Source: a virus
Reading direction: 5' to 3' (one strand)
Virus record (IMG/VR): IMGVR_UViG_3300030497_000009
DNA: 63,578 nucleotides
In this document: one piece after another, positions 1-63,578 of the stretch
Layout of the letters: every line of letters starts with the position of its first letter
Numbering within the stretch: the stretch's first letter is position 1
Translations under genes and position numbers: made by a program
The notes under the pieces: model-generated
What the model saw: the letters and a program-made list of their open reading frames with translations, nothing else
The model's database searches: none
What the model was told of the DNA's origin: nothing

Positions 1-1
1 T

Positions 2-1729
2 GCTGACGAGAGCGTACCACAGAGTAAAATCAAGGGGTTGACTACCATGTCAGAATCGTTAGACTCATTAAACGACCTAGCTTTTACCAACGGTGACCGA
101 ATTAGTGTGTTAGAAAAGAACTTTATAAGTGTAATCCAAACACCTTTTAACGCTAAAGGTGACGGTCTTACAGATGACCAACAAGCACTAGTTAAAGCCG
201 TGGACTACGCATATTTAAACAACAAGACTCTCTACTTCCCAGAGGGCGTTTATGTTTCATCAGCGAGCATACCGAACTTTCACAAAGTGCGTAAGGTTGG
301 AACAGGTAAGATTCAGCGTGGGGCAGACCTATTTTATATTACACCAACTGCATTCCAAACCAATCGCATCTACCTTAAAGCTACAGGTGGTTCAAACTTA
401 AACGATGGGTTGTCTAGTTCACAACCTATTGCACAGTTACAAACTGCAGTCGACATCCTACCTTACTACGCCAACCCAACTCTCGGAGGGGTTTGGGAGT
501 TCTCTTTATCTGCTGGAACATTCGCAAAACGCGTTGAGGTAGCTGAAGGGCTAAAGTCCATGAACCCTATTCGCTTTGTAGGCGCAAGCGTGGGAGGTCA
601 TCCTAATGTGCCTACAACTATTATTAGTGAGGGCGCAGGTAAATCTGCTGTAGGATTACTAGCTACGATGGGAACAAACGTATACGTTCAAGACATACTG
701 TTCTCAGGTTTTAACGGGAGTTCGTCTAGCTGTGGTGTGTCTGTAGCCTACTTCTCTAGAGTGTTCACAGTAAACTGTCATTTCACAGACTGCTACTATG
801 GGGTTTCTGGTGTCCACCATACTCACACCGACGTAAAGGGTGGCATCTTTACGAACTGTGGTTCTTTATCAACAGGTGGAGGTACTGGAGCCGGTGTTCG
901 TTCCTTACAAATAAATAACCATGAGATTGGAACACAGAACGCTGGAGACAACACGAAAGGTCCTTTCTTCCGTAACTGTGTGTACGGTGTTTACGCTCAA
1001 GAATTAAGCACTGGGCACGCAGATTGGTGTACTTTTGAAGACTGTCAGGATGCTGTTATCATTCGTGTGATGTCACGTTGTAACATGGATGGTAGCTTGT
1101 TCAAACGAAACCAGCGAGCACTACGAGGAGATGGAAATTCACACTTCTTTATTAGTAGCAATGTACAGTTTGCCACTGGAGTAGATAAGAATATTGTAAC
1201 GCACACTATGAATACTGGAGCACAGATGACGTCTTCAAGAATCTTTGGGACACAGGATATATCTTATGGTTCAGTTGAGACATCGTTTGATACGGTTTAT
1301 GTAAACCAAACCTTTAATGCAGCTGCAAACACCGCGTTCTATACAGAGACACTGAATGCACCTTTCTTTGATTATACACCTAGTTCTGTAGCCCCTATTA
1401 AAAAGTTGCGATTCAAAATATTTGGAACGGTTACGGGAACAACGGATCAAAAGAAAATTACAGCTCGATTAGGCAACAACTACGCAAATGCACAGTTTAC
1501 TGCGAGCGAACAAGGTGCATTCGTAGCTGAAGGGTACATCTATTTTGTATCTAACACAGAGCAGTTTATAAACATGACAGCTAACACGCATATTGGTTCT
1601 AACCGTTCTACAAACGCAAAGGCGACGAACAATATGGCAAACAACGTCACGTTAACTCTTGAAGCTTATGTGTTTAATTCGGCAGACTCTATAAAGGTAG
1701 AGGTAGTTGAACTTCACTGGGCTGGGTAA
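2..1729 (+). CDS. Tailspike/tail fiber with pectate-lyase-like beta-helix (5'-truncated by the window edge)
   Basis: Frame is open from base 2. Contains FNAKGDGLTDDQQALVKAVD..LYFPEGVY (Pectate_lyase_3-type start) followed by beta-helix-like repeats. Confidence 0.75.
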   Translation, partial: ADESVPQSKIKGLTTMSESLDSLNDLAFTNGDRISVLEKNFISVIQTPFNAKGDGLTDDQQALVKAVDYAYLNNKTLYFPEGVYVSSASIPNFHKVRKVGTGKIQRGADLFYITPTAFQTNRIYLKATGGSNLNDGLSSSQPIAQLQTAVDILPYYANPTLGGVWEFSLSAGTFAKRVEVAEGLKSMNPIRFVGASVGGHPNVPTTIISEGAGKSAVGLLATMGTNVYVQDILFSGFNGSSSSCGVSVAYFSRVFTVNCHFTDCYYGVSGVHHTHTDVKGGIFTNCGSLSTGGGTGAGVRSLQINNHEIGTQNAGDNTKGPFFRNCVYGVYAQELSTGHADWCTFEDCQDAVIIRVMSRCNMDGSLFKRNQRALRGDGNSHFFISSNVQFATGVDKNIVTHTMNTGAQMTSSRIFGTQDISYGSVETSFDTVYVNQTFNAAANTAFYTETLNAPFFDYTPSSVAPIKKLRFKIFGTVTGTTDQKKITARLGNNYANAQFTASEQGAFVAEGYIYFVSNTEQFINMTANTHIGSNRSTNAKATNNMANNVTLTLEAYVFNSADSIKVEVVELHWAG

Positions 1730-1732
1730 AGT

Positions 1733-1761
1733 GGAAGCACCCCTTGTGGGTGCTTCATTTT
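1733..1761 (+). terminator. Rho-independent terminator
   Basis: GAAGCACC/GGTGCTTC stem followed by a T-run just after the stop codon. Confidence 0.7.
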
Positions 1762-1821
1762 CATATTAGTCCACAGCACAGTATCAGATATTCTTACTGA
1801 ATAAGCAAAGGAGGTATCAGC

Positions 1822-3660
1822 ATGAGTGATAAATTTATTATTAGTAGTGAAGTAAGCGCTGAAAACCTTGGTGAACTCTCAGAGCTAAGAACGACAGAAA
1901 AAGGAACCGTTGTTCGTGCGCTAAACGAAGTAAACCAAAAGACACTTGACGTCATCAAGAAGGTTAATAACCTTAACTTCATAAACATTAAAGATTACGG
2001 AGCGAAGGGCGATGGAGTCACAGACGACACCGCCATTATCCAAGGGGCTGTTAATGCCATCATGCTAGCCGGTGGTGGAACGATTTACTTCCCTGCTGGT
2101 GAGTATCTGATTAGTGGTACAATCTACACGCACACTGATTCTATTACAGACACATACGCATCAAGCCCTCTTGAATTCCTAGGTGAAACACCCATTAACT
2201 TTGACCTTTACTCAGCTAGCACGAAGAAAGTAACCAAGTTCACTAAGAAGACAGATGGAGCTATCATCGCGGCAAACTATACGGTAGCTAAAGAGGTTGT
2301 TACGACTAGTCAATGGCGAAACTTTACAGTGCGAAACATCGGTTTCTTTGGTTCTGGAACATACGATGCTAAGTACCAAACAATCATGGCTTCTGTGAGA
2401 GCCACGGATGCTATCGAATTACGAAACACGTCAATTACTCTTGTTGACAGTTTCTTCTGGGCATTACGTCGTGGAGTCAACCAACCAGACTACGTTAAAG
2501 GCTTAGACAACCTTAGTGACCAAAGTGTGTATCGTAACCTTGGGTTCAGAGCTATCGGTGACTGTGCATTAAGACTCGTAAAGAGTGACGCAACCTTAGT
2601 TGAATCGATTAACTTCAAAGATATGGCGAAGACTTGCAGACAGGGCGTTTACGTTCGAAAAGGTGAAGCTGTTTCTATTAAAAACCTTCATGTGTCTGGC
2701 AAGGGTATGCACTTGTGTCAAGATTTCAGCTTGGTAGAAATGGATCAAGCGAAGAGTGTGCGAGTAACAGACGTGTACGCTGAACGTGTAGAAGGGTTAC
2801 TTGTTAACCTCGTTAGCGCGTGTTTAAACATTGATATTAGCTCGTTTAGTATTAACCACTATTCGAAAACGTTAATTAAGGCGCGTAGCTCTCGAAACAT
2901 TGATATTGACCATATTAACTCGTTTATCGAGGAACGCAAAGTGTTATCTTCAAGCGATCCCGGAAACTTCACTGTGTTCACAACGCTAGCTTCGAAGCCG
3001 GTTGAGATTGACACGGACTCTTCTTGTAAGAATGTGAGCATTGGAGATAACTTCCAGTTCCGTGCTGGTGTACATGATGCGAGTGGTGCTTTACCACCTA
3101 GTAATAATGACACGTACCGATTCACCCCTGACTTTAGTTCTGGTGTTATCGTTACGAGCGATACTGGAACTCCATCCACAGGAACTTGGGGTAAGGGTAG
3201 CTTGATTTACAATACCGATCCTGGGGTTGGAAAGCCTATTGGTTGGGTTTGCGTTAACGCTGGAAATCCCGGAACTTGGTTGCCGTTCGGCTACGCGTAT
3301 AATAGCACGGATCCAGTTAAAATAGCGCGTTTCAGAATAAACGTGAGTGGCACGAATAACTGGAGCATCGACTGGTATACAGGACAAGAGTTTATTCAAA
3401 GCGTAACTTCTTCTGCTAATGGGCTCACGATAAACTATAACACGTCTTATCTAAGACAACGTCCTGAAGTTTCTTGGGTGTTTGGAGCTTCTGAGGGGTT
3501 AGGTACTGGTACAAACGCGTCGACTCGTATGACGTTTATTTATCTTCGTGCTAACTCAACGACTGTGACAGACATTGGTTTGAAAGAGACAGCGTTCACA
3601 GCGCACACTCCATTAGCTTCTATGACATCTGGAGCTATCGAGTTTACTATCCTATTATAA
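1822..3660 (+). CDS. Tailspike/depolymerase-like beta-helix protein
   Basis: GGAGG RBS. N-terminal LGELSELRTTEKGTVVRALNEV fiber-neck motif, IKDYGAKGDGVTDDTAIIQ..GGGTIYFPAGEY, and C-terminal GTWGKG..GWVCVNAGNPGTW motif. Confidence 0.8.
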   Translation: MSDKFIISSEVSAENLGELSELRTTEKGTVVRALNEVNQKTLDVIKKVNNLNFINIKDYGAKGDGVTDDTAIIQGAVNAIMLAGGGTIYFPAGEYLISGTIYTHTDSITDTYASSPLEFLGETPINFDLYSASTKKVTKFTKKTDGAIIAANYTVAKEVVTTSQWRNFTVRNIGFFGSGTYDAKYQTIMASVRATDAIELRNTSITLVDSFFWALRRGVNQPDYVKGLDNLSDQSVYRNLGFRAIGDCALRLVKSDATLVESINFKDMAKTCRQGVYVRKGEAVSIKNLHVSGKGMHLCQDFSLVEMDQAKSVRVTDVYAERVEGLLVNLVSACLNIDISSFSINHYSKTLIKARSSRNIDIDHINSFIEERKVLSSSDPGNFTVFTTLASKPVEIDTDSSCKNVSIGDNFQFRAGVHDASGALPPSNNDTYRFTPDFSSGVIVTSDTGTPSTGTWGKGSLIYNTDPGVGKPIGWVCVNAGNPGTWLPFGYAYNSTDPVKIARFRINVSGTNNWSIDWYTGQEFIQSVTSSANGLTINYNTSYLRQRPEVSWVFGASEGLGTGTNASTRMTFIYLRANSTTVTDIGLKETAFTAHTPLASMTSGAIEFTILL

Positions 3661-3666
3661 GGGGGA

Positions 3667-3957
3667 ATGACGATGGGACTACAACTTACAAAGACAACTT
3701 CAGCTGGGTTCACCGTTGAAAATGCATACGCTAGAATAGACACTATAAGTGGTAATAAAAACTATCTCTATTTTTCACTTAACACCTACGTTTCGAGAGA
3801 AGCGTTCCTGTCTGGTAAAAGCTTTGTAGCACAAGAGTACTATTCCTTCCAACCTTCTGTGAGTGCGTGGTCTGAGAATTTCATCAGACAAGCGTATTTC
3901 TACCTAAAGGCAACTCCTGCGTACAAAGACGCTATCGACGTTATTGAAATCCCTTAA
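3667..3957 (+). CDS. Small tail-fiber-associated protein (possible assembly chaperone)
   Basis: 96 aa directly after a fiber gene. Composition (YARID..QAYFYLKATPAY..A.DV) resembles phage fiber accessory proteins. Confidence 0.5.
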   Translation: MTMGLQLTKTTSAGFTVENAYARIDTISGNKNYLYFSLNTYVSREAFLSGKSFVAQEYYSFQPSVSAWSENFIRQAYFYLKATPAYKDAIDVIEIP

Positions 3958-3981
3958 CACCCTTTCGAGGGTGTTTTGTTT
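3955..3981 (+). terminator. Rho-independent terminator
   Basis: AACACCCT TTCG AGGGTGTT followed by T-rich tail. Confidence 0.75.
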
Positions 3982-4043
3982 CACATAATTGTGCGACAAC
4001 AGGATAGATATTTTGTTTGACTACAAGAATGGAGGTGTTACCT

Positions 4044-7000
4044 ATGACGTTTAAAGCGAGAAACGGCATAGACGTTAACGCTGGGAAGTTCCACGTAAAT
4101 AAGGACGGGGACGTTGACGCAAGACAAGTCAACCAGATAGTAAATGTTAAAGCGTTCGGGGCTGTTGGTGACAGCGTTACGAATGACTCAGATGCAATAG
4201 CACGTGCTGCTGAGTTCTGTATGACGAACGGTGGTCTTTTATACTTTCCAAGAGGAGATTACTATTTTCCAGATTATTCGATTCCTGAGCCAATTGGCCA
4301 GCTATACGAGACTGGTGGTTTAATCCAGTCAAACCGCGCGTACCTTCAGTTTGGTAATAAAAAGCCGAATAATCCAAAAGAGGGCACAGCATACTGGGAT
4401 AAAGCCAACGATGAGTTAATGGTGTTTGATGGTACTCAGTGGGTAAGCTTTATCACTTCTTCAGGATCAAATGTCGTTGACGGTGACTTAACTATTGAGG
4501 GTGACTTAATCGTTAAAGGTTCAACAACTGTTGTTACTACAGACGACTTACACGTTGCTGACTCTTTCATTAAGGTTAACTCAAACGTAACAGGGTTGCC
4601 AACCGTGAACGGTGGTATCGAAGTAGAGCGTGGTGACTTAAACAACGCGAAGCTCTATTTTGATGAATCTGAAGACTTATGGAAGATGGATAACGGTACA
4701 GGCACGCCAGCAAGTATCATGAGTGGTAACAGCACAGATTTCACATCACTCATGGCTACAAAGAAAGAGGTAGACGATGCGAAGGGTGCTAGCACGCTGA
4801 AAGCTCGCTTCGATAACTTAGAAAAAGCACAAAACGAACAGAAATGGGTGAGCACTGAAGGGCAGGATACTTTCACACTCTCAAACGGTTCGTATACGAT
4901 GGGAACGAAGAGTTTAAAGGTATTTGTACAGGGTGCGATTCAAGTTCCTGTAGATGGATTTACAGAAGTCTCAACGACCTCTTTTAAGTTAACCGAGCAA
5001 CTACCAGCTGGAATCGACGTGTACGCTACTTGGTTAGAAGGTAAACTGCCTGTTGCTTTTGGACATAAGTCTTCTCACGAAGCAGGTGGACAAGATGAAT
5101 TAGACCTGACAAAACTTAAAAACTATGACTCTCTAATTGGTAATAAGTTTAAGTCTGTTGAAAACCGTCTTGGTTGGGTAAGCGTTAAAGACTACGGAGC
5201 GAAAGGTGATAACGCCACAGATGACACAGCTGCAATTCAAGCTGCTGTAGACGCAGTAATGAAAAGTGGTGGTGGTACGGTTTACTTCCCTCCTGGCAAC
5301 TACATTATCGGAGGAACTATCTTTACACAACGTGACTCGTACTCAGCTAATGACGTATTAAGCCCTTTAGAGCTTCGCGGTGTAACTCCAGTTTTTGCTG
5401 ACTTGTTTAATACGACACGTAACGTTTCAAGATTGATTAAAAAGAACACTGGTTCAATGATCACGACTAACTACACTGAGTCAGGTGCTACACCTGTGGG
5501 TGGTGTATGGAGAAACTTTACAGTCCGTAACTTCGCGTTTGCTGGGCTAGGTACGTATGACACTAAGTATACAGGTATCTTTGCTTCAGTCTACGACACA
5601 GATGCTATCGTGATGCGTAATACGAGTATTAACCTAGAAGATTGCTACTTCAGTACACTAAAACGCGCGGTGTATCAACCAGACTTCGTAAACGGGAGCG
5701 ATAACTACTGCGACCAAAGTATGTATAAACGCCTTTCATTCCGAAACATGGGTGACGGTTGGTTATACTTAATGCGACCTGACGCAACGACGTTTCTAAA
5801 CTTAAACGGCTATGACATGGCTAAAACAGCTACTTATGGTGTTTACGTTAAGAAAGGTGAGTCTTTTGCTATACGTGACATCCTATGCGCTGGTAAAGGC
5901 ATGCACTTGTGTACAGGGTTTAAGATGGTTGACCTTTACGGAGTTAAAGGAGTAACTGTTGATAAGCTTTATGCTGAGCGTGTAGAGGGGTTACTTGTAA
6001 ACGTCGATGGTGAGGCAAAGAATATCACTGTGGACGGAATTGATGTACGTCAGTATGGTAAAACGATGATTAAAGCTCGTAACACTTCAGGCTTGAAGAT
6101 AGACAACCTTTACCAACATATCGAGGAAAAGAAAGTTCTATCAGCGAGTGATACTGGTGATTTCTCAGTTTACTCAACTCTTGGTTCATTGCCACTAGAC
6201 ATCGATGTTGACTCTAGTTGTTCTAACATCGAAATTGGAGAGAACACGACATTCCGTGGTGGTATCCACGTGGGTGGTAGTGGAAACCTTCCTGAGTCTG
6301 GTTCTGACACGTTCCGTTATATTCCTAACATGAATCCTGGGTTTATTTATAAACTTAACGTCAGACGATTCGGTGCAAGAGGTAACGGTATTACAGATGA
6401 CACAGCAGCAATCCAGAAAGCTATCGATACAGCTAAACTACACGGAGCAGAGGTATACTTCCCAAGAGGAACTTACATCGTTACTTCGTTGGCAATCGAT
6501 TATTCGACTGACACTGTCGACACAACGACATATGGATTCCGAGCGTTCAAGTTACGTGGGGATTCAAAACGTCAAACGATTATTAGACAGACAGCCACAA
6601 CTGGTAACTCTATTATTAAAGTTATTGGACAGGCATATAACCGTTCACACAGCGGTAAAGTTACTGGTTTGATAATCGAGGGACTAGAAATTGTCGGAAA
6701 CGACAACGGTGGCTCAGGTATATATCTGCGCTCATTTAATGATTTAACACTACGTGACCTTCACATCCGTGCTTGTGGTGGTGATGGTATTAAACTAGAC
6801 AGACAAACGTTCATTAACCAACCAGACGCAAGCGGTGGTAAAGATGAATATGCGTACGGCTTAAAAATTGAAAACTCTAAGATTTTCCTTAATAAAGGCT
6901 GGGGAATCAACTCTGTGGCTCTTTACGCGATTGGTTCAGCTATCTTTGACAACCTTGATATCCACGGGAACACACTTGGAGGGGTTAATATCAACCCAAC

Positions 7001-7835
7001 AAACGTAACGTTCATCGGTGGTAATATTATTGGTAACGGTGGTAACGGACTAAAAGTAATTCAAAATCCGGGATACCCAGCTTCTGTAACGTTCAGTTTA
7101 AACATGTACGGAACGCGCTTCGAAGGTAACTCAGGTTATGAAATCAAGCTAGATGGTTCTATGGCTCCATTATTAAGCGGTGTGACGATTCTAGCAACTG
7201 CTGGTGCTCACTGTATCGGTGTTGGGCTAGCTACTGGAACTGGTAACGAAGTACGTCAACCAAATATCATCGGTGGTTACTACGCTGGAGATAAGGTGAC
7301 TGCTGGTCAGAAGTTCTTAGACATCGGTGCTAACTCATTTGCCTTAGTTGTAAACAACCCAAGGGTTGACATCGTTGAGTTCTTAGATGGGTCTACTGGT
7401 AACGTACTAAACCTAATAAATGACTTAGGTAACGACACAAGCATTATCACTTACGGTAGAACAGAGCGCACAGAGAAAATTTATCTTCGTGGGTTATACA
7501 CTGATAGAGCGTTACAAACAAAAGTTTACGGTGATGTAAATAGTCGCCTAATCGTGCGTGCAGATGGCTACTTATCTTGGGGAGACGGCACAAGCGCTCC
7601 AGACACAAAACTTTATCGTTACCAAGCTGGTAAGCTTAAGACGGACGGTGAGTTCCACGCGAACGTTATTTCACCACAGGGAACTGATGCTAAAATATAC
7701 TCTGGAACAGGTGATCCTAACGGTGTAATCACAGCAGCAAGCGGTTCTCTCTTCCTGCGTACAGACGGTGGAGCAGGTACGTCGTTTTATATAAAAGAGA
7801 GTGACACAGGGTCAAGTAACTGGGTTGCTAAATAA
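4044..7835 (+). CDS. Large multidomain tailspike (two full beta-helix domains plus shared module); probable hub
   Basis: GGAGG RBS before ATG 4044. Three GAxG(D/N)xxT(D/N)D motifs, a GDLTIEGDLIVKG..GGIEVERG fiber motif, the shared WLEGKLPVAFGHKSSHE module, and C-terminal GTGDPNGVITAASGSLFLRTDGGAG motif. Confidence 0.8.
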   Translation: MTFKARNGIDVNAGKFHVNKDGDVDARQVNQIVNVKAFGAVGDSVTNDSDAIARAAEFCMTNGGLLYFPRGDYYFPDYSIPEPIGQLYETGGLIQSNRAYLQFGNKKPNNPKEGTAYWDKANDELMVFDGTQWVSFITSSGSNVVDGDLTIEGDLIVKGSTTVVTTDDLHVADSFIKVNSNVTGLPTVNGGIEVERGDLNNAKLYFDESEDLWKMDNGTGTPASIMSGNSTDFTSLMATKKEVDDAKGASTLKARFDNLEKAQNEQKWVSTEGQDTFTLSNGSYTMGTKSLKVFVQGAIQVPVDGFTEVSTTSFKLTEQLPAGIDVYATWLEGKLPVAFGHKSSHEAGGQDELDLTKLKNYDSLIGNKFKSVENRLGWVSVKDYGAKGDNATDDTAAIQAAVDAVMKSGGGTVYFPPGNYIIGGTIFTQRDSYSANDVLSPLELRGVTPVFADLFNTTRNVSRLIKKNTGSMITTNYTESGATPVGGVWRNFTVRNFAFAGLGTYDTKYTGIFASVYDTDAIVMRNTSINLEDCYFSTLKRAVYQPDFVNGSDNYCDQSMYKRLSFRNMGDGWLYLMRPDATTFLNLNGYDMAKTATYGVYVKKGESFAIRDILCAGKGMHLCTGFKMVDLYGVKGVTVDKLYAERVEGLLVNVDGEAKNITVDGIDVRQYGKTMIKARNTSGLKIDNLYQHIEEKKVLSASDTGDFSVYSTLGSLPLDIDVDSSCSNIEIGENTTFRGGIHVGGSGNLPESGSDTFRYIPNMNPGFIYKLNVRRFGARGNGITDDTAAIQKAIDTAKLHGAEVYFPRGTYIVTSLAIDYSTDTVDTTTYGFRAFKLRGDSKRQTIIRQTATTGNSIIKVIGQAYNRSHSGKVTGLIIEGLEIVGNDNGGSGIYLRSFNDLTLRDLHIRACGGDGIKLDRQTFINQPDASGGKDEYAYGLKIENSKIFLNKGWGINSVALYAIGSAIFDNLDIHGNTLGGVNINPTNVTFIGGNIIGNGGNGLKVIQNPGYPASVTFSLNMYGTRFEGNSGYEIKLDGSMAPLLSGVTILATAGAHCIGVGLATGTGNEVRQPNIIGGYYAGDKVTAGQKFLDIGANSFALVVNNPRVDIVEFLDGSTGNVLNLINDLGNDTSIITYGRTERTEKIYLRGLYTDRALQTKVYGDVNSRLIVRADGYLSWGDGTSAPDTKLYRYQAGKLKTDGEFHANVISPQGTDAKIYSGTGDPNGVITAASGSLFLRTDGGAGTSFYIKESDTGSSNWVAK

Positions 7836-7848
7836 GGAGGAATGAACT

Positions 7849-10800
7849 ATGTTAACAGATTTGAGTAAATATCCTTCTCTCGTTAAAGCGTTCCAAGACT
7901 TAACGAAAGCTCAAAACCGTGAAGACTTTTTGACTACTACTTCTCAGTCGTTATTCACACTTACAAACGGCTCTTATGCCGTCGGTACTAAAACGTTAAG
8001 CGTATACATTGAGGGCGTTCTACAGCCCTCTGATACGTATACAGAGACTAGTGGTACAACGTTTACTCTAAACGATCCTGTGCCGGCTGGTACACTCGTT
8101 TCAGCTAGTTGGTTAGAAGGCAAAGTGCCTGTCGTATTTGGACATAAGTCCACGCACGAAAAGGGTGGGCAGGATGAAATAGATATTACAAAGTTGAAGG
8201 GCTATGACGAACAAGTTTCCGAAAAAATTAGCCAAGTCTTCAGTAAAGTGTACGGTTTTGTTAATATACACGAATTTGAGGACTCTATCCCAAATAAGGA
8301 ATTGATACCTGATCCGTTAAACTGGGACTGGACACAAGCTTTTATTGACGCAATTGCTTCTATCTCAAAAGGGGCTATCGAGTTAGGAAATACAACTTAC
8401 AAACTAAATGGAGAAATTAACACGCAGGGTAAACCAATACGGTTTGTTGGAAAGGGTTCTTCCAATACAATTATAAAACCACAGTTCTCTGGAACACTGT
8501 TTAATTGGTCAGGAACAAAAGACGCGTTTATTTCTTTATCAGGACTAGGTTTACAGGGCGTGACAATTGAGGGTGGCGATTATGACGTAAACGCGATTAA
8601 ACTAGTTTATACAGCAAGAGGTAACTTTTCTGACATAGTAGTTAATCGTGTGGCTGGTCATGGCATTTACCTACGTTCGATGCAAGACAGCACGTTTGAG
8701 AACATTTACCTGCGATACTGTGGGCTGAGAGCAAAAAACACATACGCTCTCTACTTAGACAAACGTGATTCTTTAAATGACACAAACACCGTTAACAACG
8801 TAAACGACAACAAATTCTTGAATGTCACGTTTGAACACGACAACGGGCGATTACTTTATTCAGAAGGTGACTCGAATAACTGTAACATTTGGATGGGATG
8901 TAAATTTGAATATAACAACACAAGCAATACAACGTATGATGAACCTGTCTATTTAGATGGTGTTGATCGTTACCAGTTTATCGCTTGTCGGTACACGCAC
9001 TATAAAAAGAAAATGTTTAAAATTTTGAGCTCACAGAACATAAGAATTGAAGGTAACGCGTATAACAGCACAGATCCTGAAGGCTTCGCAGATGTTTCTG
9101 ATTCTTATAACATCGATTTTAATGTGACAGGGCGTAAGGTGGGTAAAGTTCTAAAAAGTGGTAACTCCTACGGTATCTATGAAAGTAAGATTCATGATAC
9201 TGAACGTGTTTACGATTCAGTATACTTGATGGATGATTTTAACCCGTTACAAGCGGTAAACCTTCGAAATGTACACTATAAGTTAGAAGGTGCAGTAATC
9301 ACAGACGATGTTGCAGCAAAAGACGGATACGCTATCAAAGGAAGTTCGACAGATTATCAAAAAGTTATTCGTGTGGGACTAACACGAAGCGACCTCTCAT
9401 CTTCCGACAAAACTGTGTCCTTGCTTATTAATTCAAGGTCAACTACTCAAAGAGCTTACGAGGTTCGTGTCAGAAGCTCTTCAAATGTTGATACCATCGT
9501 AGCAACAATAACTGTGGGGACTTCATATAGTTTAAACAGAATAAGCATACCAACTTCGGTGTTAACAAAAGACTGTTCGTTAGTTATAAACAACATGGCA
9601 GGTCAAAGTGGAAGTAACTTGTTTGTTGATTACATCTCCTACAGTTTGAGAGACACAGAAGGTGAAGTCTGGGTAACAGATTATAGCCACCTAATACCAA
9701 ACAAAGCGTTACTGTCGGACTCCAACTCTTGGGACTGGACAGCAGCAATTGCTGAAGCGATACGGGTAGCTAAAACCACGAATCGCAAAAAAGTTGTGCT
9801 ACCGAGTGGTATAGTTAAGTTTTCACAGATTAACTTAACACGTGTTTCTGGTGATACAACAAGATTTCAGATTACTATAGAGGGGAGTCTAAACACAATA
9901 CTTGTGCCTGACAAGACGCAAACAAAAGTTTTTAATGTTGGGGGGTACGATGACGGATCAACTGCTCAGTTTCTAAAAAATGTAACACTACGAAACTTTC
10001 AGCTATTAGCAAATGGTATCGATGGTAACTCGTATGCAGGTACAGGATTTGAGGTATCAATTATTCAGAATTTTAATATGGAGAACATCGTAATTGACGG
10101 ATTTTTAAATGGTGGTCTTATTTTGAAAGAGGTTTGGGATTCAAACTTTAACAACGTTAGAATGCTTCACTGCGGAAAAGCAAATAGTGACGCTGACTAC
10201 GCTTACGCCTTACGTATAACGAAGTATAACAACTATGACAACTCAAACGCGATACGTTTTAACCAACTTCATATTGAGCAGTGTCCTTTAATGCTGTTGG
10301 CAGACTCTGATGCTAGACACATTTATTTTTACGGCTCTAAACTGGAACACGGAAGTGAAGTCATAAATAGTAGCACTCAGTCCCCGATAGCTATTGGTGA
10401 CGCGCTGGAGATTGGATTTGACACCTGCCAGTTTGTTAAAAATTCTAATTCAGATGAACCGTTTATTACAGTTAGCGCTTCCCAGTCGACGTACCAAACA
10501 ACGAATAAACTTGAAAAAACAATAAAAATATCTGAGTCTCACTTTGTTGCTCCAGGAAACGTTTTTGTGAACTGGTTTAACTTAAACTACACAGAGCTGA
10601 ACAACGTAACGTTTAACAGTACAAATGGTAGCGGTTTGAGTTACCCGTTTAGACTAGGGAAAAGAAACAAAATAAATAACGCTACTTTTATCGTTGTGAC
10701 AGACGGGACAAAAACTTTTGAAATTACAGGTGACAACAACATTGTAGATACTTTCAGTGTGGAGTACAAAACAACAGTTCCAACAAGTGGGGCGTTTTTA

Positions 10801-11181
10801 AAGATGTCAAGTGGTGTTAAAAGTAACAGGTTAACTAACTATGAAATGCTTGGAAGCCCAGCTTCCCTCTATGATATACCTTTCACCTACCTCGACTCAA
10901 ACATTGTGAAGAGACGAAATGGGTATGTTCAAGAAGGGATTACTAACTCGTTAGTTCACGGTGCTGACGTGTTAGTATTCGCACACACATCAAATTCATC
11001 GATTTCAACCATTAACTATCTGTCTAACGGCCAGTCTCTTGTTGTTCAGGCAAAGACCGTTACGATAACGTTGACGTATGACCCATCGAAACTCGTTACA
11101 AAAAGCGGTTCAGATTTTTCGCTGACTCCAGGAAAAATATTGAGACTTATAAATATTAATGGGATACTATACGAGAACTAA
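7849..11181 (+). CDS. Tailspike with shared N-terminal module and two tandem beta-helix domains
   Basis: Shared N-terminal module. Internal repeat IPNK.L..D...WDWT.A...AI occurs twice, each followed by Asn-rich beta-helix-like sequence. Confidence 0.78.
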   Translation: MLTDLSKYPSLVKAFQDLTKAQNREDFLTTTSQSLFTLTNGSYAVGTKTLSVYIEGVLQPSDTYTETSGTTFTLNDPVPAGTLVSASWLEGKVPVVFGHKSTHEKGGQDEIDITKLKGYDEQVSEKISQVFSKVYGFVNIHEFEDSIPNKELIPDPLNWDWTQAFIDAIASISKGAIELGNTTYKLNGEINTQGKPIRFVGKGSSNTIIKPQFSGTLFNWSGTKDAFISLSGLGLQGVTIEGGDYDVNAIKLVYTARGNFSDIVVNRVAGHGIYLRSMQDSTFENIYLRYCGLRAKNTYALYLDKRDSLNDTNTVNNVNDNKFLNVTFEHDNGRLLYSEGDSNNCNIWMGCKFEYNNTSNTTYDEPVYLDGVDRYQFIACRYTHYKKKMFKILSSQNIRIEGNAYNSTDPEGFADVSDSYNIDFNVTGRKVGKVLKSGNSYGIYESKIHDTERVYDSVYLMDDFNPLQAVNLRNVHYKLEGAVITDDVAAKDGYAIKGSSTDYQKVIRVGLTRSDLSSSDKTVSLLINSRSTTQRAYEVRVRSSSNVDTIVATITVGTSYSLNRISIPTSVLTKDCSLVINNMAGQSGSNLFVDYISYSLRDTEGEVWVTDYSHLIPNKALLSDSNSWDWTAAIAEAIRVAKTTNRKKVVLPSGIVKFSQINLTRVSGDTTRFQITIEGSLNTILVPDKTQTKVFNVGGYDDGSTAQFLKNVTLRNFQLLANGIDGNSYAGTGFEVSIIQNFNMENIVIDGFLNGGLILKEVWDSNFNNVRMLHCGKANSDADYAYALRITKYNNYDNSNAIRFNQLHIEQCPLMLLADSDARHIYFYGSKLEHGSEVINSSTQSPIAIGDALEIGFDTCQFVKNSNSDEPFITVSASQSTYQTTNKLEKTIKISESHFVAPGNVFVNWFNLNYTELNNVTFNSTNGSGLSYPFRLGKRNKINNATFIVVTDGTKTFEITGDNNIVDTFSVEYKTTVPTSGAFLKMSSGVKSNRLTNYEMLGSPASLYDIPFTYLDSNIVKRRNGYVQEGITNSLVHGADVLVFAHTSNSSISTINYLSNGQSLVVQAKTVTITLTYDPSKLVTKSGSDFSLTPGKILRLININGILYEN
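8155..8195 (+). repeat. Dispersed DNA repeat at the end of the shared tailspike module (other copies near 11487, 13555, 15396; diverged copy near 5076)
   Basis: CACGAAAAGGGTGGGCAGGATGA(AA/GC)TAGATATTACAAAGTT is near-identical in four genes. Confidence 0.85.
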
Positions 11182-11195
11182 AAGGAGGAGATTAA

Positions 11196-13232
11196 ATGAG
11201 ACGACCAGACTTAAGTAATTATCCTGGATTCCCATCAAAGGCGAGTAACCGCCAAGAGTTCGTAAGTACAGCTAATCAGGCTGTATTTACGCTCTCAAAC
11301 GGTTCTTACGTTGTGGGAACTAAAACCCTAGACGTTTATGTGGAAGGCGTATTACAGCCACCCAGCGCGTTTACAGAGGTCAGCCCCACAAGCTTCCAAC
11401 TACTCGATCCTGTACCAGCCGGTTTAACCGTCGTAGCTGAATGGCTAGAAGGAAAAGTTCCGGTAGTATTCGGCCATAAAAGCTCTCACGAAAAGGGTGG
11501 GCAGGATGAAATAGATATTACAAAGTTAAAGAACTACAGTGAAAAGGTTGCTGGCTCTTCTGAAAATGCTGTGTACGCTGTGAACTACAAGACAGACACA
11601 AATAGTTGGAACACAGCTATAACAAACGCGATTGCTGATGCCTCAACAAAGGGCAGAAGCGTTATCCTACCGGCATTAACAATTGTTTTAACAGCTCCAA
11701 TTATTCTAAAAAGTAATGTGAATATTATCGGTCAAAGAGGGCGCACGATTATAACGGCTACAACAAGTATGACAGCAGCGTTTATGAATGGTAGTGAGAA
11801 ACTAGAAAACGTTACTTTTGACGGCATAACTTTCATCGGAGGAACTGTAGATGAAGGACAAACTGTTCCAAAACGAGCACGTGTAATCAATCCAAGTTTC
11901 AGTCATGCTGTTCGTGTTAACGGTGATTTAGTAGTAGGAGAGACCAACCCTATTGTACGTAATATCTCAGTCGAAAACTGTGAGTGTAAAAACATCGGGT
12001 CACTACCTATCTTCTTCCGAGGTGTTCGTGGTAAATCAAAAATCAATAACACCCTATTTGATAACAACCTCGATGTTGGTTGGGTTTTCTGTGAGCGCGT
12101 AATTTGTACGAATAACGAAGCATACCGTTCAGCTGACAACGGTTTCAGTATAAGCCGTGGAAACCAAAACGTTGTGTGCACTAACAACACCGTTGACCTA
12201 GCTTGTTATGCCGGTATCTGGTTAGCCGGATGGGAGAATCCATATCCACAAGATACCTCCGTTTCCTATGTCGGACCGAAAACTTTCACTTGTACAGGAA
12301 ACGTCATTACAAACTCTGGACAATTTGGAATTAAGCTTACTGACGCACCAATGTACGGTTCCGTGGTTGGAAATACAATCAACGCTGTGTATCGAGGAAA
12401 TACAGACCAACCAGAAAACAACGCTGGTATCGGGATTTCTATCGCTGGTTTCCCTTATATCTCAACTCCTGACACACCTACTGATTACGCGGTAGGACTT
12501 GTTGTAACAGCTAATACGATTGTATCACCTAACCGTGGTGGAATCAAAGTTATGGGCGCTAAACACGTTAACGTTCACGGAAACTTGATAATTGATGCTG
12601 GAACACAGTACTACGTTGTAGACTCAGCACAACCTACGCCTAATACAGCTATAGGAACAGCTAACAAGGATCAAAACTTTGGGGTTTCACTAGATAACTT
12701 GCGAGGAAACACCGTTAGTAACGTCTACGTGTATCACAATACAGTCGTTGACACAAGAACAACACCGTTTACAAATTATGCATTAGTAGCGACTGGAACT
12801 TCAAATTGTGAGTTCAGAGGTAACAAAGCAGTTAACACGAGAAACTCGTTGGCTAGTGGCATGACTCAGGACTCAGCTAGAACGAACACCTTTGAGAACC
12901 ACATAACGGCTCTAGGAACTTCAACGAATAACGCGTATATAATCGCTGACACGGAAGGGTACAAAAGACTTGGACTTATAAAAAGAACGGGACAAAACCC
13001 TCAAATTGGAGCTGGAAACACAATTGGTGCAATTGACTTCGTTTTCGCTGACAAACAAAATCTTGATGACCCAACAGCAGCTTTTGCTAGAACGTTCTCG
13101 ATGTACAGTGGAGGGTACTTCTTCTTGAAAAACGGTTTCATATGGTTTGACTCTACAGGTAACTTACGAAAGAAATCCGGAACTGTTCCGCCTACAAGTG
13201 ATACAGACGGCGTAATTGTTTCAGCAGTCTAA
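11196..13232 (+). CDS. Tailspike, right-handed beta-helix
   Basis: Shared N-terminal module and NosD/pectin-lyase-like repeats (VICTNN, VVGNTI, VHGNLI). Confidence 0.78.
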   Translation: MRRPDLSNYPGFPSKASNRQEFVSTANQAVFTLSNGSYVVGTKTLDVYVEGVLQPPSAFTEVSPTSFQLLDPVPAGLTVVAEWLEGKVPVVFGHKSSHEKGGQDEIDITKLKNYSEKVAGSSENAVYAVNYKTDTNSWNTAITNAIADASTKGRSVILPALTIVLTAPIILKSNVNIIGQRGRTIITATTSMTAAFMNGSEKLENVTFDGITFIGGTVDEGQTVPKRARVINPSFSHAVRVNGDLVVGETNPIVRNISVENCECKNIGSLPIFFRGVRGKSKINNTLFDNNLDVGWVFCERVICTNNEAYRSADNGFSISRGNQNVVCTNNTVDLACYAGIWLAGWENPYPQDTSVSYVGPKTFTCTGNVITNSGQFGIKLTDAPMYGSVVGNTINAVYRGNTDQPENNAGIGISIAGFPYISTPDTPTDYAVGLVVTANTIVSPNRGGIKVMGAKHVNVHGNLIIDAGTQYYVVDSAQPTPNTAIGTANKDQNFGVSLDNLRGNTVSNVYVYHNTVVDTRTTPFTNYALVATGTSNCEFRGNKAVNTRNSLASGMTQDSARTNTFENHITALGTSTNNAYIIADTEGYKRLGLIKRTGQNPQIGAGNTIGAIDFVFADKQNLDDPTAAFARTFSMYSGGYFFLKNGFIWFDSTGNLRKKSGTVPPTSDTDGVIVSAV

Positions 13233-13244
13233 GGAGGAGATTAA

Positions 13245-15083
13245 ATGGGACGTTCAGATATTACTAAATATCCTGGCATAGCTGAGAAGTTTCAGCAGTT
13301 AGAAAAAGCGATTAACCAGCAGGACTTTACAGCCACAGCCAACCAAGATACGTTCACGATTACGAATGGTTCATATGCTGTTGGTACGAAAACGTTAAGT
13401 GTGTACATCGAAGGGGTTCTTTTACCCCTTGATGCTTACACAGAAGTAAACTCTACAACGTTTAAGCTTATCTCACCTTTAAACGCAGGTGACCTTGTAA
13501 CGGCTCGTTGGCTAGAAGGTAAGCTCCCTGTAGCTTTTGGTCATAAAAGCTCTCACGAAAAGGGTGGGCAGGATGAGCTAGATATTACAAAGTTGAAGGG
13601 CTACGATGAGTCAGTTGGAATCCTTCAAAAGCGAACGTTTGGTACACTAAACGTTAAAGAATATGGAGCTATCGGGGATGGTGTCAGCCACCCAGTTTAC
13701 CCTTCTGTATTTGCTACTTTGACTGACCTTCAATACAAGTATCCTTATATTACAAACGCGTATCTGACTAGCATAGGAGTTGACCCTGCAACTACAGCTT
13801 GGAGAACACTAGAAGTTGACTGGTGTGCTATAACTCAAGCGTTGTTGGAAGCAAAGCAAGCTAACAACGTTTATGGAAGAAGTTACACCGTTTTAGTTCC
13901 TATCGGGAGTTACATCTGTAGACATCCATTCCAACTTTACAGTGGACTAACTTTGACTGGGTCAGCCGGTATAAACGGAAACGAGTTTGACAACAGAACG
14001 TCTATTTGGAATGGTGCGACAGACACGTTTGTGTTCAACGGGGCTGACGTCACTGACATCTGTATAGCAGGATTGACATTCAGCTCTAGCACCGTAACGG
14101 TAGGGGCTACAAACTGGATTCAAGCTCAAGACACGGCAACAGGTTACATCATTAGATACTCTAACATTTACAACTGTGCGTTCAAATACTTCAACTATGT
14201 TATCAGTGGACGAATTCTAGGTACACGATTCTACAAAAATAATATTAACAACGGTACGCACGCTTTAAAACTTTCAGGTTCAGACTCGATGATTGAGCAG
14301 AACTACATCGCTGTTCAACCTAACAATGATGCGACGTTCTTCATCGTTGAGCTCAGTGCGTTTACCCTTAACAGGTTCACAAATAACTTTATAACAGGTA
14401 GAAAGTCAATGGCTCTTAAATGCTATAAAGTATACGCAACGGTCATCGATAAGAACTGGTTTGACTACACTGATGCTTCTGGTGTATTCATTCAAGAGTC
14501 GAAAAGCACCCAGTTTACCAATAACTTCTTTGGAAGAAACTGTACAGCTGCCTTTTCATTCTATACTGGGGCAGTGACAATATATGACAGCACCGAGCTT
14601 CTTTTTGAGGGGAACACATTCTATCAACAGCCAGCTGGTATAACTCAGTTCTCTCTTCGAAAAAGTTTAACTGGTTGTTCAAAGATTACGATTCAAGGTA
14701 ACGCCTATGACACCCAGCCTTTGAGTATAAACGTTCCTAGCGCTGAAGAAGCTTTCATAACTGATATCACCGTTAATGAAGCTGGCTCAAAGTACTCCAG
14801 TGGAAACGCACGCTACAACTGGTTCCCTATCGGAAAATCTTACTTTGACACAGCTATCAAGCGTGAGGTTATCTATGAAGGAAGTGGGAAATGGAGAAGT
14901 CACGTTGGTTGTCTAGCTTGGAGTCCTAACAGTAGCTTTTCTGTGGGGGATCGAGTGGTTACGAATAATAACGTTTATGACTGCACGGTTTCTGGAACGA
15001 CAGGTGCTACCAACCCTGTTCACACTACAGGTACTGGAGCTGACGGGACTGTAACTTGGTCATACGTTAAATCAATTATATAA
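13245..15083 (+). CDS. Tailspike, beta-helix with C-terminal CBM5/12-like module
   Basis: Shared N-terminal module, YGAIGDGVSHP..VDWCAITQA neck, and C-terminal AWSPNSSFSVGDRVVTNNNVYDC. Confidence 0.78.
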   Translation: MGRSDITKYPGIAEKFQQLEKAINQQDFTATANQDTFTITNGSYAVGTKTLSVYIEGVLLPLDAYTEVNSTTFKLISPLNAGDLVTARWLEGKLPVAFGHKSSHEKGGQDELDITKLKGYDESVGILQKRTFGTLNVKEYGAIGDGVSHPVYPSVFATLTDLQYKYPYITNAYLTSIGVDPATTAWRTLEVDWCAITQALLEAKQANNVYGRSYTVLVPIGSYICRHPFQLYSGLTLTGSAGINGNEFDNRTSIWNGATDTFVFNGADVTDICIAGLTFSSSTVTVGATNWIQAQDTATGYIIRYSNIYNCAFKYFNYVISGRILGTRFYKNNINNGTHALKLSGSDSMIEQNYIAVQPNNDATFFIVELSAFTLNRFTNNFITGRKSMALKCYKVYATVIDKNWFDYTDASGVFIQESKSTQFTNNFFGRNCTAAFSFYTGAVTIYDSTELLFEGNTFYQQPAGITQFSLRKSLTGCSKITIQGNAYDTQPLSINVPSAEEAFITDITVNEAGSKYSSGNARYNWFPIGKSYFDTAIKREVIYEGSGKWRSHVGCLAWSPNSSFSVGDRVVTNNNVYDCTVSGTTGATNPVHTTGTGADGTVTWSYVKSII

Positions 15084-15095
15084 GGAGGAGATTAA

Positions 15096-16904
15096 ATGGC
15101 TAGATTTCCAGATTTGTCACGTTATCCTGGCATGCCGGCTAACTTTAAAGCGGTAAACAAACAGGAATTTACAGCTACAGCAAACCAAAGTGTCTTCACA
15201 ATTACCAACGGCTCTTATGTCGTTGGTTCTAAGACGCTAGAAGTCGTTGTAAAGGGGATTACGCAACCTCCTAGCGCTTATACCGAAACGAGCGCAACGA
15301 GCTTTACACTATCCGAACCAGTCCCAGCAGGAACCAGAGTCGTAGCGAGCTGGCTAGAGGGTAAATTGCCGGTTGCTTTTGGACATAAAAGCTCGCACGA
15401 GCTGGGTGGGCAGGATGAGCTAGATATTACGAAGCTAAAGAACTATAATGAGACAGTTGGGAGAACAAAATATTTCGTCAACGCGAAAGACTATGGTGCT
15501 ACTGGAAACGGTTCAGATGAGTCTGTGCTGTTACAGCTAGCTATGGACGCTGTTCCCAGTGGAGGTGAGTTTCACATACCTTCAGACTCAACGTTTGTGG
15601 GTGACATCACCTTGAAACAACCAAACGTAAAGATAACTGGTAAAGGCAAATTAAAAGGGCGGATTATAGTTAATGCACCATTAGCCGTTCAAGAAATGAT
15701 TTTTGAGGTGAGGGGTGTCACTATTGATAACACAGACCTAACTAAGAACGGCATCGAGATAGTAAGAGCACGACGTGGTTTTATTACTGGGTGCACGTTT
15801 ATGAACTGTGATAAAGCAATTGTCTCGACGCCACCTTCAGGAGCAGCTGACCACAGCATAGGACAGGTTATCATTGACGCCAACCACTTTTACAATGTAA
15901 ACTACGCTTTCTACATCGGCAAGGGTAGTAACTCCTCTTGGATGATAACAAACGATTGTCACTTTACAAATAACATCGTAAACGTAGCAAAGAAAACACA
16001 CGTTTACTGTGAAACAATAGACGGTCTGTTGCTGAATGGTAATACTTTCTTTTTCCCGAACTACGCATCTAGAGACCTAAACAAGGAGTACAACGTTTAT
16101 ATAGGGCAGTCTGACTGGATAAGCATCTTGGATAATAACCTATTTGAAGCAGGGTTTGACGCGATTAAACTTGTAAACCCAAAACGGTTCAGCATAATTG
16201 GTAATAGATTTGCTTGGTTTGGACAAAGACAACCTTCTGATGGAATTAACATCACCGGCTCTTCTTCCCATAAAGGAGTCATAAACAGCAATGTATTCTC
16301 CTACCCTAGCAAGCACGCTGTTACGATAGACCAAAACGGGGAGGTTTCCTTTAATGGTAACATTGTTGAATACGTTGCTTCTCCAGTTAGTTACTATGGT
16401 GCTACAGACCTAGCTACTATCGACCATTATGCGCTTTACGTTTCGGATACTACACCAATATCTAAGAAGGTGGAGACACGAGGTAATGTTCATCAGGGAC
16501 TCCATATCTATAACAAGGGAAAGACACCTTATCGTTTTGTTGGTCTGAGGGAGAGATTCTTCTTCAAGAGTATTACAACGGTGGACACACCTATTTGTTC
16601 TTTAGGTTCCGACAACGGTGACACCGTTCAGTACGATGGTGTTGTGGTTTTAACAGCTAGAAACACGGATTCGTTATCCGGTAACACAGCGACTTACTAT
16701 CTTGCAATAGGAAAACACATAGTTAACAGCAAAGTTGATGTGCTCTGGAGTAGTGGACTGACCACAGGAGGAAGTGCAAACCACCCTAGCTTTACGTTTT
16801 CTTTGGATACAACCAACAACCAACTACTTGCAAGTCCAGTGTCCAACACAAGCGGAACATTTTACTTTTATGCAACTGTACTCCATAACTTAACACTATC
16901 ATAA
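15096..16904 (+). CDS. Tailspike, right-handed beta-helix
   Basis: Shared N-terminal module, VNAKDYGATGNGSDES, beta-helix repeats. Confidence 0.78.
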   Translation: MARFPDLSRYPGMPANFKAVNKQEFTATANQSVFTITNGSYVVGSKTLEVVVKGITQPPSAYTETSATSFTLSEPVPAGTRVVASWLEGKLPVAFGHKSSHELGGQDELDITKLKNYNETVGRTKYFVNAKDYGATGNGSDESVLLQLAMDAVPSGGEFHIPSDSTFVGDITLKQPNVKITGKGKLKGRIIVNAPLAVQEMIFEVRGVTIDNTDLTKNGIEIVRARRGFITGCTFMNCDKAIVSTPPSGAADHSIGQVIIDANHFYNVNYAFYIGKGSNSSWMITNDCHFTNNIVNVAKKTHVYCETIDGLLLNGNTFFFPNYASRDLNKEYNVYIGQSDWISILDNNLFEAGFDAIKLVNPKRFSIIGNRFAWFGQRQPSDGINITGSSSHKGVINSNVFSYPSKHAVTIDQNGEVSFNGNIVEYVASPVSYYGATDLATIDHYALYVSDTTPISKKVETRGNVHQGLHIYNKGKTPYRFVGLRERFFFKSITTVDTPICSLGSDNGDTVQYDGVVVLTARNTDSLSGNTATYYLAIGKHIVNSKVDVLWSSGLTTGGSANHPSFTFSLDTTNNQLLASPVSNTSGTFYFYATVLHNLTLS

Positions 16905-16918
16905 AGGAGGAATGACCT

Positions 16919-18487
16919 ATGCCATTAGAAAGACCAGATAAGTTCATGCTGGGCAGTGATGTCCAGCAACCCATTCAAGATAACACCGATAAAATAGCTG
17001 ATATTCGAAACGTCCTGATGACTGTCAAATATTTTGGAGCGATAGGGGATGGAACTTCGCACCCTTTATCTCAAAAGTATGCTACATTAGCTGAAGCTCA
17101 AGTAGTTTACCCTCACGCCACAGCGCTTACAGATGAGATTGACTGGTGCGCGATTCAGAAGGCTGTAAACGCAACCTATGACGTGCGCATCCCTAACGGG
17201 GTGTACATGGTAAACAAAACGGTTGTTTTTAGAAATGACATCCGTATTTCTGGGATGGCTGGAAAGAACGCTTCAGCAATTAAAGCTGTAGCAAGCTGGG
17301 ATAACGTGGCCAACCCCTCAGTTGTTAAAATGAACGGTAGCGGAAGCATCCTACGTGACATAAATATCTCTTGCACAGCGATTACGGATGACACAAAGAA
17401 ACCAGATTGCATACTAATTGCGAAGGACAGCGCCACAAGTAGCAACCTTCCTTGGGAAGCTAGCTTGTACAACGTAGTTACGAATGGTGGTCTCAACGGG
17501 TTACACATCAAGGAAGGTCTTGAGACGCACATCACACGTTGTCAGTTTAAAACGGCTATCGGTGCCGGAGTTTATGCTGAACAACCTGACGTTTACGCAA
17601 ACGATGTTTCAACAGATGGTTGTAAGAACGGGCTTAAAACACTTGGTGGATCAGTTACAGCCCATCACTTCCACGCTATCAACTCAACACAAGATGGTTT
17701 TTACTTGGAGGGTGCTGACTTCTGCCAGTTAACCGACTGTCACGCGGACACAAGTGGTTGGTCAGGTTACAAACTTGTGAATACGAAACGTATCATGATG
17801 ACAGCATGCTGGTCTTTCGATAGCAGTGCGGCTTCTGGACAAACAAATGTGTACTCTGACTGGTCTTTCACCAACGTTACAAATAGTTTGTTTACAAACT
17901 GTAACTCAAAAGGTGCTACTGTCGAAACACAAGGGTACTTGACTAAGGCTTCTATGTACTTTGATTCGACTAGTGTTGGAAACCACTTCGTAAACTGCCA
18001 CGCTAACACAACTCCGTGGGGAGCAGGTTCAGATAACGGATCAGAAGCTATAATGAACAGAAACAGATTTGTTTCTTGTACAGGTGCGCTAGCTCGTTAC
18101 AATGCTAAAGAAAACACTTCAAAGCATGCGTTTACTCTGTCGGCTGGTACAAGTAATACAGCGAATAGTTATTTGTTCTTCAGCCCTGCGTTGACATCAA
18201 ATGCTATGATTGTAGAGGTTAGAATCACAGCTAGGGAAACCAACGCACCCAAGAAGTTATACTTTGGGAGAGCCTACAAAGCTATAACAAATGACACAAC
18301 AGCAGCAGAAATGACCATGGTTGACCTGTTGGGTTCAGATGCTACTGATGCTAAAAACTTTACCCTAACAGTAGCTTTGCATTCAGATGGTGACAAGGTA
18401 AGTGTAACTATAACAAACAACTCTGCTCAGATTGTTAACTATGGGGTGGAAATTGAATACATGCACCCACCTAAATTTACGGCTTAG
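16919..18487 (+). CDS. Tailspike/depolymerase, beta-helix
   Basis: FGAIGDGTSHPLSQKYATLAEAQVVYPHATALTDEIDWCAIQKA tailspike neck motif and beta-helix repeats. Lacks the shared module. Confidence 0.78.
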   Translation: MPLERPDKFMLGSDVQQPIQDNTDKIADIRNVLMTVKYFGAIGDGTSHPLSQKYATLAEAQVVYPHATALTDEIDWCAIQKAVNATYDVRIPNGVYMVNKTVVFRNDIRISGMAGKNASAIKAVASWDNVANPSVVKMNGSGSILRDINISCTAITDDTKKPDCILIAKDSATSSNLPWEASLYNVVTNGGLNGLHIKEGLETHITRCQFKTAIGAGVYAEQPDVYANDVSTDGCKNGLKTLGGSVTAHHFHAINSTQDGFYLEGADFCQLTDCHADTSGWSGYKLVNTKRIMMTACWSFDSSAASGQTNVYSDWSFTNVTNSLFTNCNSKGATVETQGYLTKASMYFDSTSVGNHFVNCHANTTPWGAGSDNGSEAIMNRNRFVSCTGALARYNAKENTSKHAFTLSAGTSNTANSYLFFSPALTSNAMIVEVRITARETNAPKKLYFGRAYKAITNDTTAAEMTMVDLLGSDATDAKNFTLTVALHSDGDKVSVTITNNSAQIVNYGVEIEYMHPPKFTA

Positions 18488-18718
18488 TTGTACATTAACA
18501 AGCTGACAAGAACTTTTTTACCCCGTAATAAAAGACATGTAAATATATAATATCATGTATATACTTGTATAATGAATATAATGTACAAGTATGTACATAC
18601 ATAATCTATTCAAATACTACGTATTTGAAGGCTAGCGCCACAACTTAATATTTTATGTACAGGTAGGAGTATATTGTCTTCTACCTGTTTTTATTAGGTA
18701 CTTAGGAGGTTATAAAGA
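18488..18718. other. AT-rich intergenic region with palindromes; candidate replication origin
   Basis: Very AT-rich. Recurring TGTACA/TGTATA, hairpins TTCAAATAC/GTATTTGAA and ACAGGTAG/CTACCTGT. Lies between the structural and replication modules. Confidence 0.4.
18666..18697 (+). promoter_or_regulatory. Phage-specific (middle-type) promoter motif
   Basis: GGAGTA-N20-TATTAG upstream of the helicase; one of 13 copies. Confidence 0.6.
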
Positions 18719-20455
18719 ATGACTAAACTTATTATCGATAATGTGTTTACGAAGGTTGAGAGCAGTGATGTAGACCTGCTTAATTTTATAGACTCCGAGC
18801 TTGCTATTAAAGACAAGCGATGTTTTTTCGATCCTGAGTTCAAGAATGGTAGGTGGGATGGGTATGTTAGGTTCTTTAATCGAGATACGAACACCTTCCC
18901 TACTGGATTACTCTACAAGCTCTTAGATTTACCTGAGAACGATTTTGAGTTGGTAGATAACCGAAAGTATACGAAACGAGTTATTCCGGCTGAGATTGAC
19001 TTGTACGAGCCTGACGCTCCTGAAGGTAAGATAACTCTACGAGACTACCAATACTTGGCAGTTTACAACGCGATGGATAAGTTACGCGGTATTGTGAATG
19101 TGGCAACGAACGGTGGTAAAACTGAGATAGCTTCCGGCTTGATTAAGGTGATTCTTCCTACGCTTAAGAAAGAGGAGAGAATCATTTTCGTCACGCATTC
19201 TAAGGAGATTATGCATCAGAGTGCTGAGCGGATAGCCCGTCGCCTTAACATAAACGTTGGTAAGATTGGTGATGGTATTTGGAATCTTGAGCAGGTGTCC
19301 GTCGTGATGGTTCCTACGATAGCTCGTAATCTGAAAGCGATTGATGGTGCGATAACTTATCGAGGTGAAATGTCTGGTGTGAAACTTATTCTAGACTTAG
19401 CCGGTTCAGCTATCACGAAGAATGGGTATGGACACAGGCAGACTCTCCTTAACCTGTTAGCCGTAGTGGAAGATGAATACCGAAAGTTACAGCGACGTGA
19501 AGAGCCTTGCAAAGATGAAGAAAGAGCTATCGATATACTTACTGCTACGTTGGCCAATGAGAAGACCGACAAGGGCATTTATAAGCTCGTAGAGAAGATG
19601 AAGAAGTCTTTAGCTAAGTACGAAGAAAAAGAGCTGAGAAAGAAAAAAGAGAAGACTGCGATGGCTAAGGAAATCTTGGAGAGCGTTCGATGCTTTATCA
19701 TTGACGAAGCGCATCACGCCTCCTCAAGTACCTTTATTGACACGCTAAACGCGTGTACGAATGCCGTGTACAGAATCGGGTTAACTGGCACTATTGACGA
19801 GAAGAACGAAATTAACATGTTAAAGCTATTTGGAGTTACGGGAAAACCTGTTGTCCAAATCAAAAATGAGCTTCTAATAGAACGGGGCTACTCTGCTAAA
19901 CCAACTATTCTGATGACTCCCATAAAAACTCCTAAGCTTGGAAAAGCTAACTTTCAAGTTGCATACCAGAAGGGTATCGTTGAAAACGCCTACAGAAATA
20001 AAGTAATCACAGAACAAGTAAAAAAGGAATACGACGAAGGGAAAGGCTGTCTTATCATTGTTAATCGTAAAGAGCACGGTGAGAACATAAAAGACAGACT
20101 TGAAGAAATGGGAGTTGAGTGTGAGTTTACTCACGGTTCCTACGAAAACCGTGAAGGTGTACTTAAAGATATGACTTCTGGTAAGCTAAAAGTTCTGATA
20201 GCAACTACTATTCTTGACGAGGGAGTAGATATTGCAGGAATAAACTGCCTTTGGATGGCTGCTGGAATGAAGTCGTACAGAATGGTGTTACAACGTGTCG
20301 GGCGTGGGCTTAGAAGGAAGGCAGACGGCAGTGGGCTGACAGTCTATGACTATCTTGATGACACGTCAGATTATTTAAAAAGTCACACCTACCAACGGTT
20401 TGCTTACTATAAGGAGGAAGGATTTGAGATTAGAAAGTATGAAGAAAATATTTGA
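18719..20455 (+). CDS. Superfamily 2 DEAH helicase (UvsW-like)
   Basis: LRDYQ, ATNGGKT, IIDEAHH, GLTGT, ILDEGVD and QRVGRGLR motifs. Confidence 0.92.
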   Translation: MTKLIIDNVFTKVESSDVDLLNFIDSELAIKDKRCFFDPEFKNGRWDGYVRFFNRDTNTFPTGLLYKLLDLPENDFELVDNRKYTKRVIPAEIDLYEPDAPEGKITLRDYQYLAVYNAMDKLRGIVNVATNGGKTEIASGLIKVILPTLKKEERIIFVTHSKEIMHQSAERIARRLNINVGKIGDGIWNLEQVSVVMVPTIARNLKAIDGAITYRGEMSGVKLILDLAGSAITKNGYGHRQTLLNLLAVVEDEYRKLQRREEPCKDEERAIDILTATLANEKTDKGIYKLVEKMKKSLAKYEEKELRKKKEKTAMAKEILESVRCFIIDEAHHASSSTFIDTLNACTNAVYRIGLTGTIDEKNEINMLKLFGVTGKPVVQIKNELLIERGYSAKPTILMTPIKTPKLGKANFQVAYQKGIVENAYRNKVITEQVKKEYDEGKGCLIIVNRKEHGENIKDRLEEMGVECEFTHGSYENREGVLKDMTSGKLKVLIATTILDEGVDIAGINCLWMAAGMKSYRMVLQRVGRGLRRKADGSGLTVYDYLDDTSDYLKSHTYQRFAYYKEEGFEIRKYEENI

Positions 20456-21107
20456 TGATGGCTGGGAACCACCCGATGCGTCTCATAACCATAAGCCGAT
20501 AGAATATGAAATAAACGAAAATGGTTGTTGGATTTGTGTATCACATGGAAACTACCACCCAAAGAGAAGACCTCGTGTGAAGCGCAATAGCAAAATGTTT
20601 AACATTCCTAGGTTGTCATACGAGTTTCACAATAACGAAAAGATACCGGAGGGTATGTATATTCTTCATTCTTGCGACAACAAGAAATGTTTGAATCCAG
20701 CCCACCTTCGAGTTGGAGACCAACAAGAGAACATGGATGACGCTAAAGAGCGTAACCGCGTAAACAGGGAACGTAAACGACTAGACGAGGTTTCTGCGTA
20801 TCAAATAAAATATCTTATTGCGTCAAGGATGTTCTCAGATAGGGAGATTGCAGAACAATACGGTGTCCAACAGAAAACAGTTCGCTCTATACGTATCGGA
20901 AAAAGATGGTTTGACCTTGTCTGTGAAACAAACTTTTCTGACAAGCATTTATCTAAAGCGAAAATGAATCAAAAGAAATTGCTGTCTCGTGAAGAGAAAC
21001 TGGAAGTTAAGAGATTATTAAGCGAGGGTTACGGAACTGGTGAGCTAGCTGAGCGCTTTGGAGTTTCCACCTCGACTATTAAACATATAAGGAGAAATTA
21101 TGAGTAA
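20439..21107 (+). CDS. Free-standing HNH homing endonuclease with C-terminal HTH domains
   Basis: GCW..; ILHSCDNKKCLNPAHL..G...NM.D motif, then two HTH-like segments (REIAEQYGV, ELAERFGVS). Overlaps both neighbours. Confidence 0.85.
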   Translation: MKKIFDDGWEPPDASHNHKPIEYEINENGCWICVSHGNYHPKRRPRVKRNSKMFNIPRLSYEFHNNEKIPEGMYILHSCDNKKCLNPAHLRVGDQQENMDDAKERNRVNRERKRLDEVSAYQIKYLIASRMFSDREIAEQYGVQQKTVRSIRIGKRWFDLVCETNFSDKHLSKAKMNQKKLLSREEKLEVKRLLSEGYGTGELAERFGVSTSTIKHIRRNYE

Positions 21108-21426
21108 ATGCAATCGTTTGTTAGTAAAAGCTTTTGGAGTTGATAGAAACGGAGAATGTGCGTATGCGGAAAACGAGAACTTCACCGCGAAAGGCTGTAC
21201 AGGCGAAGCCGGTAAGTGTGGTTGTACGCATGCTGAGATTAACCTATTGAAGAAGATACCTGAGCCGTACTACGTATTTGTTTCTCACTCCCCATGCCTG
21301 AACTGTGCTATCGCGTTGGACAAGGCAGGGGTACCTGTAGTAGAGTATTTCCATGAATACCGAATAAAAGATGGGATTGAGTTCCTACGCTCGAAAGGTA
21401 TATTAATTAAGCAAATGCTTAGATAG
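21100..21426 (+). CDS. Short dCMP deaminase-like protein
   Basis: Zn-deaminase motifs HAE and SPCLNCA; YFHEYR..DG. Confidence 0.8.
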   Translation: MSKCNRLLVKAFGVDRNGECAYAENENFTAKGCTGEAGKCGCTHAEINLLKKIPEPYYVFVSHSPCLNCAIALDKAGVPVVEYFHEYRIKDGIEFLRSKGILIKQMLR

Positions 21427-21435
21427 GAGAATTGA

Positions 21436-21633
21436 ATGAACAATCAGCTGTTTAATACGATAGTAAGTATTCAGCAAGATATCTATACGAACCACGGAAA
21501 CCTACGAACGGATGTTCATTACCAAGAAGGGTATGGAGCTATCTTTGTACGAGAAGGGCAAACGCTCCACCCTGCTAATATCCTAACTGCCGTTTCTGAA
21601 CAGGAACTATTCTTAAGAAGCCACTTTATGTAA
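21436..21633 (+). CDS. Hypothetical protein
   Basis: AGGAG RBS, 65 aa. Confidence 0.6.
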   Translation: MNNQLFNTIVSIQQDIYTNHGNLRTDVHYQEGYGAIFVREGQTLHPANILTAVSEQELFLRSHFM

Positions 21634-21672
21634 TTGGCTTCTTTTTCTTTTGACATTTTTCCCAGAAAGTTG

Positions 21673-21701
21673 TTGAATTGTGTATTTTTATTTAGTATGA
21701 T
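21673..21701 (+). promoter_or_regulatory. SigmaA-like early promoter
   Basis: TTGAAT-N17-TATGAT; same architecture as copies at 35036, 53009, 61315 and 61954. Confidence 0.7.
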
Positions 21702-21755
21702 AATGTTGTAGCCGAGATAAGCTACTAATAACCGAGTTAAAAAGGAGAGGTTAAG

Positions 21756-22115
21756 ATGAGAAAGTATAAACGCGGTGAGACGATTTATGTTGCGAGTGGT
21801 TCCCAGTATAGTCTTCCTAACGAGCGTATTGTTGAAACGGTTAAGCGTGATGGAACTTACAGAGTAAAGGACACCGATCCTACAAACCTTCATCGTTGGA
21901 TTGTAAAGCCTATGTTTATCATCCCTACGAAAGAAGAGTTTGAAATTGAATGCGAAGTGGTTCTTGCTAGAATCGAAGAGCATAAGAAAATGCACCCAGA
22001 ATACTACGATGAAAGCATCGTTCCGTTCCCTACGATAGATAGAGAGCGTTACTATAGAATGAATGGCGATCCTATGATTCCTGAAACCCAACATAACTCG
22101 AAGTGGGGTAAGTAA
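21756..22115 (+). CDS. Hypothetical early protein
   Basis: Strong AAGGAGAGG RBS, 119 aa. Confidence 0.7.
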   Translation: MRKYKRGETIYVASGSQYSLPNERIVETVKRDGTYRVKDTDPTNLHRWIVKPMFIIPTKEEFEIECEVVLARIEEHKKMHPEYYDESIVPFPTIDRERYYRMNGDPMIPETQHNSKWGK

Positions 22116-22237
22116 GTTGTCTGGGCAACTATAAAAAGTCCTTTAAGCCTAGAGCGTTCCTGAAGTGGTTATCCCACTTCTAGGAGGTGGGAGAAAATCC
22201 TAAACTTATCGAGTCAAAAAAGGAGAGGTAACAAAGG

Positions 22238-22435
22238 ATGAGCAAGCGTATCTATCTAAACAATATTGAAAGCGTTACAGTATTTGATGAAGGATTTATC
22301 GTAGTATTCAAAGCTATTGGAGCCAAAGTTGTAGGTAAGTGCGTTGGTGAGTCTGACGTAATAACGAAAGCAGAAGCGCAACAGTTTGTTTATGAAAAAT
22401 ACAAAAATAAGGCTGGTTACAGCGTTATTATATAA
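22238..22435 (+). CDS. Hypothetical early protein
   Basis: AAGGAGAGG RBS, 65 aa. Confidence 0.65.
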   Translation: MSKRIYLNNIESVTVFDEGFIVVFKAIGAKVVGKCVGESDVITKAEAQQFVYEKYKNKAGYSVII

Positions 22436-22464
22436 AATCGAGAATATAAAAGGAGAGATTTTAA

Positions 22465-22635
22465 ATGACAAGTTTACGTTATGTTTTACAGTACAAAGAG
22501 GTAATTGGAGAATTTAGTCTTCGCACTAACTTAAAGGTGGTTGGCACAAAGTATATGAACGAGCAAGTCCACTTCTTGTTTAGTGACGGTGAGTATTATA
22601 CGGTAAAAGCGATGGAAGACACTAACCTGTCTTAA
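22465..22635 (+). CDS. Hypothetical 56-aa protein (not in ORF track)
   Basis: AAGGAGAG RBS; reads MTSLRYVLQYKEVIGEF...EDTNLS*. Confidence 0.6.
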   Translation: MTSLRYVLQYKEVIGEFSLRTNLKVVGTKYMNEQVHFLFSDGEYYTVKAMEDTNLS

Positions 22636-22659
22636 ACAACTAAATTAATTATAAATAAC

Positions 22660-22689
22660 AGCCCACTCGTACCTATGAGTGGGTTTTTT
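22660..22689 (+). terminator. Rho-independent terminator
   Basis: AGCCCACTC/GAGTGGGTT stem plus T-run. Confidence 0.75.
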
Positions 22690-22699
22690 CGTGTACAAA

Positions 22700-22732
22700 A
22701 GAGTAAATTGTGTTCGACGATTCTTTAATTAG
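22700..22732 (+). promoter_or_regulatory. Phage-specific promoter motif
   Basis: AGAGTA-N21-AATTAG. Confidence 0.55.
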
Positions 22733-22754
22733 GTAAGACGAATTTTAAACTGGG

Positions 22755-24011
22755 GTGAACGGGTTGAATTTAGTGGAGAAAATTTGTAGTTTTGGAAGTA
22801 TGGCGATCCCGGATGAGGTTTGGTATCATCCTGAATTAAAGCCTACTGACATTAAACTCTATAAGGTACTTATGGATTATGGAAAATTAATATTTGGATT
22901 CTCGAATGGGAAGAAAACGTCTGATGGTGAACCAATCATCGACGTTTCACAACAGACACTAGGCGAAAAGGTTGGAGTGTCTGATAAAACAATTCAAAAG
23001 TGTTTAGCTCGTTTGAAGAAGGTGAAGTTGATTGACATCGATGACCTTCGAGGATTCAAACGAAATAACCTTATCACCCTTATAGGCGAGTTCTTTGGTA
23101 TTAAGCGAGAGCCTAAACAAGAAGCTTCTGACTTCGTTAAGAAAGCTGAGCAGAAGCGTAAAGAAGTCCTTGAAGGGCAAAAACAACCTAAGGAGAAGAA
23201 GGGGCTGTTGACTGTGGAGAAACTACCTGTCGTTCGAAAATCGATTAAACGTGTTCCAATCAAGATACCGTTTAATATGTTGATGGAAATGAAGTTGCGA
23301 GAAATGGGTGGCTATACGTCGGCTGAGAAGCGAGTTATTGAGATAGCTGAGCATTACGATATGCTTGTCTCTAAGCATGCTAACCGTTCTTTCCACCGTT
23401 CGCTACCTAAAGAAGACAAAACAGAAGGCAAGCACTGGAAGTCATTTATGAAGCTCTACGATTTATGTAAAGAAAAGGGCTGGGATCCGAAGCTATTCCT
23501 TGAAGTTCAGTTTACGAAAGCGAAACGACACTGGAAGAAAGTACGATACCCGTTTCCGAATATGTTATGCTCTGAGAACGCTCAGAAGAGTTTTGAGAGA
23601 CACCAGTTGGAATATAAAGAGAAATATAAGAACGAACGATTTGGCGCTGAGAAAGCCCAAGAGACGATTTCATTGGACAAACGTATTATTAAAGAAATTA
23701 TGCATACGGCTAGCTTTTTACCGATGTACACACACGGAGATACAGACCGTGATAGACAAGAAGCGAAAGCCATTCGTATCTTTGACGCTTGGGAAGAGTG
23801 TTCCCCGTTCTACCTTTGGAGTATCCCTTGGTTTGACCGCCTTCTAAAAGAACAAGCAGAAATGTACCCTGATAATAAGAAGATTAAAGAAACGCAAGAG
23901 CTATTCGCGATGATTAATAAATCGAAGCGTATACAGAAAGTCATACTGGCTGCTGTAGAAGTTGTTGAGAGAAAATATGACATACCTAAAAACATTGACA
24001 TCGGGGCGTAA
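22755..24011 (+). CDS. Winged-HTH replication initiator/helicase-loader-like protein
   Basis: IPDEVWYHPELKPTDIKLY..VSQQTLGEKVGVSDKTIQKCLARLKKVKLI HTH. Lies immediately before the replicative helicase. Confidence 0.65.
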   Translation: MNGLNLVEKICSFGSMAIPDEVWYHPELKPTDIKLYKVLMDYGKLIFGFSNGKKTSDGEPIIDVSQQTLGEKVGVSDKTIQKCLARLKKVKLIDIDDLRGFKRNNLITLIGEFFGIKREPKQEASDFVKKAEQKRKEVLEGQKQPKEKKGLLTVEKLPVVRKSIKRVPIKIPFNMLMEMKLREMGGYTSAEKRVIEIAEHYDMLVSKHANRSFHRSLPKEDKTEGKHWKSFMKLYDLCKEKGWDPKLFLEVQFTKAKRHWKKVRYPFPNMLCSENAQKSFERHQLEYKEKYKNERFGAEKAQETISLDKRIIKEIMHTASFLPMYTHGDTDRDRQEAKAIRIFDAWEECSPFYLWSIPWFDRLLKEQAEMYPDNKKIKETQELFAMINKSKRIQKVILAAVEVVERKYDIPKNIDIGA

Positions 24012-24037
24012 ACTTTGCGAACGATTGCTTTAGTTAG
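24005..24037 (+). promoter_or_regulatory. Phage-specific promoter motif
   Basis: GGCGTA-N21-AGTTAG then GTTGTAAG. Confidence 0.55.
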
Positions 24038-24067
24038 GTTGTAAGTAGGTAAAGGAGGGAATACCCC

Positions 24068-25519
24068 TTGGCAGGAGTTTACGAGTTTTCTCCGTCCTTT
24101 CAAGAAAAGATACTTTCTATGATTTGGCGAGAACCAACGTTTTATACGATTTACAAAGAGTGTGTAAAGCCACAGTACTTCGAGAGTGATGTTCATATTG
24201 ATTTAGCGAGGGTGTTTAACGATTATTACGAAAAATATCAAGTGCAACCCTCTCCTGAAGTCATCCAAGAAGAGGTACGAAAGCTAACTGCCCACTCGAA
24301 AGTTAAGAAAGAGAAAGAAAAAGATTATCTGGAGTGTGTTGACCGGTTAATGAATATGGATTTAGCGGATAGGGCTTACGTTCAAGATAGCGCGATTGCG
24401 TTTGGTAAGAAACAAGCTCTGACGGAAGCAATCCTAAAATCGGTTGATGACCTACAGAAAGCGAAAGACTTCAGTATTATCGAAAAGCGAATAAAAGAAG
24501 CCAACCAAGTTGGTGAAAACATCGGTGATTTAGGTACTGACTACTTTGAAACGATTAACGCCCGTATGCCGGTGTACCACGAGCGAGACGCTGAGAAGAT
24601 CAAAACTGGTATCGATAAAGTTGACCAGCTGATGGCTGGAGGGCTTGGACGTGGTGAACTTGGAATTGTTATCGCACCTCCGGGAACTGGTAAAACTTTA
24701 TCCCTAGTAAACTTCGGTGCGGCTGGTGTTAACCAAGGTAAAAACGTTGCCCACTTCTCTCTGGAGATGAGTGAACAACGCGTAACGCAACGTTATGATA
24801 GCACGTTTACGAACAAAGACTTTGCGTATATTCGTGATAACCAAGATAGCGTTGCGAAAGCTCTTGGTATGATTAAGAAGGTTCGTAAAGGTAGGTTGAA
24901 AGTAAAGTCGTTCCCGACCCGTACTTGTACGGTTGACATGATTAAAGCGTACTTGACGAAAGTTAAGTTGGCTGATGGGTTCGTACCTGACGTAATCATC
25001 ATTGACTATCCCGACTTATTACGTCCTACATCGACGTACAGCGAACGTAGAACAGAGCTTGAAATCTTATACGAAGAACTACGTGGATTGGCTCAAGAGT
25101 TCGATGCGGCTATGTGGGGGGCGTCACAAACGAACCGTGGAGCGCTTGAAAAGAAAGTTGTCACTATCGCTGACTTGGCTGAATCGTTTGGTAAAGCTGC
25201 TGTAGCTGACTTTATGATTGCGATTTCTCAAACGAAAGAAGAAAAGAAAAACAACGAGCTACGTTACTATATCGCGAAGTCTCGTAATGGTGAATCTGAT
25301 TTTACTGTTCACTGTGATGTCTTCTACGATAAGATGCGTGTCCGTTCGAACGCTGAACGACAGCTAGCCTTTGAGCTTCAAGAAGATGACGAAGATGATG
25401 GTGGAGATAACAAGAAGCGTGGTAAACGTATGGAGCGCGAAATAAAAGCGAAGAAGGAATCTGAAGGTAACGTTATGAAAGACGTTATGGAAATTATGAA
25501 GAATAAGGAGAGTAGCTAA
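24068..25519 (+). CDS. DnaB-like replicative helicase
   Basis: APPGTGKT Walker A, FSLEMS, IIIDYPD, ASQTNR and IAKSRNG motifs. Confidence 0.92.
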   Translation: MAGVYEFSPSFQEKILSMIWREPTFYTIYKECVKPQYFESDVHIDLARVFNDYYEKYQVQPSPEVIQEEVRKLTAHSKVKKEKEKDYLECVDRLMNMDLADRAYVQDSAIAFGKKQALTEAILKSVDDLQKAKDFSIIEKRIKEANQVGENIGDLGTDYFETINARMPVYHERDAEKIKTGIDKVDQLMAGGLGRGELGIVIAPPGTGKTLSLVNFGAAGVNQGKNVAHFSLEMSEQRVTQRYDSTFTNKDFAYIRDNQDSVAKALGMIKKVRKGRLKVKSFPTRTCTVDMIKAYLTKVKLADGFVPDVIIIDYPDLLRPTSTYSERRTELEILYEELRGLAQEFDAAMWGASQTNRGALEKKVVTIADLAESFGKAAVADFMIAISQTKEEKKNNELRYYIAKSRNGESDFTVHCDVFYDKMRVRSNAERQLAFELQEDDEDDGGDNKKRGKRMEREIKAKKESEGNVMKDVMEIMKNKESS

Positions 25520-25520
25520 T

Positions 25521-26609
25521 ATGAAATTTGTATCTTTCAGTGATTTGCACGCGCACAACTTTGCTGACTTTTCGCAGGTTGATGACGTAACGGGAAATAG
25601 TAGGCTAACAGACATCGTAGGATGTCTGGATAGCATTTTGGAATACTGCTTGGAGCATGATATTAAGTGGGTACTAGATGCCGGTGATATCTTCCATAAG
25701 CGTAAAGCGGTTGACACACCTATTATGAATATTGTGTATAACAAAATTCGTAACTTTAGCAGACACGGTATCCGAGTGGTAATGATTCCTGGCAATCACA
25801 CCCAGTACGATAACTCCGACTTGCCTGAACACTCTATTGAGCAATTTAAAGAGATTGATGGAGTTCACGTGCTTGACCGGTTTGAACCGTTCTACGTTTA
25901 TGACAGCGACGACTGGGATGAGGATATTATGATTTACCCTGTGCCGTACTCGAAGAACGCTGAAATGGTTAAGAAAGAGATTGATAGATACGCTTTCCAA
26001 ACTGTTAATGAAGGAATTGAGAAGAACTCGATCCTACTTGGTCACATGGGTATCTCCGGTGCGTTTGTAGGTAAAAGCTCTTATGCGATGGCTGATGCGT
26101 TTACGGTTGAAGACCTCTTCCCCCATGCTTTCCGATTCGTTTCGCTAGGGCATTTTCATAAACGTCAAGATTTGGGTGGCTACAGTCATGTGTTTTATAA
26201 TGGAGCACCGATTCAACATAACTTTAACGATGAAGGGCAAGACAAAGGTTTCTACGTATTAGACATGGCTACAGGTGAGAAAGAATTTGTTGCGATCCCT
26301 AATCCAAAGTTCATGACTATTGAAGTTGACGAGCTGAACGATGAAGTGCTAGCCGAGCTAGAAGAGAAAACGAAAGGCAACTATGTTCGTTATCGTGTAT
26401 CTGCTAATCATGCTCATGAGCTATCCGAGAAGCTTCCTGAAGGTTCGAAACACCGAATGGAAGTACAAAAAGATTATGATGGTGAAAAACGTATTGACGT
26501 TGACATCGATGACTCTTACGAAGAAATCATTAAAAAGTATGCGGAAGAGTTTAATCCTGAAGCGCTTGCTGTTGGTTTAGAAATCTTTCGAGACTCACAA
26601 ACTAAATAA
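25521..26609 (+). CDS. SbcD/Mre11-like nuclease
   Basis: SDLH, AGDIFH, PGNH and LGHFH metallophosphoesterase motifs. Confidence 0.92.
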   Translation: MKFVSFSDLHAHNFADFSQVDDVTGNSRLTDIVGCLDSILEYCLEHDIKWVLDAGDIFHKRKAVDTPIMNIVYNKIRNFSRHGIRVVMIPGNHTQYDNSDLPEHSIEQFKEIDGVHVLDRFEPFYVYDSDDWDEDIMIYPVPYSKNAEMVKKEIDRYAFQTVNEGIEKNSILLGHMGISGAFVGKSSYAMADAFTVEDLFPHAFRFVSLGHFHKRQDLGGYSHVFYNGAPIQHNFNDEGQDKGFYVLDMATGEKEFVAIPNPKFMTIEVDELNDEVLAELEEKTKGNYVRYRVSANHAHELSEKLPEGSKHRMEVQKDYDGEKRIDVDIDDSYEEIIKKYAEEFNPEALAVGLEIFRDSQTK

Positions 26610-26624
26610 TTTGGAGGGTATTAT

Positions 26625-28529
26625 ATGTTTTTAGAATCTGTGGAAGCCGAAAACTTTTTGTCATATAAGAAATTTAAGATGAAGCTTGAAGACCAAGGGC
26701 TTGTCTTGATACAAGGAGATAACCGAGACGATCCTGCTTATGACTCAAACGGGGCTGGTAAGTCATCTTCCTTTGAAGCGATTGTTCATACTATCTATGG
26801 TAAGACGATGCGTGGACTAAAAGGTGATGACGTAATTAACCTAGATGCTGGAAAGGGCTGTATGACAGCCCTGAACTGTCGGGATGACAGCGGTGCGAAA
26901 TATCGCGTTGAACGGTATAGAAAGCATAAGACTGGAAAGAACAATGTGTTCATCTATCGTAATGACGAGAATATCACACCTAAAAGTACGAAAGATGCGG
27001 ATAAGTTCCTTGCTGAGCTTTTTAGTATTGATTTCCAGACGTTTACCAACTCGATTATCTTTGGTCAAGGGGATGAGATAGCTAGGTTCTCAACGGCTTC
27101 TGACTCTGAGAAGAAAGACATTTTGGAAAAGATTTTGGAAATGACTGTGTTTAAATCCGCACAAGAAGAAGCAAAAGCAAGACTAGCAGAGAAAACAACG
27201 GCTATCTCGACGAATGAACGTAACACTTCTCAAGCGCTTGGGTTAATCGACGAATACAAGAGTGCCCTCGAAAAGCTACGCGACGCAGAGAGAAAAAACC
27301 TTGCCGATATCGATGAGCAGATTACACTTATGAAAGCTCAACACGACCTTCATGAAAGTGAGAGCGTTAAGTTGGCTGCCCAAGCGACTGACTACGAGAC
27401 TGAAGCCGAAAAGGTAGAAGCTAAACTCTCTGAAGTTAATGAGAAGCTTTCTAAGTATAAAAAGATTCAAGAGCTAATCGATAAACAGAATAGTGTTGTA
27501 ACCGGCTCGAAAGTTGAAATCCGACACTTTAACTCTGAGCTCCTTTCGTTAAAAGATGAAGTGACGAAGCTTAAGAATGGTGAAGGAACGAACTGCCCTG
27601 CGTGCGGTCAAGAGGTAACGGCTGAAACGGTTAAACCTTCTATAGACCATACGACAGCGAAGATGCGTGAAATTATGCTGAAACGTAAAGCGACACAAGA
27701 ACATTTAGACAAAAATGAGTTACTTCTTGAAGGGTTAAAAAAGAAACTTGCAGGAAAAGACATATTAGAGCAGGAAAAGAATGACATCGTGGGAGAACTT
27801 TCTGAACTCAAGGCTTCTATTAGGGTAAGCGATGAAAAACTAAGAAACGTAGAGTCAAAGAAGAAAACGACTTTAGAGTTGATTGAACGCTTAGAGAAAA
27901 ACCGTGACAAAACGTATAAACCACTAATTAATGAAAAAGAACAGCAACTTGCCGACAAAGAGAAGCACGTTGAAGAATTAACTACTCAACGGAGGGAGCT
28001 AGTTAAGGAAGCCGAGCTGATTGAGTTCTGGGTGAGTGCTTACGGTAACTCTGGTGTTAAATCGTACCTACTTGACTCTGTTACGCCTTATCTTACGAAG
28101 CGTGCGAACTATTACGCAGGTAAGCTTTGCGGTAACACCGTTGAAATTATTTTTTCTACGCAGAAACAGCTTAAGAGTGGAGAAACACGAGACAAGTTTG
28201 AAGTACAGATTACGAATACCGTTGGTGGAGCTTCTTACTTGGCTAACTCAACGGGTGAACGTAGACGTATTGACCTAGCTATCTCGTTAGCTCTACAAGA
28301 CCTTGTGATGACTCGTTCGAAGGGTAAACTGAACGTCTTACTCTATGACGAAGCCTTTGACGGGCTGGATGCTACTGGTTGTGAAAACTTAATCCAGTTG
28401 CTACAAGAGTTGTCCACAAGAGTTGGTTCGATATACGTAATTACTCACAACGACGCGCTGAAAGCTTTCTTTGACAATCAGATTACGGTTGTTAAATCGA
28501 ATGGAGAAACGCAACTTGTGTTAAGTTAG
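26625..28529 (+). CDS. SbcC/Rad50-like ATPase
   Basis: NGAGKSS, coiled coil with CPACG zinc hook, STGE signature, LLYDE, ITH. Confidence 0.92.
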   Translation: MFLESVEAENFLSYKKFKMKLEDQGLVLIQGDNRDDPAYDSNGAGKSSSFEAIVHTIYGKTMRGLKGDDVINLDAGKGCMTALNCRDDSGAKYRVERYRKHKTGKNNVFIYRNDENITPKSTKDADKFLAELFSIDFQTFTNSIIFGQGDEIARFSTASDSEKKDILEKILEMTVFKSAQEEAKARLAEKTTAISTNERNTSQALGLIDEYKSALEKLRDAERKNLADIDEQITLMKAQHDLHESESVKLAAQATDYETEAEKVEAKLSEVNEKLSKYKKIQELIDKQNSVVTGSKVEIRHFNSELLSLKDEVTKLKNGEGTNCPACGQEVTAETVKPSIDHTTAKMREIMLKRKATQEHLDKNELLLEGLKKKLAGKDILEQEKNDIVGELSELKASIRVSDEKLRNVESKKKTTLELIERLEKNRDKTYKPLINEKEQQLADKEKHVEELTTQRRELVKEAELIEFWVSAYGNSGVKSYLLDSVTPYLTKRANYYAGKLCGNTVEIIFSTQKQLKSGETRDKFEVQITNTVGGASYLANSTGERRRIDLAISLALQDLVMTRSKGKLNVLLYDEAFDGLDATGCENLIQLLQELSTRVGSIYVITHNDALKAFFDNQITVVKSNGETQLVLS

Positions 28530-28546
28530 ATAAAGGAAGTGAGCGT

Positions 28547-28813
28547 ATGTTATTCGACGCAGAGCGTGAAGAGGTTTTAAAGAATCGAAAAATGTTGTTA
28601 ACTGAGCAAGCGAAGCTCTGGGATAATCACTGTGATAAGTGTGAAGACTTCTACCAAGGGAAGAAAGATGGTGTTATCCCTGCGACGAAGTTTAAAGACT
28701 CGAATAATCCCGTTTGCGATGTATGTCCAATCGATATTCGAATGAAAGAAATTGGTAAAGAGCTAGCTGAGCTCATGCTTCAGGATAGAGCTTTACGAGG
28801 GGTTGAAAAGTAA
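28547..28813 (+). CDS. Small zinc-finger protein
   Basis: CDKC...CDVCP. Confidence 0.6.
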   Translation: MLFDAEREEVLKNRKMLLTEQAKLWDNHCDKCEDFYQGKKDGVIPATKFKDSNNPVCDVCPIDIRMKEIGKELAELMLQDRALRGVEK

Positions 28814-29829
28814 TGTCGTTTATCCACTATGTTGAATCTTTACTTGGAGAAGCAAAGTGGAATACGTCGGAAATGGAAGCTTCGTGGAATTGCCCGTTCT
28901 GTACGTCTCGTGGAGAGACAGAGGATACGAAAGAACGTTTCCGAATGAACAGAGTGAAGCTTCTAGGCGTTTGTTACAACTGTGGCTGGGGTGGTAATGC
29001 GGTATCGTTCGTGCGTGACTATCAAGGGTTAACTTGGGCTGAATCGCTGGACGTAGTTAACTTTTATACCGACTTCACCCCATTACCGCAAGATGTATTC
29101 GACGAAGTTTTTGACAGGATCTACTTAGAAGGTAAAGATGTTGGAATAACGAAAAAAGTAATACCTTTACCGAGTGATTACAAGTTGTTAGCTGGTTCGA
29201 CCTCGATGATGGCTGATCCTTTCAGAAAGTACGCTGAGAGTCGTTTATTAACTGAAAAGCAGATAGACCTTCACGGAATAGGTTTCTGTCCTGAAGGCGA
29301 AATGAAGCTTCCTAACGGTGACACGATTTATTTACGAAATCGGTTAGTCACTCAGGTGTTCGGTGATAACGGTGAACCGCAGTACTGGATGGGGCGTGCT
29401 ATTCGAGATATGAAGCCGAAAACGTTAAACCCAACAGGGGGACTGAATACACTTAATAAGTCTGACGTGATATTTAACCTTAACAACGCGAAAAAGACAG
29501 GTGTAGCCGTCCTTACAGAGGGTGTATTCGATGCTACAACGATTGGTAATTCAGGTATAGCTCTTTTCGGTAAAACGATGAGCGCGAAACAGCTCTTGTT
29601 GCTTATTAAAGCTGAGTTCCGAAAGATATTTGTAATGCTAGACGGTGATGCGATTAAAAACGCGTTCCATATATGCGATACGTTAAGTAAGCATATCCCA
29701 GAAGTTTATTTTTGTTATACTGGAAATGCCGACCCGAATGAGCTTGGTAGAAAGGGTTGTCTTGAAGTTCTTAAGAACGCTGAACGGTATAACAAATTGA
29801 CTTCTTTAAAATATAAACTATCGATGTAG
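28813..29829 (+). CDS. DNA primase
   Basis: CPFC..CYNC zinc finger; TOPRIM motifs TEGVFDA and MLDGDA. Confidence 0.9.
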   Translation: MSFIHYVESLLGEAKWNTSEMEASWNCPFCTSRGETEDTKERFRMNRVKLLGVCYNCGWGGNAVSFVRDYQGLTWAESLDVVNFYTDFTPLPQDVFDEVFDRIYLEGKDVGITKKVIPLPSDYKLLAGSTSMMADPFRKYAESRLLTEKQIDLHGIGFCPEGEMKLPNGDTIYLRNRLVTQVFGDNGEPQYWMGRAIRDMKPKTLNPTGGLNTLNKSDVIFNLNNAKKTGVAVLTEGVFDATTIGNSGIALFGKTMSAKQLLLLIKAEFRKIFVMLDGDAIKNAFHICDTLSKHIPEVYFCYTGNADPNELGRKGCLEVLKNAERYNKLTSLKYKLSM

Positions 29830-29840
29830 GGGTGTAGAAA

Positions 29841-30308
29841 ATGAAACAGTTACCTTGGTTGCCTTACTTTTCTGAATCTGGGTACGAGCTTAAATATGGT
29901 CACAAAGGTGACGCTGGCTTGGATTTACCGATTTGGGATAAGGATTATGGTGAAAAGATTATCATAATGCCAGGAGATTCCATTCTAGTCAAAACAGGGG
30001 TTTACATGAAAATTCCTGAAGGCAATTTTGGTTTCCTAGACACAAGAAGCTCGACTTCAAAATTGAAGTTGGATTTACTTTGTAGGACTATTGATGAACC
30101 GTATACGGGAAATATTCGTCTTTCACTAATTAACCTGAATAGTGAACCCGTAACGATTACGCAAGGACAACGTGTAGCGCAGATTATTATTAAGCAGTAT
30201 ACAGAAGTTGAGCCGGTTCCATCACCTGACCTAGAAGACTTCCTGATTATCGCTGGCCAAACTTCTCGTGGTGACAAAGGCTTTGGAAGTACAGGTGGAA
30301 ACGTATAA
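29841..30308 (+). CDS. dut: Trimeric dUTPase
   Basis: GDAGLDL, TRSS, TIDEPYTG, RVAQ and RGDKGFGSTG motifs. Confidence 0.93.
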   Translation: MKQLPWLPYFSESGYELKYGHKGDAGLDLPIWDKDYGEKIIIMPGDSILVKTGVYMKIPEGNFGFLDTRSSTSKLKLDLLCRTIDEPYTGNIRLSLINLNSEPVTITQGQRVAQIIIKQYTEVEPVPSPDLEDFLIIAGQTSRGDKGFGSTGGNV

Positions 30309-30325
30309 TAAGGGAGGAAACTTAA

Positions 30326-30529
30326 ATGTTGAAAAAGTTAGCTCTAAGTGGTCTATTGGTAGTTAGTGTTGTTTCGATGGCTGGTTGTACGATTGAAGAA
30401 CAAAAGATTGTGTACAAAGGTAAGTCGATCCCTGTTTCTGAAGCTGAAGAGCGTATTGCTGACCAGCTTGAGGTAGATAACCCAGATATGGATATCGAAG
30501 TTGACATCTACGAAGAAGACGATGAGTAA
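30326..30529 (+). CDS. Small lipoprotein
   Basis: Signal peptide with lipobox MAGC. Confidence 0.7.
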   Translation: MLKKLALSGLLVVSVVSMAGCTIEEQKIVYKGKSIPVSEAEERIADQLEVDNPDMDIEVDIYEEDDE

Positions 30530-30540
30530 GGAGTGAGCCC

Positions 30541-31185
30541 ATGGGATATTTACCTCAAGGACATGGCTTCATAGAAGTGATAACAGGTCCTATGTTTGCT
30601 GACAAGACTACGACATTTCTACGAGCTATTGAAAGAGCCACGATTGGTGGTAAAGTTGCGATGGTATTTAAGCCTGATGTAGATACCCGTGATGAGGAAG
30701 ACGTAATTGGAACGCATAATGGTGACGGGTTATATGCTACGACGATTCCAGTGGACAACCCTAGATTAATATTGGAGGAAGTTGATAAATACCCTTCTGC
30801 TGATCCTATTGGTATCGATGAAGGGCAGTTTTTCTCTGATGAACTCGTAGATGTCGTTGAGATACTTGCGAACGCTGGAAAGCGCGTGATTATCACTGGA
30901 GTTGACATGGATTACCGTTGTCTTCCGTGGAGTCCCATGGATAAGCTTATGGCTGTTGCCGAAATAGTACATAAGCAAACTGCCGTGTGTGAACAGTGTG
31001 GTAAACCAGCTAGTAAAATACAACGATTCACCAACGGTAAGCTATCCCGATGGGATGAACCGACTGTTGTCATTGGAGATAAAGAACCAAAAGAACATGA
31101 AGAGCTAAAAGTTAAGCACTCTTACGAGCCTAGATGCCGTGACTGTTGGAAAACGCCACCTAAATTGTTGGGAGGAAACAAATGA
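30541..31185 (+). CDS. tdk: Thymidine kinase
   Basis: GPMFADKT, IGIDEGQFF, CEQC...YEPRCRDC. Confidence 0.92.
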   Translation: MGYLPQGHGFIEVITGPMFADKTTTFLRAIERATIGGKVAMVFKPDVDTRDEEDVIGTHNGDGLYATTIPVDNPRLILEEVDKYPSADPIGIDEGQFFSDELVDVVEILANAGKRVIITGVDMDYRCLPWSPMDKLMAVAEIVHKQTAVCEQCGKPASKIQRFTNGKLSRWDEPTVVIGDKEPKEHEELKVKHSYEPRCRDCWKTPPKLLGGNK

Positions 31186-31511
31186 ACTTTTTAATTCTGT
31201 TATATGCTCACCTTATGGCTGACTACGTGTTTCAGAATGATTTTCTTGCTAAGATGAAAGGCAAAAACTTAATTATTCTTTTTACCCACGCTGGGCTTTG
31301 GACTGGTACCATCGCCCTGACTGGGCACCTGTTAGGTTATGACGTTGGGTATGTCGATATTAGCTTACTTTTTGTACTACACGCTTTCATGGACTATCTG
31401 AAAGCAAACTCTATTGGAATCTTTAGCAAACTGGATGGCTTAAAAGGTGGTCTCCTTTATGACCAACTGTTCCATGTTTTACAAATAATCGTATTTATGC
31501 AAATGAACTAG
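31182..31511 (+). CDS. DUF3307-like membrane protein
   Basis: HLMADYVFQ..K..H...H..D..K..DQLFH pattern. Confidence 0.75.
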   Translation: MNFLILLYAHLMADYVFQNDFLAKMKGKNLIILFTHAGLWTGTIALTGHLLGYDVGYVDISLLFVLHAFMDYLKANSIGIFSKLDGLKGGLLYDQLFHVLQIIVFMQMN

Positions 31512-31524
31512 GAGGAATTATAAA

Positions 31525-31896
31525 ATGTCTGAAAACAAAGCTGAATTAAACGTAGAAGAAACTGAACTAACACCTGAGGAACAGAAGAAAGCTGACAAGA
31601 AAGCCGAAAAAGAGCGTAAAAAGCTTGAACAATATTCTAAGTCTATGATTTCCCGTGGTGAAGCCTACCAAATGTCTAAATCTATCGCTGCTGAAGAGGT
31701 TGGATTCCTAGCTGAGTTCATGCGTGAGCCGTTATCTACGAATATCGTACAAACGATGGCGCTGGTTGACTTACTAGTTGCTAAAGGGCTTATCACGTTA
31801 CCGGAGTTCGAATCACAACTTGAAAAGACACAAGAGAAGATTGCGAAGCAACAGGAAGCAGGTGCTGAGGATGGCGGAGAAGAAAAAGAGAGTTAA
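31525..31896 (+). CDS. Hypothetical protein
   Basis: GGAGG RBS, 123 aa. Confidence 0.7.
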   Translation: MSENKAELNVEETELTPEEQKKADKKAEKERKKLEQYSKSMISRGEAYQMSKSIAAEEVGFLAEFMREPLSTNIVQTMALVDLLVAKGLITLPEFESQLEKTQEKIAKQQEAGAEDGGEEKES

Positions 31897-32398
31897 TGGT
31901 AAAAGTAAAGGTTCAGGTTTTGAAAGGTTAATAGCGAAATTGCTCACCAGTTGGTCTGGTGAGCTTTTCAGCAAGGTTCCAGCTAGTGGTGGTTTACGAT
32001 GGGGCAAAGACCACCGTGTGGCTGGCGATATTGTACCACCTGTCGATTCTGAGTTTCCTTTCTGCATCGAGTGTAAAAAGCACGAGGGCTGGCTAATGGA
32101 CGACTTGATTAAAGGAACAGGCAATATCGTTAAGTGGTGGAACCAATGTACTCGTGACGCTGACAATATCGAGAAAACACCGTTGCTTGTCTTCTCACGT
32201 AATAGAGCACCCATCTTCTTCATGGTTCGCTATGAAGATTTTGTAAAGCTCTGTGATAACGGTAGCAACTTTACTACAAACTACTTGATAACAACTTTAG
32301 ATAAAGGCGATGGGGAACTGGAATGTGTGGGTGTCGGTATCTTCGACGAGCTTTTAACCTTTGAAAAAGAGTACCTTTACCAAATTATATCGGAGTAA
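31871..32398 (+). CDS. Holliday junction resolvase (Hjc-like PD-(D/E)xK)
   Basis: KSKGSGFER..PASGG..GDI..IECK. Likely start is ATG 31871. Confidence 0.85.
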   Translation: MAEKKKRVNGKSKGSGFERLIAKLLTSWSGELFSKVPASGGLRWGKDHRVAGDIVPPVDSEFPFCIECKKHEGWLMDDLIKGTGNIVKWWNQCTRDADNIEKTPLLVFSRNRAPIFFMVRYEDFVKLCDNGSNFTTNYLITTLDKGDGELECVGVGIFDELLTFEKEYLYQIISE

Positions 32399-32439
32399 AC
32401 AAGTGGGGCAGAATCCTTTCTGCTCCTTTCTTGACCAAG

Positions 32440-32472
32440 GGAGTAAATTATCCCTACGAAGACTTATATTAG
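32440..32472 (+). promoter_or_regulatory. Phage-specific promoter motif
   Basis: GGAGTA-N21-TATTAG upstream of the RNR. Confidence 0.65.
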
Positions 32473-32516
32473 ATGTACTCTACTAACGGAGTATAACCCT
32501 TAAGGAGGAGAAAGTC

Positions 32517-34964
32517 ATGTTTAGATTATCAGAAGAATTTATTGCGAAATACAAAGGAAAGCCAGCACCGTTTGGTATGATTGGTGGAGTTACCTATAAA
32601 CGAACGTACTCACGACCTGTCTACAAGAATGGTAAGATGAAAGACCGTGAGGACTGGGTTGACACGATCCGACGTGTAGTTGAAGGTAACATGAACCTTG
32701 GAATTAAAAACGGTGACCCAACGGCTACAAAAGAGTGGGCAGAAGACGCTTTCCATTATTTCTACCACATGGCGATTATGCCTCCGGGACGTGGACTCTG
32801 GATGATGGGTACGGATTACGCTACTTTACGTGGTGGTGACGCGCTGAATAACTGCTGGTATACAGCTGTACGACCTCAGAGCTATGAAGATATCTTAATG
32901 TTCAGAAACCAGCAATACATCTTTACGAAGCGACATGAGAAGATGGTATCATTCCCATTCGTATTTATGTTTGACCGTGCGATGCTTGGTGGAGGGGTTG
33001 GGTTTGGTGCTAACCGTCGTAACCTTAACCAGATGCCAGGAGTTTCAACTAAAGTTAACCTTAAAATCTTCCTTCACGAGAACCACCCTGACTGGGATCG
33101 TATTAAATCAAGTGAAGAATACTCTCGAATTAAAGATATCTTAACATCTGATAAACAAGAAGTTCAAGAGCTAGTTGACAACGGTGGTGAATACTACCTA
33201 GCTACTGACGAGCGAGAAGGTTGGAACATTTCTGTTCGTGAAACTATCGATGGACACTTTACCGAAAAGCCTGAAGTAACGTTAATCGTTGACTTGTCTG
33301 CTATCCGTGAGTACGGGGCTGACATTAAAGGTTTCGGTGGAACAGCATCAGGTCCTCTTCCATTAATCGCGGCATTAAACGATGTTAACTACATCTTAAA
33401 CTATCGTGTTGGAGGAAGAATGACGAGCGCTGACGCGTTGGACATTATGAACCTTTTAGGGCGCTGTGTAGTAGCTGGTAACGTCCGTCGTACAGCTTTA
33501 ATCGCTTTAGGTGACGCAGACGACGCAGACTATGTTGAAGCGAAAAACTACAAGCTTGTAGAGCCGATTATGGAGAAAGATGAAAACGGTTGGACTAAAT
33601 GGGAAACGAACGAATTTGGACGTATGGTTCAGGTACGTAAACCGTTTGAAATTGTAGTTGGTGAAATTGCGAAGAAACTTTCTGAAGGCAGAGTAGCTGT
33701 TGACGACCTTGCTGTTAATATTCAAGATTCAAATGACACGTGGGCACAAGCCGAGAAAGAAGCGCAAGAGCTTTTCGACCTCGCATTTAAGCAAGAGAAT
33801 CACCGTTGGGCATCTAACAACTCTGTTTACACTCATGAAATGTTCGATGACCACCATTTCATCGCTGCTGGGATTATCGCGAACGGTGAGCCAGGAGTTG
33901 GTAACGAGTGGTTGATGAAGAACTTTGGACGTATCAAGGATGGTTTCCAAGAAGCTATCGATGGTGATGCTGAAGGACTAAACCCTTGTGCGGAGATTAC
34001 ATTAGAAAACGGTGAACCATGTAACTTGGTTGAGTTCCTACCTTTCGTTTGCGATAAGTATGGACTAGACCACAAGAGAGCGTTGGAGCTAGCTACGCAA
34101 TATACGTACCGTATCACGTTTGCCGATTATATCTGGCCAGTAACGGCTCGTGTAATTGCTAAGAATCGACGTATTGGTGTATCGATTACAGGTGCCCAAG
34201 ATTACTTCTTAGTAAAATATGGCCACTATGCGCTTAAAGAGTTCAAAGATGGAGATATCACTGAGCCGGTATTCCACCAAGAAATCGTTGACGAGCTAGA
34301 TGGTTGGTATGAATACGTAGTAGAAGTAAATAATGAGCATGCTGTGGCGCTTAATTCTAACCCTTCTATTAAACGTACAACGGTTAAACCATCGGGTACA
34401 GTAGCGAAACTTCCGGGAGTATCTTCTGGTATTCACTGGCACTACGCGCCATACATGATTCAACGTATCCGATTCCATGAAACAGATCCTAACTTAAAAG
34501 TGTTGGAAGCTGCTGGACTACCTATTGAGAAAGCTCAGAAAGAACCTAACACGATGGTTGTAGAATTTCCGATCAAGAACGCGAACGCTGACCACCCAGC
34601 ATTTAAGTCTTCTGGTGACGTATCGTTGGAAGAACAATTTGCTAACCAGTATCTATTTGCTTACGCTTGGGCTGATAACGCGGTTTCTGCTACGTTGACG
34701 TTCAAATTTGAAGAAACAGATAAAATCGAACCTCTATTAAAAGCTTACAATAATAGAATAAAGTCAACATCGTTACTTCCGTACAGTGGCAACGGTTACG
34801 TTCAAGCCCCTTGGGAGCCGATTGAAAAAGAAGAATACGAGCGACGTTTGAAAGAAATGAAGATGTCTATTGAAGATGCTTATGCATTAATTCCATTAAC
34901 TTTCGAAGCCGATGAAGATATGTTAGATTCTGACTGCGCTGGCGGTGCATGTCCGATACGATGA
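32517..34964 (+). CDS. nrdJ: Class II (adenosylcobalamin-dependent) ribonucleotide reductase
   Basis: RTYSR, PPGRGLW, ALNNC, GNVRRTA, NPCAEI, CNLVE, VKPSGT and C-terminal CAGGACPIR. No beta-subunit gene in the window. Confidence 0.92.
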   Translation: MFRLSEEFIAKYKGKPAPFGMIGGVTYKRTYSRPVYKNGKMKDREDWVDTIRRVVEGNMNLGIKNGDPTATKEWAEDAFHYFYHMAIMPPGRGLWMMGTDYATLRGGDALNNCWYTAVRPQSYEDILMFRNQQYIFTKRHEKMVSFPFVFMFDRAMLGGGVGFGANRRNLNQMPGVSTKVNLKIFLHENHPDWDRIKSSEEYSRIKDILTSDKQEVQELVDNGGEYYLATDEREGWNISVRETIDGHFTEKPEVTLIVDLSAIREYGADIKGFGGTASGPLPLIAALNDVNYILNYRVGGRMTSADALDIMNLLGRCVVAGNVRRTALIALGDADDADYVEAKNYKLVEPIMEKDENGWTKWETNEFGRMVQVRKPFEIVVGEIAKKLSEGRVAVDDLAVNIQDSNDTWAQAEKEAQELFDLAFKQENHRWASNNSVYTHEMFDDHHFIAAGIIANGEPGVGNEWLMKNFGRIKDGFQEAIDGDAEGLNPCAEITLENGEPCNLVEFLPFVCDKYGLDHKRALELATQYTYRITFADYIWPVTARVIAKNRRIGVSITGAQDYFLVKYGHYALKEFKDGDITEPVFHQEIVDELDGWYEYVVEVNNEHAVALNSNPSIKRTTVKPSGTVAKLPGVSSGIHWHYAPYMIQRIRFHETDPNLKVLEAAGLPIEKAQKEPNTMVVEFPIKNANADHPAFKSSGDVSLEEQFANQYLFAYAWADNAVSATLTFKFEETDKIEPLLKAYNNRIKSTSLLPYSGNGYVQAPWEPIEKEEYERRLKEMKMSIEDAYALIPLTFEADEDMLDSDCAGGACPIR

Positions 34965-34971
34965 CCATGAT

Positions 34972-34998
34972 AGCAACCTTAACGGGTTGCTCTTTTTT
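34972..34998 (+). terminator. Rho-independent terminator
   Basis: AGCAACC/GGTTGCT stem plus T-run. Confidence 0.75.
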
Positions 34999-35035
34999 CA
35001 TTTCAAAATAATTTGACAAAATGTTACAAAAACTG

Positions 35036-35064
35036 TTGAAATAGTGTAAGCCCCGTAGTATGAT
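35036..35064 (+). promoter_or_regulatory. SigmaA-like early promoter
   Basis: TTGAAA-N17-TATGAT followed by GTTGTAGCCGAGA, as at 21673. Confidence 0.7.
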
Positions 35065-35175
35065 AAAGTTGTAGCCGAGAGATACGAAATTCAGGAAAGA
35101 TAGAATAAGTCCCAAGGCTATGGTATATAATATGAGTAAGAAAATAATTCGAGTCGAAAAAGGAGAGAATTGAAA

Positions 35176-35994
35176 ATGAAAAAACAATTTGAAATGAATG
35201 GTAAAAAATTCCCTAGTATGTTAGCTATCGCGAAAGAACTTGGTAAAAGCCGTATCTACCGTAACGACTTTGACAAGTACGGTATCAAAGAAGTATCTGC
35301 TGAAGAGGTTACTGAAGTTAAGGCGAAACCAGAAGTTGAAGCGAAGCCGGAAGTTAAGCCTGCTGAGGAAGTTAAAGAAGCTAAAGAAGTTAAAGAGGTT
35401 GAAGAACCTACTATAGAAGAAGTAGCCGAGGAAGAGGAGAAGAACGAAGCTCCTGAGCCGGTTGAAATGGATCCTAAGCCTGAAGCTGAAAAGCCTAAGA
35501 AGGAAGCTAAGTCTAAACTTTCTGACGAAGAGAAGAAAGCTCGCTCTGCTAAACGTCGTGCTGAGCGTCGTGCTAAAAAGAAAGCTGAACGCGAAGAAGC
35601 GAAAAAGCCAACGGCTGACCAGCTTGCTGCTGCCAAAGCTCTTCAAAAGAAAGCTGGCTATGACGATATCTGGGATTGGGCGGTTGATATGAAGAAGATG
35701 GACGCGGAAGAGGTTATTGACCTAGCGAAAGGCTTAAACCTAACTTGGGAAGCTCACGAGCAACCTAGAATTAACCGTATGCGTGTAGTAATGGCTCTAC
35801 GTGAAGCATTATTCCCAGGAGAGAAACGTCCGAAAGTTCGTAAATCTGCGTGGCACGGTATCCCGAACGAAGAAATTGAAGCTCTTGCGAAAGAAAATGA
35901 TTTAAAGTACGCGAAGAGTGAGGATCCTAAAATCACGAGAATGCACGTTATAAAAGCCCTAAAAGATGCAGGTATCGAAAGCCCTAGTAAGTGA
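35176..35994 (+). CDS. Charged low-complexity protein with two C-terminal helix-extension-helix-like repeats
   Basis: E/K/P-rich linker; repeats ending RMRVVMALRE and RMHVIKALKD. Confidence 0.7.
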   Translation: MKKQFEMNGKKFPSMLAIAKELGKSRIYRNDFDKYGIKEVSAEEVTEVKAKPEVEAKPEVKPAEEVKEAKEVKEVEEPTIEEVAEEEEKNEAPEPVEMDPKPEAEKPKKEAKSKLSDEEKKARSAKRRAERRAKKKAEREEAKKPTADQLAAAKALQKKAGYDDIWDWAVDMKKMDAEEVIDLAKGLNLTWEAHEQPRINRMRVVMALREALFPGEKRPKVRKSAWHGIPNEEIEALAKENDLKYAKSEDPKITRMHVIKALKDAGIESPSK

Positions 35995-36177
35995 GGGGCT
36001 TTCGTAACTTGAACGTAATAAAGGGAGCAGGAGATAGGCTGGCTGTACTAATTGGATGTAGCCAAAGTCGAAAAAAGTCGAACGGTAGTTCGAAAAAAGT
36101 ACTAGACATATTTACCTAAAAAGGTTATATTTACTAAGGCGCTGAAATTTCCACCAAAAATAAATTGTTGACAACTA

Positions 36178-36209
36178 GGAGTAAACTTCTGCTAGTCGCC
36201 TTTTATTAG
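36178..36209 (+). promoter_or_regulatory. Phage-specific promoter motif
   Basis: GGAGTA-N20-TATTAG. Confidence 0.65.
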
Positions 36210-36258
36210 ATGAAGCGTTAAAAAATTTGTATGAGAATTGAAAGGGGAATACAAAATT

Positions 36259-36597
36259 ATGTCGTGGCAAAATCAAGAAATCAATTATGTGGTAATGTAT
36301 CGTTCAAGAGTATCTGGAGCAACTAAAACGGAGTTACGTCGTACCGATTATGGATTTAAGCGTTTAATGGATACGTTAGCTTATCTTGGGTATGATGTTT
36401 CTGAAGGCTCTGAAGAGGTTCTAGTGACTAAGCAGAAGAAAGCTTGGAAGCCGATTCGTAAGGGTGGTTTTAAGAAGAAAGACGAAGAAAACGGTGAGAT
36501 TAAGGTTTTTGGCAAGAAGTCGAAAGACAAGCCTTTATCTCGTGAGGAACGCGTCGAACAGCTTAAAGCTGAAGCGAAGGAGCTGCTTGACATATGA
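36259..36597 (+). CDS. Hypothetical basic protein
   Basis: AGGGG RBS before ATG 36259. Confidence 0.65.
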   Translation: MSWQNQEINYVVMYRSRVSGATKTELRRTDYGFKRLMDTLAYLGYDVSEGSEEVLVTKQKKAWKPIRKGGFKKKDEENGEIKVFGKKSKDKPLSREERVEQLKAEAKELLDI

Positions 36598-37109
36598 GTA
36601 AGGGTGTTACTAAACGCGGTTCAGACCGATTAAGAAGACCGTCTTTCAGCGATGAAGAAAAAGTATTCATCTTTGAATCTATTGATGAAGCGAAAAGCCG
36701 AGGGCTGGAAGTTAAAACGGTAATGGAGGATCTTGCCGATACTCTGGGTGCTAGTGTTAGCATGGTAAAGAACGCATTCTATCATAAAGCAAACCGCAAG
36801 GTACTTGATAAAAAGCCCGATCCGGTTGAATCCCAACTTTCTATTAATGAAGTTGAGGATGACGAGATTAAAGAGGTTGAAGTGAAAGAAGAAGTTAACG
36901 ACGCACCTGTGGCTGAGAAGCCACCTGAGCGTGTTAGACAGATTGTAGATGTTAACTTATACGATTTAGTTAACGCGCAGTCTAAAGTTCTTCTTGACCG
37001 AATTGAAAACCTTATAGCCGAACGTGATGAATATAAGCGACTGTATGAAGCTGAAAAAGTTGAGAAAAGTCGTTTGAAGGAGAAACTCTTCGAACACTTT
37101 ATGAAGTAA
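36594..37109 (+). CDS. Myb/SANT-like (RsfA-like) DNA-binding protein with coiled coil
   Basis: FSDEEK..IFESIDE...EDLADTLGASVSMVKNAFY pattern; C-terminal heptads. Confidence 0.5.
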   Translation: MSKGVTKRGSDRLRRPSFSDEEKVFIFESIDEAKSRGLEVKTVMEDLADTLGASVSMVKNAFYHKANRKVLDKKPDPVESQLSINEVEDDEIKEVEVKEEVNDAPVAEKPPERVRQIVDVNLYDLVNAQSKVLLDRIENLIAERDEYKRLYEAEKVEKSRLKEKLFEHFMK

Positions 37110-37135
37110 GACAATAAGAAAAAGAGGTGCTTGAT

Positions 37136-37396
37136 ATGAACGAGGAATTGAAGTTTATGGATGAAAAAGTGAAGCTGGTTGAAGTCGTTGGAACAATTTT
37201 GAAGTCAAGAACGCAATCAATCAAAGTGTTAGTTATTGAGAAGGACGGAGAAAAGTTCGTTTCGATTCAAAAGTGGTGGAAAAAAGCGCCAGAGGACGCT
37301 TGGTCTGAAGGTAAAGGGTTTCACTTTAACCATGATGAAACCGTTCATATCGGGCAATACCTCGATAGTGCGAAACAAATTGCTAACTTTGCTTAA
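37136..37396 (+). CDS. PC4/YdbC-like ssDNA-binding protein
   Basis: FVSIQKWW....W..GKGF motif. Confidence 0.7.
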   Translation: MNEELKFMDEKVKLVEVVGTILKSRTQSIKVLVIEKDGEKFVSIQKWWKKAPEDAWSEGKGFHFNHDETVHIGQYLDSAKQIANFA

Positions 37397-37436
37397 GTTA
37401 TGTTAAAAAGTATATAATATATGGGGGAATTTACGA

Positions 37437-38048
37437 GTGGAAAAAGTTCTGTTAACTTGGGATGACGTTTATGTACAATTCAATAATTTGGTTAAATGGG
37501 CTGCTGGAAAGGCTTACAGCGAGAAAGAAAACGTGGACAAAGCGGTTAGTCCTCAAGATTTGTATCAAATTGGGTTGCTAAAGCTTTACGATTGCTTCAA
37601 TAAGTATAACCACCTTACGATGGAGGAGTTTAAAGCGGTCTTTACGAAAGCGCTCCTCCGCGCTGTAAGACGTGGTGCTAAGTACGGTGAAGAGTTTGAC
37701 TATGAAGATGCGATTACTGGCGAAGAAGGACAACAAGACCAATACATAGAGCAACTTTACTTCAAAGAAGGTCTACAACAACTGCGTGAACAACTAGTAT
37801 CTCCGTTAGCGGTGGCAATCTTAAGCGAGTTAATTGAACCGTCTCCGCGAACAGTTTATGAGGTATGGGCAGATTCTGCTCGTAAACGCCAGTTGAAAGA
37901 AAATCAAAATAAAGAAGTCAACCTTTCAAAGCGTACTGAAGTCAAAATGAAGCATATTCGTAAAGCTCTTGGAATTACTCCGAAGCAGTTTGATAAAGGT
38001 ATCTCTGAAATCCGAAGAACAGCCCAAAGTGCATTTGTCTTAGCTTAA
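37437..38048 (+). CDS. Divergent sigma-70-family factor
   Basis: Region-2-like QDLYQIGLLKLYDCFNKY..F; C-terminal HTH-like HIRKALGITPKQ. Confidence 0.6.
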   Translation: MEKVLLTWDDVYVQFNNLVKWAAGKAYSEKENVDKAVSPQDLYQIGLLKLYDCFNKYNHLTMEEFKAVFTKALLRAVRRGAKYGEEFDYEDAITGEEGQQDQYIEQLYFKEGLQQLREQLVSPLAVAILSELIEPSPRTVYEVWADSARKRQLKENQNKEVNLSKRTEVKMKHIRKALGITPKQFDKGISEIRRTAQSAFVLA

Positions 38049-38076
38049 CCAAAAACCGAATATTGGAGGAATTTAA

Positions 38077-38544
38077 ATGTTAGTAATCGACCCAAAACTG
38101 TTAGAACAATTAGAAGGCTCATCCTGTTTCTCAATCGCTCATGATCCCAAAGCGAAAGAATGTAAGATGTGTGACCTTCAGCAAGAATGTGCGGCAAAAT
38201 CTGCTGGAAATAACATGTTTGACAAAATTAAAGTTTTAAAGCCTGAAACAGAACAAGCTATGAAAGAAGCTGCCAAGAAGCAGAAAGCTCGTGAAGAAGA
38301 ACCTAATGAAGATGGTTTAACGGCTCGTCAGATTCGCAAAATGCGTCGTAAAGAAGAAAGAGAACGTATTGGTATGCCGAATACGAAGAAGATGTCAGTT
38401 GACGAACTTTGGGCGTTGCTCGAAGAACGCGGTGGAACTTGTGAAACCTACGATACTGAGCGTACGCAAAAGATGCGCTTAACGATTGCGATTAAAGAAA
38501 CGTATATCGCAGAGTACGAAGCTAAACAAAAAGAAGAAAACTAA
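38077..38544 (+). CDS. Cys-rich (putative Zn-binding) protein with C-terminal HeH-like repeat
   Basis: CF..HD....ECKMC....C; C-terminal KMRLTIAIKE resembles the 35176 repeats. Confidence 0.65.
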   Translation: MLVIDPKLLEQLEGSSCFSIAHDPKAKECKMCDLQQECAAKSAGNNMFDKIKVLKPETEQAMKEAAKKQKAREEEPNEDGLTARQIRKMRRKEERERIGMPNTKKMSVDELWALLEERGGTCETYDTERTQKMRLTIAIKETYIAEYEAKQKEEN

Positions 38545-38553
38545 ATAACTTTT

Positions 38554-38580
38554 GAGAGTGGCTGTGAAGTCACTCTTTTT
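38554..38580 (+). terminator. Rho-independent terminator
   Basis: GAGAGTGGCT/AGTCACTCTT stem plus T-run. Confidence 0.7.
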
Positions 38581-38601
38581 CATACAATCAGGAGGTATTT
38601 T

Positions 38602-40758
38602 ATGAATGTTATCGAAGCGAACTCTTGTTGGGATGCCTACCTTAAAACGCTGAAAGCGTTGTTAGACTCCAAACATCTTGATCTTCGCAACTTGTTTCTC
38701 CAAGTAAATAACACCGATGACAACTATATAACATCGTTACCCCATGCCCCAGACAACCTTCCTTGGTTCCTGCGTGTGAACTCCGATGTTGTAGAAGGTG
38801 AACTTGGTTTAGGAGCTGGGCTGGACGTCCGATACGACCAGAAACGTTTGGGGAGAGTTAAAGGACACGGTTCCTATGATTGGGGCTACCGCGATGAAAC
38901 CGGAAGACCAACCCAAGCTCTTTTAAATCTTATTATGGAAGATGACGAAATATTCCCAAATGTTGGGCGTGTTGGTGGTAATGGCCAGCTTCATTACGTT
39001 AAAGACCTTCTCATGAAGGATCCGACTTCAGATAAAGGCGTTGTATCATTTTGGAACTGGAAACGAGACTTGCTTGAATATACGAAAAGAAAGTATCTGT
39101 CACCAGAGATAGCAGGTGAGGAAGGCTGGTCTGATGCTCAGCACCAGCGTGTACCCTGCCCTGTCTCTTGGCATTTCACCGTCTCAAAAGAGGGCGTTAA
39201 TAACAACGTTTATTCGCGTTCGATGGTTTGGGATGACCATATTCACGATGACATGTTTCGATTTATCGAGCCTTGTAAATGGATAGGTGGCCACCTTCGT
39301 AGGAAGTCTGGTATCTTTACGCTAACAACCAACCGGCTGTGGGTTAAGAACTTTGAAGGTGATGTACGTGAACGGCTGACTGATTTATACGACTTCTGGA
39401 GCGGTCAACCACCTATCAGTAGTTATTATGACCCAATCGACTTCCCTTTATACGAAAAAGTTGAAGATTTTGAAAGAGACTGGAAACTAAAAGAGCTAGC
39501 GGAACAGGATTACCGGCTTGGAGCTTTTGAAGAGGGTGACAAGAAGCTTGACTTGATTAGCTCTGAATACTATAAGAACTGGGTGCGAGTGATTAAAGTA
39601 GCGGAAATGACGATATCCCATCATCATCTAGGACGTATGTTCAGACGTGGCATTCATAGCCGTGGAACGAAGAGAGCTATGGAGTATATAGATGAGTATA
39701 CGTTAATACGGGCTGTAAACGACGTACAGGGCATATACAGAGTTCAAACCGTGCAGTGGATAGTTAACTACTATTTACGTGCGAAACTCGATAGCGACGA
39801 ATATAAGACGTTTTTAGAGCTACTACCAGAAGAGCTACGAGAATTAACTCTTTTATCGTCTCTGCACCGCGTTAAAGAGGCAATAACAGAAGATGTAATA
39901 AAAGATATCCGTCCTGAATATCTTAAACTGAGCGAAGATTTCAGAAGCAAGGTTGTTCAAACAAAACTACCACCAACCAAAACGATAGGAGAAGATGAAA
40001 TGCGTAATCCGATTAATACTGATGTTAAATCCAAATTACTTGTAGTTGACCCATATGCTGGTGAGCGTGTGAACCGTAAATACCCTGCTTACATTGCTGA
40101 GTTGAAAAAGCGCGGTGAACTAGATATCTGTTATTTCCCTGTAGAGCCTTTCCACCGTAGAGAAAACAAACGACATGCTACCCAGCATGCCATGGAAGCC
40201 TGTGTAAAAGCATTCGTGCCTATCTCGTTAGAAACGAGACAAGAAATTCCAGCTTGGGCTATCGATGCGTTGTCACGTGATAAACGTAGTGAAGCGAGAA
40301 TCCAGATAGCTTCGATGGACGAGAAAAAGCAAAAGGTTTTATATCCATCGATGGCATCACCTGAAGAGCTTTTTAATTCGGTTGTACGTTGCTTTAACGC
40401 TGGTATTTACGTAGTTGTAAAGACTGCACCAATTATTCCACCTATTATGACTCCACACGATGTATTCCGAGTAGTTGACGCGGTACGAAGTATTGCTAGC
40501 AGTGTGGAAATCTGTTTCGCTTCGTTCGATGAGTCAGAGTATCCTGATTTAAAAGCGCGTGTGAAGAAAAGCGAGGTTGCTTTTGATGACATGTACGAGC
40601 TAGCTGAGGGAAGATACTTTGTTCGCCAATCATATCGACAAGAGTTCATTCGAAAGCTTATGCTGTTCACACAAGGGCAAAAGCTAAAACTGGAAGTTGT
40701 AAAAGAATGCTCTATCGAGGACGGAGAGGTTACAGGAGTGTTGCGCTTCGGGGAGTAA
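38602..40758 (+). CDS. Fusion of a divergent thymidylate-synthase fold and a degenerate SPL-like radical SAM domain
   Basis: N-terminus: QL..V..LL.KDPTS..V.SFWN..RD, PC(186) and RS(206). C-terminus: DPYAG.., ASMDE..LYP..ASP, GIYVVVKTAPIIP, with no CxxxCxxC. Confidence 0.65.
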   Translation: MNVIEANSCWDAYLKTLKALLDSKHLDLRNLFLQVNNTDDNYITSLPHAPDNLPWFLRVNSDVVEGELGLGAGLDVRYDQKRLGRVKGHGSYDWGYRDETGRPTQALLNLIMEDDEIFPNVGRVGGNGQLHYVKDLLMKDPTSDKGVVSFWNWKRDLLEYTKRKYLSPEIAGEEGWSDAQHQRVPCPVSWHFTVSKEGVNNNVYSRSMVWDDHIHDDMFRFIEPCKWIGGHLRRKSGIFTLTTNRLWVKNFEGDVRERLTDLYDFWSGQPPISSYYDPIDFPLYEKVEDFERDWKLKELAEQDYRLGAFEEGDKKLDLISSEYYKNWVRVIKVAEMTISHHHLGRMFRRGIHSRGTKRAMEYIDEYTLIRAVNDVQGIYRVQTVQWIVNYYLRAKLDSDEYKTFLELLPEELRELTLLSSLHRVKEAITEDVIKDIRPEYLKLSEDFRSKVVQTKLPPTKTIGEDEMRNPINTDVKSKLLVVDPYAGERVNRKYPAYIAELKKRGELDICYFPVEPFHRRENKRHATQHAMEACVKAFVPISLETRQEIPAWAIDALSRDKRSEARIQIASMDEKKQKVLYPSMASPEELFNSVVRCFNAGIYVVVKTAPIIPPIMTPHDVFRVVDAVRSIASSVEICFASFDESEYPDLKARVKKSEVAFDDMYELAEGRYFVRQSYRQEFIRKLMLFTQGQKLKLEVVKECSIEDGEVTGVLRFGE

Positions 40759-40783
40759 ATTTCCTCGAAGTTGGTTATATTAG
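40752..40783 (+). promoter_or_regulatory. Phage-specific promoter motif
   Basis: GGAGTA-N20-TATTAG. Confidence 0.65.
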
Positions 40784-40808
40784 GTAATAAGTTAAAGGAG
40801 GAATAGTT

Positions 40809-41480
40809 ATGAGTGAAGTAGAAGTGGTGCGCGAGTCGATTAAGATGGAACGTGTTGATATTATGGAAGCGATTGAAAGTGTAAAGGAACTGCCCACTGG
40901 TTTGAAGTTAGTAAACGTGCGAGGTACGAATGGCTCAGGTAAATCGACGATCCCGTTACAGATGCTGGCTAATGACCGCGAAGCGTACATGCTGACGTTA
41001 GAAGGTAAAGATGTTGCAACAGTTTTCCCTTCTTACGGATGGTTAGCTCTTGGTAAATACCGTAATGCTGCTGGGGGGCTTGATACAGTCCGTACAACCG
41101 ACGATATGAAGCGTATCTTGCAGTTGTGTAACCAACTACCGTTTAATATCCTAATGGAAGGTATCTTGGCTTCAACCGTATATAGTACGTACTCTGAGTT
41201 GTTACAGAAATACGAGAAAGTCAACCCTTTCCGTAAAGCTGGTGTAATGAGTATTGTTAACGATATGGACGTTGTTAAGGCTCGAATCATGAAGAGAAAT
41301 GGAGGGAAACAAATTAAATTTGAACAAGTAGAATCGAAATGGAGAACAGTTAAGAAAAACGTTCAGAAGTTTAAAGATGATGGGCTAGCTAGTTGGGAAA
41401 CGTCAAACCAAGAGATTGCGAAAGAAGAAACACTTGACTGGTTCTTTAAAGAGTTGGAAGTGAACATGAAAGATGCCTAA
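40809..41480 (+). CDS. P-loop kinase of the thymidine hypermodification type, paralog 1
   Basis: VNVRGTNGSGKST, LGKY....GG.D, LMEG, RI.KRNGGK. Confidence 0.8.
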   Translation: MSEVEVVRESIKMERVDIMEAIESVKELPTGLKLVNVRGTNGSGKSTIPLQMLANDREAYMLTLEGKDVATVFPSYGWLALGKYRNAAGGLDTVRTTDDMKRILQLCNQLPFNILMEGILASTVYSTYSELLQKYEKVNPFRKAGVMSIVNDMDVVKARIMKRNGGKQIKFEQVESKWRTVKKNVQKFKDDGLASWETSNQEIAKEETLDWFFKELEVNMKDA

Positions 41481-42471
41481 ATCTGAAAAGCTACTAGCAG
41501 TTGAAAGGGTTTATGGGTTACCTATTGAGAGCGTCCTTAAGGATTACGTTGAACAGGGTTTATACGCGTCGAAAATAACAGCTGAAATAAATGAAAAGCT
41601 TAGTGCTGTTGGAGAAAAAAGCGTAACCATAAGTTTCACAAGACGACAACTAAAGAACGCAGGTATCTCTGCTCCAAAGCCGGATCGAAGTAAAATATCA
41701 AAATTAGCTTCAAACACCCCAGAGGAACTTGAACGCAGAAGCAAAGCTATGAAAGAACGATGGCAACGCGATGATAGTCTGCGAAACAAAGTTAACAAAA
41801 GCCTAGAGGAACGCTGGGCAGACCCAGCTTATGTTGAGTTTATGTCGGTTATGAGTCAAAACCTCTGGAGTTCAGCTGAACACCGTGATAACATCGCTGA
41901 TAAATCGAGGGAACAGTGGAATAGTGGCCATGGTGAAGTGGTCATGGCCACTATTAGGGAGCTTTGGAAAGATGAAGAGCACCGTGAGAAAATGAAAGAC
42001 CTAACGATAGAACGCTGGAAGGATCCCCATTATCGTTCAAAGATGAAAGAGGTTATAAAATCCTGTTGGGCTGATCCTGAGTATCGTGAAAAGGTAATGT
42101 CCAACAGTGGGAGAAAAGATACTAAAATTGAGTTAGCTGTGAAAGACATACTTGAGTGTCTTAATATTGAATATGAGCATAACGCTTTTCTCTCTTTTGA
42201 TACCTTTTATTGCTTTCCTGATTTTAAGATAGCAAACAAAATAATTGAGTGCCAAGGTGATTTTTGGCATGCTAACCCAGAGATATACAAGAGCATCGAG
42301 GATCTTTCAGAAGTTCAACGAGTAAACGTTGAGCGTGACAAGCTAAAAAAGAAACACTATGAAGAGGGTGGATATGAAGTGTTGTACCTGTGGGAAACTG
42401 ATTTTAAGAAAAACTTAGTAGGTGTCAAAGAGAGTATTAAAAACTTTTTGGAGGTGAACATGGGTGGTTGA
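41473..42471 (+). CDS. Putative homing endonuclease: Trp-containing helical repeats plus Vsr/EDxHD-like nuclease
   Basis: About 7 repeats of type ERW.DP.YR.KM; C-terminal TKIE..PDF..IECQGDFWH..RD..K...GY.V..LWE. Confidence 0.75.
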   Translation: MPKSEKLLAVERVYGLPIESVLKDYVEQGLYASKITAEINEKLSAVGEKSVTISFTRRQLKNAGISAPKPDRSKISKLASNTPEELERRSKAMKERWQRDDSLRNKVNKSLEERWADPAYVEFMSVMSQNLWSSAEHRDNIADKSREQWNSGHGEVVMATIRELWKDEEHREKMKDLTIERWKDPHYRSKMKEVIKSCWADPEYREKVMSNSGRKDTKIELAVKDILECLNIEYEHNAFLSFDTFYCFPDFKIANKIIECQGDFWHANPEIYKSIEDLSEVQRVNVERDKLKKKHYEEGGYEVLYLWETDFKKNLVGVKESIKNFLEVNMGG

Positions 42472-43162
42472 AGTAGCTCGTAAACCGATTAAATTAACAA
42501 GATACGATATAAACGAGAAAATCAAAGAGCTAACCAAAACGGCTGTGTTACGTTTTAAAGAGAAGAATTTGAAGTGTGTGAACGTCCGTGGCTCCAACGG
42601 CTCTGGTAAGTCAACGATCCCTATTAAGATGCTTGCTGAAGATAAAGGAGCGTATATCCTGACTGACAGAGGTAAAGACGTAGCTACTGTACTGCCTAAC
42701 GTTGGATATGTACTCCTTGGTACATACCGAAATAAAACGGGGGGAGGTGATACGTCAACGTTTCAAGACAAGGAGTATACCAAAGAGATTCTTAGAAAGC
42801 TATGGGTAACACCTTTCCACGTTCTCTTTGAGTCTATGACTATCTCTGCTTCCTTTACGTTTTGGGCACAGGTGTTCAGCGAGTTTGCGCACGATTTAGC
42901 TTTTACCAACCGCCAGATAGGGGTAATGAGTATTATTATTCCTTTAGAGGTAAATGAGCAACGTATAAAGAAACGTAATGGTGGTAAAGATATTAACATG
43001 AAGTACGTGGCTGGTAAGCTACGAACTGTTACAAACAACGTAGAAAAGTTTACAGCTATCGGTGTTCAAAGCTGGGCTGTTGATAATACTAGTGTAAGTC
43101 TTGACGAGGTTTATGACTGGTTCCACGAGCAAGTAAACGAGAACATGGAGGGATTAGGATGA
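42464..43162 (+). CDS. P-loop kinase of the thymidine hypermodification type, paralog 2
   Basis: VNVRGSNGSGKST, LGTY....GGGD, RIKKRNGGK. Aligns with 40809 over its full length. Confidence 0.8.
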   Translation: MVEVARKPIKLTRYDINEKIKELTKTAVLRFKEKNLKCVNVRGSNGSGKSTIPIKMLAEDKGAYILTDRGKDVATVLPNVGYVLLGTYRNKTGGGDTSTFQDKEYTKEILRKLWVTPFHVLFESMTISASFTFWAQVFSEFAHDLAFTNRQIGVMSIIIPLEVNEQRIKKRNGGKDINMKYVAGKLRTVTNNVEKFTAIGVQSWAVDNTSVSLDEVYDWFHEQVNENMEGLG

Positions 43163-44295
43163 GTTTAGCAGAGTCGAATAACAACCCGTTTGTAAATTAT
43201 GGTGAAGTACCAGACCACGAGTTTTTACTATCTATGGAAAGAAAGGTACGTCCTCACTGGGAACCTCAGTATATTAATCTACCTGACGAAACAGTGAAGC
43301 TACGAGTTGACCCAGCAACTGGAAAGCCACTGTGGGAAATGTATTTTGAGAATATGGTTGAACGTCAGAATATCTGGTATAAGCGAGTAGTGCTTGGCCA
43401 GTCAGCCCCGTGGACAACCGATCCTGTCATGGGTCAGTTCCATTTTACGAATGTTGATAGAAAGTTAGACCGCGTAACGCTCTATTATATTGACAACGTA
43501 CTTCCTAACCTTAAAGACAACGATGAGTCTCGTAAATATCTATTATTGAACACGTTCATTTACCGTTTGTTCTGTCGTATTGAGACTTGGGATGTTATCG
43601 GTTATCTTCATCCTGAAACGTTCGAAAGTGACTGGGATAGAGCTAAGACCAACCTCCGTGCGCGTCGTGAGTCAGGTGAGCCGGTCTTTACATCGGCTTA
43701 CTACGTTAATGACCTAAAGGTTGCGAACGATGACCCAGCGACTAACAAGAATAAAACAGAGAACGCGATTAAACTTATCCAGTGGATTAAAGACAACCTT
43801 GAAGAGCTTTCTGCTTTCGTATTCAACCCTGCGAACAATATGGAATCGGTTGTGGAGTATCTAACACGTATTCCTGGCATTGGCTTATTCAACTCTTATG
43901 AAGCTTGCTTAGACTTGGGGATGGTAACAGAGTTCACTGGTATCCCATTCGTTGAGTGGACAGCAGACTATTTCACTAATGTCGGTCCGGGATGTAAGCG
44001 CGGTATTGATTACGTATTCGAAGACAAAGGAAACATGAGCTACCTTGACATTGTGTACTTCGTTACGAGTGTGTATGAACACGAGTTCAAGCGATTAGGC
44101 TTAAAGTACCTCTTCCAAGAAGGTACGACTGAACTGGATTTACGTTGCTGTGAAGGCTGGTTCTGTGAGTCTAGTAAATACTTTAACTATTGGACTACTG
44201 AGAACGGGTATGACTTCGCTAAAGGTAAACGTCCGAAAAAGAAAATGAAGCTCCAAACCGACGATGTTAACTGGTTGAAGCCAAGAAATAAGTAA
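43159..44295 (+). CDS. 5-hmdU DNA kinase (aGPT-Pplase1 family)
   Basis: ERQNIWYKR..G..APWTTDP....HFTNVDR.LDR, F..AY, G.G.F.SYE...DL, NVGPGCKRG and CE..KY signature. Confidence 0.85.
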   Translation: MSLAESNNNPFVNYGEVPDHEFLLSMERKVRPHWEPQYINLPDETVKLRVDPATGKPLWEMYFENMVERQNIWYKRVVLGQSAPWTTDPVMGQFHFTNVDRKLDRVTLYYIDNVLPNLKDNDESRKYLLLNTFIYRLFCRIETWDVIGYLHPETFESDWDRAKTNLRARRESGEPVFTSAYYVNDLKVANDDPATNKNKTENAIKLIQWIKDNLEELSAFVFNPANNMESVVEYLTRIPGIGLFNSYEACLDLGMVTEFTGIPFVEWTADYFTNVGPGCKRGIDYVFEDKGNMSYLDIVYFVTSVYEHEFKRLGLKYLFQEGTTELDLRCCEGWFCESSKYFNYWTTENGYDFAKGKRPKKKMKLQTDDVNWLKPRNK

Positions 44296-44338
44296 TAACA
44301 CAGTCACCTCTATATTACTACTATGGAGGTGATTTCTC

Positions 44339-44518
44339 ATGGGTAAAGAAGCAAAAGACTACTTGCCAGGATTAGGCAACGCATTTCACGTTAAGAGCGA
44401 TGAGATTGACTTTGAACCACAAGTTCAGGCTAACTCTACAGCGACTGACGTTGCTGGTTTAAAAGCTGACCTTAACGCGTTACTAGCGAAGCTACGTGCT
44501 GCTGGTGTAATTAAATAA
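44339..44518 (+). CDS. Small head-fiber-like protein (59 aa, not in ORF track)
   Basis: GGAGGTG RBS; QANSTATDVAGLKADLNALLAKLRAAG motif typical of phage head-fiber proteins. Confidence 0.7.
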   Translation: MGKEAKDYLPGLGNAFHVKSDEIDFEPQVQANSTATDVAGLKADLNALLAKLRAAGVIK

Positions 44519-44529
44519 TATACTTACAA

Positions 44530-44555
44530 AGACTTCCTTCGGGGAGTCTTTTTTT
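44530..44555 (+). terminator. Rho-independent terminator
   Basis: AGACTTCC TTCG GGGAGTCT plus T-run. Confidence 0.85.
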
Positions 44556-44566
44556 ATTGACAGCAG

Positions 44567-44599
44567 GGAGTAAATTCCTGCTGTTTTCGCTTTTATTAG
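44567..44599 (+). promoter_or_regulatory. Phage-specific promoter motif
   Basis: GGAGTA-N21-TATTAG then GTGTAAG. Confidence 0.7.
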
Positions 44600-44623
44600 G
44601 TGTAAGTTAATAAAGGAGGAAAC

Positions 44624-45796
44624 GTGATGTATACTTTTGCAAACGAAAACCCATCACAGCTTTGTATCGATGCCGCATTTACGGTACTTAGACATGGTAA
44701 AGAATTAGCACCTAGAGGAAAGAAAGTATTGGAGTTACATCCGGCTGCTGTCGAGTTTTTAAAGCCGACTAACCGCGTAACTTTCGTAAAAGGCAGAAAA
44801 ATCAACCCATTCTTCCAACTAGCTGAAAGCTTTTGGATTTTACTAGGTAGAGCCGACGTTGAGTGGCTTACAAGATATAACGAAAATATGAAATCTTTCT
44901 CTGATGATGGAGTTTACTTTAATGCTCCTTACGGTGAGAGAATGCGCGCTTGGGGATTACACCGCGCGTCTGGTGATGTCTTTAACCCAATTGACCAGCT
45001 TCACGATGCGTTCCTTAAGCTAGAAGCTGATCCTGATACGCGACAAGCCTTTGTAACGATTGGCGATCCTCGCTATGATAACGCTGACTATACGTTGGGC
45101 GGTGGAAAAGATATCGCTTGTAACCGTGAGATTTACTTTAAGATTCGTGATGGTAAACTAGACATTACGGTTTCGAATAGAAGCAACGATGTTTGGTGGG
45201 GTACTTGGGGTGCTAACTTGGCTCAGTTCTCTACGATTCAGGAGTATATGGCGTCTATGTTAGGCGTTGGTATTGGTAAATATACGCAGTTCACCGATTC
45301 TCTTCACATCTATACTGAAGATTATGGTTCTAAGATTACGGATGATGTTTTAGAAGCCTATGGAATCGAAGACTTTAGAAACGTTGCTGAAACGCCTGAA
45401 GTTGAACACTTCGAGTTCGAAAACGAACCGCGTATGGAAGTGCTTGGCTTTGAAGAGGGTGAAGCGCTTATTCGTAAGCTTGAATACCTTGTTGAGTCAC
45501 TTATCCACGTGAACGATAACATCGTAAATACAGAGATTGCGTATAATACGATGAACATTATTAAAGGTAGTCCTGATCCGTACTTCCGTATGACGCTTTA
45601 TGCTATGATGGCTTATCGTGCTCACAAGCTAGGTAACGCTGAAGTTATGGTAGAAGCTCTACGCCTAATGGCTGACGGGCAGTGGAAGCTCTCTTGCTTA
45701 TTCTTCCTTTATAATAAGTATAAAGGTATCGAAGAGTTTGAAGACTTATATAGCCACTATACAGACGCTCAAAAGGCGTATATCGAAGGTAAATAA
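44624..45796 (+). CDS. dUMP hydroxymethylase (thymidylate synthase family)
   Basis: NPFFQLAE.FW.L.GR, APYGER, DTRQA, DIACN, NRSNDVWWG..GAN, SLHIY. Adjacent to the 5-hmdU DNA kinase. Confidence 0.85.
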   Translation: MMYTFANENPSQLCIDAAFTVLRHGKELAPRGKKVLELHPAAVEFLKPTNRVTFVKGRKINPFFQLAESFWILLGRADVEWLTRYNENMKSFSDDGVYFNAPYGERMRAWGLHRASGDVFNPIDQLHDAFLKLEADPDTRQAFVTIGDPRYDNADYTLGGGKDIACNREIYFKIRDGKLDITVSNRSNDVWWGTWGANLAQFSTIQEYMASMLGVGIGKYTQFTDSLHIYTEDYGSKITDDVLEAYGIEDFRNVAETPEVEHFEFENEPRMEVLGFEEGEALIRKLEYLVESLIHVNDNIVNTEIAYNTMNIIKGSPDPYFRMTLYAMMAYRAHKLGNAEVMVEALRLMADGQWKLSCLFFLYNKYKGIEEFEDLYSHYTDAQKAYIEGK

Positions 45797-45850
45797 GTTG
45801 CGAGGGGTAAACTGCCCCTCATCCTATAAAACGTTCTGGAGGTAAATGAT

Positions 45851-46288
45851 ATGGCTAAAACGAAACAAACGATTACAGGTGATTTGATTATTGGTGTGGA
45901 TTTCGACGGTAACATCACGACTGAACCGGATATGGGTAAAAAGTTGGTGTTACAACCGAATTGTAAAGATGTTCTGTTGAGTTGGTGTGAAAAGGGTTAT
46001 ACGCTCGTATTATGGACGTGCAGAACAGGTCCGAGTTTAAACGAAGCATTAAGCTTTCTAGTTGAGAACGACCTGTACCACATCTTTACGAGTATTAACG
46101 ACCAAGTTCCGTTGGTTGTGACAAAGTACCACCCACATGTAGCTCGTAAGTTAGGGGCTGACATTTACTTCGACGATAAGAACGCGATGACGACTGTGAA
46201 CTGGTTGGATTATGCGGCATTCGTTGAAGACAAAATTAAACTGGAAGGTTGGGTTATTGATGGAGCGACAACAGAAGGTGCATACTAA
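45851..46288 (+). CDS. HAD-superfamily phosphatase
   Basis: VDFDG, LWTCR, RK..ADIYFDDK. Confidence 0.8.
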   Translation: MAKTKQTITGDLIIGVDFDGNITTEPDMGKKLVLQPNCKDVLLSWCEKGYTLVLWTCRTGPSLNEALSFLVENDLYHIFTSINDQVPLVVTKYHPHVARKLGADIYFDDKNAMTTVNWLDYAAFVEDKIKLEGWVIDGATTEGAY

Positions 46289-46727
46289 TGAAGATTGGAT
46301 TAAGTTTAAGAAAGAGATTCACGACAAGCTACACGATATGCTTGATCCGCAGTTAGTCGCTGACATCACGGTTGACGAGCTTGTAGAGGTATATGCTAAG
46401 TTGCCTTACGTGCATCCTGAAATGGAGCTTAGAGAAGACAACCTTCTCATGACGACTGTATTTGTTTACCTTTCTGAAATTCAGTATAAGAAAGAAGGCA
46501 CGTATGGCAGAAGCTTCTGCAAGCGCGGAGAAATGGACATCTTCTTTAATATGGCTCGTAAGTTTGACCGATTAGAGAATATGATGTTGCACGATAAGAA
46601 AGACGAAGTTGGTGAAGGTAAGACGGACACTGTGGGTGACGAAGCGAACTATGGTATGCTTTGGATGACTTACATTCTTCGTGAGAAACCTGAACTATTT
46701 AAAAACTGGTTGAAAAATAATTTCTGA
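46260..46727 (+). CDS. DUF1599/Nmad1-like (MazG-like all-helical) nucleotide-modification-associated protein
   Basis: KK...YG.S...G.....ARKFDRL...DT.GD.ANY motif. Confidence 0.7.
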   Translation: MERQQKVHTNEDWIKFKKEIHDKLHDMLDPQLVADITVDELVEVYAKLPYVHPEMELREDNLLMTTVFVYLSEIQYKKEGTYGRSFCKRGEMDIFFNMARKFDRLENMMLHDKKDEVGEGKTDTVGDEANYGMLWMTYILREKPELFKNWLKNNF

Positions 46728-46733
46728 CAGCTG

Positions 46734-46765
46734 GGGGTAAATTGCTGTTTACTCCCTTTTATTAG
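46734..46765 (+). promoter_or_regulatory. Phage-specific promoter motif
   Basis: GGGGTA-N20-TATTAG then GTTGTAAG. Confidence 0.65.
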
Positions 46766-46823
46766 GTTGTAAGCTCGATAAGGGCTAACATATAAAACTA
46801 TAATCCTTTGGAGGTAACAAGAA

Positions 46824-47135
46824 ATGAATAAAGAAGATATCGTAAAGTACATGGCAGACAACTCAGACAAAGCGTTAACACAAAAGGAAGCAAGCCTAGC
46901 AGTAGACTTATTCCGTGACGCAATTAAATCAGGTTTAAAAGCAGGCGATGATATCAACCTAGTTGACTTCTTCACTTTAAAGCCTAACGGACGTCCAGCT
47001 CGTAAAGGGCGCAACCCTCAAAATGGTGAAGAAATTCAAATTCCAGCTTCTGTTAACCTGAAGTTCAAACCAGCTAAGAAGCTTGCTGCAACGGTGTCCG
47101 AGTTAAATCCAGAAGATTACATGAAAAAGAAGTAA
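46824..47135 (+). CDS. HU/IHF-family DNA-binding protein (TF1-like)
   Basis: MNKEDIV..RPARKGRNPQNGEEIQIPA..FKPAK.L. Confidence 0.92.
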   Translation: MNKEDIVKYMADNSDKALTQKEASLAVDLFRDAIKSGLKAGDDINLVDFFTLKPNGRPARKGRNPQNGEEIQIPASVNLKFKPAKKLAATVSELNPEDYMKKK

Positions 47136-47220
47136 GCTAGTTTACTTATCCAAAAAATAATCGAGTTCTTTCGTACAGTTGACAATATGATGATATGCTA
47201 ATTATTTCGTTCAGGTTAGG

Positions 47221-47249
47221 GCTGGAGCTTATTGCTCCGGCTCTTTCTT
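47221..47249 (+). terminator. Probable terminator
   Basis: GCTGGAGC/GCTCCGGC stem plus T-rich tail. Confidence 0.6.
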
Positions 47250-47256
47250 GTTCAAC

Positions 47257-47289
47257 GGAGTAAATTATGTCTTTTCTCCCTTTAGTTAG
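47257..47289 (+). promoter_or_regulatory. Phage-specific promoter motif
   Basis: GGAGTA-N21-AGTTAG upstream of the polymerase. Confidence 0.6.
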
Positions 47290-47305
47290 ATAGGAGGTTG
47301 ATTAA

Positions 47306-49981
47306 ATGAATTGTGATAAATGCGACATTTCCAAAACGTGCGTGCCCTGCTTGATGGGTACGGGTAGGAAGTCGGCTAAGATTATGTTTGTAGCTGATAA
47401 TCCCACTGACTTCGAGAGTGATGATGGTCTGTGGATGAATGGTAAGGCTGGAAACCTTTTCCGTGACCTCCTAACCCAGATAGGGCTTGATGTAGACAAA
47501 GATTGCTACTTTACAGGGGCTATTAAGTGCCCGACCCCTTCAGACGATAAGGGCGTGCAAAGACAGCCTTCAAGAGACGAAATTGCGAACTGTAGTCCGT
47601 ATCTTGACGCTGAGATTAAAATAGTAAACCCTGAAATTATCGTTCCGATGGGTAATGTAGCGTTGAAAAAGATTATGAACAAAACTGGTATTACGAAGTT
47701 CCGTGGTAAGGCGATTAAACAGGATGACCGCATTATCTTCCCGATGGTACATCCTACGACAATCTTCCGACAGCCGGTTCACGCGAAGAACTTCACAACC
47801 GACTTAGGAAACCTTGGTAAGCTGATTAAAGAGGGTGATGCCTTCTTAGAAAAGAAAGAGGTTGATTACAGATATCTTGAAACGATAGATGAAGCGATAG
47901 CTGAGATTGTTAGGTTGAATACAGAAGCTGACTCTGACATTATCGTATTTGACTTAGAGACCACTGGACTTGACCCTTTCCGTGATGACTCAAAGATTGT
48001 CTGTATCTCGTTAACCGATAAGACACACTATGGTGTAACGATACCTTTAGAGCATCGTCAGTTTACTTGGGCTGATGAAGAGCTTTACCGGCTTAAACAG
48101 CATCTTAAAGAGCTTATGGAAAACCAGAACGTTAAGAAGATGGGACATAACGGAAAGTTCGATACGAAGTGGTTGAAAGCTGTCTATGACATCGATACGA
48201 AGGGCTATGCGTTTGACCCGATGGTTGCGCATTATATCACTGTTAGTGAAGAGCGTGGTGGTCACGGGCTTAAAGAGTTAGCGTGGGAGCTCACCGATAT
48301 GGGTGGGTATGATAATCCTCTTGACGACTACAAGAAAGAAAATGGGATCGTGGGTAACTACGATATGATTGACTGGGAAATCCTTCGAGAATACGCTGCT
48401 GCTGACGTAGACTGTACAATGCGTTTATACGAAGTCTTTAACCCGAAACTGGGCGAACACGAGAAGTGGCCATCCTTATTCGAGTTGTATATGGAGTCTT
48501 CTGAAGCTCTGCGTGACTTAGAGGTAAACGGTATAAAGCTAGATAAAGAGCGTGCTGAAGAGTTCCAAGAGCTTTACTTGAAGAAGATAGCTCAAATTGA
48601 GGATAAGCTTCGTATGTTCCCTGAGATTGTCCAAATAGAGCGCGAAAAGCAGGATATGTTCGAACGTCGTAAGCTAGAAATGAAGAAACCAAAAGAAGAC
48701 CGTGACCCTGAGATTCTGAAATGGAATAAGTTTAAAAACTTTAAATTTAGTTTCAGCTCACCTAACCAGTTGCGAGAACTTCTATTTGAGAAGTTGGGTT
48801 TGGACACTCCATTCCTGACTGACAAAGGTAAGCTTAAACCTAAAAGCCAACTAACGATTCAGGATTACTCAACGGGTAAAGAAACGCTAGCATACTTAGA
48901 AGACAAACACCCTATTGCTACCTTAATGAGTGAATGGCGTAAACTAGAGAAAGTTTATGGAACGTATATAGCTCCTGCGGTTGACTGGATTGGTAACGAT
49001 GGGCTTGTACATCCTAGCTTTAACTTAACTGGTACAGTAACTTCCCGTTTGAGTTCAGAGAAGCCGAATGCGCAAAACTTCCCACGTAAGATTAATAACC
49101 CTGCGGAGTTCGGATATCATTACGGTCCGAAAAAGCTATTCGTTAGCCGGTTTGGCGATGAAGGCGTAATCGTACAGTTTGACTATTCTCAATTAGAACT
49201 TCGTGTTGCCGCAATCTTTTCGGGTGACCCTAACCTTATCCAAGCATATCGTGATGGAAAAGATATTCATAGATATGTCGCGTCTAAAGTACACGGTATT
49301 CCTGAGGAAGAGGTAACAGATGACCAGCGTACAGCTGCGAAAGCCGTTGGTTTCGGTCTATTGTATGGTAAAGGAGCGCGATCCCTAGCACAAGATATGG
49401 GTGTGTCTCTTGAAGAAGCTGAAGACTTCATCGCAAAATACTTCGAAGAGTTTGTTGGAGTTAAGCGTTGGGTTGACGGAACGAAAAAGCAAGTTAAAGA
49501 ACAGAAGTATGTTGAAACATTAGCCGGTTTCCGTCGTAGACTCCCAGGAGTTGACTCAAACGACAGAGGTATTCAAGCCGATGCCTTTAGGCAAGCGATT
49601 AATAGTCCGATTCAGGGTTCAGGTTCATCTATGACTCTTAAATCTATTGTTCTGATTAACAGTATGTTTAAGAAGTTTGGCTTGCGTTCTTGCCTTGTTA
49701 TTACGGTTCACGATAGTATCGTGGCTGACGTTTATGTACCTGAGTTGAAGAAGGTCTACACGATTATGAAACACGTTATGGAGCATTTGCCTTTTGATTG
49801 GATTACTGTTCCAATCGTATCTGATGCTGAGGTAGGGCGTGACTATGGTTCTCTAGTTGGCATCGACGACATCGAAGAGGTGTTAGCAGAGGGCGTATTT
49901 GAATATATAGATAGAAAAGTAGCAGAGAAGAAAAAGAAAGATTACGAAAAAGCCGGAATACCTTTGTTGGCTACGGAGTAA
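47306..49981 (+). CDS. Family A DNA polymerase with N-terminal UDG-family-4-like domain and 3'-5' exonuclease
   Basis: CDKC/KC/C UDG-like N-terminus; FDLETTG, HNGKFD and YAAAD exonuclease motifs; DYSQLELR, KAVGFGLLYG and TVHDS polymerase motifs. Confidence 0.95.
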   Translation: MNCDKCDISKTCVPCLMGTGRKSAKIMFVADNPTDFESDDGLWMNGKAGNLFRDLLTQIGLDVDKDCYFTGAIKCPTPSDDKGVQRQPSRDEIANCSPYLDAEIKIVNPEIIVPMGNVALKKIMNKTGITKFRGKAIKQDDRIIFPMVHPTTIFRQPVHAKNFTTDLGNLGKLIKEGDAFLEKKEVDYRYLETIDEAIAEIVRLNTEADSDIIVFDLETTGLDPFRDDSKIVCISLTDKTHYGVTIPLEHRQFTWADEELYRLKQHLKELMENQNVKKMGHNGKFDTKWLKAVYDIDTKGYAFDPMVAHYITVSEERGGHGLKELAWELTDMGGYDNPLDDYKKENGIVGNYDMIDWEILREYAAADVDCTMRLYEVFNPKLGEHEKWPSLFELYMESSEALRDLEVNGIKLDKERAEEFQELYLKKIAQIEDKLRMFPEIVQIEREKQDMFERRKLEMKKPKEDRDPEILKWNKFKNFKFSFSSPNQLRELLFEKLGLDTPFLTDKGKLKPKSQLTIQDYSTGKETLAYLEDKHPIATLMSEWRKLEKVYGTYIAPAVDWIGNDGLVHPSFNLTGTVTSRLSSEKPNAQNFPRKINNPAEFGYHYGPKKLFVSRFGDEGVIVQFDYSQLELRVAAIFSGDPNLIQAYRDGKDIHRYVASKVHGIPEEEVTDDQRTAAKAVGFGLLYGKGARSLAQDMGVSLEEAEDFIAKYFEEFVGVKRWVDGTKKQVKEQKYVETLAGFRRRLPGVDSNDRGIQADAFRQAINSPIQGSGSSMTLKSIVLINSMFKKFGLRSCLVITVHDSIVADVYVPELKKVYTIMKHVMEHLPFDWITVPIVSDAEVGRDYGSLVGIDDIEEVLAEGVFEYIDRKVAEKKKKDYEKAGIPLLATE

Positions 49982-50007
49982 AAAGTTGTTGACTCTCCTT
50001 ATATTAG
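49975..50007 (+). promoter_or_regulatory. Phage-specific promoter motif
   Basis: GGAGTA-N21-TATTAG. Confidence 0.6.
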
Positions 50008-50048
50008 TGTATATAAATCGAAAATACATAAATAAGGAGAGGTTTACT

Positions 50049-50216
50049 ATGTTTACTACGAAAGAACTACGAGAGTTGAGAAAGAAGCGTGACGCGTTCA
50101 TCATGAAGAATGCTGAACAGAACATCGAGGTGAAATGCACTGCCAAGTTTATTCGTTTCTGGGAGGAACGTGGGTTTGAAGTTTTAACGAAACAAAAAAT
50201 GCGATTAATTGGTTGA
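50049..50216 (+). CDS. Hypothetical 55-aa protein
   Basis: AAGGAGAGG RBS before ATG 50049. Confidence 0.6.
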   Translation: MFTTKELRELRKKRDAFIMKNAEQNIEVKCTAKFIRFWEERGFEVLTKQKMRLIG

Positions 50217-50222
50217 CAACCT

Positions 50223-50254
50223 AGAGTAAAAAGTTGTTTCGTCGCTTTTATTAG
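50223..50254 (+). promoter_or_regulatory. Phage-specific promoter motif
   Basis: AGAGTA-N20-TATTAG then GTGTAAG. Confidence 0.65.
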
Positions 50255-50283
50255 GTGTAAGTTAAGAAAGGGGCTTTGCGAAA

Positions 50284-50835
50284 ATGATTATTAATCTGGA
50301 TGATTTAAACGTGTTAAACGTCAAGATTAAGCTAGCCAACGGTGAAGCGAAAGAGTTTAATATCCGTGAAGAACTAGCGATTGACGAAGGTGATTTGACC
50401 CAGCACTTTATGGAACAACCAGGAAAGTACGCTTGGTGGAGTGCGGTTACTGAACGCCTAAAATTACAGCGTGACTTGGCTGATCAAAAGCTTGAAAGAG
50501 CTGAAGCCCGTGCTGATAAGCGCGTTCGTGTATCTCTTAAGGAAGAAGGCATCAAAGTAACAGAAGCGTTTGTACGTACTCAGATTAAAGAAGATGAACA
50601 GTATATTAACGCTTTAAACGAGTACAACGAGCTGAATAAGAACGCTTCAACTATGGAAAAGGTGGTAAAGGCTTTTGAACATCGTAAAGAAATGCTTATT
50701 AGCGTTGGTGCTCATATCCGTGACGGTAATGGCAACTCTGGCGAGGTTCGTACTAAAGATACTTCAAAAGGTAGTCAGAGCGTAGCTGATGACCTAAAAG
50801 CTAGAGCAAAGATGATTACGCAACGAGAAAATTAA
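50284..50835 (+). CDS. UvsY-like recombination mediator (helical)
   Basis: EL.ID...L...F.EQP.KYAWW, KVTEA, AFEHRKEML.S.GA..R pattern; lies between the polymerase and SSB. Confidence 0.55.
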   Translation: MIINLDDLNVLNVKIKLANGEAKEFNIREELAIDEGDLTQHFMEQPGKYAWWSAVTERLKLQRDLADQKLERAEARADKRVRVSLKEEGIKVTEAFVRTQIKEDEQYINALNEYNELNKNASTMEKVVKAFEHRKEMLISVGAHIRDGNGNSGEVRTKDTSKGSQSVADDLKARAKMITQREN

Positions 50836-50846
50836 CCAAGTTAATA

Positions 50847-50965
50847 ACAGCTGTACTCGTTTTCTGCGGTGTCTAGGTCAGATGAGGATAGGTTGCCTCC
50901 CCTCAACCGACAAGTCCGGAAAACTTCCTCGTCTGGCGCAGACACCGTAGAACGCGGTGTCCTGT
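50847..50965 (+). ncRNA. Structured RNA leader upstream of the SSB gene
   Basis: Long stem TTCTGCGGTGTCT/AGACACCGTAGAA and TCAGATGAGGA/TCCTCGTCTGG with G-U pairs, closing inner hairpins GGTTG/CAACC and AAGT/ACTT. Confidence 0.6.
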
Positions 50966-51008
50966 ATAAACCTGATAAAAACTTGACAAACACTGGAGGA
51001 ATTAGAAG

Positions 51009-51839
51009 ATGGCTGGATTAGATATTGAAGCTTTAAAACGTAAAATGCAAGAGGTAAAAGACAAACAAAGTGGTGGCGGACGTGCTGACTTTTGGAAGCC
51101 GAAAGATGGACGAAACGTTATCCGTATTTTACCTGCTGCTGAGGGCAAAGAATTTTATTCTGAAGCAAAGGTACGCTATAACGTGGGACCTGACAGTAAA
51201 ATGGTAACGATCCCGTTGGATAGCTCACCTGCTAACTGCCCAATTCACGAATACGTTGATAAGCTTTGGAAAACGAAGGATCCTGATGATGAGAAGTTAG
51301 CGAAGCGTATGAAAGCTTCTAACCGTTATTACTTTAACATTATTGACCGTTCTATCGAAGAAGGTCAAGAGGGTTATGGTGAAGTATTAGCTTATGGTTG
51401 TGGCTCTACTATCTTTACTGACATTCTTGGAATTATCGTAGATCCTGACTATGGTGATATCACTGACCCAGAAGAGGGTTATGATATTATCATTACTAAA
51501 TCCGGTAAAAAGCTGGACACAGAATACAAAACGAATGCCCGTCCGAAGCAGACTCCGATTGGTATTCCTGATTGGAAAGAAAAGCTGAATGACTTAGAAA
51601 AACTGGCCACTCCTCGCGATTACGCGAAGCGTTTAGCTATCTTAACAGGCGATAACACTTCTGACGATGATAGCTCAGACGACTCAAAAGGCACTGTAGG
51701 AACTTCTTCTGAACCAAAAGACGAAGAGAAGAAAGCAGAGAAAAAGCCTGTTGACGAGAAGCCTGTAAGCTCTGAGAGTACAGGTGGTAAGTCTGAAGAT
51801 GAAATCGAAGCTGAAATTGCCGCGATGTTAAACGACTAA
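51009..51839 (+). CDS. gp32-like single-stranded DNA-binding protein
   Basis: FWKPKDG.N.IRILP, CPI, YGDITDPEEGYDI.I.K.G...T.Y, acidic C-terminal tail. Confidence 0.85.
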   Translation: MAGLDIEALKRKMQEVKDKQSGGGRADFWKPKDGRNVIRILPAAEGKEFYSEAKVRYNVGPDSKMVTIPLDSSPANCPIHEYVDKLWKTKDPDDEKLAKRMKASNRYYFNIIDRSIEEGQEGYGEVLAYGCGSTIFTDILGIIVDPDYGDITDPEEGYDIIITKSGKKLDTEYKTNARPKQTPIGIPDWKEKLNDLEKLATPRDYAKRLAILTGDNTSDDDSSDDSKGTVGTSSEPKDEEKKAEKKPVDEKPVSSESTGGKSEDEIEAEIAAMLND

Positions 51840-51849
51840 TACTTGAAGA

Positions 51850-51879
51850 AGAGGTGACGATCCTGTCACCTCTTTATTT
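51850..51879 (+). terminator. Probable terminator
   Basis: AGAGGTGAC/GTCACCTCT stem plus T-rich tail. Confidence 0.65.
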
Positions 51880-51906
51880 ACATGCTAAAAATGGAGGTCT
51901 GTGACG

Positions 51907-52950
51907 ATGGGAAGTAAACGTAAAAAAGACAAAGAAGAAAAGAATGTAATCACTAATGAAGAGGATTTTCTTGCTGATTTAACAGCTGACATAAATAAAG
52001 AGTTTGATGATGCAGGCACCATGCTACTAGAAGGTAGTGCTGTTGGTGACGTTAACCATTGGGTAAGCTCTGGCCACCCAATAATTGATAGTGATGTACT
52101 TGGAAAAGGTTGGCCATTTGGACGGGTTGTAGAGATATTCGGACCTGAATCAAACGGTAAAACGACAGTTGCCTTACATGCTATCGCTGAAACGCAGAAG
52201 CTTGGTGGGATTACGATTTTCTTAGATTCAGAGCATGCTCTTTCGAAAGAACGTGCGAAAGCTCTTGGCGTTGATTTAAAACGTCTTATTTATGCGCAAC
52301 CAGGAACGATGGAAGACATCTTTGACTATGTTGAGAAGATAGTTGAGAAGATTAAAGCGCGTGACCCTGAACGTCTTGTTACTATCGTATGGGACAGCGT
52401 TGCTTCTTCTCCTACACGTTCGGAGGTTGAAGGCGATTATGGTGACCATAATGTAGGTATTCATGGACGTATCATGTCACAGGGCTTCCGTAAGATTACG
52501 AAACTAATAAACACAAGTAACACCCTATTTATTTGTATTAACCAAACGCGTGACAAAATCGGTGTTATGTTTGGTGACAAAACGTCAACTCCGGGAGGTA
52601 AGGCGTTAAAGTTCTATGCTTCTATTCGGCTGGATGTTCGTAAAATCGGTATGCTTAAAGAGGGCGACAAGGTAGTTGGTATCAAGTGTAAAGCTATCGC
52701 GAAGAAAAACAAGGTTGCACCTCCGTTTGGTGAAACAGAGTTCCACATTCTATTTGCGAATGATGTAGCTGGTATTGACCAGTATAATTCTATCTTAGAA
52801 GAATCACAAAAAGCCGGTCTGCTTGGTGACACAAAAGGCTACATGCACTACAAGGATAAGAACTATCGTAAGAAAGAGCTTGTGAAGTATTTCCGTGAGA
52901 ACCCTGAGGATTGGAAAGCGATGGTAGACACTTACATGAGCGTAAAGTAA
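51907..52950 (+). CDS. recA: RecA/UvsX recombinase
   Basis: GRVVEIFGPESNGKTT, DSEHA, WDSVA, INQTR, TPGGKALKFYAS.R, KNKVAPPF. Confidence 0.95.
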   Translation: MGSKRKKDKEEKNVITNEEDFLADLTADINKEFDDAGTMLLEGSAVGDVNHWVSSGHPIIDSDVLGKGWPFGRVVEIFGPESNGKTTVALHAIAETQKLGGITIFLDSEHALSKERAKALGVDLKRLIYAQPGTMEDIFDYVEKIVEKIKARDPERLVTIVWDSVASSPTRSEVEGDYGDHNVGIHGRIMSQGFRKITKLINTSNTLFICINQTRDKIGVMFGDKTSTPGGKALKFYASIRLDVRKIGMLKEGDKVVGIKCKAIAKKNKVAPPFGETEFHILFANDVAGIDQYNSILEESQKAGLLGDTKGYMHYKDKNYRKKELVKYFRENPEDWKAMVDTYMSVK

Positions 52951-52957
52951 AAGAGAT

Positions 52958-52987
52958 GCCTGAGCTATGATGCTCAGGTTTTTCTTT
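52958..52987 (+). terminator. Rho-independent terminator
   Basis: GCCTGAGC/GCTCAGGT stem plus T-run. Confidence 0.75.
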
Positions 52988-53008
52988 GACAAAAATCAGG
53001 AAAAGTTG

Positions 53009-53037
53009 TTGAAATCATATGTTATGCATAGTATGAT
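53009..53037 (+). promoter_or_regulatory. SigmaA-like early promoter
   Basis: TTGAAA-N17-TATGAT. Confidence 0.7.
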
Positions 53038-53080
53038 TAACTTGTAAGATAAATCGGAGAAGAAAAAGGAGACGATGGAA

Positions 53081-53698
53081 ATGACAAACTTAAAGTATAC
53101 GGTATCTAATAAAGTAACAGGTGAAACGGCTAGCTGGGAAGGCGAAGCGAAAAACGCGCATAGAACTCTTCGCAAAGAACTTCGTACAAATAGCTCAATC
53201 TTTGACGGTAACATGGATAACACTACTATTTACGTAGAGGGCGCTGACAAAGAACTGGCTGACAAGTACTTCGTTAAGGGCTACGCGTACCTTGCTAAAC
53301 TGGTAACTGGTAAAGGCTTAAAGAAAGCCCCTAAAGCCGAAAAGAAAGCTCCTGCTAAGAAAGAAAGCGCGAAGCTAACAGAAGGCATGATGAAGCGAAT
53401 CAAAGAAGCTCACGAAGATGGCAGACTGACAGTCCTAGAAGCGAACTTCATGAACTACCTGATGACGGATGGCTACTACGCTGAATACACTTTCTCTGAC
53501 GTAACGGTTGAAGATGTTGCGACTGCGCTAGACATGGACATGAAAGTTGTGAAGGGCGTACTTGGTAGCTTGGTTAAGAAAGAATACCTCTTTACTCAGC
53601 CGGTTAACAAAAACGAGCTTGACATTATCTACGCTACTGATGCTGGCTACGAGTTAAGCGATGAATACGAAACAAACTGGAAACCTCAAATGTGGTAA
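53081..53698 (+). CDS. Early protein with C-terminal winged HTH
   Basis: LT.LE..VEDVATALDMDMKVVKGVLGSLVKKEYL..T..G. Has its own promoter and terminator. Confidence 0.65.
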   Translation: MTNLKYTVSNKVTGETASWEGEAKNAHRTLRKELRTNSSIFDGNMDNTTIYVEGADKELADKYFVKGYAYLAKLVTGKGLKKAPKAEKKAPAKKESAKLTEGMMKRIKEAHEDGRLTVLEANFMNYLMTDGYYAEYTFSDVTVEDVATALDMDMKVVKGVLGSLVKKEYLFTQPVNKNELDIIYATDAGYELSDEYETNWKPQMW

Positions 53699-53717
53699 GC
53701 GCCTGATGGCGCTTTTT
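53697..53717 (+). terminator. Rho-independent terminator
   Basis: AAGCGCC TGAT GGCGCTT TTT. Confidence 0.75.
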
Positions 53718-53782
53718 ATTTTGCCAACTCTGCAAAGGGTTGGCTTTTCATACACATTCTTTTCTGAAAGTGGTGTCACAAG

Positions 53783-53814
53783 GGAGAACTTTCTGCTGTT
53801 TAGGCTTTTATTAG
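53783..53814 (+). promoter_or_regulatory. Phage-specific promoter motif
   Basis: GGAGAA-N20-TATTAG then GTGTAAG. Confidence 0.65.
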
Positions 53815-53843
53815 GTGTAAGTAAGAAAAGGGAGGTAAAGGAA

Positions 53844-54815
53844 ATGAAGATTATAATGGATGGTAATAACTCCGCATTCCGTGCGAACGCGACGAATAAC
53901 CTGACGATGAAGAACGGTGAACGTGTTGCGGCAACCTACGGTACGTTGAATATGATTCTCTCGTATTTGAAGAAGAACGGAAGTGGTTGGGTAAATAAGT
54001 TGCTGACAGCAGCACAAGACCAGTTGCGTGACCGAACGGCTATTGTTGATGAAGTAATCGTATGCTGGGACGGTGGTAAAAGTAAGTTCCGTAAAGCTAT
54101 CTACAGCGACTACAAAGGGCATCGAGAAGTTAAACGCAAAGAGTATACCGATGATGAACAGAAGGCGTATCACCACCTCTTAAACGAAATGGAGAACCTT
54201 CACGAGATCCTACCTCATTTTGGCGTAAAGTCTCTTAAGTTTAAAGGTTGGGAAGCCGATGATTTAATCTATCTTTCGAATAAGCTAAAAGCTGATGGTG
54301 AGATTAGCATTATCGTATCGACTGACCGAGATATGTTACAGTTAGTCGATGACACAACGTTCGTCTGGTCACCCGTTAAAGAACAACTTATCACGCCTGA
54401 GACGTTCCTTGAGTTTACTGGTGTACCAAAGCGTCATTACCTTACGTACCGCGTGCTGGTTGGCGATAAATCGGATAATATCGATGGTATTCATGGTATT
54501 GGTGACGCGAAAGCTCGTGCGTTAATCATGAAGTACGGTGACTTGGCTAGTATTCAAGCTAATCCACAAGAGCTTATGAAGTCAAAGGTTAATGCTCGGA
54601 TTATAGAGAATCCTCAGCTGCTGGAACGTAATATGAAGTTGATGGATATGAACCTTATTCCGTTTGGTGACATTGAAGAAGTAGCCGAGAATATTCTGAA
54701 GACACCAGTAAAGTTTGAATCAAGTATCGTGCGAGTGTTCTTTATGAGTAAGCAGTTCGTTAGCTTCATTAAAGACTTCTCACAGTGGGAACTATCATTT
54801 AAGAATTTACATTAA
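53844..54815 (+). CDS. 5'-3' exonuclease / flap endonuclease (phage RNase H-like)
   Basis: IMDGN, WDGG, YKGHR, EADD, STDRD, GDKSDNIDGI.GIG. Likely start is ATG 53844. Confidence 0.92.
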   Translation: MKIIMDGNNSAFRANATNNLTMKNGERVAATYGTLNMILSYLKKNGSGWVNKLLTAAQDQLRDRTAIVDEVIVCWDGGKSKFRKAIYSDYKGHREVKRKEYTDDEQKAYHHLLNEMENLHEILPHFGVKSLKFKGWEADDLIYLSNKLKADGEISIIVSTDRDMLQLVDDTTFVWSPVKEQLITPETFLEFTGVPKRHYLTYRVLVGDKSDNIDGIHGIGDAKARALIMKYGDLASIQANPQELMKSKVNARIIENPQLLERNMKLMDMNLIPFGDIEEVAENILKTPVKFESSIVRVFFMSKQFVSFIKDFSQWELSFKNLH

Positions 54816-54830
54816 TTGGAGGAAGACAAG

Positions 54831-55268
54831 ATGACTATTTCTGTAGAGAAAACGATTGAATTATTTGGAGAAGAACTAAATCACTATAAATCTGATAAGT
54901 GTGTAGCTAACGGGGTTGTACTTCACATGGCTCCTGTTGGCGATTCTGGCTATTATGTTGGTACGTTTACTTGCTACGATGCGAACGGGTTGAAGAGTGA
55001 GAGAGCTTTACCGTTTGATAAGTATATCCGCGTTGTAAACGAGATTGAAGACCTTATTACACCGTACCAAACGAATACGTTTACAGGGCGTTTAGTTGGC
55101 CATAACCCAACTCCACGAGTACGTGAGTTTCTGTACACGAAGAAAGTTCACCGTATGTTCTTCCTTAACGAAACGAACGTAATGAACTTTGTTAAAAACT
55201 TTACAAGTAAAATTCGAGTTGACGCGCGTGCTGCTGACGGTATTGACGTGTTAGTAATCTTTGGATAA
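54831..55268 (+). CDS. Hypothetical protein
   Basis: GGAGG RBS, operonic position. Confidence 0.7.
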   Translation: MTISVEKTIELFGEELNHYKSDKCVANGVVLHMAPVGDSGYYVGTFTCYDANGLKSERALPFDKYIRVVNEIEDLITPYQTNTFTGRLVGHNPTPRVREFLYTKKVHRMFFLNETNVMNFVKNFTSKIRVDARAADGIDVLVIFG

Positions 55269-55281
55269 GGGGAGAATGACA

Positions 55282-55668
55282 ATGAATAACGAACTTCACA
55301 GAGACATCGAAGAAACGATTGATGAGATTTTAGCTCGTAAGAGTGTAATCTCTGAACAGAACGCGTTTAAAAAGGAAGCCATCGAGCAGTTAGAAATGCA
55401 GATGAAATCGAAAGGCTTAAACTTCTACCAAACTGAAACGCCTGACGGAGAGATTGTAAAAGTCACTCTACGTGACGTTGATAAGAAGAAGCTTGATAAA
55501 ACGGGCTTGGCTGAAGAGCTAGACGTTGAGAAGTCCGACTTGGACGCAAAAGGGCTTGTTCGATTAACAGAAGAAGGTGTGCTAAAAGAGGTAACTATTG
55601 ACAACCATACGATTAAAACTACTAAAACTGAGGTTAAAATAAAAAAGCGTAAGCCAAAGAAAAAGTAA
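55282..55668 (+). CDS. Hypothetical protein
   Basis: GGGGAG RBS, basic C-terminus. Confidence 0.7.
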   Translation: MNNELHRDIEETIDEILARKSVISEQNAFKKEAIEQLEMQMKSKGLNFYQTETPDGEIVKVTLRDVDKKKLDKTGLAEELDVEKSDLDAKGLVRLTEEGVLKEVTIDNHTIKTTKTEVKIKKRKPKKK

Positions 55669-55712
55669 TGGAGGCACACTGTTTCGACAAAGAACAAGAG
55701 GTGAATTTGTAA

Positions 55713-56084
55713 ATGGGCATCTTTAAAGATATGCTTGAAAGGGCGCTGGCAGAGACTAACCAAATTAACAAAATCGATTCCAATGCGTCGATTATTGCCC
55801 GTGATTACCAAAAAGAGTTTACCGAACTCCTTGGTCAGCCCGTGATTTGGACAACTAAGAATAATGTGAACCTACGTGCGCCCCAGCTTGTAGTGATTGA
55901 GCAAGTATTTCCACACTTTGTACTCGTTGTGAAAACGTCGTACAGTGTGGAGGGTGAGCGATACCTTATCCGGTATGGCATACCCTATCAATCCTTGTAT
56001 TGTAACCTAGATGTTTTTGAGAATCTTGACTTTATTGAGCCAACCGGAGGTGAAGAAGATGAGGGACGTGAACAAACTCTTTGA
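55713..56084 (+). CDS. Hypothetical protein upstream of the sigma factor
   Basis: GAGGTG RBS, 123 aa. Confidence 0.7.
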   Translation: MGIFKDMLERALAETNQINKIDSNASIIARDYQKEFTELLGQPVIWTTKNNVNLRAPQLVVIEQVFPHFVLVVKTSYSVEGERYLIRYGIPYQSLYCNLDVFENLDFIEPTGGEEDEGREQTL

Positions 56085-56598
56085 AGATTATAAGCCGTTG
56101 CGGTTATCCTTGTACAAACGATACCATCCGATGCTCAATGATAAAGAAGATAAAGCCGACCTACTAAGTCAGATTGACAATCTCTTTGTACGGTTAGTAT
56201 TTGAATGGGATCCCAGACGTGGAGTTGACCTCCCGTATTATTTGAAGCGTATGTTAAGCTTGCGTGTTCACCACTACGTTACGAAAACAATTGGTATTAA
56301 GTCGAAAGAAGTTCTTTCTGAGAGCTTCACGAACGACCTTATCAATTATGAAGAAGAGAGTGCGGAAGACTGTGTAGAGTACGAATTGATTGAGAAGATA
56401 GCGAGCTGGAATGATGATTTTGTTCTTGGTAAGAAACAAAAGAAACTTTTCGAGGGCTTAATCAGAGACCACCGACCACTACGCGATATGGCGGAGGAGG
56501 AAGGTGTAGACGTTTCTATCCTGCATACCCGAATGCACTTCCTGCTCAAGAAGTTACGTGCGCTAGCAGAAGAGGAAGCAAAGTTAGAGGAGGATTAA
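56059..56598 (+). CDS. Phage RNA polymerase sigma-70-family factor
   Basis: DLLSQI...F..L..EWDPRRGV....Y region 2; LRDMAEEEGV....HTR...LLKKLR region 4. GGAGGTG RBS before ATG 56059. Confidence 0.85.
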   Translation: MRDVNKLFEDYKPLRLSLYKRYHPMLNDKEDKADLLSQIDNLFVRLVFEWDPRRGVDLPYYLKRMLSLRVHHYVTKTIGIKSKEVLSESFTNDLINYEEESAEDCVEYELIEKIASWNDDFVLGKKQKKLFEGLIRDHRPLRDMAEEEGVDVSILHTRMHFLLKKLRALAEEEAKLEED

Positions 56599-56610
56599 CC
56601 TCCTCTTTTT
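56586..56610. terminator. Terminator between convergent units
   Basis: AGAGGAGG/CCTCCTCT stem with T-run. Confidence 0.7.
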
Positions 56611-56613
56611 ATT

Positions 56614-56697
56614 TTAATCACGTTCTCTGTAAAGGAAAACGTAAAGACTTATAATTACAACACTACCAAGACACATCATCGTTAAACCATAACCCAC
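56614..56697 (-). CDS. Hydrophobic micro-peptide, 27 aa (MGYGLTMMCLGSVVIISLYVFLYRERD)
   Basis: GGGGTGA RBS, GTG start, single TM-like segment. Confidence 0.5.
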   Translation of the reverse strand: MGYGLTMMCLGSVVIISLYVFLYRERD

Positions 56698-56817
56698 CTA
56701 CTCACCCCTGTTCGGCTCGAAACAAACGTATAAAATCACCCATATTGTTGCGAATAATCCAAAGATAGCTCCGTAAACGGTAACGATAGTGAAAAGCGTA
56801 TATAAGAAAGCTCGCAC
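56698..56817 (-). CDS. Hydrophobic micro-peptide, 39 aa (MRAFLYTLFTIVTVYGAIFGLFATIWVILYVCFEPNRGE)
   Basis: GGAGTG RBS-like site, GTG start, TM-like. Confidence 0.5.
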   Translation of the reverse strand: MRAFLYTLFTIVTVYGAIFGLFATIWVILYVCFEPNRGE

Positions 56818-56823
56818 AGACTC

Positions 56824-56886
56824 TCACACTCCCATCAGGAATTTACCTGCCTCCATAAGAATATACCCTATGATTAGATAGCCCAT
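56824..56886 (-). CDS. Hydrophobic micro-peptide, 20 aa (MGYLIIGYILMEAGKFLMGV)
   Basis: Strong GGGGAGGT RBS 8 nt before ATG. Confidence 0.5.
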   Translation of the reverse strand: MGYLIIGYILMEAGKFLMGV

Positions 56887-56918
56887 ATTTCTTTACCTCC
56901 CCTTCGTTAGCTTACATT

Positions 56919-56947
56919 TATTATTACTCAGGCTCTCGATTATATAC
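56919..56947 (-). promoter_or_regulatory. SigmaG/SigmaF-like promoter candidate
   Basis: Minus-strand GTATA-N17-AATAATA upstream of the micro-ORF RBS. Confidence 0.4.
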
Positions 56948-57210
56948 GGAAAACGTGAAAAAGTTTTTTCCTTATGAATTAGTGAGAAAGTAGTTCTCTT
57001 CCGCGTCTTCTTCGCGTATGCTATGGTATTCATACCTAGCAACGTAAGAGATTTACAGGCAAAGATAACAGGTAAATAAAGGTAAGCTTGCGATTCCCCA
57101 CGAAATAACGTGAGGGAATTTTTCATGTCAAAATGTGAAAAAAGAGGAATCATTTTTGAACTGTGTAATATGATAGAATTATACCTAGTAAGTAGAAGGA
57201 GGTAAGCGCG

Positions 57211-57321
57211 GTGGGGTTAATTGGTTTCGTTCTATATATTGTCGGTTTTGGTTGCGTAGTTAAAGGCTCAACTGACTTAATCGTTGGTAAAGCTCGTAAG
57301 ACCAAAAACAAGGGGGAATAA
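57211..57321 (+). CDS. Hydrophobic micro-peptide, 36 aa (MGLIGFVLYIVGFGCVVKGSTDLIVGKARKTKNKGE)
   Basis: AAGGAGGT RBS, GTG start, TM segment plus basic tail. Confidence 0.6.
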   Translation: MGLIGFVLYIVGFGCVVKGSTDLIVGKARKTKNKGE

Positions 57322-57325
57322 GAAA

Positions 57326-57748
57326 GTGATGAAAAAACCTATGGAAGTTTTAGACTTTAAGTCATTTGTGAATAACAAGTACGTTATAAAGAACGAAAAA
57401 GAGTTAGTTCGCTACGAACGAAAGAAAGGTATCTATAAAACGGTAATCCGCGTTGGACTCGTTTCTATTACTCTCCTAACTTCTCTTCCTCTCCCTCCTG
57501 AAGCCGTATATGCTGCGACAACCCTAGCCGAAGCTGCTCACGAGACGCAAGGCAGTACTTGGGATAAGCTCGTTGGAAGCATGGTGAAACTCTTAGACCC
57601 TGTGGCAAAAGTATTTGGTATCATAGCCGGTATTGCGATTATGACTGGTAATGGTAAGATTGGTATTGAAAGGCTCTTCTGGTTATCGATTGGATATCTA
57701 ACTGCCCGTAAAGTTGAAGACTGGATTAACTTCCTGAATCGTATCTAA
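57326..57748 (+). CDS. TrbC/VirB2 pilin-like membrane protein
   Basis: Signal-like segment ending AVYAA, then two hydrophobic helices (VFGIIAGIAIMTGN..IG..LFWLSIGY). Confidence 0.5.
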   Translation: MMKKPMEVLDFKSFVNNKYVIKNEKELVRYERKKGIYKTVIRVGLVSITLLTSLPLPPEAVYAATTLAEAAHETQGSTWDKLVGSMVKLLDPVAKVFGIIAGIAIMTGNGKIGIERLFWLSIGYLTARKVEDWINFLNRI

Positions 57749-57762
57749 GGGGGATTATATAG

Positions 57763-57840
57763 ATGAAAACGTTTATTAAGCTTATCGAAGTCGCCTTGTT
57801 TAGTGGTATTGTAATCGTGGTTATCAACTATTTTATGTGA
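57763..57840 (+). CDS. Hydrophobic micro-peptide, 25 aa (MKTFIKLIEVALFSGIVIVVINYFM)
   Basis: AAGGGGG RBS, ATG start; fills the gap between two genes. Confidence 0.55.
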   Translation: MKTFIKLIEVALFSGIVIVVINYFM

Positions 57841-57850
57841 GGTGTCGAAA

Positions 57851-58648
57851 ATGAAAGATGGATTTTATACGATGAAAATGGTATTTGCTCAACCGGCTGT
57901 TGAAGTAGCTTCCCGCGTCGGTACGATAACAAGCCAGTTTGGCCAGCAAGAGAAGTTTAGAACGCACGTGCACCACGGTATCGATTACGCTTGCCCCACG
58001 GGTACAGAAATCCACGCGCCTGTTGATGGGATTGTGTCTGCTGTGAAAGATTATGGCGATGTAAACCTTGGTAAAGCCGTATTTGTTAAGATGGAGGATG
58101 GCCAGCAGTATGTTGTTGGTCACCTAAGCCAAACGAAAGTCGAGGTGGGTGAGCATATCGAAACGGGTGAGCTCCTAGCTCTCTCTGGTAACAGTGGACA
58201 CTCCACCGGTCCGCATCTACACTTTGGGGCGTTTAATAAAGATGGTGGCTCTATCGATCCTGGAAATGTACCGTGGTCAGCTTTCGAGAATAGTGATGTT
58301 GCTTCGAATACGACTGGTAACGTAGATTTGGGTGGACTTGACCCATCGAAAGGCATCGAGCAGATACCCGATGGTGGTTGGTTGGGGCATGCTGGTAAAT
58401 GGGTTGGTGAGCACGTACAAGGAGGAGCTAGCTGGATACTTGAGCCGGTTGGGCACGCTATCGGTGAAGCGTCGGTGGCTATACTTGTATCATTCCTCCA
58501 CGCTTTACCTTTTATACTGGTAACTGGTGGGTTTATAAGCTTTCTATTAACAATTATCTTTGCTCACCAAAAGCCTTACTTTTATGGGTTGGGTATGTGG
58601 GGAGCTAGTGCGATACTAAGGGGGATTTTCATTGAAACCGGAATCTAA
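57851..58648 (+). CDS. M23 peptidase with C-terminal transmembrane helices
   Basis: HHGIDY, GHLS, SGNSGHSTGPHLHF; hydrophobic C-terminus. Confidence 0.9.
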   Translation: MKDGFYTMKMVFAQPAVEVASRVGTITSQFGQQEKFRTHVHHGIDYACPTGTEIHAPVDGIVSAVKDYGDVNLGKAVFVKMEDGQQYVVGHLSQTKVEVGEHIETGELLALSGNSGHSTGPHLHFGAFNKDGGSIDPGNVPWSAFENSDVASNTTGNVDLGGLDPSKGIEQIPDGGWLGHAGKWVGEHVQGGASWILEPVGHAIGEASVAILVSFLHALPFILVTGGFISFLLTIIFAHQKPYFYGLGMWGASAILRGIFIETGI

Positions 58649-61256
58649 TGTCGAGCCGTTGGATTGGAGAATAGCTTTTGGGTTGGTGGAAGTAAAAGCC
58701 GACCCTATCTCCTGCTTTAAGATTATTCCTGATAAATCAATTACCAACTATTCCAACTATAAGTTCTTTAAAGATATGTCAGAGCTAGAAGGCATAAACA
58801 ACATACGTGAAAACGCGAAGAACGTTGGAAACGCGCTGACAGGCAAAGGGCTTAAGTTCGTGTACCAGCTCCAGAATAACTATATCTGGTACGAGGTGGT
58901 TATCCGTGGTGGTGAGATAAACTTTTATGTACTGTGTAGTAAGCCGAACGAAAACTTTGTAAAGGTAAAGCTGGAACAAACCTTCCCGAATGCCCCAATA
59001 GAACTGGTTGACGAAGCCGAAACGATGATGCCAGAGGAAAACACTTCCATCGCTGATTTAAAACTCCAAAGACATAACTTTTTCAGCCTACGAACAAACT
59101 ATCAAGAACAAACCCAGCCCATCGAAGACATTCTTGCCTGTGCAGAAGATGTCCAAGAAGGGGATATACTTAAGTTCTCTCTACGAGCTCAACCATACGA
59201 TAGGAATTACTGGTCTTATAAAGCTGAGGAGTGGGAGGCACAGGTAAAGAAAGGTAAAACACCGAAACGTATGCGAATAAACAAGCAGGGAATGATTAAT
59301 GGCGTATTTGGATTGAGTGACATCGCTTTCCATAAGCTAGGTGAACTATTCCGTGAGATTCACCATATTGCTTTTCGTAAAGAAGAGAAACGACAGATTA
59401 TCATTAGTCGTTCTGACTTCGATGCTCGTGAGATTGGAGAGATAACGAAGCAAACGAACTATAAGATGACTGCCCCTGTATTCCGTGCCGATATGAAAGT
59501 TGCCAGTCATAGCGAGTCCGAGAGCCGACGTGTGCTGAATATGAAGTCGTTAACGAATGCGTTTGTGGATGTGAAAGACTCGAATAATGGACTGGTACGA
59601 ACAACCATCTATGAGAAGCCAGAGAACGCGTTACAAGAAACGAAAACAGGTTTGCTTAACAAGATATTTAAACGAGAGAAAAAGCCTAAAAAAGAAAGCT
59701 CAGGGCTTAAGGAACACGCTTGGAAGAGTATCTTTAAAGAAGTTAATAACCACCGCGTTTCGCCCTTCTCAGCTTTCGATATCGATTTTAACATCCTATG
59801 TGATAAAGAGTTAGGTAAATTATCGATGCTACCAACATCGAAGCTCCAGAAGCGTTTGAACGATAAGATGGACGCGTTGACCAATACTGAAGCCCCAATC
59901 CCAGAAGAGTTCCAAAACGAAGTAGGGGTGTCGATTGGTACAGCCGAGCTAAAGGGTGAAAGCTACCCGATAACGATTCCAGTAAACAACCCCGATGAGT
60001 TTTACAAGCCGATTGTTTCCTCTGGTATTATGGGTGCTGGGAAGGATACGTTTGGTACAAACTACGTATACGAATGTGCGATGCAGGGTAATGGAGCTGT
60101 GGTGCTTGACGTAATCGATGAGGATGACCGAGGTATGACTGACTCATTACTAAAGGTGTTGCCTCCTGACCGTGTGGTGGTCTTAGACTTCTCCGATGAG
60201 GAATACGTTCCATACCTTGACTGGGCTGAAGCCGTAACGGAAGATACGAACAACCGTTTTAATAAAAGCAAATTCGCGAGTGAGTTGACGAAGTTCTTTG
60301 CTGCTGAGGAAGAAGCTGGTATTCAAACTGAAAGATATCTACGTGAAGTGGTAAAAGCGATGCGTGGTGAGTCAGTCCTTAAGATGGGCTTGCTAATGAC
60401 TTCACAGACCTTACGTGAAGAAACGATTAAGCGACTGCGTGACCAAGGCGACCTTGCCTGTGCGAGCTTTTGGGAAGCGTATGGAAATGAAGGAGAAGGT
60501 AGACAGAAGCAGATTGCCGCACCGATCCTAAACAGACTTCATAAGCTTAGTGGTGACGATGCGTTAAAGTACCTATTCGCTCAAAAACCTACTGGAAAGA
60601 TTGATTTTGATAAATGGTTAGGCGAAGGTAAAGTGATTCTTTGTAAAATGCCGAAAGACCTGTATACTTCGAACGGGATTAAGACGCTGGTACACTGGTT
60701 AACGGTAAAGGTTTGGTTAACCAAGCAAAGACAGTTCCGTGAGAAACGAATGACGGGTACAATCCTCGTACTCAACGAGTTGCACCAGCAGATGACACCA
60801 GGATTGCAACTCTCGTTGGAAGAGATTTTCCCTGAATCACGAAAATTTAAACTGGGTGTTGTTACTTTATTCCACGACCTGAAACAAATACCAAAAGACT
60901 TATTTGACATAATGGAAAGCTCTGGAGCGAACTTCGTTATCCTAAAGCAAGACGGTATGAAGGCTTGGAAACGCTTTGAGCACCGTATTAAAGAGAGCTA
61001 CGACCTCGACGAGTGTATGAGCATCGTTAACCACGAAGCTGTGATTGGATTTAAGATTAATGGAAAGGAACGGGTTATTCGAGTAAAGATGAACCACACA
61101 CCAGAGAATCGTGGAGCTAAAGTGTACGATAATAAATATTTGGTCAAAGAACACGCGAAAGCCTATTTCCAGAAGATAACCGATGTTGAAGCAGAGATAC
61201 AAGAAACGGAGTTATTACTGGTAAATGGATTCAAAAAAGACAAAAAGAAGAAATAA
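58632..61256 (+). CDS. VirD4/VirB4/HerA-FtsK-like ATPase
   Basis: GIMGAGKD Walker A, VVLD, PILNRL, LVLNELHQ Walker B variant, ESRKFKLG...HDLKQ. Confidence 0.75.
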   Translation: MKPESNVEPLDWRIAFGLVEVKADPISCFKIIPDKSITNYSNYKFFKDMSELEGINNIRENAKNVGNALTGKGLKFVYQLQNNYIWYEVVIRGGEINFYVLCSKPNENFVKVKLEQTFPNAPIELVDEAETMMPEENTSIADLKLQRHNFFSLRTNYQEQTQPIEDILACAEDVQEGDILKFSLRAQPYDRNYWSYKAEEWEAQVKKGKTPKRMRINKQGMINGVFGLSDIAFHKLGELFREIHHIAFRKEEKRQIIISRSDFDAREIGEITKQTNYKMTAPVFRADMKVASHSESESRRVLNMKSLTNAFVDVKDSNNGLVRTTIYEKPENALQETKTGLLNKIFKREKKPKKESSGLKEHAWKSIFKEVNNHRVSPFSAFDIDFNILCDKELGKLSMLPTSKLQKRLNDKMDALTNTEAPIPEEFQNEVGVSIGTAELKGESYPITIPVNNPDEFYKPIVSSGIMGAGKDTFGTNYVYECAMQGNGAVVLDVIDEDDRGMTDSLLKVLPPDRVVVLDFSDEEYVPYLDWAEAVTEDTNNRFNKSKFASELTKFFAAEEEAGIQTERYLREVVKAMRGESVLKMGLLMTSQTLREETIKRLRDQGDLACASFWEAYGNEGEGRQKQIAAPILNRLHKLSGDDALKYLFAQKPTGKIDFDKWLGEGKVILCKMPKDLYTSNGIKTLVHWLTVKVWLTKQRQFREKRMTGTILVLNELHQQMTPGLQLSLEEIFPESRKFKLGVVTLFHDLKQIPKDLFDIMESSGANFVILKQDGMKAWKRFEHRIKESYDLDECMSIVNHEAVIGFKINGKERVIRVKMNHTPENRGAKVYDNKYLVKEHAKAYFQKITDVEAEIQETELLLVNGFKKDKKKK

Positions 61257-61314
61257 CAAGTATACTGCTGACTTGTATGACGTATACTAAGATATGCGAA
61301 ACTACCAGAAACTG

Positions 61315-61343
61315 TTGTAAAATGAATGAGTCAGTAGTATACT
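61315..61343 (+). promoter_or_regulatory. SigmaA-like early promoter
   Basis: TTGTAA-N17-TATACT with the same AAACTG prefix and TAG pre-box as the other early promoters. Confidence 0.6.
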
Positions 61344-61367
61344 CAACTTATAAAACAAGCGAAGGAG

Positions 61368-61619
61368 ATGTTCATGATGGGATATCCGAGAAAAATGTGG
61401 GGTGGCGTTGAGTTTTTAGGCGTAAGAAAAGAAAATAACTATAAGGTTGTAAAGCTTGGAGCAGATGAACCGGCTGATTTACTTAAGAAAGAAGCTGTTG
61501 ACAGAGCGAAGCTAAACATGAAAGACAAACGTTATAAGTACGTTGGGGCGGAAGATGACGTTGCGTTACATGGACAGAATGAATTAGCAACTAGAGATTT
61601 TTATTTTATTAAAAAATAG
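61368..61619 (+). CDS. Hypothetical protein
   Basis: AAGGAG RBS. Confidence 0.65.
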   Translation: MFMMGYPRKMWGGVEFLGVRKENNYKVVKLGADEPADLLKKEAVDRAKLNMKDKRYKYVGAEDDVALHGQNELATRDFYFIKK

Positions 61620-61631
61620 GAGGAACCAACC

Positions 61632-61964
61632 ATGAAATTCAAAAACTCGAATAAAAACAGTATTATAATGATGATGAGTGAAAGAGAGCTAAAGAAATAC
61701 CCGAACTTCAAGAAGGAAACAACGATAGTTGACCAGAATTTACCAAGAACAGTCGAGTCAGCAGAGAAAACCATATTCGTTGATAAGAAAGCTATCAAGC
61801 TAAAGATTAAAGTGGAGCAGGAAGCCGATGTATTTAGAGCGAAGTGCGAAGCGAATAACTTTAAATTTACTGTTACGAAAACCCGTGAAATCCGCAAATA
61901 CGACGTGTTCAGGAAGATTGTTCAAAATTATGATGAAATTGCGAATAAAACTGTTGAAATGTGA
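61632..61964 (+). CDS. Hypothetical protein
   Basis: AGGAGG RBS. Confidence 0.7.
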   Translation: MKFKNSNKNSIIMMMSERELKKYPNFKKETTIVDQNLPRTVESAEKTIFVDKKAIKLKIKVEQEADVFRAKCEANNFKFTVTKTREIRKYDVFRKIVQNYDEIANKTVEM

Positions 61965-61982
61965 GTATCATAATAGTATGAT
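61954..61982 (+). promoter_or_regulatory. SigmaA-like early promoter
   Basis: TTGAAA-N17-TATGAT. Confidence 0.7.
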
Positions 61983-62024
61983 AAGGTTGTAAGATAAACC
62001 GAGTGGAAAAAGGAGAGGTTGTAA

Positions 62025-62387
62025 ATGTTATATTCTGTAACTTATAGAGCGGTTGGTAAAGGTAAAAAGACAACTATAGTAAAGGCGCGTAACGAAGAAT
62101 TAGCGGCAAAAGCGTTTAATGATCCGTCAGAGGTTGGTAAAACGGCTGAGATTAAAGAAGTTAAGAAAGCGAAGAGTATTCCTAAAGATTGGTATATAAG
62201 CTTCCAAAAGGGGCGTGAGGGCTTCCCGTTAACGGGTAAAGCTTCTGGTGAGGTTAAGTTGAGCGAAGTTGACACGGTGACGTTGGTTGTTGGCGGTAAA
62301 CGAAAGGTTGAAGTTAAGATATCTGAAATCACTGGAGCGTTTAAGCCAGGAAAAGATAAAAAGGTGATGAATCGTGGTAGTTATTGA
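62025..62387 (+). CDS. Hypothetical basic early protein
   Basis: AAGGAGAGG RBS. Confidence 0.7.
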   Translation: MLYSVTYRAVGKGKKTTIVKARNEELAAKAFNDPSEVGKTAEIKEVKKAKSIPKDWYISFQKGREGFPLTGKASGEVKLSEVDTVTLVVGGKRKVEVKISEITGAFKPGKDKKVMNRGSY

Positions 62388-62411
62388 AGCCAGTCCTAGT
62401 GACTGGTTTTT
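62387..62411 (+). terminator. Rho-independent terminator
   Basis: AAGCCAGTC/GACTGGTTT stem plus T-run. Confidence 0.75.
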
Positions 62412-62444
62412 CTTTTGCAATTTTTTAGAATTGTTGTACATAAA

Positions 62445-62477
62445 AGAGTAAAAAGTTGTGTTCTCCCCTTTTATTAG
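62445..62477 (+). promoter_or_regulatory. Phage-specific promoter motif
   Basis: AGAGTA-N21-TATTAG then ATGTAAG. Confidence 0.65.
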
Positions 62478-62548
62478 ATGTAAGTTAGTTAAGGCGAAAA
62501 CGAGAAAGACGAACGGCTTAACTAAATAAATCTGAGGAGGAAAAGATT

Positions 62549-63148
62549 TTGGCTATTAATTTGTCTAAAGGTGGTTCGATTGACCTAACGAAGAATAATC
62601 CTGGATTATCCAAAGTAACGCTTGGGTTATCTTGGGGAAAGGCTTCTTCCGGTGGTGGACTGCTTGGTGCTTTATTCGGTGGTGGTAATTCTGGCGGTGC
62701 TATTGACCTTGACTCAGCTATCTTAATGGTTGACGATGCAGGTAGAAAGTACGATTTGGTCTACTTTGGACACCGTAGAAGTCAAGGTGTTTATCACAAA
62801 GGTGATGACCGTACTGGTAATAATAAGTTTGGTGACTATGACAACGAAGAGATTGAAATTGACTTAAATAAAGTTCCGACGCATGTTACAGAGCTTAACA
62901 TTATCGCTCATATCTATAATGCTGGAAGTAAACACTTTGGTCAAGTTAAGGGCGCGTATGCTCGTGTGTTAGAAACTGACACTCGTAACGAGCTAGTACG
63001 ATACAACCTTGACGAGCAAGGTAAAGGCATTAAAGGCATGGTTGTTGGTAAGGTTTACCGATACCGTGGAGAGTGGAAATTTAAAGCTCTTGGCCAAGGT
63101 ACTTCTGAACATAACTTAAGCAATATCGTTCGTACTATTTTATCATAA
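62549..63148 (+). CDS. terD: TerD-family stress protein
   Basis: INLSKG..LTK, LGLSW, IDLD, H.GD.RTG, E.I.IDL, YR..GEWKFKALGQG. Confidence 0.9.
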   Translation: MAINLSKGGSIDLTKNNPGLSKVTLGLSWGKASSGGGLLGALFGGGNSGGAIDLDSAILMVDDAGRKYDLVYFGHRRSQGVYHKGDDRTGNNKFGDYDNEEIEIDLNKVPTHVTELNIIAHIYNAGSKHFGQVKGAYARVLETDTRNELVRYNLDEQGKGIKGMVVGKVYRYRGEWKFKALGQGTSEHNLSNIVRTILS

Positions 63149-63175
63149 AACTAACTATTATTGGAGGAATTTATA

Positions 63176-63578
63176 ATGGAAAAATTTACTGAGCGTGACA
63201 CTAAAAAGGTAATTCTTGCTGGATATGAAAAAGCGGTTGAGGAGTTAAAAGCTCTTAAAGCTGGTAAGTTCGATCCTGCTGCTGATGCTAAACAAAAAGC
63301 GGTTGCTAAAACGGTTGCTAATGCTGATGAAACGGCTACTGGTACAAACGTTGAAGAAACAATCTTAAATCTTAAAAAGCAACTTGGAACTGTGTTAGAT
63401 GGTATCTCTACTGACATCGCGAACCAAGTAAAATCGTACTCTGATGTCCAAGAAGCTATCAAAATTAAAGAAGCTGAGCTCAAAGAGTTGTTTGCGATTG
63501 AGAAAGAAGCGAACGCGGTTGTTGCTTTAATCAACGCGAAAGAAGCTATTGCGAAAGATTACGATGCAGAGCATGCTG
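63176..63578 (+). CDS. Coiled-coil protein, 3'-truncated by the window edge
   Basis: GGAGG RBS; reads MEKFTERDTKKVILAGYEKAVEEL... and stays open to the end. Confidence 0.7.
   Translation, partial: MEKFTERDTKKVILAGYEKAVEELKALKAGKFDPAADAKQKAVAKTVANADETATGTNVEETILNLKKQLGTVLDGISTDIANQVKSYSDVQEAIKIKEAELKELFAIEKEANAVVALINAKEAIAKDYDAEHA

Follow-up and report, generated by a model that had tools for sequence, protein, structure and literature searches.

The 718-aa protein encoded at positions 38602 to 40758 of the window (the whole stretch of DNA analysed, 63.6 kb of a genome of roughly 156 kb) consists of a thymidylate-synthase (TS) fold fused to a dead radical-SAM barrel. With a probability which we set at roughly 60%, judging from sequence comparisons and predicted structures, the ThyA-fold part would add an amino acid to phospho-5-hydroxymethyluracil (phospho-hmU) in DNA via a Cys-C6 adduct. 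This TS module is a candidate non-orthologous stand-in for the clade-2 aGPT-Pplase transferases (ADDT), and the best candidate for the enzyme which attaches the amino acid in the DNA of phage SP10.

The source of the window is an SP10-like phage (Herelleviridae, Spounavirinae), and the locus is of a known kind, that is, SP10-type thymidine hypermodification. The genes of dUMP hydroxymethylase, 5-HMUDK, aGPT-Pplase1 and the gp185 orthologue are found there in synteny (table 1). The fusion ORF is preceded by the Shine-Dalgarno sequence AGGAGGT at 38590-38596. As the preliminary description of this DNA had stated, a conventional dUMP hydroxymethylase is located downstream of the fusion gene. The distance is 3.9 kb, and the enzyme is of the Asn type.

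Table 1. Coordinates of the fusion gene, its domains and motifs, and the neighboring genes in the window.
Feature	Position	Strand	Remarks
718-aa fusion protein	38602..40758	+	Orthologue of SP10 gp185 (50% identity) and YungSlug UPI11440 (61%)
TS module, residues 1-455: ThyA-fold core (about 1-270) and helical extension	38602..39966	+	Candidate amino-acid:DNA transferase
R183-x-P185-C186: catalytic Cys (ThyA C146) and family-invariant Arg (ThyA L143)	39148..39159	+	
R206-S207 ... D217: ThyA R166/S167, D169 gone, Asp at the N177 specificity position	39217..39252	+	
W247-V-K249 in place of the H207-x-Y209 3'-OH binding pair	39340..39348	+	
Dead radical-SAM barrel, M6 gp53 family, residues 462-718	39985..40755	+	
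Short loop, residues 484-514; about 26 residues including CxxxCxxC deleted	40051..40143	+	
5-hmdU DNA kinase, copy 1	40809..41480	+	PF18748, E 1.5e-27
Vsr-like endonuclease gene, between both kinases	41473..42471	+	
5-hmdU DNA kinase, copy 2	42464..43162	+	PF18748, E 1.4e-16
aGPT-Pplase clade 1 / HMUDK_hel, with its own Cys motif	43159..44295	+	PF18723, E 1.9e-51
Conventional dUMP hydroxymethylase, Asn177-type, mapped ThyA substrate residues all intact	44624..45796	+	

Several other features of the window were recorded. In the near-identical locus L023, the two kinase genes are directly adjacent and the Vsr-like endonuclease gene is missing, so this gene, which looks homing-type, is probably mobile. 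A second, divergent P-loop kinase is placed beside unfused TS modules in two other loci (L006:11456-12004 and L032:11654-12391), and the kinase paralogues, both the pair of the window and these P-loop kinases, could widen the range of sequence contexts or account for the old report of pyrophosphate. A small conserved gene follows the hydroxymethylase (46212-46727), and its homologue in L006:11995-12966 is fused to a kinase. The motif GGRGTAAAYT occurs in seven copies against 0.58 expected, all on the + strand and either intergenic or at a gene end (positions 32440, 36178, 40752, 44567, 45804, 46734 and 47257); four of the seven lie within stable hairpins, and possible roles of the motif are those of a promoter element for a phage sigma factor or of a site of RNA processing. 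GATC and GGCC are both strongly depleted in the whole window (0.29 and 0.35 of expected, respectively). A TerD gene is located at 62549-63148, and an 874-aa ORF at 58632-61256 has no Pfam match.

Among about 50,000 phage records, full-length relatives of the fusion protein were found only in SP10, YungSlug, Goe26, SBSphiC and Nachito, and the TS module is 57% identical to that of SP10. The SP10 protein, gp185, was tabulated as "radical SAM" without an activity by Lee et al. 2018 (PMC5889632), in a listing which includes neither the TS fold nor the loss of the cluster loop. There is no discussion of the TS domain in the genomics paper on YungSlug, and we found no publication on the TS module or on the domain swap (Iyer et al. 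2013 lies outside this comparison). SP10 makes N-alpha-glutamylthymine (gluT), yet it has no clade-2 aG/PT-PPlase (PMC5889632, Table 3), and both pathway papers, of 2018 and 2022, give no clade-2 transferase for this phage (PMC5889632, PMC8989533). For the glutamate-attaching enzyme of SP10, TS-like Cys-C6 chemistry was proposed by Witmer in 1981, according to the account in PMC8989533.

The AlphaFold models of the two parts of the protein are confident, with pLDDT values of 88 (residues 1-455) and 90 (residues 462-718). The closest structure to the model of residues 1-455 is the CMP hydroxymethylase MilA (Z 27.8, rmsd 3.0, 300 residues aligned), with a match spanning the range 4-405 of the model and a Foldseek E value of 2.8e-10. 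Other chains of the ThyA family follow at Z 13.7-17.5 (ThyA at 15-17), and the next unrelated row is at 6.3. In the profile alignment to E. coli ThyA, hhalign gave 99% (E 1.4e-17). Both results support the TS fold that had been claimed for the N-terminal part. Profiles and folds were required for its recognition, as single-sequence Pfam and PDB searches with the 718-aa protein gave no match, and the ESM Atlas returned only generic TS clusters, at 0.83. There was no Pfam or custom-HMM match of the protein to the helical fold of ADDT (PF18724). A frameshift or an assembly chimera was ruled out by the presence of the same fusion in 12 independent homologues. The module is, by its fold, a member of the ThyA superfamily, but one without the mononucleotide-binding signature.

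In order to follow the active-site residues, 28 homologues of the TS module (19-72% identity) were aligned, with conventional TS as the comparison set. In the map to E. coli ThyA, C186 corresponds to C146, R206 to R166, S207 to S167, D217 to N177 and W247/K249 to H207/Y209. The D169 of ThyA is gone from the 718-aa protein (RSMV reads V there), D144/K145 stand at R126'/R127', the R21 loop is missing and R183 is found at L143; the phosphate arginine set (R21, R126', R127' and R166) together with D169 is not intact. The mapping bore out every residue named in the preliminary description, namely the Cys and the RS motif, the loss of the RSxD Asp, the Asp at Asn177 and the loss of H-x-Y. The equivalents of C146 and R166 are kept in all 28 modules, and the same applies to the Asp at 177 and to the Arg at 143, a position where all eight conventional phage TS homologues have Asp. 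The H207/Y209 pair, which in ThyA binds the free 3'-OH (PMC5175136), is lost in 28/28 modules and retained in 9/9 conventional TS. Seven residues are invariant across the 28 modules: D62, G73, W151, R183, C186, R206 and D217. Position 143, which guards the exocyclic methylene, is occupied by Leu in ThyA and by an acidic residue in hydroxymethylases (PMC13326640); an Arg there would suit a phosphate leaving group or the carboxylate of an amino acid. R21, R126' and D169 are also lost in the SP10-like members. The P0029 clade retains R21, R126' and the Asp of the D169 motif and may, for this reason, still bind nucleotide or folate; a search of the genome contigs gave no relative of this clade. 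A second copy of the pool hydroxymethylase was ruled out for the module, since the substrate residues are lost and an intact copy is located nearby.

To our knowledge, all characterised ThyA-fold enzymes act on mononucleotides. The discussion of PMC13326640 says the same, and this favors a module which works at the mononucleotide level, or which is a non-catalytic nucleotide- or DNA-binding partner, e.g., one that steers the dUMP/dTMP pools or acts as a scaffold for the kinases. In accordance with such a role, the fused barrel is itself dead and the net charge of the protein is not basic. However, the 3'-OH binders are lost in every module, two of the four phosphate arginines are lost in the SP10-like clade, and C186, R183, R206 and D217 make up four of the only seven invariants down to 19% identity. 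The mutual exclusion with ADDT, described below, would also be left unexplained, and we regard this possibility as very unlikely. The loss of the binders together with the invariance of the catalytic residues argues for a catalysis that has probably been kept on a changed substrate.

The nature of that substrate could also be sought in cytosine. The module would then modify C or phospho-hmC, either within DNA or at the nucleotide level, and produce a second modified base. An Asp at 177 is a known dCMP determinant, with N177D giving dCMP preference (PMC13326640; PMC5175136), it is invariant in the 28 modules, and the top structural match, MilA, is a cytosine enzyme. Moreover, one locus (L005) joins the module and the kinase with an Asp-type pool enzyme. 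On the contrary, Asn-type pool enzymes are the neighbors in the window, in SP10 and YungSlug, and in L006, L011, L013, L016, L018 and L030, and PMC5889632 and PMC8989533 report gluT alone for SP10 DNA. A weaker point in the same direction is the depletion of GGCC in the window (0.35 of expected) even though this site contains no T, as if C were unprotected. With a cytosine-directed module, SP10 would have no transferase and the swap with ADDT would be unexplained; such a module is considered unlikely.

The relation with ADDT was revealed by the proteins that match only the barrel. Their N-termini are ADDT domains in LysYB1 M3_0048 and in P0019, P0020, P0021 and P0022, calls which have Pfam E values of 9e-5 to 6e-3 and are under the family cut-off. 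These domains align with M6 gp51, keep the catalytic Cys and form two distinct ADDT lineages. In the three cases that were checked (LysYB1, P0020 and P0021), the ADDT fusions occupy the slot of the TS fusions, immediately upstream of the kinase and Pplase1 genes. The TS module, likewise, is accompanied by genes of a 5-hmU DNA kinase and a dUMP hydroxymethylase and stands in the slot of the transferase. Unannotated fusions of ADDT and dead radical-SAM domains are located at L003:8861-10780 (LysYB1, a cultured phage), L033:10001-11842 and L038:8001-10337, and in the LysYB1-type ADDT, the Glu at position -4 relative to the catalytic Cys is missing.

In the barrel tree, TS-fused and ADDT-fused proteins interleave. 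For instance, the SP10-type P0012 and the Nachito-type P0013 cluster with the ADDT-type P0021/P0022 (support 95/95), and monophyly of the TS-fused proteins is rejected (p-AU 0.00185). The N-terminal module has therefore been exchanged on more than one occasion. Searches of whole genomes, made as a loose first pass which a very divergent ADDT could escape, showed that the two types exclude one another. SP10, YungSlug, Nachito and a complete IMG/VR genome similar to that of Nachito have the TS module but gave no ADDT; LysYB1, M6, ViI and phiW-14 have ADDT but gave no TS module; and the plain-hmU phage SPO1 gave neither of them. Within the 63.6-kb window, ADDT was not found. Pplase1 is present in all the hypermodifying phages tested and not in SPO1.

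Two fates of the adduct had been put forward, the addition of a nucleophile and the reduction to T. The first is favored by the exchange of the module with a known amino-acid:DNA transferase and by the mutual exclusion of the two. In the second, the module would reduce phospho-hmU in DNA to thymine by hydride transfer to the exocyclic methylene, and aGPT-Pplase1 (SP10 gp186C) would be the glutamyl transferase. Chemically there are precedents, since T is formed via the same methylene when M6 gp51 is combined with borohydride (PMC8989533) and ThyA normally finishes with hydride transfer, and the Cys motif of aGPT-Pplase1 is like that of ADDT. However, M6, ViI and phiW-14 convert hmU to T (PMC8989533) without the module, and all of them carry aGPT-Pplase1; the clade-1 protein of M6, gp55, is dispensable for transfer (PMC8989533). 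It is with ADDT and not with aGPT-Pplase1 that the module swaps places, and the folate residue D169 is lost in the 718-aa protein. Reduction by the module thus appears quite unlikely. The idea of a Cys-C6 adduct formed at the level of the polymer, on the other hand, is supported. A conserved C-E-x-x-K-Y motif, which parallels the catalytic Cys of ADDT, was observed in the aGPT-Pplase1 of the window. Being common to all the hypermodifying phages tested, aGPT-Pplase1 is a candidate for the hmU-to-T step; with a Cys motif of its own, it could instead be the SP10 transferase.

The model of residues 462-718 matched radical-SAM barrels in Foldseek, i.e., SuiB (E 5.5e-7) and spore photoproduct lyase (E 1.4e-6). 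The proposed SPL-type fold is therefore retained, but not SPL as the closest family, as the nearest family by sequence is that of phage M6 gp53 (phrog_9252, E 5e-11, with tblastn matches on gp53), an isomerase which rearranges glycinyl-thymine in DNA (PMC8989533). In a similar way, the cluster loop has no Cys, as had been noticed, but it is deleted and not substituted: the PY-to-EPF spacing is 27-32 residues versus 55-57 in the relatives bearing CxxxCxxC. The deletion is found in all fused homologues, and only one Cys is present in the barrel domain of the SP10-type P0012. An active radical-SAM enzyme was ruled out, as there is no cluster motif. The dead domain may plausibly have a DNA-binding role.

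Unfused TS modules, with about 20-36% identity, exist in unrelated uncultured phages, so the radical-SAM domain is not required in cis. In 9 of the 11 informative loci, a gene of the 5-hmU-kinase family is placed within 0-2 genes of the unfused module (L005, L006, L007, L011, L013, L021, L030, L032 and L039), and the linkage of the homologues to hmU-kinase loci which had been anticipated is therefore observed. L012 and L008 had no hmU kinase near the module within the flanking DNA examined, and L010 was too short to be counted as informative. No ADDT was found within 10 kb of the unfused modules in these metagenomic loci. A radical-SAM gene is the neighbor in four cases, bearing CxxxCxxC in L010, L012 and L021 and truncated in L030. 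This arrangement mirrors the transferase-isomerase pair gp51 and gp53 of M6, and suggests a way in which the fusion arose. In L005:10001-13383, a TS module and a 5-hmU-kinase homologue occur together with a pool enzyme of the Asp177 (dCMP) type, and there is no Pplase1 gene within 10 kb; this locus is a candidate pathway of phospho-hmC hypermodification. DUF2284 genes follow the kinase in L011:13989-14753 and L032:13321-14100, and their products are possible tailoring enzymes. A 251-aa gene which follows the unfused module in L011 was suspected to encode a split dead barrel, for which hhalign gave no support.

For the transfer of an amino acid, the following pathway is proposed. The downstream dUMP hydroxymethylase would supply hmU to the new DNA, as in the known pathway, and the two adjacent kinases would phosphorylate it there, by analogy with the SP10 gp186 kinase, which phosphorylates hmU in DNA (PMC8989533). 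C186 would then attack C6 of a flipped 5-phosphomethyl-uracil, and the phosphate would leave, probably with the assistance of R183, to give an exocyclic C5 methylene; clade-2 transferases work via such an adduct and methylene (PMC8989533). D216/D217 may polarise O4, like Glu243 and the metal in PaMx11 gp46 (PMC11472151). The amine of the amino acid, which would be glutamate in SP10, would attack the methylene with release of C186. The fused barrel may be the relic of an isomerase of the M6-gp53 type, probably kept for DNA binding or scaffolding; since it is incapable of radical chemistry, the adduct is proposed to stay N-linked, as in the N-alpha-glutamylthymine of SP10. The remaining hmU would be converted to T by another gene, most likely that of aGPT-Pplase1.

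In a wider sense, and as a little better than an even bet, a ThyA-fold family may transfer amino acids to polymeric DNA; it would have arrived at Cys-C6 chemistry by convergence with the ADDT fold, to which it is unrelated, and would supply the missing glutamylthymine synthase of SP10. Its combination in uncultured phages with active radical-SAM genes or with an Asp-type (cytosine) pool enzyme would imply further hypermodifications of T and possibly of C. If this is true, the module would be the first ThyA-fold enzyme known to us to act on DNA and not on a free nucleotide. One named gene, SP10 gp185, and one residue, C186 in the protein of the window, would then be assigned to an enzyme sought since the mechanism of Witmer in 1981. 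Two folds would be swapped in one gene slot, which would be a marker for further DNA-hypermodifying phages, and a DNA-labelling tool might possibly be derived.

Compared with known systems, the closest is SP10 gp185 (YP_007003442), an orthologue with 50% identity and the same two domains, which also precedes the genes of the 5-hmU DNA kinase, aGPT-Pplase1 and dUMP hydroxymethylase; it differs in an acidic linker of roughly 180 aa and in a kinase-Pplase1 fusion, whereas the phage of the window has two separate kinases. With the ThyA superfamily (E. coli ThyA, T4 dCMP hydroxymethylase, MilA and phage dUMP hydroxymethylases), the module has in common the fold (Z 13.7-27.8), the catalytic Cys and R166/S167, and its Asp177 is as in the cytosine-specific members. 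The substrates of those enzymes are mononucleotides, and most of them use folate; the module is without H207/Y209, D169, R21 and R126' and has Arg at 143. Regarding the barrel, the fold of residues 462-718 is common with spore photoproduct lyase, and M6 gp53 is homologous (E 5e-11; 26% identity over residues 514-681) and encoded beside the same kinase gene, but the 718-aa protein has neither the CxxxCxxC loop nor the C-terminal Cys-rich tail. The clade-2 aGPT-Pplase/ADDT enzymes have a fold unrelated to the ThyA fold of the candidate module; nevertheless, they share with it the proposed reaction, the mechanism through Cys-C6 and the exocyclic methylene, and the position in the pathway, and the two are interchangeable in the gene slot.

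Follow-up and report, generated by a model that had tools for sequence, protein, structure and literature searches.

A probable SP10-type thymidine hypermodification locus with two candidate cysteine enzymes for the transferase role

Gene content and kinship of the locus

The window (the whole stretch of DNA that was analyzed, 63,578 nt) contains a block of genes at positions 38602 to 46727, followed by genes for an HU/TF1-like protein and a DNA polymerase (Table 1). Every gene of the block lies on the + strand. The block is syntenic and orthologous with gp185 to gp191 of Bacillus phage SP10 (SP-10; namely, gp185, gp186, gp188, gp189, gp190, and gp191), and the same orthology and synteny are seen with phages YungSlug, Nachito, and LysYB1. 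YungSlug is the nearest relative; its host, B. thuringiensis, is not B. subtilis-like.

Table 1. Features of the block and its flank (domains in residue numbers of the 718-aa protein)
Feature	Position	Strand	Evidence
718-aa two-domain protein, orthologue of SP10 gp185	38602..40758	+	61% identity to YungSlug, 50% to SP-10
N-domain of 718-aa protein	aa 1 to ~455		Predicted thymidylate-synthase-superfamily fold; invariant R183-x-P185-C186 and Y204-S-R206-S207
C-domain of 718-aa protein, past a short linker	aa ~468 to 718		Radical-SAM-derived, without CxxxCxxC cluster motif
5-hmdU DNA kinase copy 1 (K1), P-loop domain only	40809..41480	+	PF18748 1.5e-27
15-bp direct repeat, copy 1 (TTGGAAGTGAACATG), end of K1	41454..41468	+	Direct reading
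332-aa free-standing Vsr-like endonuclease, between K1 and K2	41473..42471	+	TIGR00632 vsr 2e-10, PF03852 2.3e-5 (both under their own cut-offs)
15-bp direct repeat, copy 2 (TTGGAGGTGAACATG), end of endonuclease gene, just ahead of K2 start	42448..42462	+	Direct reading
5-hmdU DNA kinase copy 2 (K2), more diverged copy	42464..43162	+	PF18748 1.4e-16
378-aa HMUDK_hel protein, orthologue of C-terminal half of SP10 gp186	43159..44295	+	PF18723 1.9e-51
59-aa ORF	44339..44518	+	phrog_18880 6e-14
dUMP hydroxymethylase-type TS homologue, 390 aa	44624..45796	+	PF00303 1e-13, phrog_5131 1e-105
HAD-type phosphatase (BT0820-like)	45851..46288	+	NF046079 3.2e-16 (under its equivalog cut-off), PDB 2obb 5.4e-7
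DUF1599-like ("nucleotide modification associated domain 1"), orthologue of SP10 gp189	46260..46727	+	Atlas features
HU/TF1-like DNA-binding protein, orthologue of SP10 gp190	46824..47135	+	PF00216 3.3e-25, synteny
Family A DNA polymerase with N-terminal UDG domain	47306..49981	+	PF00476 3.6e-98, PF03167 1.2e-23

Judged by sequence, the block is a further case of a kind of gene cluster already known, that of phage SP10. The two loci share their gene order (thymidylate synthase [TS]-like protein with radical-SAM-like domain, PF18748 kinase, PF18723 domain, dUMP hydroxymethylase, DUF1599-like protein, HU-like protein, and UDG-fused PolA), with protein identities of 38 to 68% across the locus, and PF18724 is absent from both. 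They differ in that SP10 gp186 joins the kinase domain to the PF18723 domain, while the window encodes them in separate genes (as do Nachito, LysYB1, and YungSlug), in the duplication of the window's kinase around an inserted Vsr-like endonuclease gene, in a roughly 180-aa acidic linker that is present in gp185 but missing from the 718-aa protein, and in the HAD phosphatase gene, which has no match in the SP10 locus. SP10 virions contain alpha-glutamylthymidine and no 5-hmdU (PMC8989533). Taking the whole explanation together, we consider it probable that the block is a post-replicative thymidine hypermodification locus of the SP10 type and that the phage belongs to the SP10-like Herelleviridae, with Bacillus-type hosts. 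A sequence-only reading of this DNA had offered two options, a transferase outside the window or a different pathway leading to an undescribed base or to persistent phospho-hmU; by orthology and synteny, the SP10-type pathway is the likeliest one instead.

The dUMP hydroxymethylase named in that reading is confirmed by its domain matches and by 46% identity to SP10 gp188, annotated as a dUMP hydroxymethylase (46 to 54% across gp188 and its orthologues). The HAD phosphatase likewise holds up and is conserved in YungSlug, LysYB1, and Nachito; from its sequence, it is a candidate dTMP/dNMP phosphatase that may reshape the nucleotide pool. The supposed DUF1599/MazG-like protein, 48 to 76% identical to its relatives, has no match in Pfam or NCBIfam, and its assignment to DUF1599 stands on Atlas language-model features (score 0.92; 27 of the 30 clusters nearest to it belong to DUF1599); its ORF opens at 46212, with a probable start at residue 17 (46260), where the Atlas record begins. 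The UDG-fused polymerase (58 to 69% identity to relatives) is of the type occurring in phages with modified thymine, and the SPO1 and SP-10 polymerases have been named as UDG fusions (PMC13697223).

A kinase pair around an inserted endonuclease

The two paralogous P-loop kinases of the sequence-only reading are themselves both 5-hmdU DNA kinases of family PF18748. K1 is 44 to 52% identical to the single kinases of SP10, YungSlug, LysYB1, and Nachito, and K2 is 36 to 43% identical to these orthologues and 43% to K1; Walker A is intact in both copies (GTNGSGKST in K1). The stop codon of K2 overlaps the start of the HMUDK_hel gene (ATGA). The separate "5-hmdU DNA kinase" listed in addition must be this 378-aa HMUDK_hel protein, which is no kinase.

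Between the copies, the 332-aa protein consists of about seven Trp-periodic helical repeats and a C-terminal Vsr-like PD-(D/E)xK nuclease, and no homologue occurs in the orthologous loci of the four relatives. The gene is probably that of a homing endonuclease, inserted here between K1 and K2. Because the insertion is flanked by a 15-bp repeat (the two copies agree at 14 of 15 bases) and the relatives have one kinase apiece, the second kinase may be a by-product of the endonuclease insertion.

The HMUDK_hel protein and the lack of a canonical transferase

Family PF18723 (HMUDK_hel) was formerly called aGPT-Pplase clade 1 (aGPT-Pplase1). The window's member is 68% identical to the C-terminal half of SP10 gp186 (gp186C), and its AlphaFold2 model (pLDDT 92.7), compared with 48,161 PDB chains, best matches 8z2m_A (Z 9.6, rmsd 4.3, 226 residues), the solved structure of the 5-PmdU glycinyltransferase PaMx11 gp46. 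The model thus points to a helix-hairpin-helix fold like that of the clade-2 aGPT-Pplases, or amino-acid:DNA transferases (AADTs; PF18724), whose members include M6 gp51, PaMx11 gp46 (PDB 8Z2M), ViI gp247, PhiW-14 gp109, and the SH-Ab 15599 DADT. With these the protein also shares an ExxxC motif at a colinear position (E332-x3-C336-E337, nearly invariant in the family alignment), although its sequence and profile similarity to M6 gp51 and to the AADTs in the PDB is not significant. The locus is therefore not devoid of a transferase-superfamily protein, as had been supposed, and this predicted fold and motif imply that HMUDK_hel could itself be the transferase.

If so, the roles would be swapped relative to the reading we prefer: HMUDK_hel would be the AADT, and the TS-like 718-aa protein, C-domain included, would reduce an exocyclic-methylene intermediate to thymine, which amounts to the second half-reaction of TS performed on DNA. 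This arrangement is possible, if clearly the less probable of the two. It would suit the structural match just described and the correspondence of E332-x3-C336 to the essential E243/C247 of PaMx11 gp46, as well as the placement of gp186C in the pyrophosphorylase family by Aravind's original naming and by Lee et al. (2018), whose Table 3 gives it as aG/PT-PPlase1 (PMC5889632). Most hmU of SP10 is turned into thymine at the polymer level, and a TS fold would be apt for hydride transfer to a C5 methylene. Yet in M6 the clade-1 protein, gp55, is dispensable for amino-acid transfer in vitro, clade 2 and the kinase being necessary and sufficient (PMC8989533).

No canonical AADT was found in the window, which bears out that part of the sequence-only reading: PF18724 was absent, with nothing near threshold, from about 57 ORFs scanned with Pfam (the long ORFs and all but a few of those shorter than about 110 aa), and six-frame tblastn found none either when queried with M6 gp51 and with the N-domain of LysYB1. 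The profile search suggested there, run over the window, also returned no PLP enzyme or glycosyltransferase, and the same scans detected no other tailoring enzyme (FAD lyase, acetyltransferase, or functional radical-SAM protein). The statement that the SP10 kinase has an aGPT-Pplase2 as its partner does not hold: Table 3 of Lee et al. gives "N/d" for this paralogue (PMC5889632), and PF18724 and PF18746 are absent genome-wide.

An AADT elsewhere in the genome, acting in a pathway of the M6, ViI, or PhiW-14 type, is unlikely. The genome is at least about 137 kb long, of which the window covers 63.6 kb, and the hypermodification genes of ViI are scattered (gp67, gp160, gp226, gp243, and gp247), leaving room for such a gene; but the complete genomes of the relatives SP10, YungSlug, and Nachito, all of which share this TS-like locus, contain neither PF18724 nor PF18746 nor the AADT-like profile of the LysYB1 type. 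With none in these relatives, a canonical AADT would not be expected anywhere in this genome.

A TS-like domain fused to a radical-SAM-derived domain

The protein earlier described as a TS-radical-SAM fusion is such a fusion by descent. All top 50 PDB matches of its N-domain in Foldseek are members of the TS family (best, MilA 5jnh, E 3e-8), albeit from a model of moderate quality (pLDDT 68.8, and below 50 around C186). In a profile alignment with dUMP hydroxymethylase, PC pairs with PC and RS with RS, at a probability of only 34%; the motif [HY]QRxPC is present in 12 of 14 remote members of the TS-like family. PF00303 is not reached in Pfam, the sole match being phrog_160 (3e-6). The N-domain thus resembles the TS/pyrimidine hydroxymethylase superfamily (ThyA, dUMP hydroxymethylase, and MilA) in predicted fold, in a catalytic Cys in P-C context, and in the R-S strand motif, but differs in its large basic insertions (aa 53 to 130), an extra helical subdomain (aa 255 to 455), its fusion to the C-domain, and its gene, which is distinct from that of the phage's ordinary dUMP hydroxymethylase. 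Since the two genes are separate and the former is tied genomically to a DNA kinase, the substrate of the TS-like protein would lie at the DNA level.

Homologues of the C-domain are the M6 gp53 glycinyl-thymine isomerase and the SplB-like "DNA repair photolyase" family (26% identity to gp53 over about 176 residues, E 3e-14; further matches, phrog_9252 5e-11 and NF033668 1.5e-7). However, the domain lacks the loop that bears C125, C129, and C132 in gp53 and has no conserved set of three cysteines; CxxxCxxC occurs in none of 14 homologues, nor in SP10 gp185 or LysYB1. From its sequence, the domain cannot be classified as a radical-SAM enzyme, the "radical SAM" label of gp185 in Lee et al. (PMC5889632, Table 3) notwithstanding.

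Displacement of an AADT-like by a TS-like domain

In LysYB1 and in a 147-kb SP10-like contig, an AADT-like domain takes the position of the TS-like one in a fusion with the same C-domain. Its assignment relies on a PF18724 score of 24.1 bits, against a cut-off of 26.2, and on Atlas neighbors that are PF18724 clusters; profile alignment of this domain with HMUDK_hel is not significant. Each of four complete genomes has only one of the two types, a further argument against an AADT outside the window. In an unrelated lineage, the order in L026 is TS-like protein, kinase, DUF1599, and TS, with neither PF18723 nor PF18724 within 7 kb, while in its relative L019 (flanking genes 45 to 62% identical) the kinase is instead fused to the AADT-like domain. 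Remote TS-like members also adjoin PF18748 and PF18723, although two of them have no kinase within 7 kb. By these comparisons, the TS-like module appears to occupy the place of the AADT-like domain in two unrelated phage lineages, which makes the TS-like protein a testable candidate for the missing AADT. The same observations count against a swap of roles: LysYB1-type phages retain HMUDK_hel along with an AADT-like domain exactly at the TS-like site, and L026 has the TS-like protein and the kinase with no HMUDK_hel within 7 kb.

A proposed pathway

By homology, the 390-aa TS homologue would make 5-hmdUMP before replication, with the HAD phosphatase, the DUF1599-like protein, and an upstream dUTPase reshaping the nucleotide pool, and the UDG-fused PolA would build hmU DNA. 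K1 and K2 would then phosphorylate 5-hmdU in DNA to 5-PmdU, as SP10 gp186, and also its kinase domain alone, does in vitro (PMC8989533). Next, cysteine enzymes would attack C6 of 5-PmdU and expel the phosphate, which would leave an exocyclic methylene at C5; this intermediate would be captured by hydride, yielding thymine, or by an amino acid, which in SP10 is glutamate. Sequence and models suggest two enzymes that could fill the transferase role, HMUDK_hel and the N-domain of the 718-aa protein; this proposed chemistry is shared by both with the clade-2 AADTs, to whose fold that of the TS-like candidate is unrelated. We prefer the reading in which the TS-like N-domain plays the part of the clade-2 AADT of M6, ViI, and PhiW-14, the cluster-less C-domain binds DNA or a substrate instead of acting as a radical enzyme, and HMUDK_hel is the clade-1 partner common to all these systems.

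Two other outcomes would change the final base. Because identity to SP10 is only 56% in the N-domain and 39% in the C-domain, the donor here may differ from glutamate. An SP10-like pathway ending in an undescribed base, through another amino acid or amine donor or through further tailoring, is rather doubtful: these identities and that of HMUDK_hel (68%), the host of YungSlug, and the switch of donor specificity by two pocket residues in the Pplase2 family (PMC13458397) speak for it, but the gene content equals that of SP10, with no added tailoring enzymes in the window. Persistence of 5-PmdU as the final base, no transferase existing, might be read from the two kinase copies and the absence of PF18724; it is highly improbable, given that SP10, with the same gene set, packages glutamylthymine and thymine and no hmU and that the block encodes two cysteine enzymes, both conserved and with their motifs intact.

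Two genes of the block, the 332-aa Vsr-like endonuclease and the conserved 59-aa ORF, were absent from the sequence-only reading. By tblastn, the sole match of the 59-aa ORF lies in the YungSlug locus (36 residues, E 5e-7); in LysYB1, a small gene annotated as "head fiber protein" occupies the corresponding position.

An SP10-type hypermodification locus

By its genes and gene order, the plus-strand block at 38602-46727 is a new thymidine hypermodification cluster of the SP10 type and, as a locus, an ordinary member of that group. The window is a plus-strand block from an SP10-like Herelleviridae phage, in which the cluster is preceded by tailspike-like genes and then by genes for helicases, primase, dUTPase, thymidine kinase and ribonucleotide reductase, and is followed by genes for an HU-like protein, a UDG-fused PolA, a gp32-like protein, RecA and a sigma factor. 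Synteny with relatives is unbroken from the upstream sigma-like gene to HU and PolA. Megablast of the locus against GenBank phages returned no nucleotide match. In tblastn searches of the same phages, full-length matches to the 718-aa protein were confined to Bacillus phages of the SP10 group (61% identity in YungSlug and approximately 50% in SP-10, Goe26, SBSphiC and Nachito); the C-terminal third of the protein was matched also in the Lysinibacillus phages LysYB1 and LysYB2. The 378-aa protein is 63 to 70% identical to proteins of these same SP10-like and Lysinibacillus phages (68% in the case of SP-10, where the counterpart is the C-terminal half of gp186), and the thymidylate synthase (TS) homologue, putatively of the dUMP hydroxymethylase type, is 46% identical to SP10 gp188. 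The genes of the block are listed in the table. Terminator-like hairpins, which are consensus matches only, suggest four transcription units.

Features of the hypermodification block in the window and of a related domain in comparison loci (L004, L018 and L019)
Feature	Coordinates	Strand	Evidence
718-aa ORF	38602-40758	+	PHROG: "DNA repair photolyase" (C-half), thymidylate synthase (N-half); without Pfam match
223-aa 5-hmdU DNA kinase (K1)	40809-41480	+	PF18748, 1.5e-27
332-aa Vsr-like endonuclease	41473-42471	+	Vsr profile, below cut-off
232-aa 5-hmdU DNA kinase (K2)	42464-43162	+	PF18748, 1.4e-16
378-aa HMUDK_hel protein	43159-44295	+	PF18723, 1.9e-51
59-aa small ORF	44339-44518	+	phrog_18880
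390-aa TS homologue	44624-45796	+	PF00303, 1e-13; phrog_5131, 1e-105
145-aa HAD phosphatase	45851-46288	+	NF046079, below cut-off; PDB 2obb
171-aa DUF1599-like protein	46212-46727	+	Atlas features alone
AADT-like domain (family A5)	L004:6096-7115, L018:7001-9136, L019:7001-8608		Just below PF18724 threshold

In SP10 itself, the kinase has been assigned to gp186N, aG/PT-PPlase1 to gp186C and radical SAM to gp185, with aG/PT-PPlase2 listed as "not detected" (Lee 2018, PMC5889632 Table 3). Phosphorylated 5-hmdU in DNA (5-PmdU) is made by SP10 gp186 and also by the kinase domain of gp186 alone, in a study that remarked on SP10-like metagenomic contigs (Lee 2021, PMC8989533). The sequence-only reading had counted SP10 among the phages that pair the kinase with aGPT-Pplase2, which is wrong according to the same table; absence of this enzyme is the normal state of the group. 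That reading's observation is confirmed in part, and its interpretation is supported in part: a canonical transferase is indeed lacking from the window, and the different pathway offered as an explanation is probably not what the locus encodes.

Search for a canonical amino-acid:DNA transferase

Under current Pfam naming, the former clade 2 of the aGPT-Pplases is "ADDT, amino acid:DNA transferase" (PF18724; AADT below), and the former clade 1 is "HMUDK_hel" (PF18723). M6 gp51 scores 1.4e-46 on PF18724, and the members of PF18723 include M6 gp55, a ViI-type gp160 homologue, SP10 gp186C and the 378-aa protein of the window (175.5 bits, against a cut-off of 25). What had been listed as a separate 5-hmdU DNA kinase is this 378-aa HMUDK_hel protein. 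The claim that the window holds no canonical AADT was borne out: Pfam scans of about 57 window ORFs (the long ones and most of the shorter ones) gave no match to PF18724, and six-frame tblastn of the window with M6 gp51 and the LysYB1 N-domain found no transferase (E > 8 for M6 gp51). Likewise, PF18724, PF18746 and the LysYB1-type profile were all without a match in the complete SP-10, YungSlug and Nachito genomes, each of which has one PF18748 and one PF18723 match.

Domain displacement in the 718-aa protein

The 718-aa protein, an orthologue of SP10 gp185, belongs to a narrow family (14 close homologues) and was read from sequence as a fusion of TS and radical-SAM domains. The TS fold and the homology to the radical-SAM barrel both stood; a functional radical-SAM enzyme did not. 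The C-domain is homologous to the M6 gp53 isomerase (blastp E of 3e-14 across 176 residues, with the gp53 stretch PYGGYCTVGCAFCY... aligning with DPYAGE-RVNRKYP of the window protein) and matches phrog_9252 (5e-11) and NF033668 (1.5e-7). Relative to C125/C129/C132 of M6 gp53, however, its cluster loop is deleted, and no CxxxCxxC [4Fe-4S] motif occurs in the window protein, its 14 homologues, SP10 gp185 or LysYB1 M3_0048. A radical-SAM tailoring step like that of M6 gp53 was rejected because the cluster motif is deleted. Proteins of the gp185 type are filed as "radical SAM" yet cannot bind a cluster, an annotation habit that this finding corrects.

The modelled fold of the N-domain is that of a thymidylate synthase: all 50 of the top 50 PDB matches in Foldseek are TS or hydroxymethylase structures (prob 1.00, E from 3e-8 to 1e-4), the model itself being of moderate quality (pLDDT 68.8). 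In hhalign against the phage's own hydroxymethylase family, the DQL, WN(P/W), PC and RS motifs align, and P185-C186 of the N-domain falls on P-C166 of the hydroxymethylase. The motifs R183-x-P185-C186 and Y204-S-R206-S207 are invariant in the N-domain family, and QRxPC is kept in 12 of 14 remote TS-like members. The N-domain has no match to PF00303 at the gathering score, and its remote relatives reach 17 to 22 bits against a 24.3-bit cut-off; in all, 18 proteins out of 1.84 billion representatives belong to the TS-like family at E ≤ 1e-3. A search for fusions of the TS-like domain to the kinase found none.

The orthologue in LysYB1 keeps the C-domain (44% identical) and has a different N-domain, which scores 24.1 bits on PF18724 (cut-off, 26.2), has PF18724 clusters as its Atlas neighbours, and shares with its family (alignment A5) an invariant K-x-C-S-F-R-N-L-F-K...R-Y-G-G-F-H-H-D-R motif. 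This AADT-like family, which Pfam-based transferase screens will miss, exists in three forms: stand-alone, fused to a PF18748 kinase and, in SP10-like contigs, joined to the C-domain, with one example on a 147-kb contig in a locus otherwise like that of the window. In none of four complete genomes do the TS-like and AADT-like versions occur together, and the C-domains of the two kinds intermix in a tree. An unrelated lineage of phages, roughly 45 to 55 kb in size, shows a parallel displacement, as seen by comparing two loci whose flanking genes are 45 to 62% identical and whose kinases are 51% identical. One (L019, 7001-10663) has an AADT-like domain fused to the kinase, whereas the other (L026, 7001-10383) has a separate TS-like protein, followed by kinase, DUF1599 and TS as a minimal set, neither PF18723 nor PF18724 occurring within 7 kb. 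Among other remote TS-like members, two adjoin PF18748, PF18723 and a canonical TS, and two have no kinase within 7 kb.

Mainly because of this displacement pattern, we favor the view that the TS-like module functionally substitutes for the AADT. The chemistry would fit, in that both enzyme types would place a thiolate at C6 and act at C5 via an exocyclic methylene, a mechanism taken up in PMC8989533, which refers to Witmer's 1981 model. We tentatively propose, at slightly short of an even chance, that this small and unnamed branch of the TS superfamily ([HY]QRxPC) acts on DNA instead of nucleotides, with its cysteine engaging 5-phosphomethyl-dU in the polymer, as a nonhomologous replacement for the AADT and the long-sought source of alpha-glutamylthymine and/or polymer-level thymine in SP10-type phages; such a reading accords with what Witmer's TS-like mechanism anticipated. 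If the module is indeed a transferase or reductase, it would be the first enzyme of thymidylate synthase fold known to act on the DNA polymer, and a new tool for the site-directed derivatization of DNA.

The 378-aa HMUDK_hel protein

Comparative evidence leaves two candidates, both of them conserved cysteine enzymes: the 718-aa protein and the 378-aa protein. It sharpens a question more than 40 years old about the DNA-level enzyme for glutamate attachment, and for thymine, in SP10-type phages, none of which has the characterized AADT, and it yields a sharper, testable hypothesis on the protein that makes the SP10-type base. The start of the 378-aa gene overlaps the stop of K2, and forms of the protein fused to PF18748 are 61 to 73% identical to it. 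Its AF2 model (pLDDT 92.7, from 23 homologues) weakly matches AGOG, an HhH glycosylase, in Foldseek (E 0.027). Only in an exhaustive VIA search did an AADT emerge: of 48,161 chains, the top rank went to the PaMx11 gp46 5-PmdU glycinyltransferase (8z2m_A; Z 9.6, rmsd 4.3 over 226 residues, a Z score that warrants caution between helical folds), followed by queuine-salvage DUF2419 proteins and HhH glycosylases. Within the window, the predicted fold of the 378-aa protein, and of this protein only, is of the HhH-type AADT kind.

Residues R329, E332, C336, E337 and K340 are nearly invariant in the HMUDK_hel family (alignment A3). The E332-x3-C336 pair, conserved at ≥90%, is a candidate catalytic pair by spacing and position: it is co-linear in its distance from the C-terminus, and it has the ExxxC spacing of E243/C247, which are essential in PaMx11 gp46 (PMC11472151); an ETVLC stretch with the same spacing can be read in M6 gp51. 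Sequence and profile comparisons of HMUDK_hel with AADTs gave nothing significant, including hhalign of A3 against M6 gp51 and of A5 against A3 (Prob <1%), so that the superfamily links are carried by structure, by a Pfam score below threshold and by Atlas neighbors. Nothing meaningful came of direct sequence searches of PDB, whether the query was one of the two proteins (718 aa, 378 aa) or one of the two profiles (A3, A5). In M6, the clade-1 protein is dispensable for glycine transfer (PMC8989533).

Kinase duplication and a probable endonuclease insertion

The two P-loop kinases reported from the sequence are indeed paralogous PF18748 proteins, with Walker A intact in both. Relatives have a single kinase each, as opposed to two in the window, of which K1 is the better conserved (44 to 52% identity to orthologues, as against 36 to 43% for the more diverged K2); the P-loop and most family motifs are present in both. 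The endonuclease gene between them, whose product carries a Vsr-like nuclease domain (2e-10), is absent from all four orthologous loci and bears a direct repeat (14/15 match) at its two ends. Judging by this arrangement, the simplest account is that insertion of a homing endonuclease, for which this gene is a candidate, brought or created the second kinase copy. That two kinases signify a distinct pathway was rejected, since ViI also has two 5-hmdU DNA kinases (PMC8989533) and the duplication in the window goes together with the probable endonuclease insertion. Equally, K2 is not the counterpart of the SP10 "kinase 2," gp218 (Lee 2018), because gp218 was not detected with PF18748 in the SP-10 genome. 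In YungSlug, the intergenic slot occupied by the window endonuclease holds a Tad2-like (PF11195, anti-Thoeris) ORF, between the kinase and HMUDK_hel genes (L003:12512-13042).

Additional features of the window

The window has another probable mobile endonuclease, of the HNH type, whose gene (20400-21107) overlaps a helicase gene at its end (helicase gene at 18719-20455). The ribonucleotide reductase slot is filled by a single 815-aa protein with a B12-type class II insertion domain (32517-34964; PF21995), in contrast with the class I alpha and beta subunits of SP-10, YungSlug, LysYB1 and Nachito. A thymidine kinase is encoded at 30541-31185 (PF00265, 1.2e-35), although the phage should exclude thymidine nucleotides from the pool; it may act on hmdU or have a salvage role. 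Close to the window end lies a gene for a TerD-domain protein (62549-63148; PF02342, 6.6e-49). At the opposite end, nine plus-strand ORFs in series (38-18487; 96 to 1,272 aa) form an unusually large tailspike/depolymerase-like array, with pectate-lyase/beta-helix domains (PF12708, PF13229) in at least seven ORFs and CBM5/12 in one.

Follow-up and report, generated by a model that had tools for sequence, protein, structure and literature searches.

We describe, in an SP-10/YungSlug-like Bacillus myophage, a conjugation-like membrane module whose predicted promoters divide it between the two compartments of a sporulating cell: a divergently transcribed membrane peptide is preceded by a forespore promoter of the sigmaF/sigmaG type, as judged from its sequence, and the operon for the machine itself appears to carry a weaker, sigmaE-type mother-cell signal. 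Our preferred reading, to which we give a little under an even chance, is that a machine made in the mother cell carries phage DNA through the sporulation septum, the forespore peptide serving as an exclusion or stop signal. More tentatively, the phages and plasmid-prophages of spore formers may share a form of mother-cell-to-forespore conjugation, with a pilin-containing DNA pump built under sigmaE and an exclusion peptide made under sigmaF/G. The module type itself is already known (PMC6316719, PMC3357382).

Organization of the module

The window, by which we mean the whole 63,578-nucleotide stretch of DNA that was analysed, belongs to a phage whose Spounavirinae relatives suggest a lytic lifestyle. 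Checking its ORFs recovered the divergent locus and the eight genes of the original prediction, all in their places (Table 1). The terminator would end transcription of the phage sigma-factor gene on its upstream side as well as the peptide transcript of the minus strand.

Table 1. Features of the module and its flank in the window
Feature	Position	Strand	Remarks
Two-way intrinsic terminator	56586..56606	both	terminator-like either way
27-aa TM micro-ORF	56614..56697	-	accessory, with RBS; not conserved, replaced in L006
39-aa TM micro-ORF	56698..56817	-	accessory, with RBS; not conserved
20-aa hydrophobic peptide	56824..56886	-	RBS, conserved; predicted forespore expression
Predicted sigmaF/sigmaG-type forespore promoter	56919..56947	-	GTATA-14-AGTAATAATA, 11/12
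Putative sigmaE-type promoter (mother cell) for the machine operon	57147..57174	+	GAATC-15-AATATGAT, 8/10
36-aa single-TM peptide, basic tail	57211..57321	+	31-38 aa equivalents in relatives
139-aa VirB2/TrbC-like pilin	57329..57748	+	family of SPP1 gp31.1 / SPO1 gp29.1; PHROG 5422
25-aa single-TM peptide	57763..57840	+	3/1 codon changes vs L006
265-aa M23 peptidase with two C-terminal TM helices	57851..58648	+	3' end overlaps ATPase start
874-aa soluble ATPase	58632..61256	+	homologue of SPP1 gp32 / SPO1 gp27.4; PHROG 5156

Hydrophobic micro-ORFs led by an RBS number five on the entire minus strand, and since three of them lie within one 270-bp stretch, their clustering exceeds chance. Codon changes, counted as synonymous/non-synonymous against L006, a relative with 98% identity, were 7/2 for the 20-aa peptide, 1/0 and 3/1 for the 36- and 25-aa peptides, 13/1 for the pilin, 37/3 for the M23 protein and 127/20 for the ATPase; by this measure, the module genes are under purifying selection. 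All five micro-peptides originally predicted are present, but the 39- and 27-aa ORFs are not conserved, an unrelated 41-aa TM ORF standing in their place in L006. The possibility that the 25-aa ORF is joined to the M23 gene by a frameshift, as its signal anchor, was ruled out because the frame offset is not conserved. The intergenic region, searched for an oriT, showed no telling repeat structure.

The ATPase consists of a DUF8128-like N-domain followed by a motor of the VirB4/TrwB/HerA type, with no TM segment. Pfam and NCBIfam hold no name for it, and a sequence search against the PDB returned nothing useful. In structural comparison the motor fold is closest to VirB4 (4ag5, VIA Z 25.7), HerA (24.8) and TrwB (24.3), which are practically tied, with the FtsK/SpoIIIE motors at Z 18-20, below the 24-26 of these three; the neighbours over the full length are DUF8128 + TraG-D_C/TrwB coupling proteins (TM about 0.5). 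The VirD4/VirB4-like label first given to this protein is supported. Gene sizes and a G7P match (E 0.21) had suggested inovirus-like extrusion, a reading dropped in view of the TrwB/VirB4-type structure of the ATPase. Walker A reads GKD472 and Walker B N715-E716, and this coupled GKD/NE swap defines a clade of 38 ATPases vs 118 others, with no mixed cases; as the swap is a single event on the ATPase tree, the pairing is not independent covariation. Given these non-canonical motifs, the protein may or may not be an active pump. A link between the loss of relaxase and the GKD/NE clade was also considered and rejected, relaxase being rare in both clades.

The pilin has a long basic leader, a hydrophobic segment and an AxA cleavage-like site. 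Its VirB2/TrbC likeness holds at the level of the family, in which 25 of the 58 members match Pfam TrbC (PF04956; best 5.5e-7); taken singly, the window's protein reaches E 0.02 against PF04956. Matches in the PDB are TraM and VirB2 (E 0.012 and 0.043), and a fold search with the pilin model gave no match. The M23 domain is N-terminal, with HxxxD and HxH intact (Pfam M23, E 8e-24), and is fused to an amphipathic helix and a two-TM hairpin of the SPP1 gp31.2 type, this TM part showing a weak likeness to the pilin family (hhalign probability 22%). The protein has two C-terminal TM helices and no signal peptide, and its M23 domain lacks an export signal. Wall piercing, which had been put forward as the nature of the device, survives as an accessory property and not as a core trait: M23 is present at 18 of 81 loci and SP-10 does without it.

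Predicted promoters of the peptide and the machine operon

The 20-aa peptide is the only conserved one on the minus strand, with orthologues in SP-10, YungSlug, Nachito and LysYB1 and positional analogues at about 54 of 81 dereplicated loci; set beside type I toxin-antitoxin peptides, in which a hydrophobic toxin has a charged tail and a cognate antisense RNA, these divergent peptides have 0.7 K/R on average, and GxxxG occurs in half of them. Sites were scored against GYATA-14/15-GGnnAnAHTR, read on the strand of the gene and sought 20-40 nt ahead of its start, the sigF consensus being taken from PMC11599450 and the sigmaG and sigmaE patterns being checked only in outline against PMC3789822. 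In the window the site lies 32 nt before the peptide start, and in L006, YungSlug and Nachito it scores 12/12. A sigmaF or sigmaG consensus of at least 11/12 precedes the peptide at 37 of 54 loci, at 19-40 nt across loci, with 0 on the opposite strand, compared with 1.1% in shuffles, made by permuting 2-mers and not strictly dinucleotide-preserving, and 27/1037 (2.6%) before other genes. A search that starts from the promoter finds it at 42 of 64 loci (1 on the opposite strand, 3.6% shuffled) and reveals further uncalled peptides. SPP1 and Sam46 have neither the peptide nor a sigmaF/G promoter for it.

Whichever of the two ATPase clades is present, and in elements of Bacilli, Desulfotomaculum and Terrisporobacter alike, the peptide keeps its place next to the pilin gene, and this fixed place across elements implies that it is functionally coupled to the machine. 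The same constancy weakens the notion, in our view unlikely, that the module has another membrane function at the sporulation stage (for example superinfection exclusion, export of proteins or remodelling of the mother-cell wall) and that the peptide acts separately, for instance in silencing or germination timing; in keeping with that notion, the peptide cassette accepts swappable extra TM ORFs, its transcript is antisense to an upstream DNA-binding gene in compact loci, and the interval between lysis genes and integrase, where the module is frequently found, is a usual place for accessory genes.

The signal of the machine operon is weaker. The pattern sought at operon heads was ATA-16/18-CATA..T. 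A sigmaE score of at least 11/13 is reached there at 11 of 61 loci vs 2.4 expected, about a 4-5-fold family enrichment that may alternatively reflect sigmaK, and a de novo motif converges on G.AT-N16-CATATC.T. The window's own site is weak (8/10, with 52 sites of at least 9/10 window-wide); it occupies the same position in 8 of 10 SP-10-clade loci, and SPP1 has two relaxed sigmaE-type sites, 10/10, immediately before gene 31. Attribution of a plus-strand AGGAAT motif to sigmaH was dropped for little family-wide enrichment; Spo0A boxes were not enriched, and parS in the window stayed at chance level. The two recurrent promoter motifs of the phage are indeed missing upstream, with predicted host sporulation-sigma sites there instead, and the proposed regulation apart from the lytic cycle is favoured by the forespore promoter and, less strongly, by the sigmaE signal.

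It is very unlikely, we think, that the module is an ordinary membrane complex of the early lytic cycle, transcribed under sigmaA or a sigma factor of the phage, with incidental sporulation motifs. The annotations that would suit such a complex, SPP1 genes 31-32 in the early PE5 unit and SPO1 gp29.1 listed as early, also count against septal transfer; moreover, the sigmaE-type site shares bases with what may be an extended -10 sigmaA box (about 57172-57180), and immediately upstream there is a gene for a phage sigma factor. However, the sigmaF/G enrichment is specific to strand and distance, sigmaA motifs show no excess, an insulating terminator lies upstream of the operon, the adjoining gene encodes a late-gene sigma factor of the SP10 g200 type, and the motif is also present in small phages.

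Hosts and genomic neighbours

The module is found in SPP1, SPO1, SP-10, CP-51, Basilisk, PBC1 and many prophages, and is, in the records compared, restricted to spore-forming hosts: the 107-130 phage records that carry it have such hosts, bar one probably mislabelled record, and 16 of 18 GTDB matches, all the named ones, fall in spore-forming genera, the other 2 being unclassified Bacillota MAGs. Spo0A_C occurs in 56/57 genomes with a match vs 334/401 overall, an association that is borderline for full-length matches alone (p=0.05) and drawn from loci that are not phylogenetically independent. Neighbours include an actin-like ParM at 25 of 81 loci and a CopG-type DNA-binding gene at 39 of 81; Replic_Relax adjoins the module in SPO1, CP-51 and a clostridial plasmid, and a relaxase does so at 4 of 161 loci only. 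As first noted, no relaxase is visible here, either in the immediate surroundings of the module, which is part of a 156-kb contig, or in five complete relatives, the search recovering its SPO1 and CP-51 controls. The module itself has no ParM, VirB6- or VirB8-like gene, and neither it nor its conserved neighbours include a multi-pass or large bitopic ORF; YungSlug has an actin-like gene elsewhere in its genome.

The sporulation septum, one of the two sites first suggested for the device, gains from the forespore promoter, the weaker sigmaE signal and this host range. Passage between chained cells, the other, is not favoured. A conjugation-like spread of phage DNA from cell to cell, in chains or biofilms at stationary phase, with the peptide as an entry exclusion that protects spores, would suit the pilin, the coupling-type ATPase, the relaxase of some phages and the wall hydrolase; yet phages of chain-forming non-sporulating Firmicutes lack the module in our record tallies, the machine lacks VirB6/VirB8-type channel parts, and a mother cell expressing sigmaE is committed to lysis. 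We hold this spread to be quite improbable.

Proposed transfer across the septum

In the preferred reading, the module would be a minimal transfer device of type IV origin, amounting to conjugation inside a single cell. After commitment of the infected host to sporulation, mother-cell sigmaE would transcribe the machine; pilin subunits and small TM peptides would form a complex in the septal or engulfing membrane, an M23 domain, in the phages that have one, would open the thin septal wall, and the ATPase would drive phage DNA into the forespore, as dsDNA in the window's relaxase-less lineage and with help from a relaxase or ParM in others. A copy in the forespore would then allow sigmaF/G to make the 20-aa peptide, which would block or close the channel in the manner of conjugative entry exclusion, and the spore would mature with the phage inside, as a virospore. 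Such septal transfer would account for deletions without phenotype in vegetative plaque assays.

The main rival is a conditional sabotage after the logic of a spore killer, in which the mother-cell machine breaks through the septum or harms the forespore and so stops sporulation in favour of phage replication, with no DNA pumped, and in which the peptide is an antidote made only if the spore already holds a phage genome. The split promoters fit it too; the relaxase missing at most loci, the altered Walker motifs, the recurrent M23 fusion, and integrated prophages, which keep the module and would reach the spore without any pump, all suit it. We nevertheless consider it unlikely: SPP1 and Sam46, without the peptide, would abort all spores, the ParM, CopG and Replic_Relax neighbours point to DNA handling, and the ATPase is of coupling-protein lineage. 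The last two features also speak for septal transfer, as does non-essentiality in the laboratory; against septal transfer count the module's lack of a relaxase, ParM, VirB6- or VirB8-like gene, the M23 protein without export signal, the GKD/NE motifs, the weak sigmaE site in the window, the lack of a parS excess there, and SPP1 and Sam46 without peptide and promoter.

In the literature searched, which took in few subscription journals, no paper ties the module to compartment-specific promoters; the recurrent divergent peptide, its sigmaF/G promoter, the sigmaE-type signal of the operon, the restriction to spore-former hosts and the GKD/NE swap of the ATPase clade all appear to be unreported there. 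What is established about the entry of lytic phage genomes into endospores comes chiefly from phi29, a phage that makes use of the segregation of its host. A module labelled since 2012 as a non-essential translocon without known role may thus be a route of lytic phage DNA into spores; if so, it would be an active mechanism of phage entrapment and a type IV machine that acts from one compartment of a cell to the other, and sabotage, if true, would be a novel way in which phages control sporulation. The matter also has a bearing on how phages persist in soil and in industrial cultures based on spores. The promoter pattern tells where and when to look, namely in sporulating cells, for the machine in the mother cell and the peptide in the forespore; phages of B. 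subtilis suited to this are at hand, as is, in the case of SPP1, the inversion mutant SPP1invmir.

Comparison with known systems

The closest described relatives are two. (i) SPP1 gp31-gp31.1-gp31.2-gp32 is a putative translocon (Godinho et al. 2018, PMC6316719), non-essential in the laboratory, whose genes were treated as early, sporulation being unmentioned. The window's ATPase is homologous to gp32 (28% over 97% of length, E 2e-94), with the same GKD/NE clade, pilin and two-TM families, gene order and lack of relaxase. In contrast to SPP1, the window adds the M23 fusion, two TM micro-peptides and the divergent cassette preceded by a predicted sigmaF/G promoter, and it and the SP-10 clade lack the gp31-type DNA-binding head gene, which is variable, being found at 39 of 81 loci only. 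(ii) Orf200-207 of 0305phi8-36 and 27.3-29.1 of SPO1 form a 'DNA translocation operon' (Pathria et al. 2012, PMC3357382), proposed for cell-to-cell transfer in biofilms, with promoters not examined. Our ATPase is homologous to orf201 and gp27.4 (E 2e-6 and 1e-11) and falls in the same family tree; in these phages, too, the membrane proteins are separate and deletion has no laboratory phenotype. However, their Replic_Relax relaxase and actin-like protein are not beside the window's module, and the SPO1 ATPase has canonical GKT/DE motifs instead of GKD/NE.

Conjugative type IV secretion shares the motor fold and the pilin family, the wall hydrolase being the analogue of VirB1, and the DUF8128 coupling proteins of Patescibacteria and Bacillota resemble our ATPase over its full length. 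The window differs in having one ATPase without a TM anchor, no separate coupling protein, no VirB6/VirB8 and no relaxase, and in being phage-borne under predicted sporulation-sigma control. Compared with FtsK/SpoIIIE, the ATPase lacks the N-terminal TM domain and has an all-alpha insertion as in TrwB/VirB4. Archaeal Ced/Ted DNA import likewise combines one or more pilins with a VirB4/HerA-like ATPase and no relaxase, but it belongs to another domain of life and another context, and the window has no CedA/VirB6-like multi-pass protein.

Known routes of spore entrapment and septal passage include the Spo0A boxes and parS of phi29, SpoIIIE, and the SpoIIIA-SpoIIQ channel. For phi29 the outcome, a virospore, is the same as that predicted here, but phi29 borrows host segregation, whereas the window's phage would bring its own machine. 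In SpoIIIA/SpoIIQ, finally, the division between sigmaE in the mother cell and sigmaF in the forespore is the one that the predicted promoters of this module mirror.

A conserved module in a Bacillus myophage

The window comes from a large Bacillus myophage of the Herelleviridae/Spounavirinae, related to YungSlug, Nachito, SP-10 and LysYB1. Its module is flanked on one side by a phage sigma-factor gene of late type (PHROG 1025), the positional equivalent of SP10 g200, which is itself homologous to the late sigma of SPO1, and on the other by a series of small genes that includes terD. All the ORFs of the original prediction are present, each with a ribosome-binding site, and synonymous changes are in excess in six ORFs common to the window and a 98%-identical relative (L006). 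The proposed micro-peptides are real ORFs, but on the minus strand conservation is limited to the 20-aa peptide: the 39- and 27-aa ORFs are not conserved and form a swappable cassette behind it. Five hydrophobic micro-ORFs led by a ribosome-binding site occur on the whole minus strand of the window, three of them within 56614-56886, and in about 54 of 81 dereplicated loci a hydrophobic ORF of 18–32 aa diverges from the pilin gene. The TM micro-ORFs behind the conserved peptide are unrelated between L006 (4063-4188) and the window (56614-56817).

Statements of absence cover the module surroundings and complete relatives. A DNA ligase gene, found just before gene 33/sigma in relatives, is missing at 55261-55713. 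About 3 kb downstream of the module, a homologue of spoVS and a Gad2 anti-defence gene occur in close relatives (L028:10790-11110, L029:10293-10565). Two promoter motifs recur in the intergenic regions of the window, one early and sigmaA-like (TAGTATGAT), the other of the form GAGTAAA...TTTTATTAG, with example sites upstream of 21756, 35170, 53075 and 62025 and of 32517, 44624, 50284 and 62549.

Features of the window discussed in the text
Feature	Position	Strand	Remarks
27-aa ORF	56614-56697	minus	cassette
39-aa ORF	56698-56817	minus	cassette
20-aa peptide	56824-56886	minus	hydrophobic
sigmaF/sigmaG-type site	56947-56919	minus	11/12, upstream of 20-aa peptide
Pilin leader	57329-57380	plus	cytoplasmic, N-terminal; conserved [IL]x[FW]xxF[MV], also in many other loci
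sigmaF and sigmaG site	39453-39424	minus	perfect, 12/12; antisense within 718-aa ORF
718-aa ORF	38602-40758		weak PHROG 'photolyase' match

Hosts and neighbours

Three different queries matched 102–130 phage records, throughout from endospore-forming hosts except for one 'Microcystis' record, whose scores resemble those of the B. megaterium Slash/Stahl group and which probably bears a mislabelled host. No match was found in the same collection to phages of Staphylococcus, Streptococcus, Lactococcus, Listeria or Enterococcus, which are numerous there. GTDB gave 18 matches, 16 in named spore-forming genera and two in unclassified Bacillota MAGs. In a class sample of 401 genomes, Spo0A_C was present in 56 of the 57 with a match versus 334 of 401 overall (Fisher p 2e-4); for full-length matches alone the association was 16/333 versus 0/67 (p 0.05).

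Genes conserved next to the module encode a CopG-type DNA-binding protein (39/81 loci) and an actin-like ParM (25/81); a relaxase adjoins the module in only 4 of 161 loci. Predicted virus records often stop exactly at the ATPase stop codon (L009, L051, L062, L070, L076, L078, L086, L114, L138, L144, L151), so that the module tends toward the predicted prophage edge. Large clostridial plasmids also carry it, followed in pCBH (L005) by Replic_Relax, as do B. cereus-group plasmids, near ParM (L004).

Components of the machine

The family of the 139-aa protein is matched by Pfam TrbC/VirB2 in 25 of 58 members, and its profile finds TraM and VirB2 pilins as best, weak, PDB matches. The conserved leader motif may possibly serve in docking or targeting; a similar word lies near the SPP1 ATPase start. 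The 265-aa protein fuses an intact M23 peptidase to an amphipathic helix and a TM hairpin, a fusion present in 18 of the 81 dereplicated loci and in both ATPase clades, with no N-terminal signal in any of the 18. Because the hairpin loops are basic, the positive-inside rule predicts a topology in which the M23 domain would face outside.

The 874-aa ATPase lacks TM segments. Its N-domain is DUF8128-like, its motor domain resembles VirB4, HerA and TrwB to the same degree (Z 25.7, 24.8 and 24.3), and its structural neighbours over the full length are coupling proteins that combine DUF8128 with TraG-D_C. Among 156 homologues, 118 have GK[T/S] with DE and 38 GKD with NE, with no mixed pairs; the latter, which include SPP1, Basilisk and the window ATPase, form one clade (support 1.0) and reflect a single swap that was retained. 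In the window ATPase it affects residues 465-472 and 711-716, Walker A T/S-to-D being coupled with Walker B D-to-N, and no intermediates are seen.

Promoters predicted for two compartments

Our main new result is a predicted compartment-specific promoter pattern. Upstream of the peptide, sites were scored against the sigmaF consensus GYATA-14/15-GGnnAnAHTR (PMC11599450) or its near-identical sigmaG form, with a cut-off of at least 11/12. Such a site was found in 37 of 54 loci, 19–40 nt from the start codon. The opposite strand gave 0/54, and the rate was 1.1% in shuffled sequences and 2.6% among 1037 other genes. Searching promoter-first exposed peptides missed by ORF calling. The minus strand of the window has only two sigmaF sites at 11/12, including the one before the 20-aa peptide; L006, YungSlug and Nachito score 12/12. 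The sequences carry a strong putative forespore signal on the peptide, and the slot behind it would be a cargo slot under predicted forespore control.

SPO1 gp29.12 (L019:62-223) and CP-51 gp98 (L023:1178-1357) are divergent 53–59-aa genes in the peptide's position, with a C-terminal TM helix and weak sigmaF/G matches in the regions scanned. As for the perfect site elsewhere in the window, we estimate that about 0.3 such sites would occur in the window by chance, and no obvious ORF led by a ribosome-binding site was seen behind it.

The machine operon, typically insulated by a terminator, carries a predicted mother-cell sigmaE signal of moderate strength. De novo search of operon heads returned G.AT-N16-CATATC.T. 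The sigmaE pattern (PMC3789822), which has ATA at -35 and CATA..T at -10, is about 4–5-fold enriched there, with no sigmaA excess. SPP1 has two perfect sites before gene 31; that of the window is weak (8/10) and kept in 8 of 10 SP-10-clade loci.

Possible function and known systems

DNA transfer into the forespore, with the peptide as entry exclusion, is the reading we favour, at a little short of an even chance; it is the most economical given a pilin, a coupling-type ATPase, a wall hydrolase and DNA-segregation neighbours. The machine would be built in the mother cell and would move DNA into the forespore, facing across the septum a peptide that could be made only once the forespore already held the element. 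The same data fit the main rival, conditional sabotage of phage-free spores, which we consider unlikely, and a sporulation role other than transport, which we place just behind it; cell-to-cell spread, also compatible with them, is more doubtful still. Against DNA transfer stand (i) the lack of a substrate-recognition part in the window's lineage, (ii) the altered Walker motifs, (iii) SPP1 and Sam46, which are without the peptide, and (iv) the early-gene annotations in SPP1 and SPO1, which also speak for an ordinary early function, a very improbable explanation that the same data would also fit.

The module is real and conserved, a variant of a kind already described, and is not itself new, since SPP1 gp32 with gp31.1/31.2 was proposed to form a trans-membrane translocon that is dispensable and has no known role (Godinho 2018, PMC6316719), and a relaxase-bearing version in 0305phi8-36 and SPO1 was deletable with no phenotype, biofilm transfer being suggested (Pathria 2012, PMC3357382). 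Its predicted compartment-specific promoters make it a concrete candidate for active spore entrapment. SpoIIIA and SpoIIQ are mother-cell and forespore parts that face each other across the septum, and the arrangement predicted here from promoters, a mother-cell machine facing a forespore peptide, would resemble theirs.
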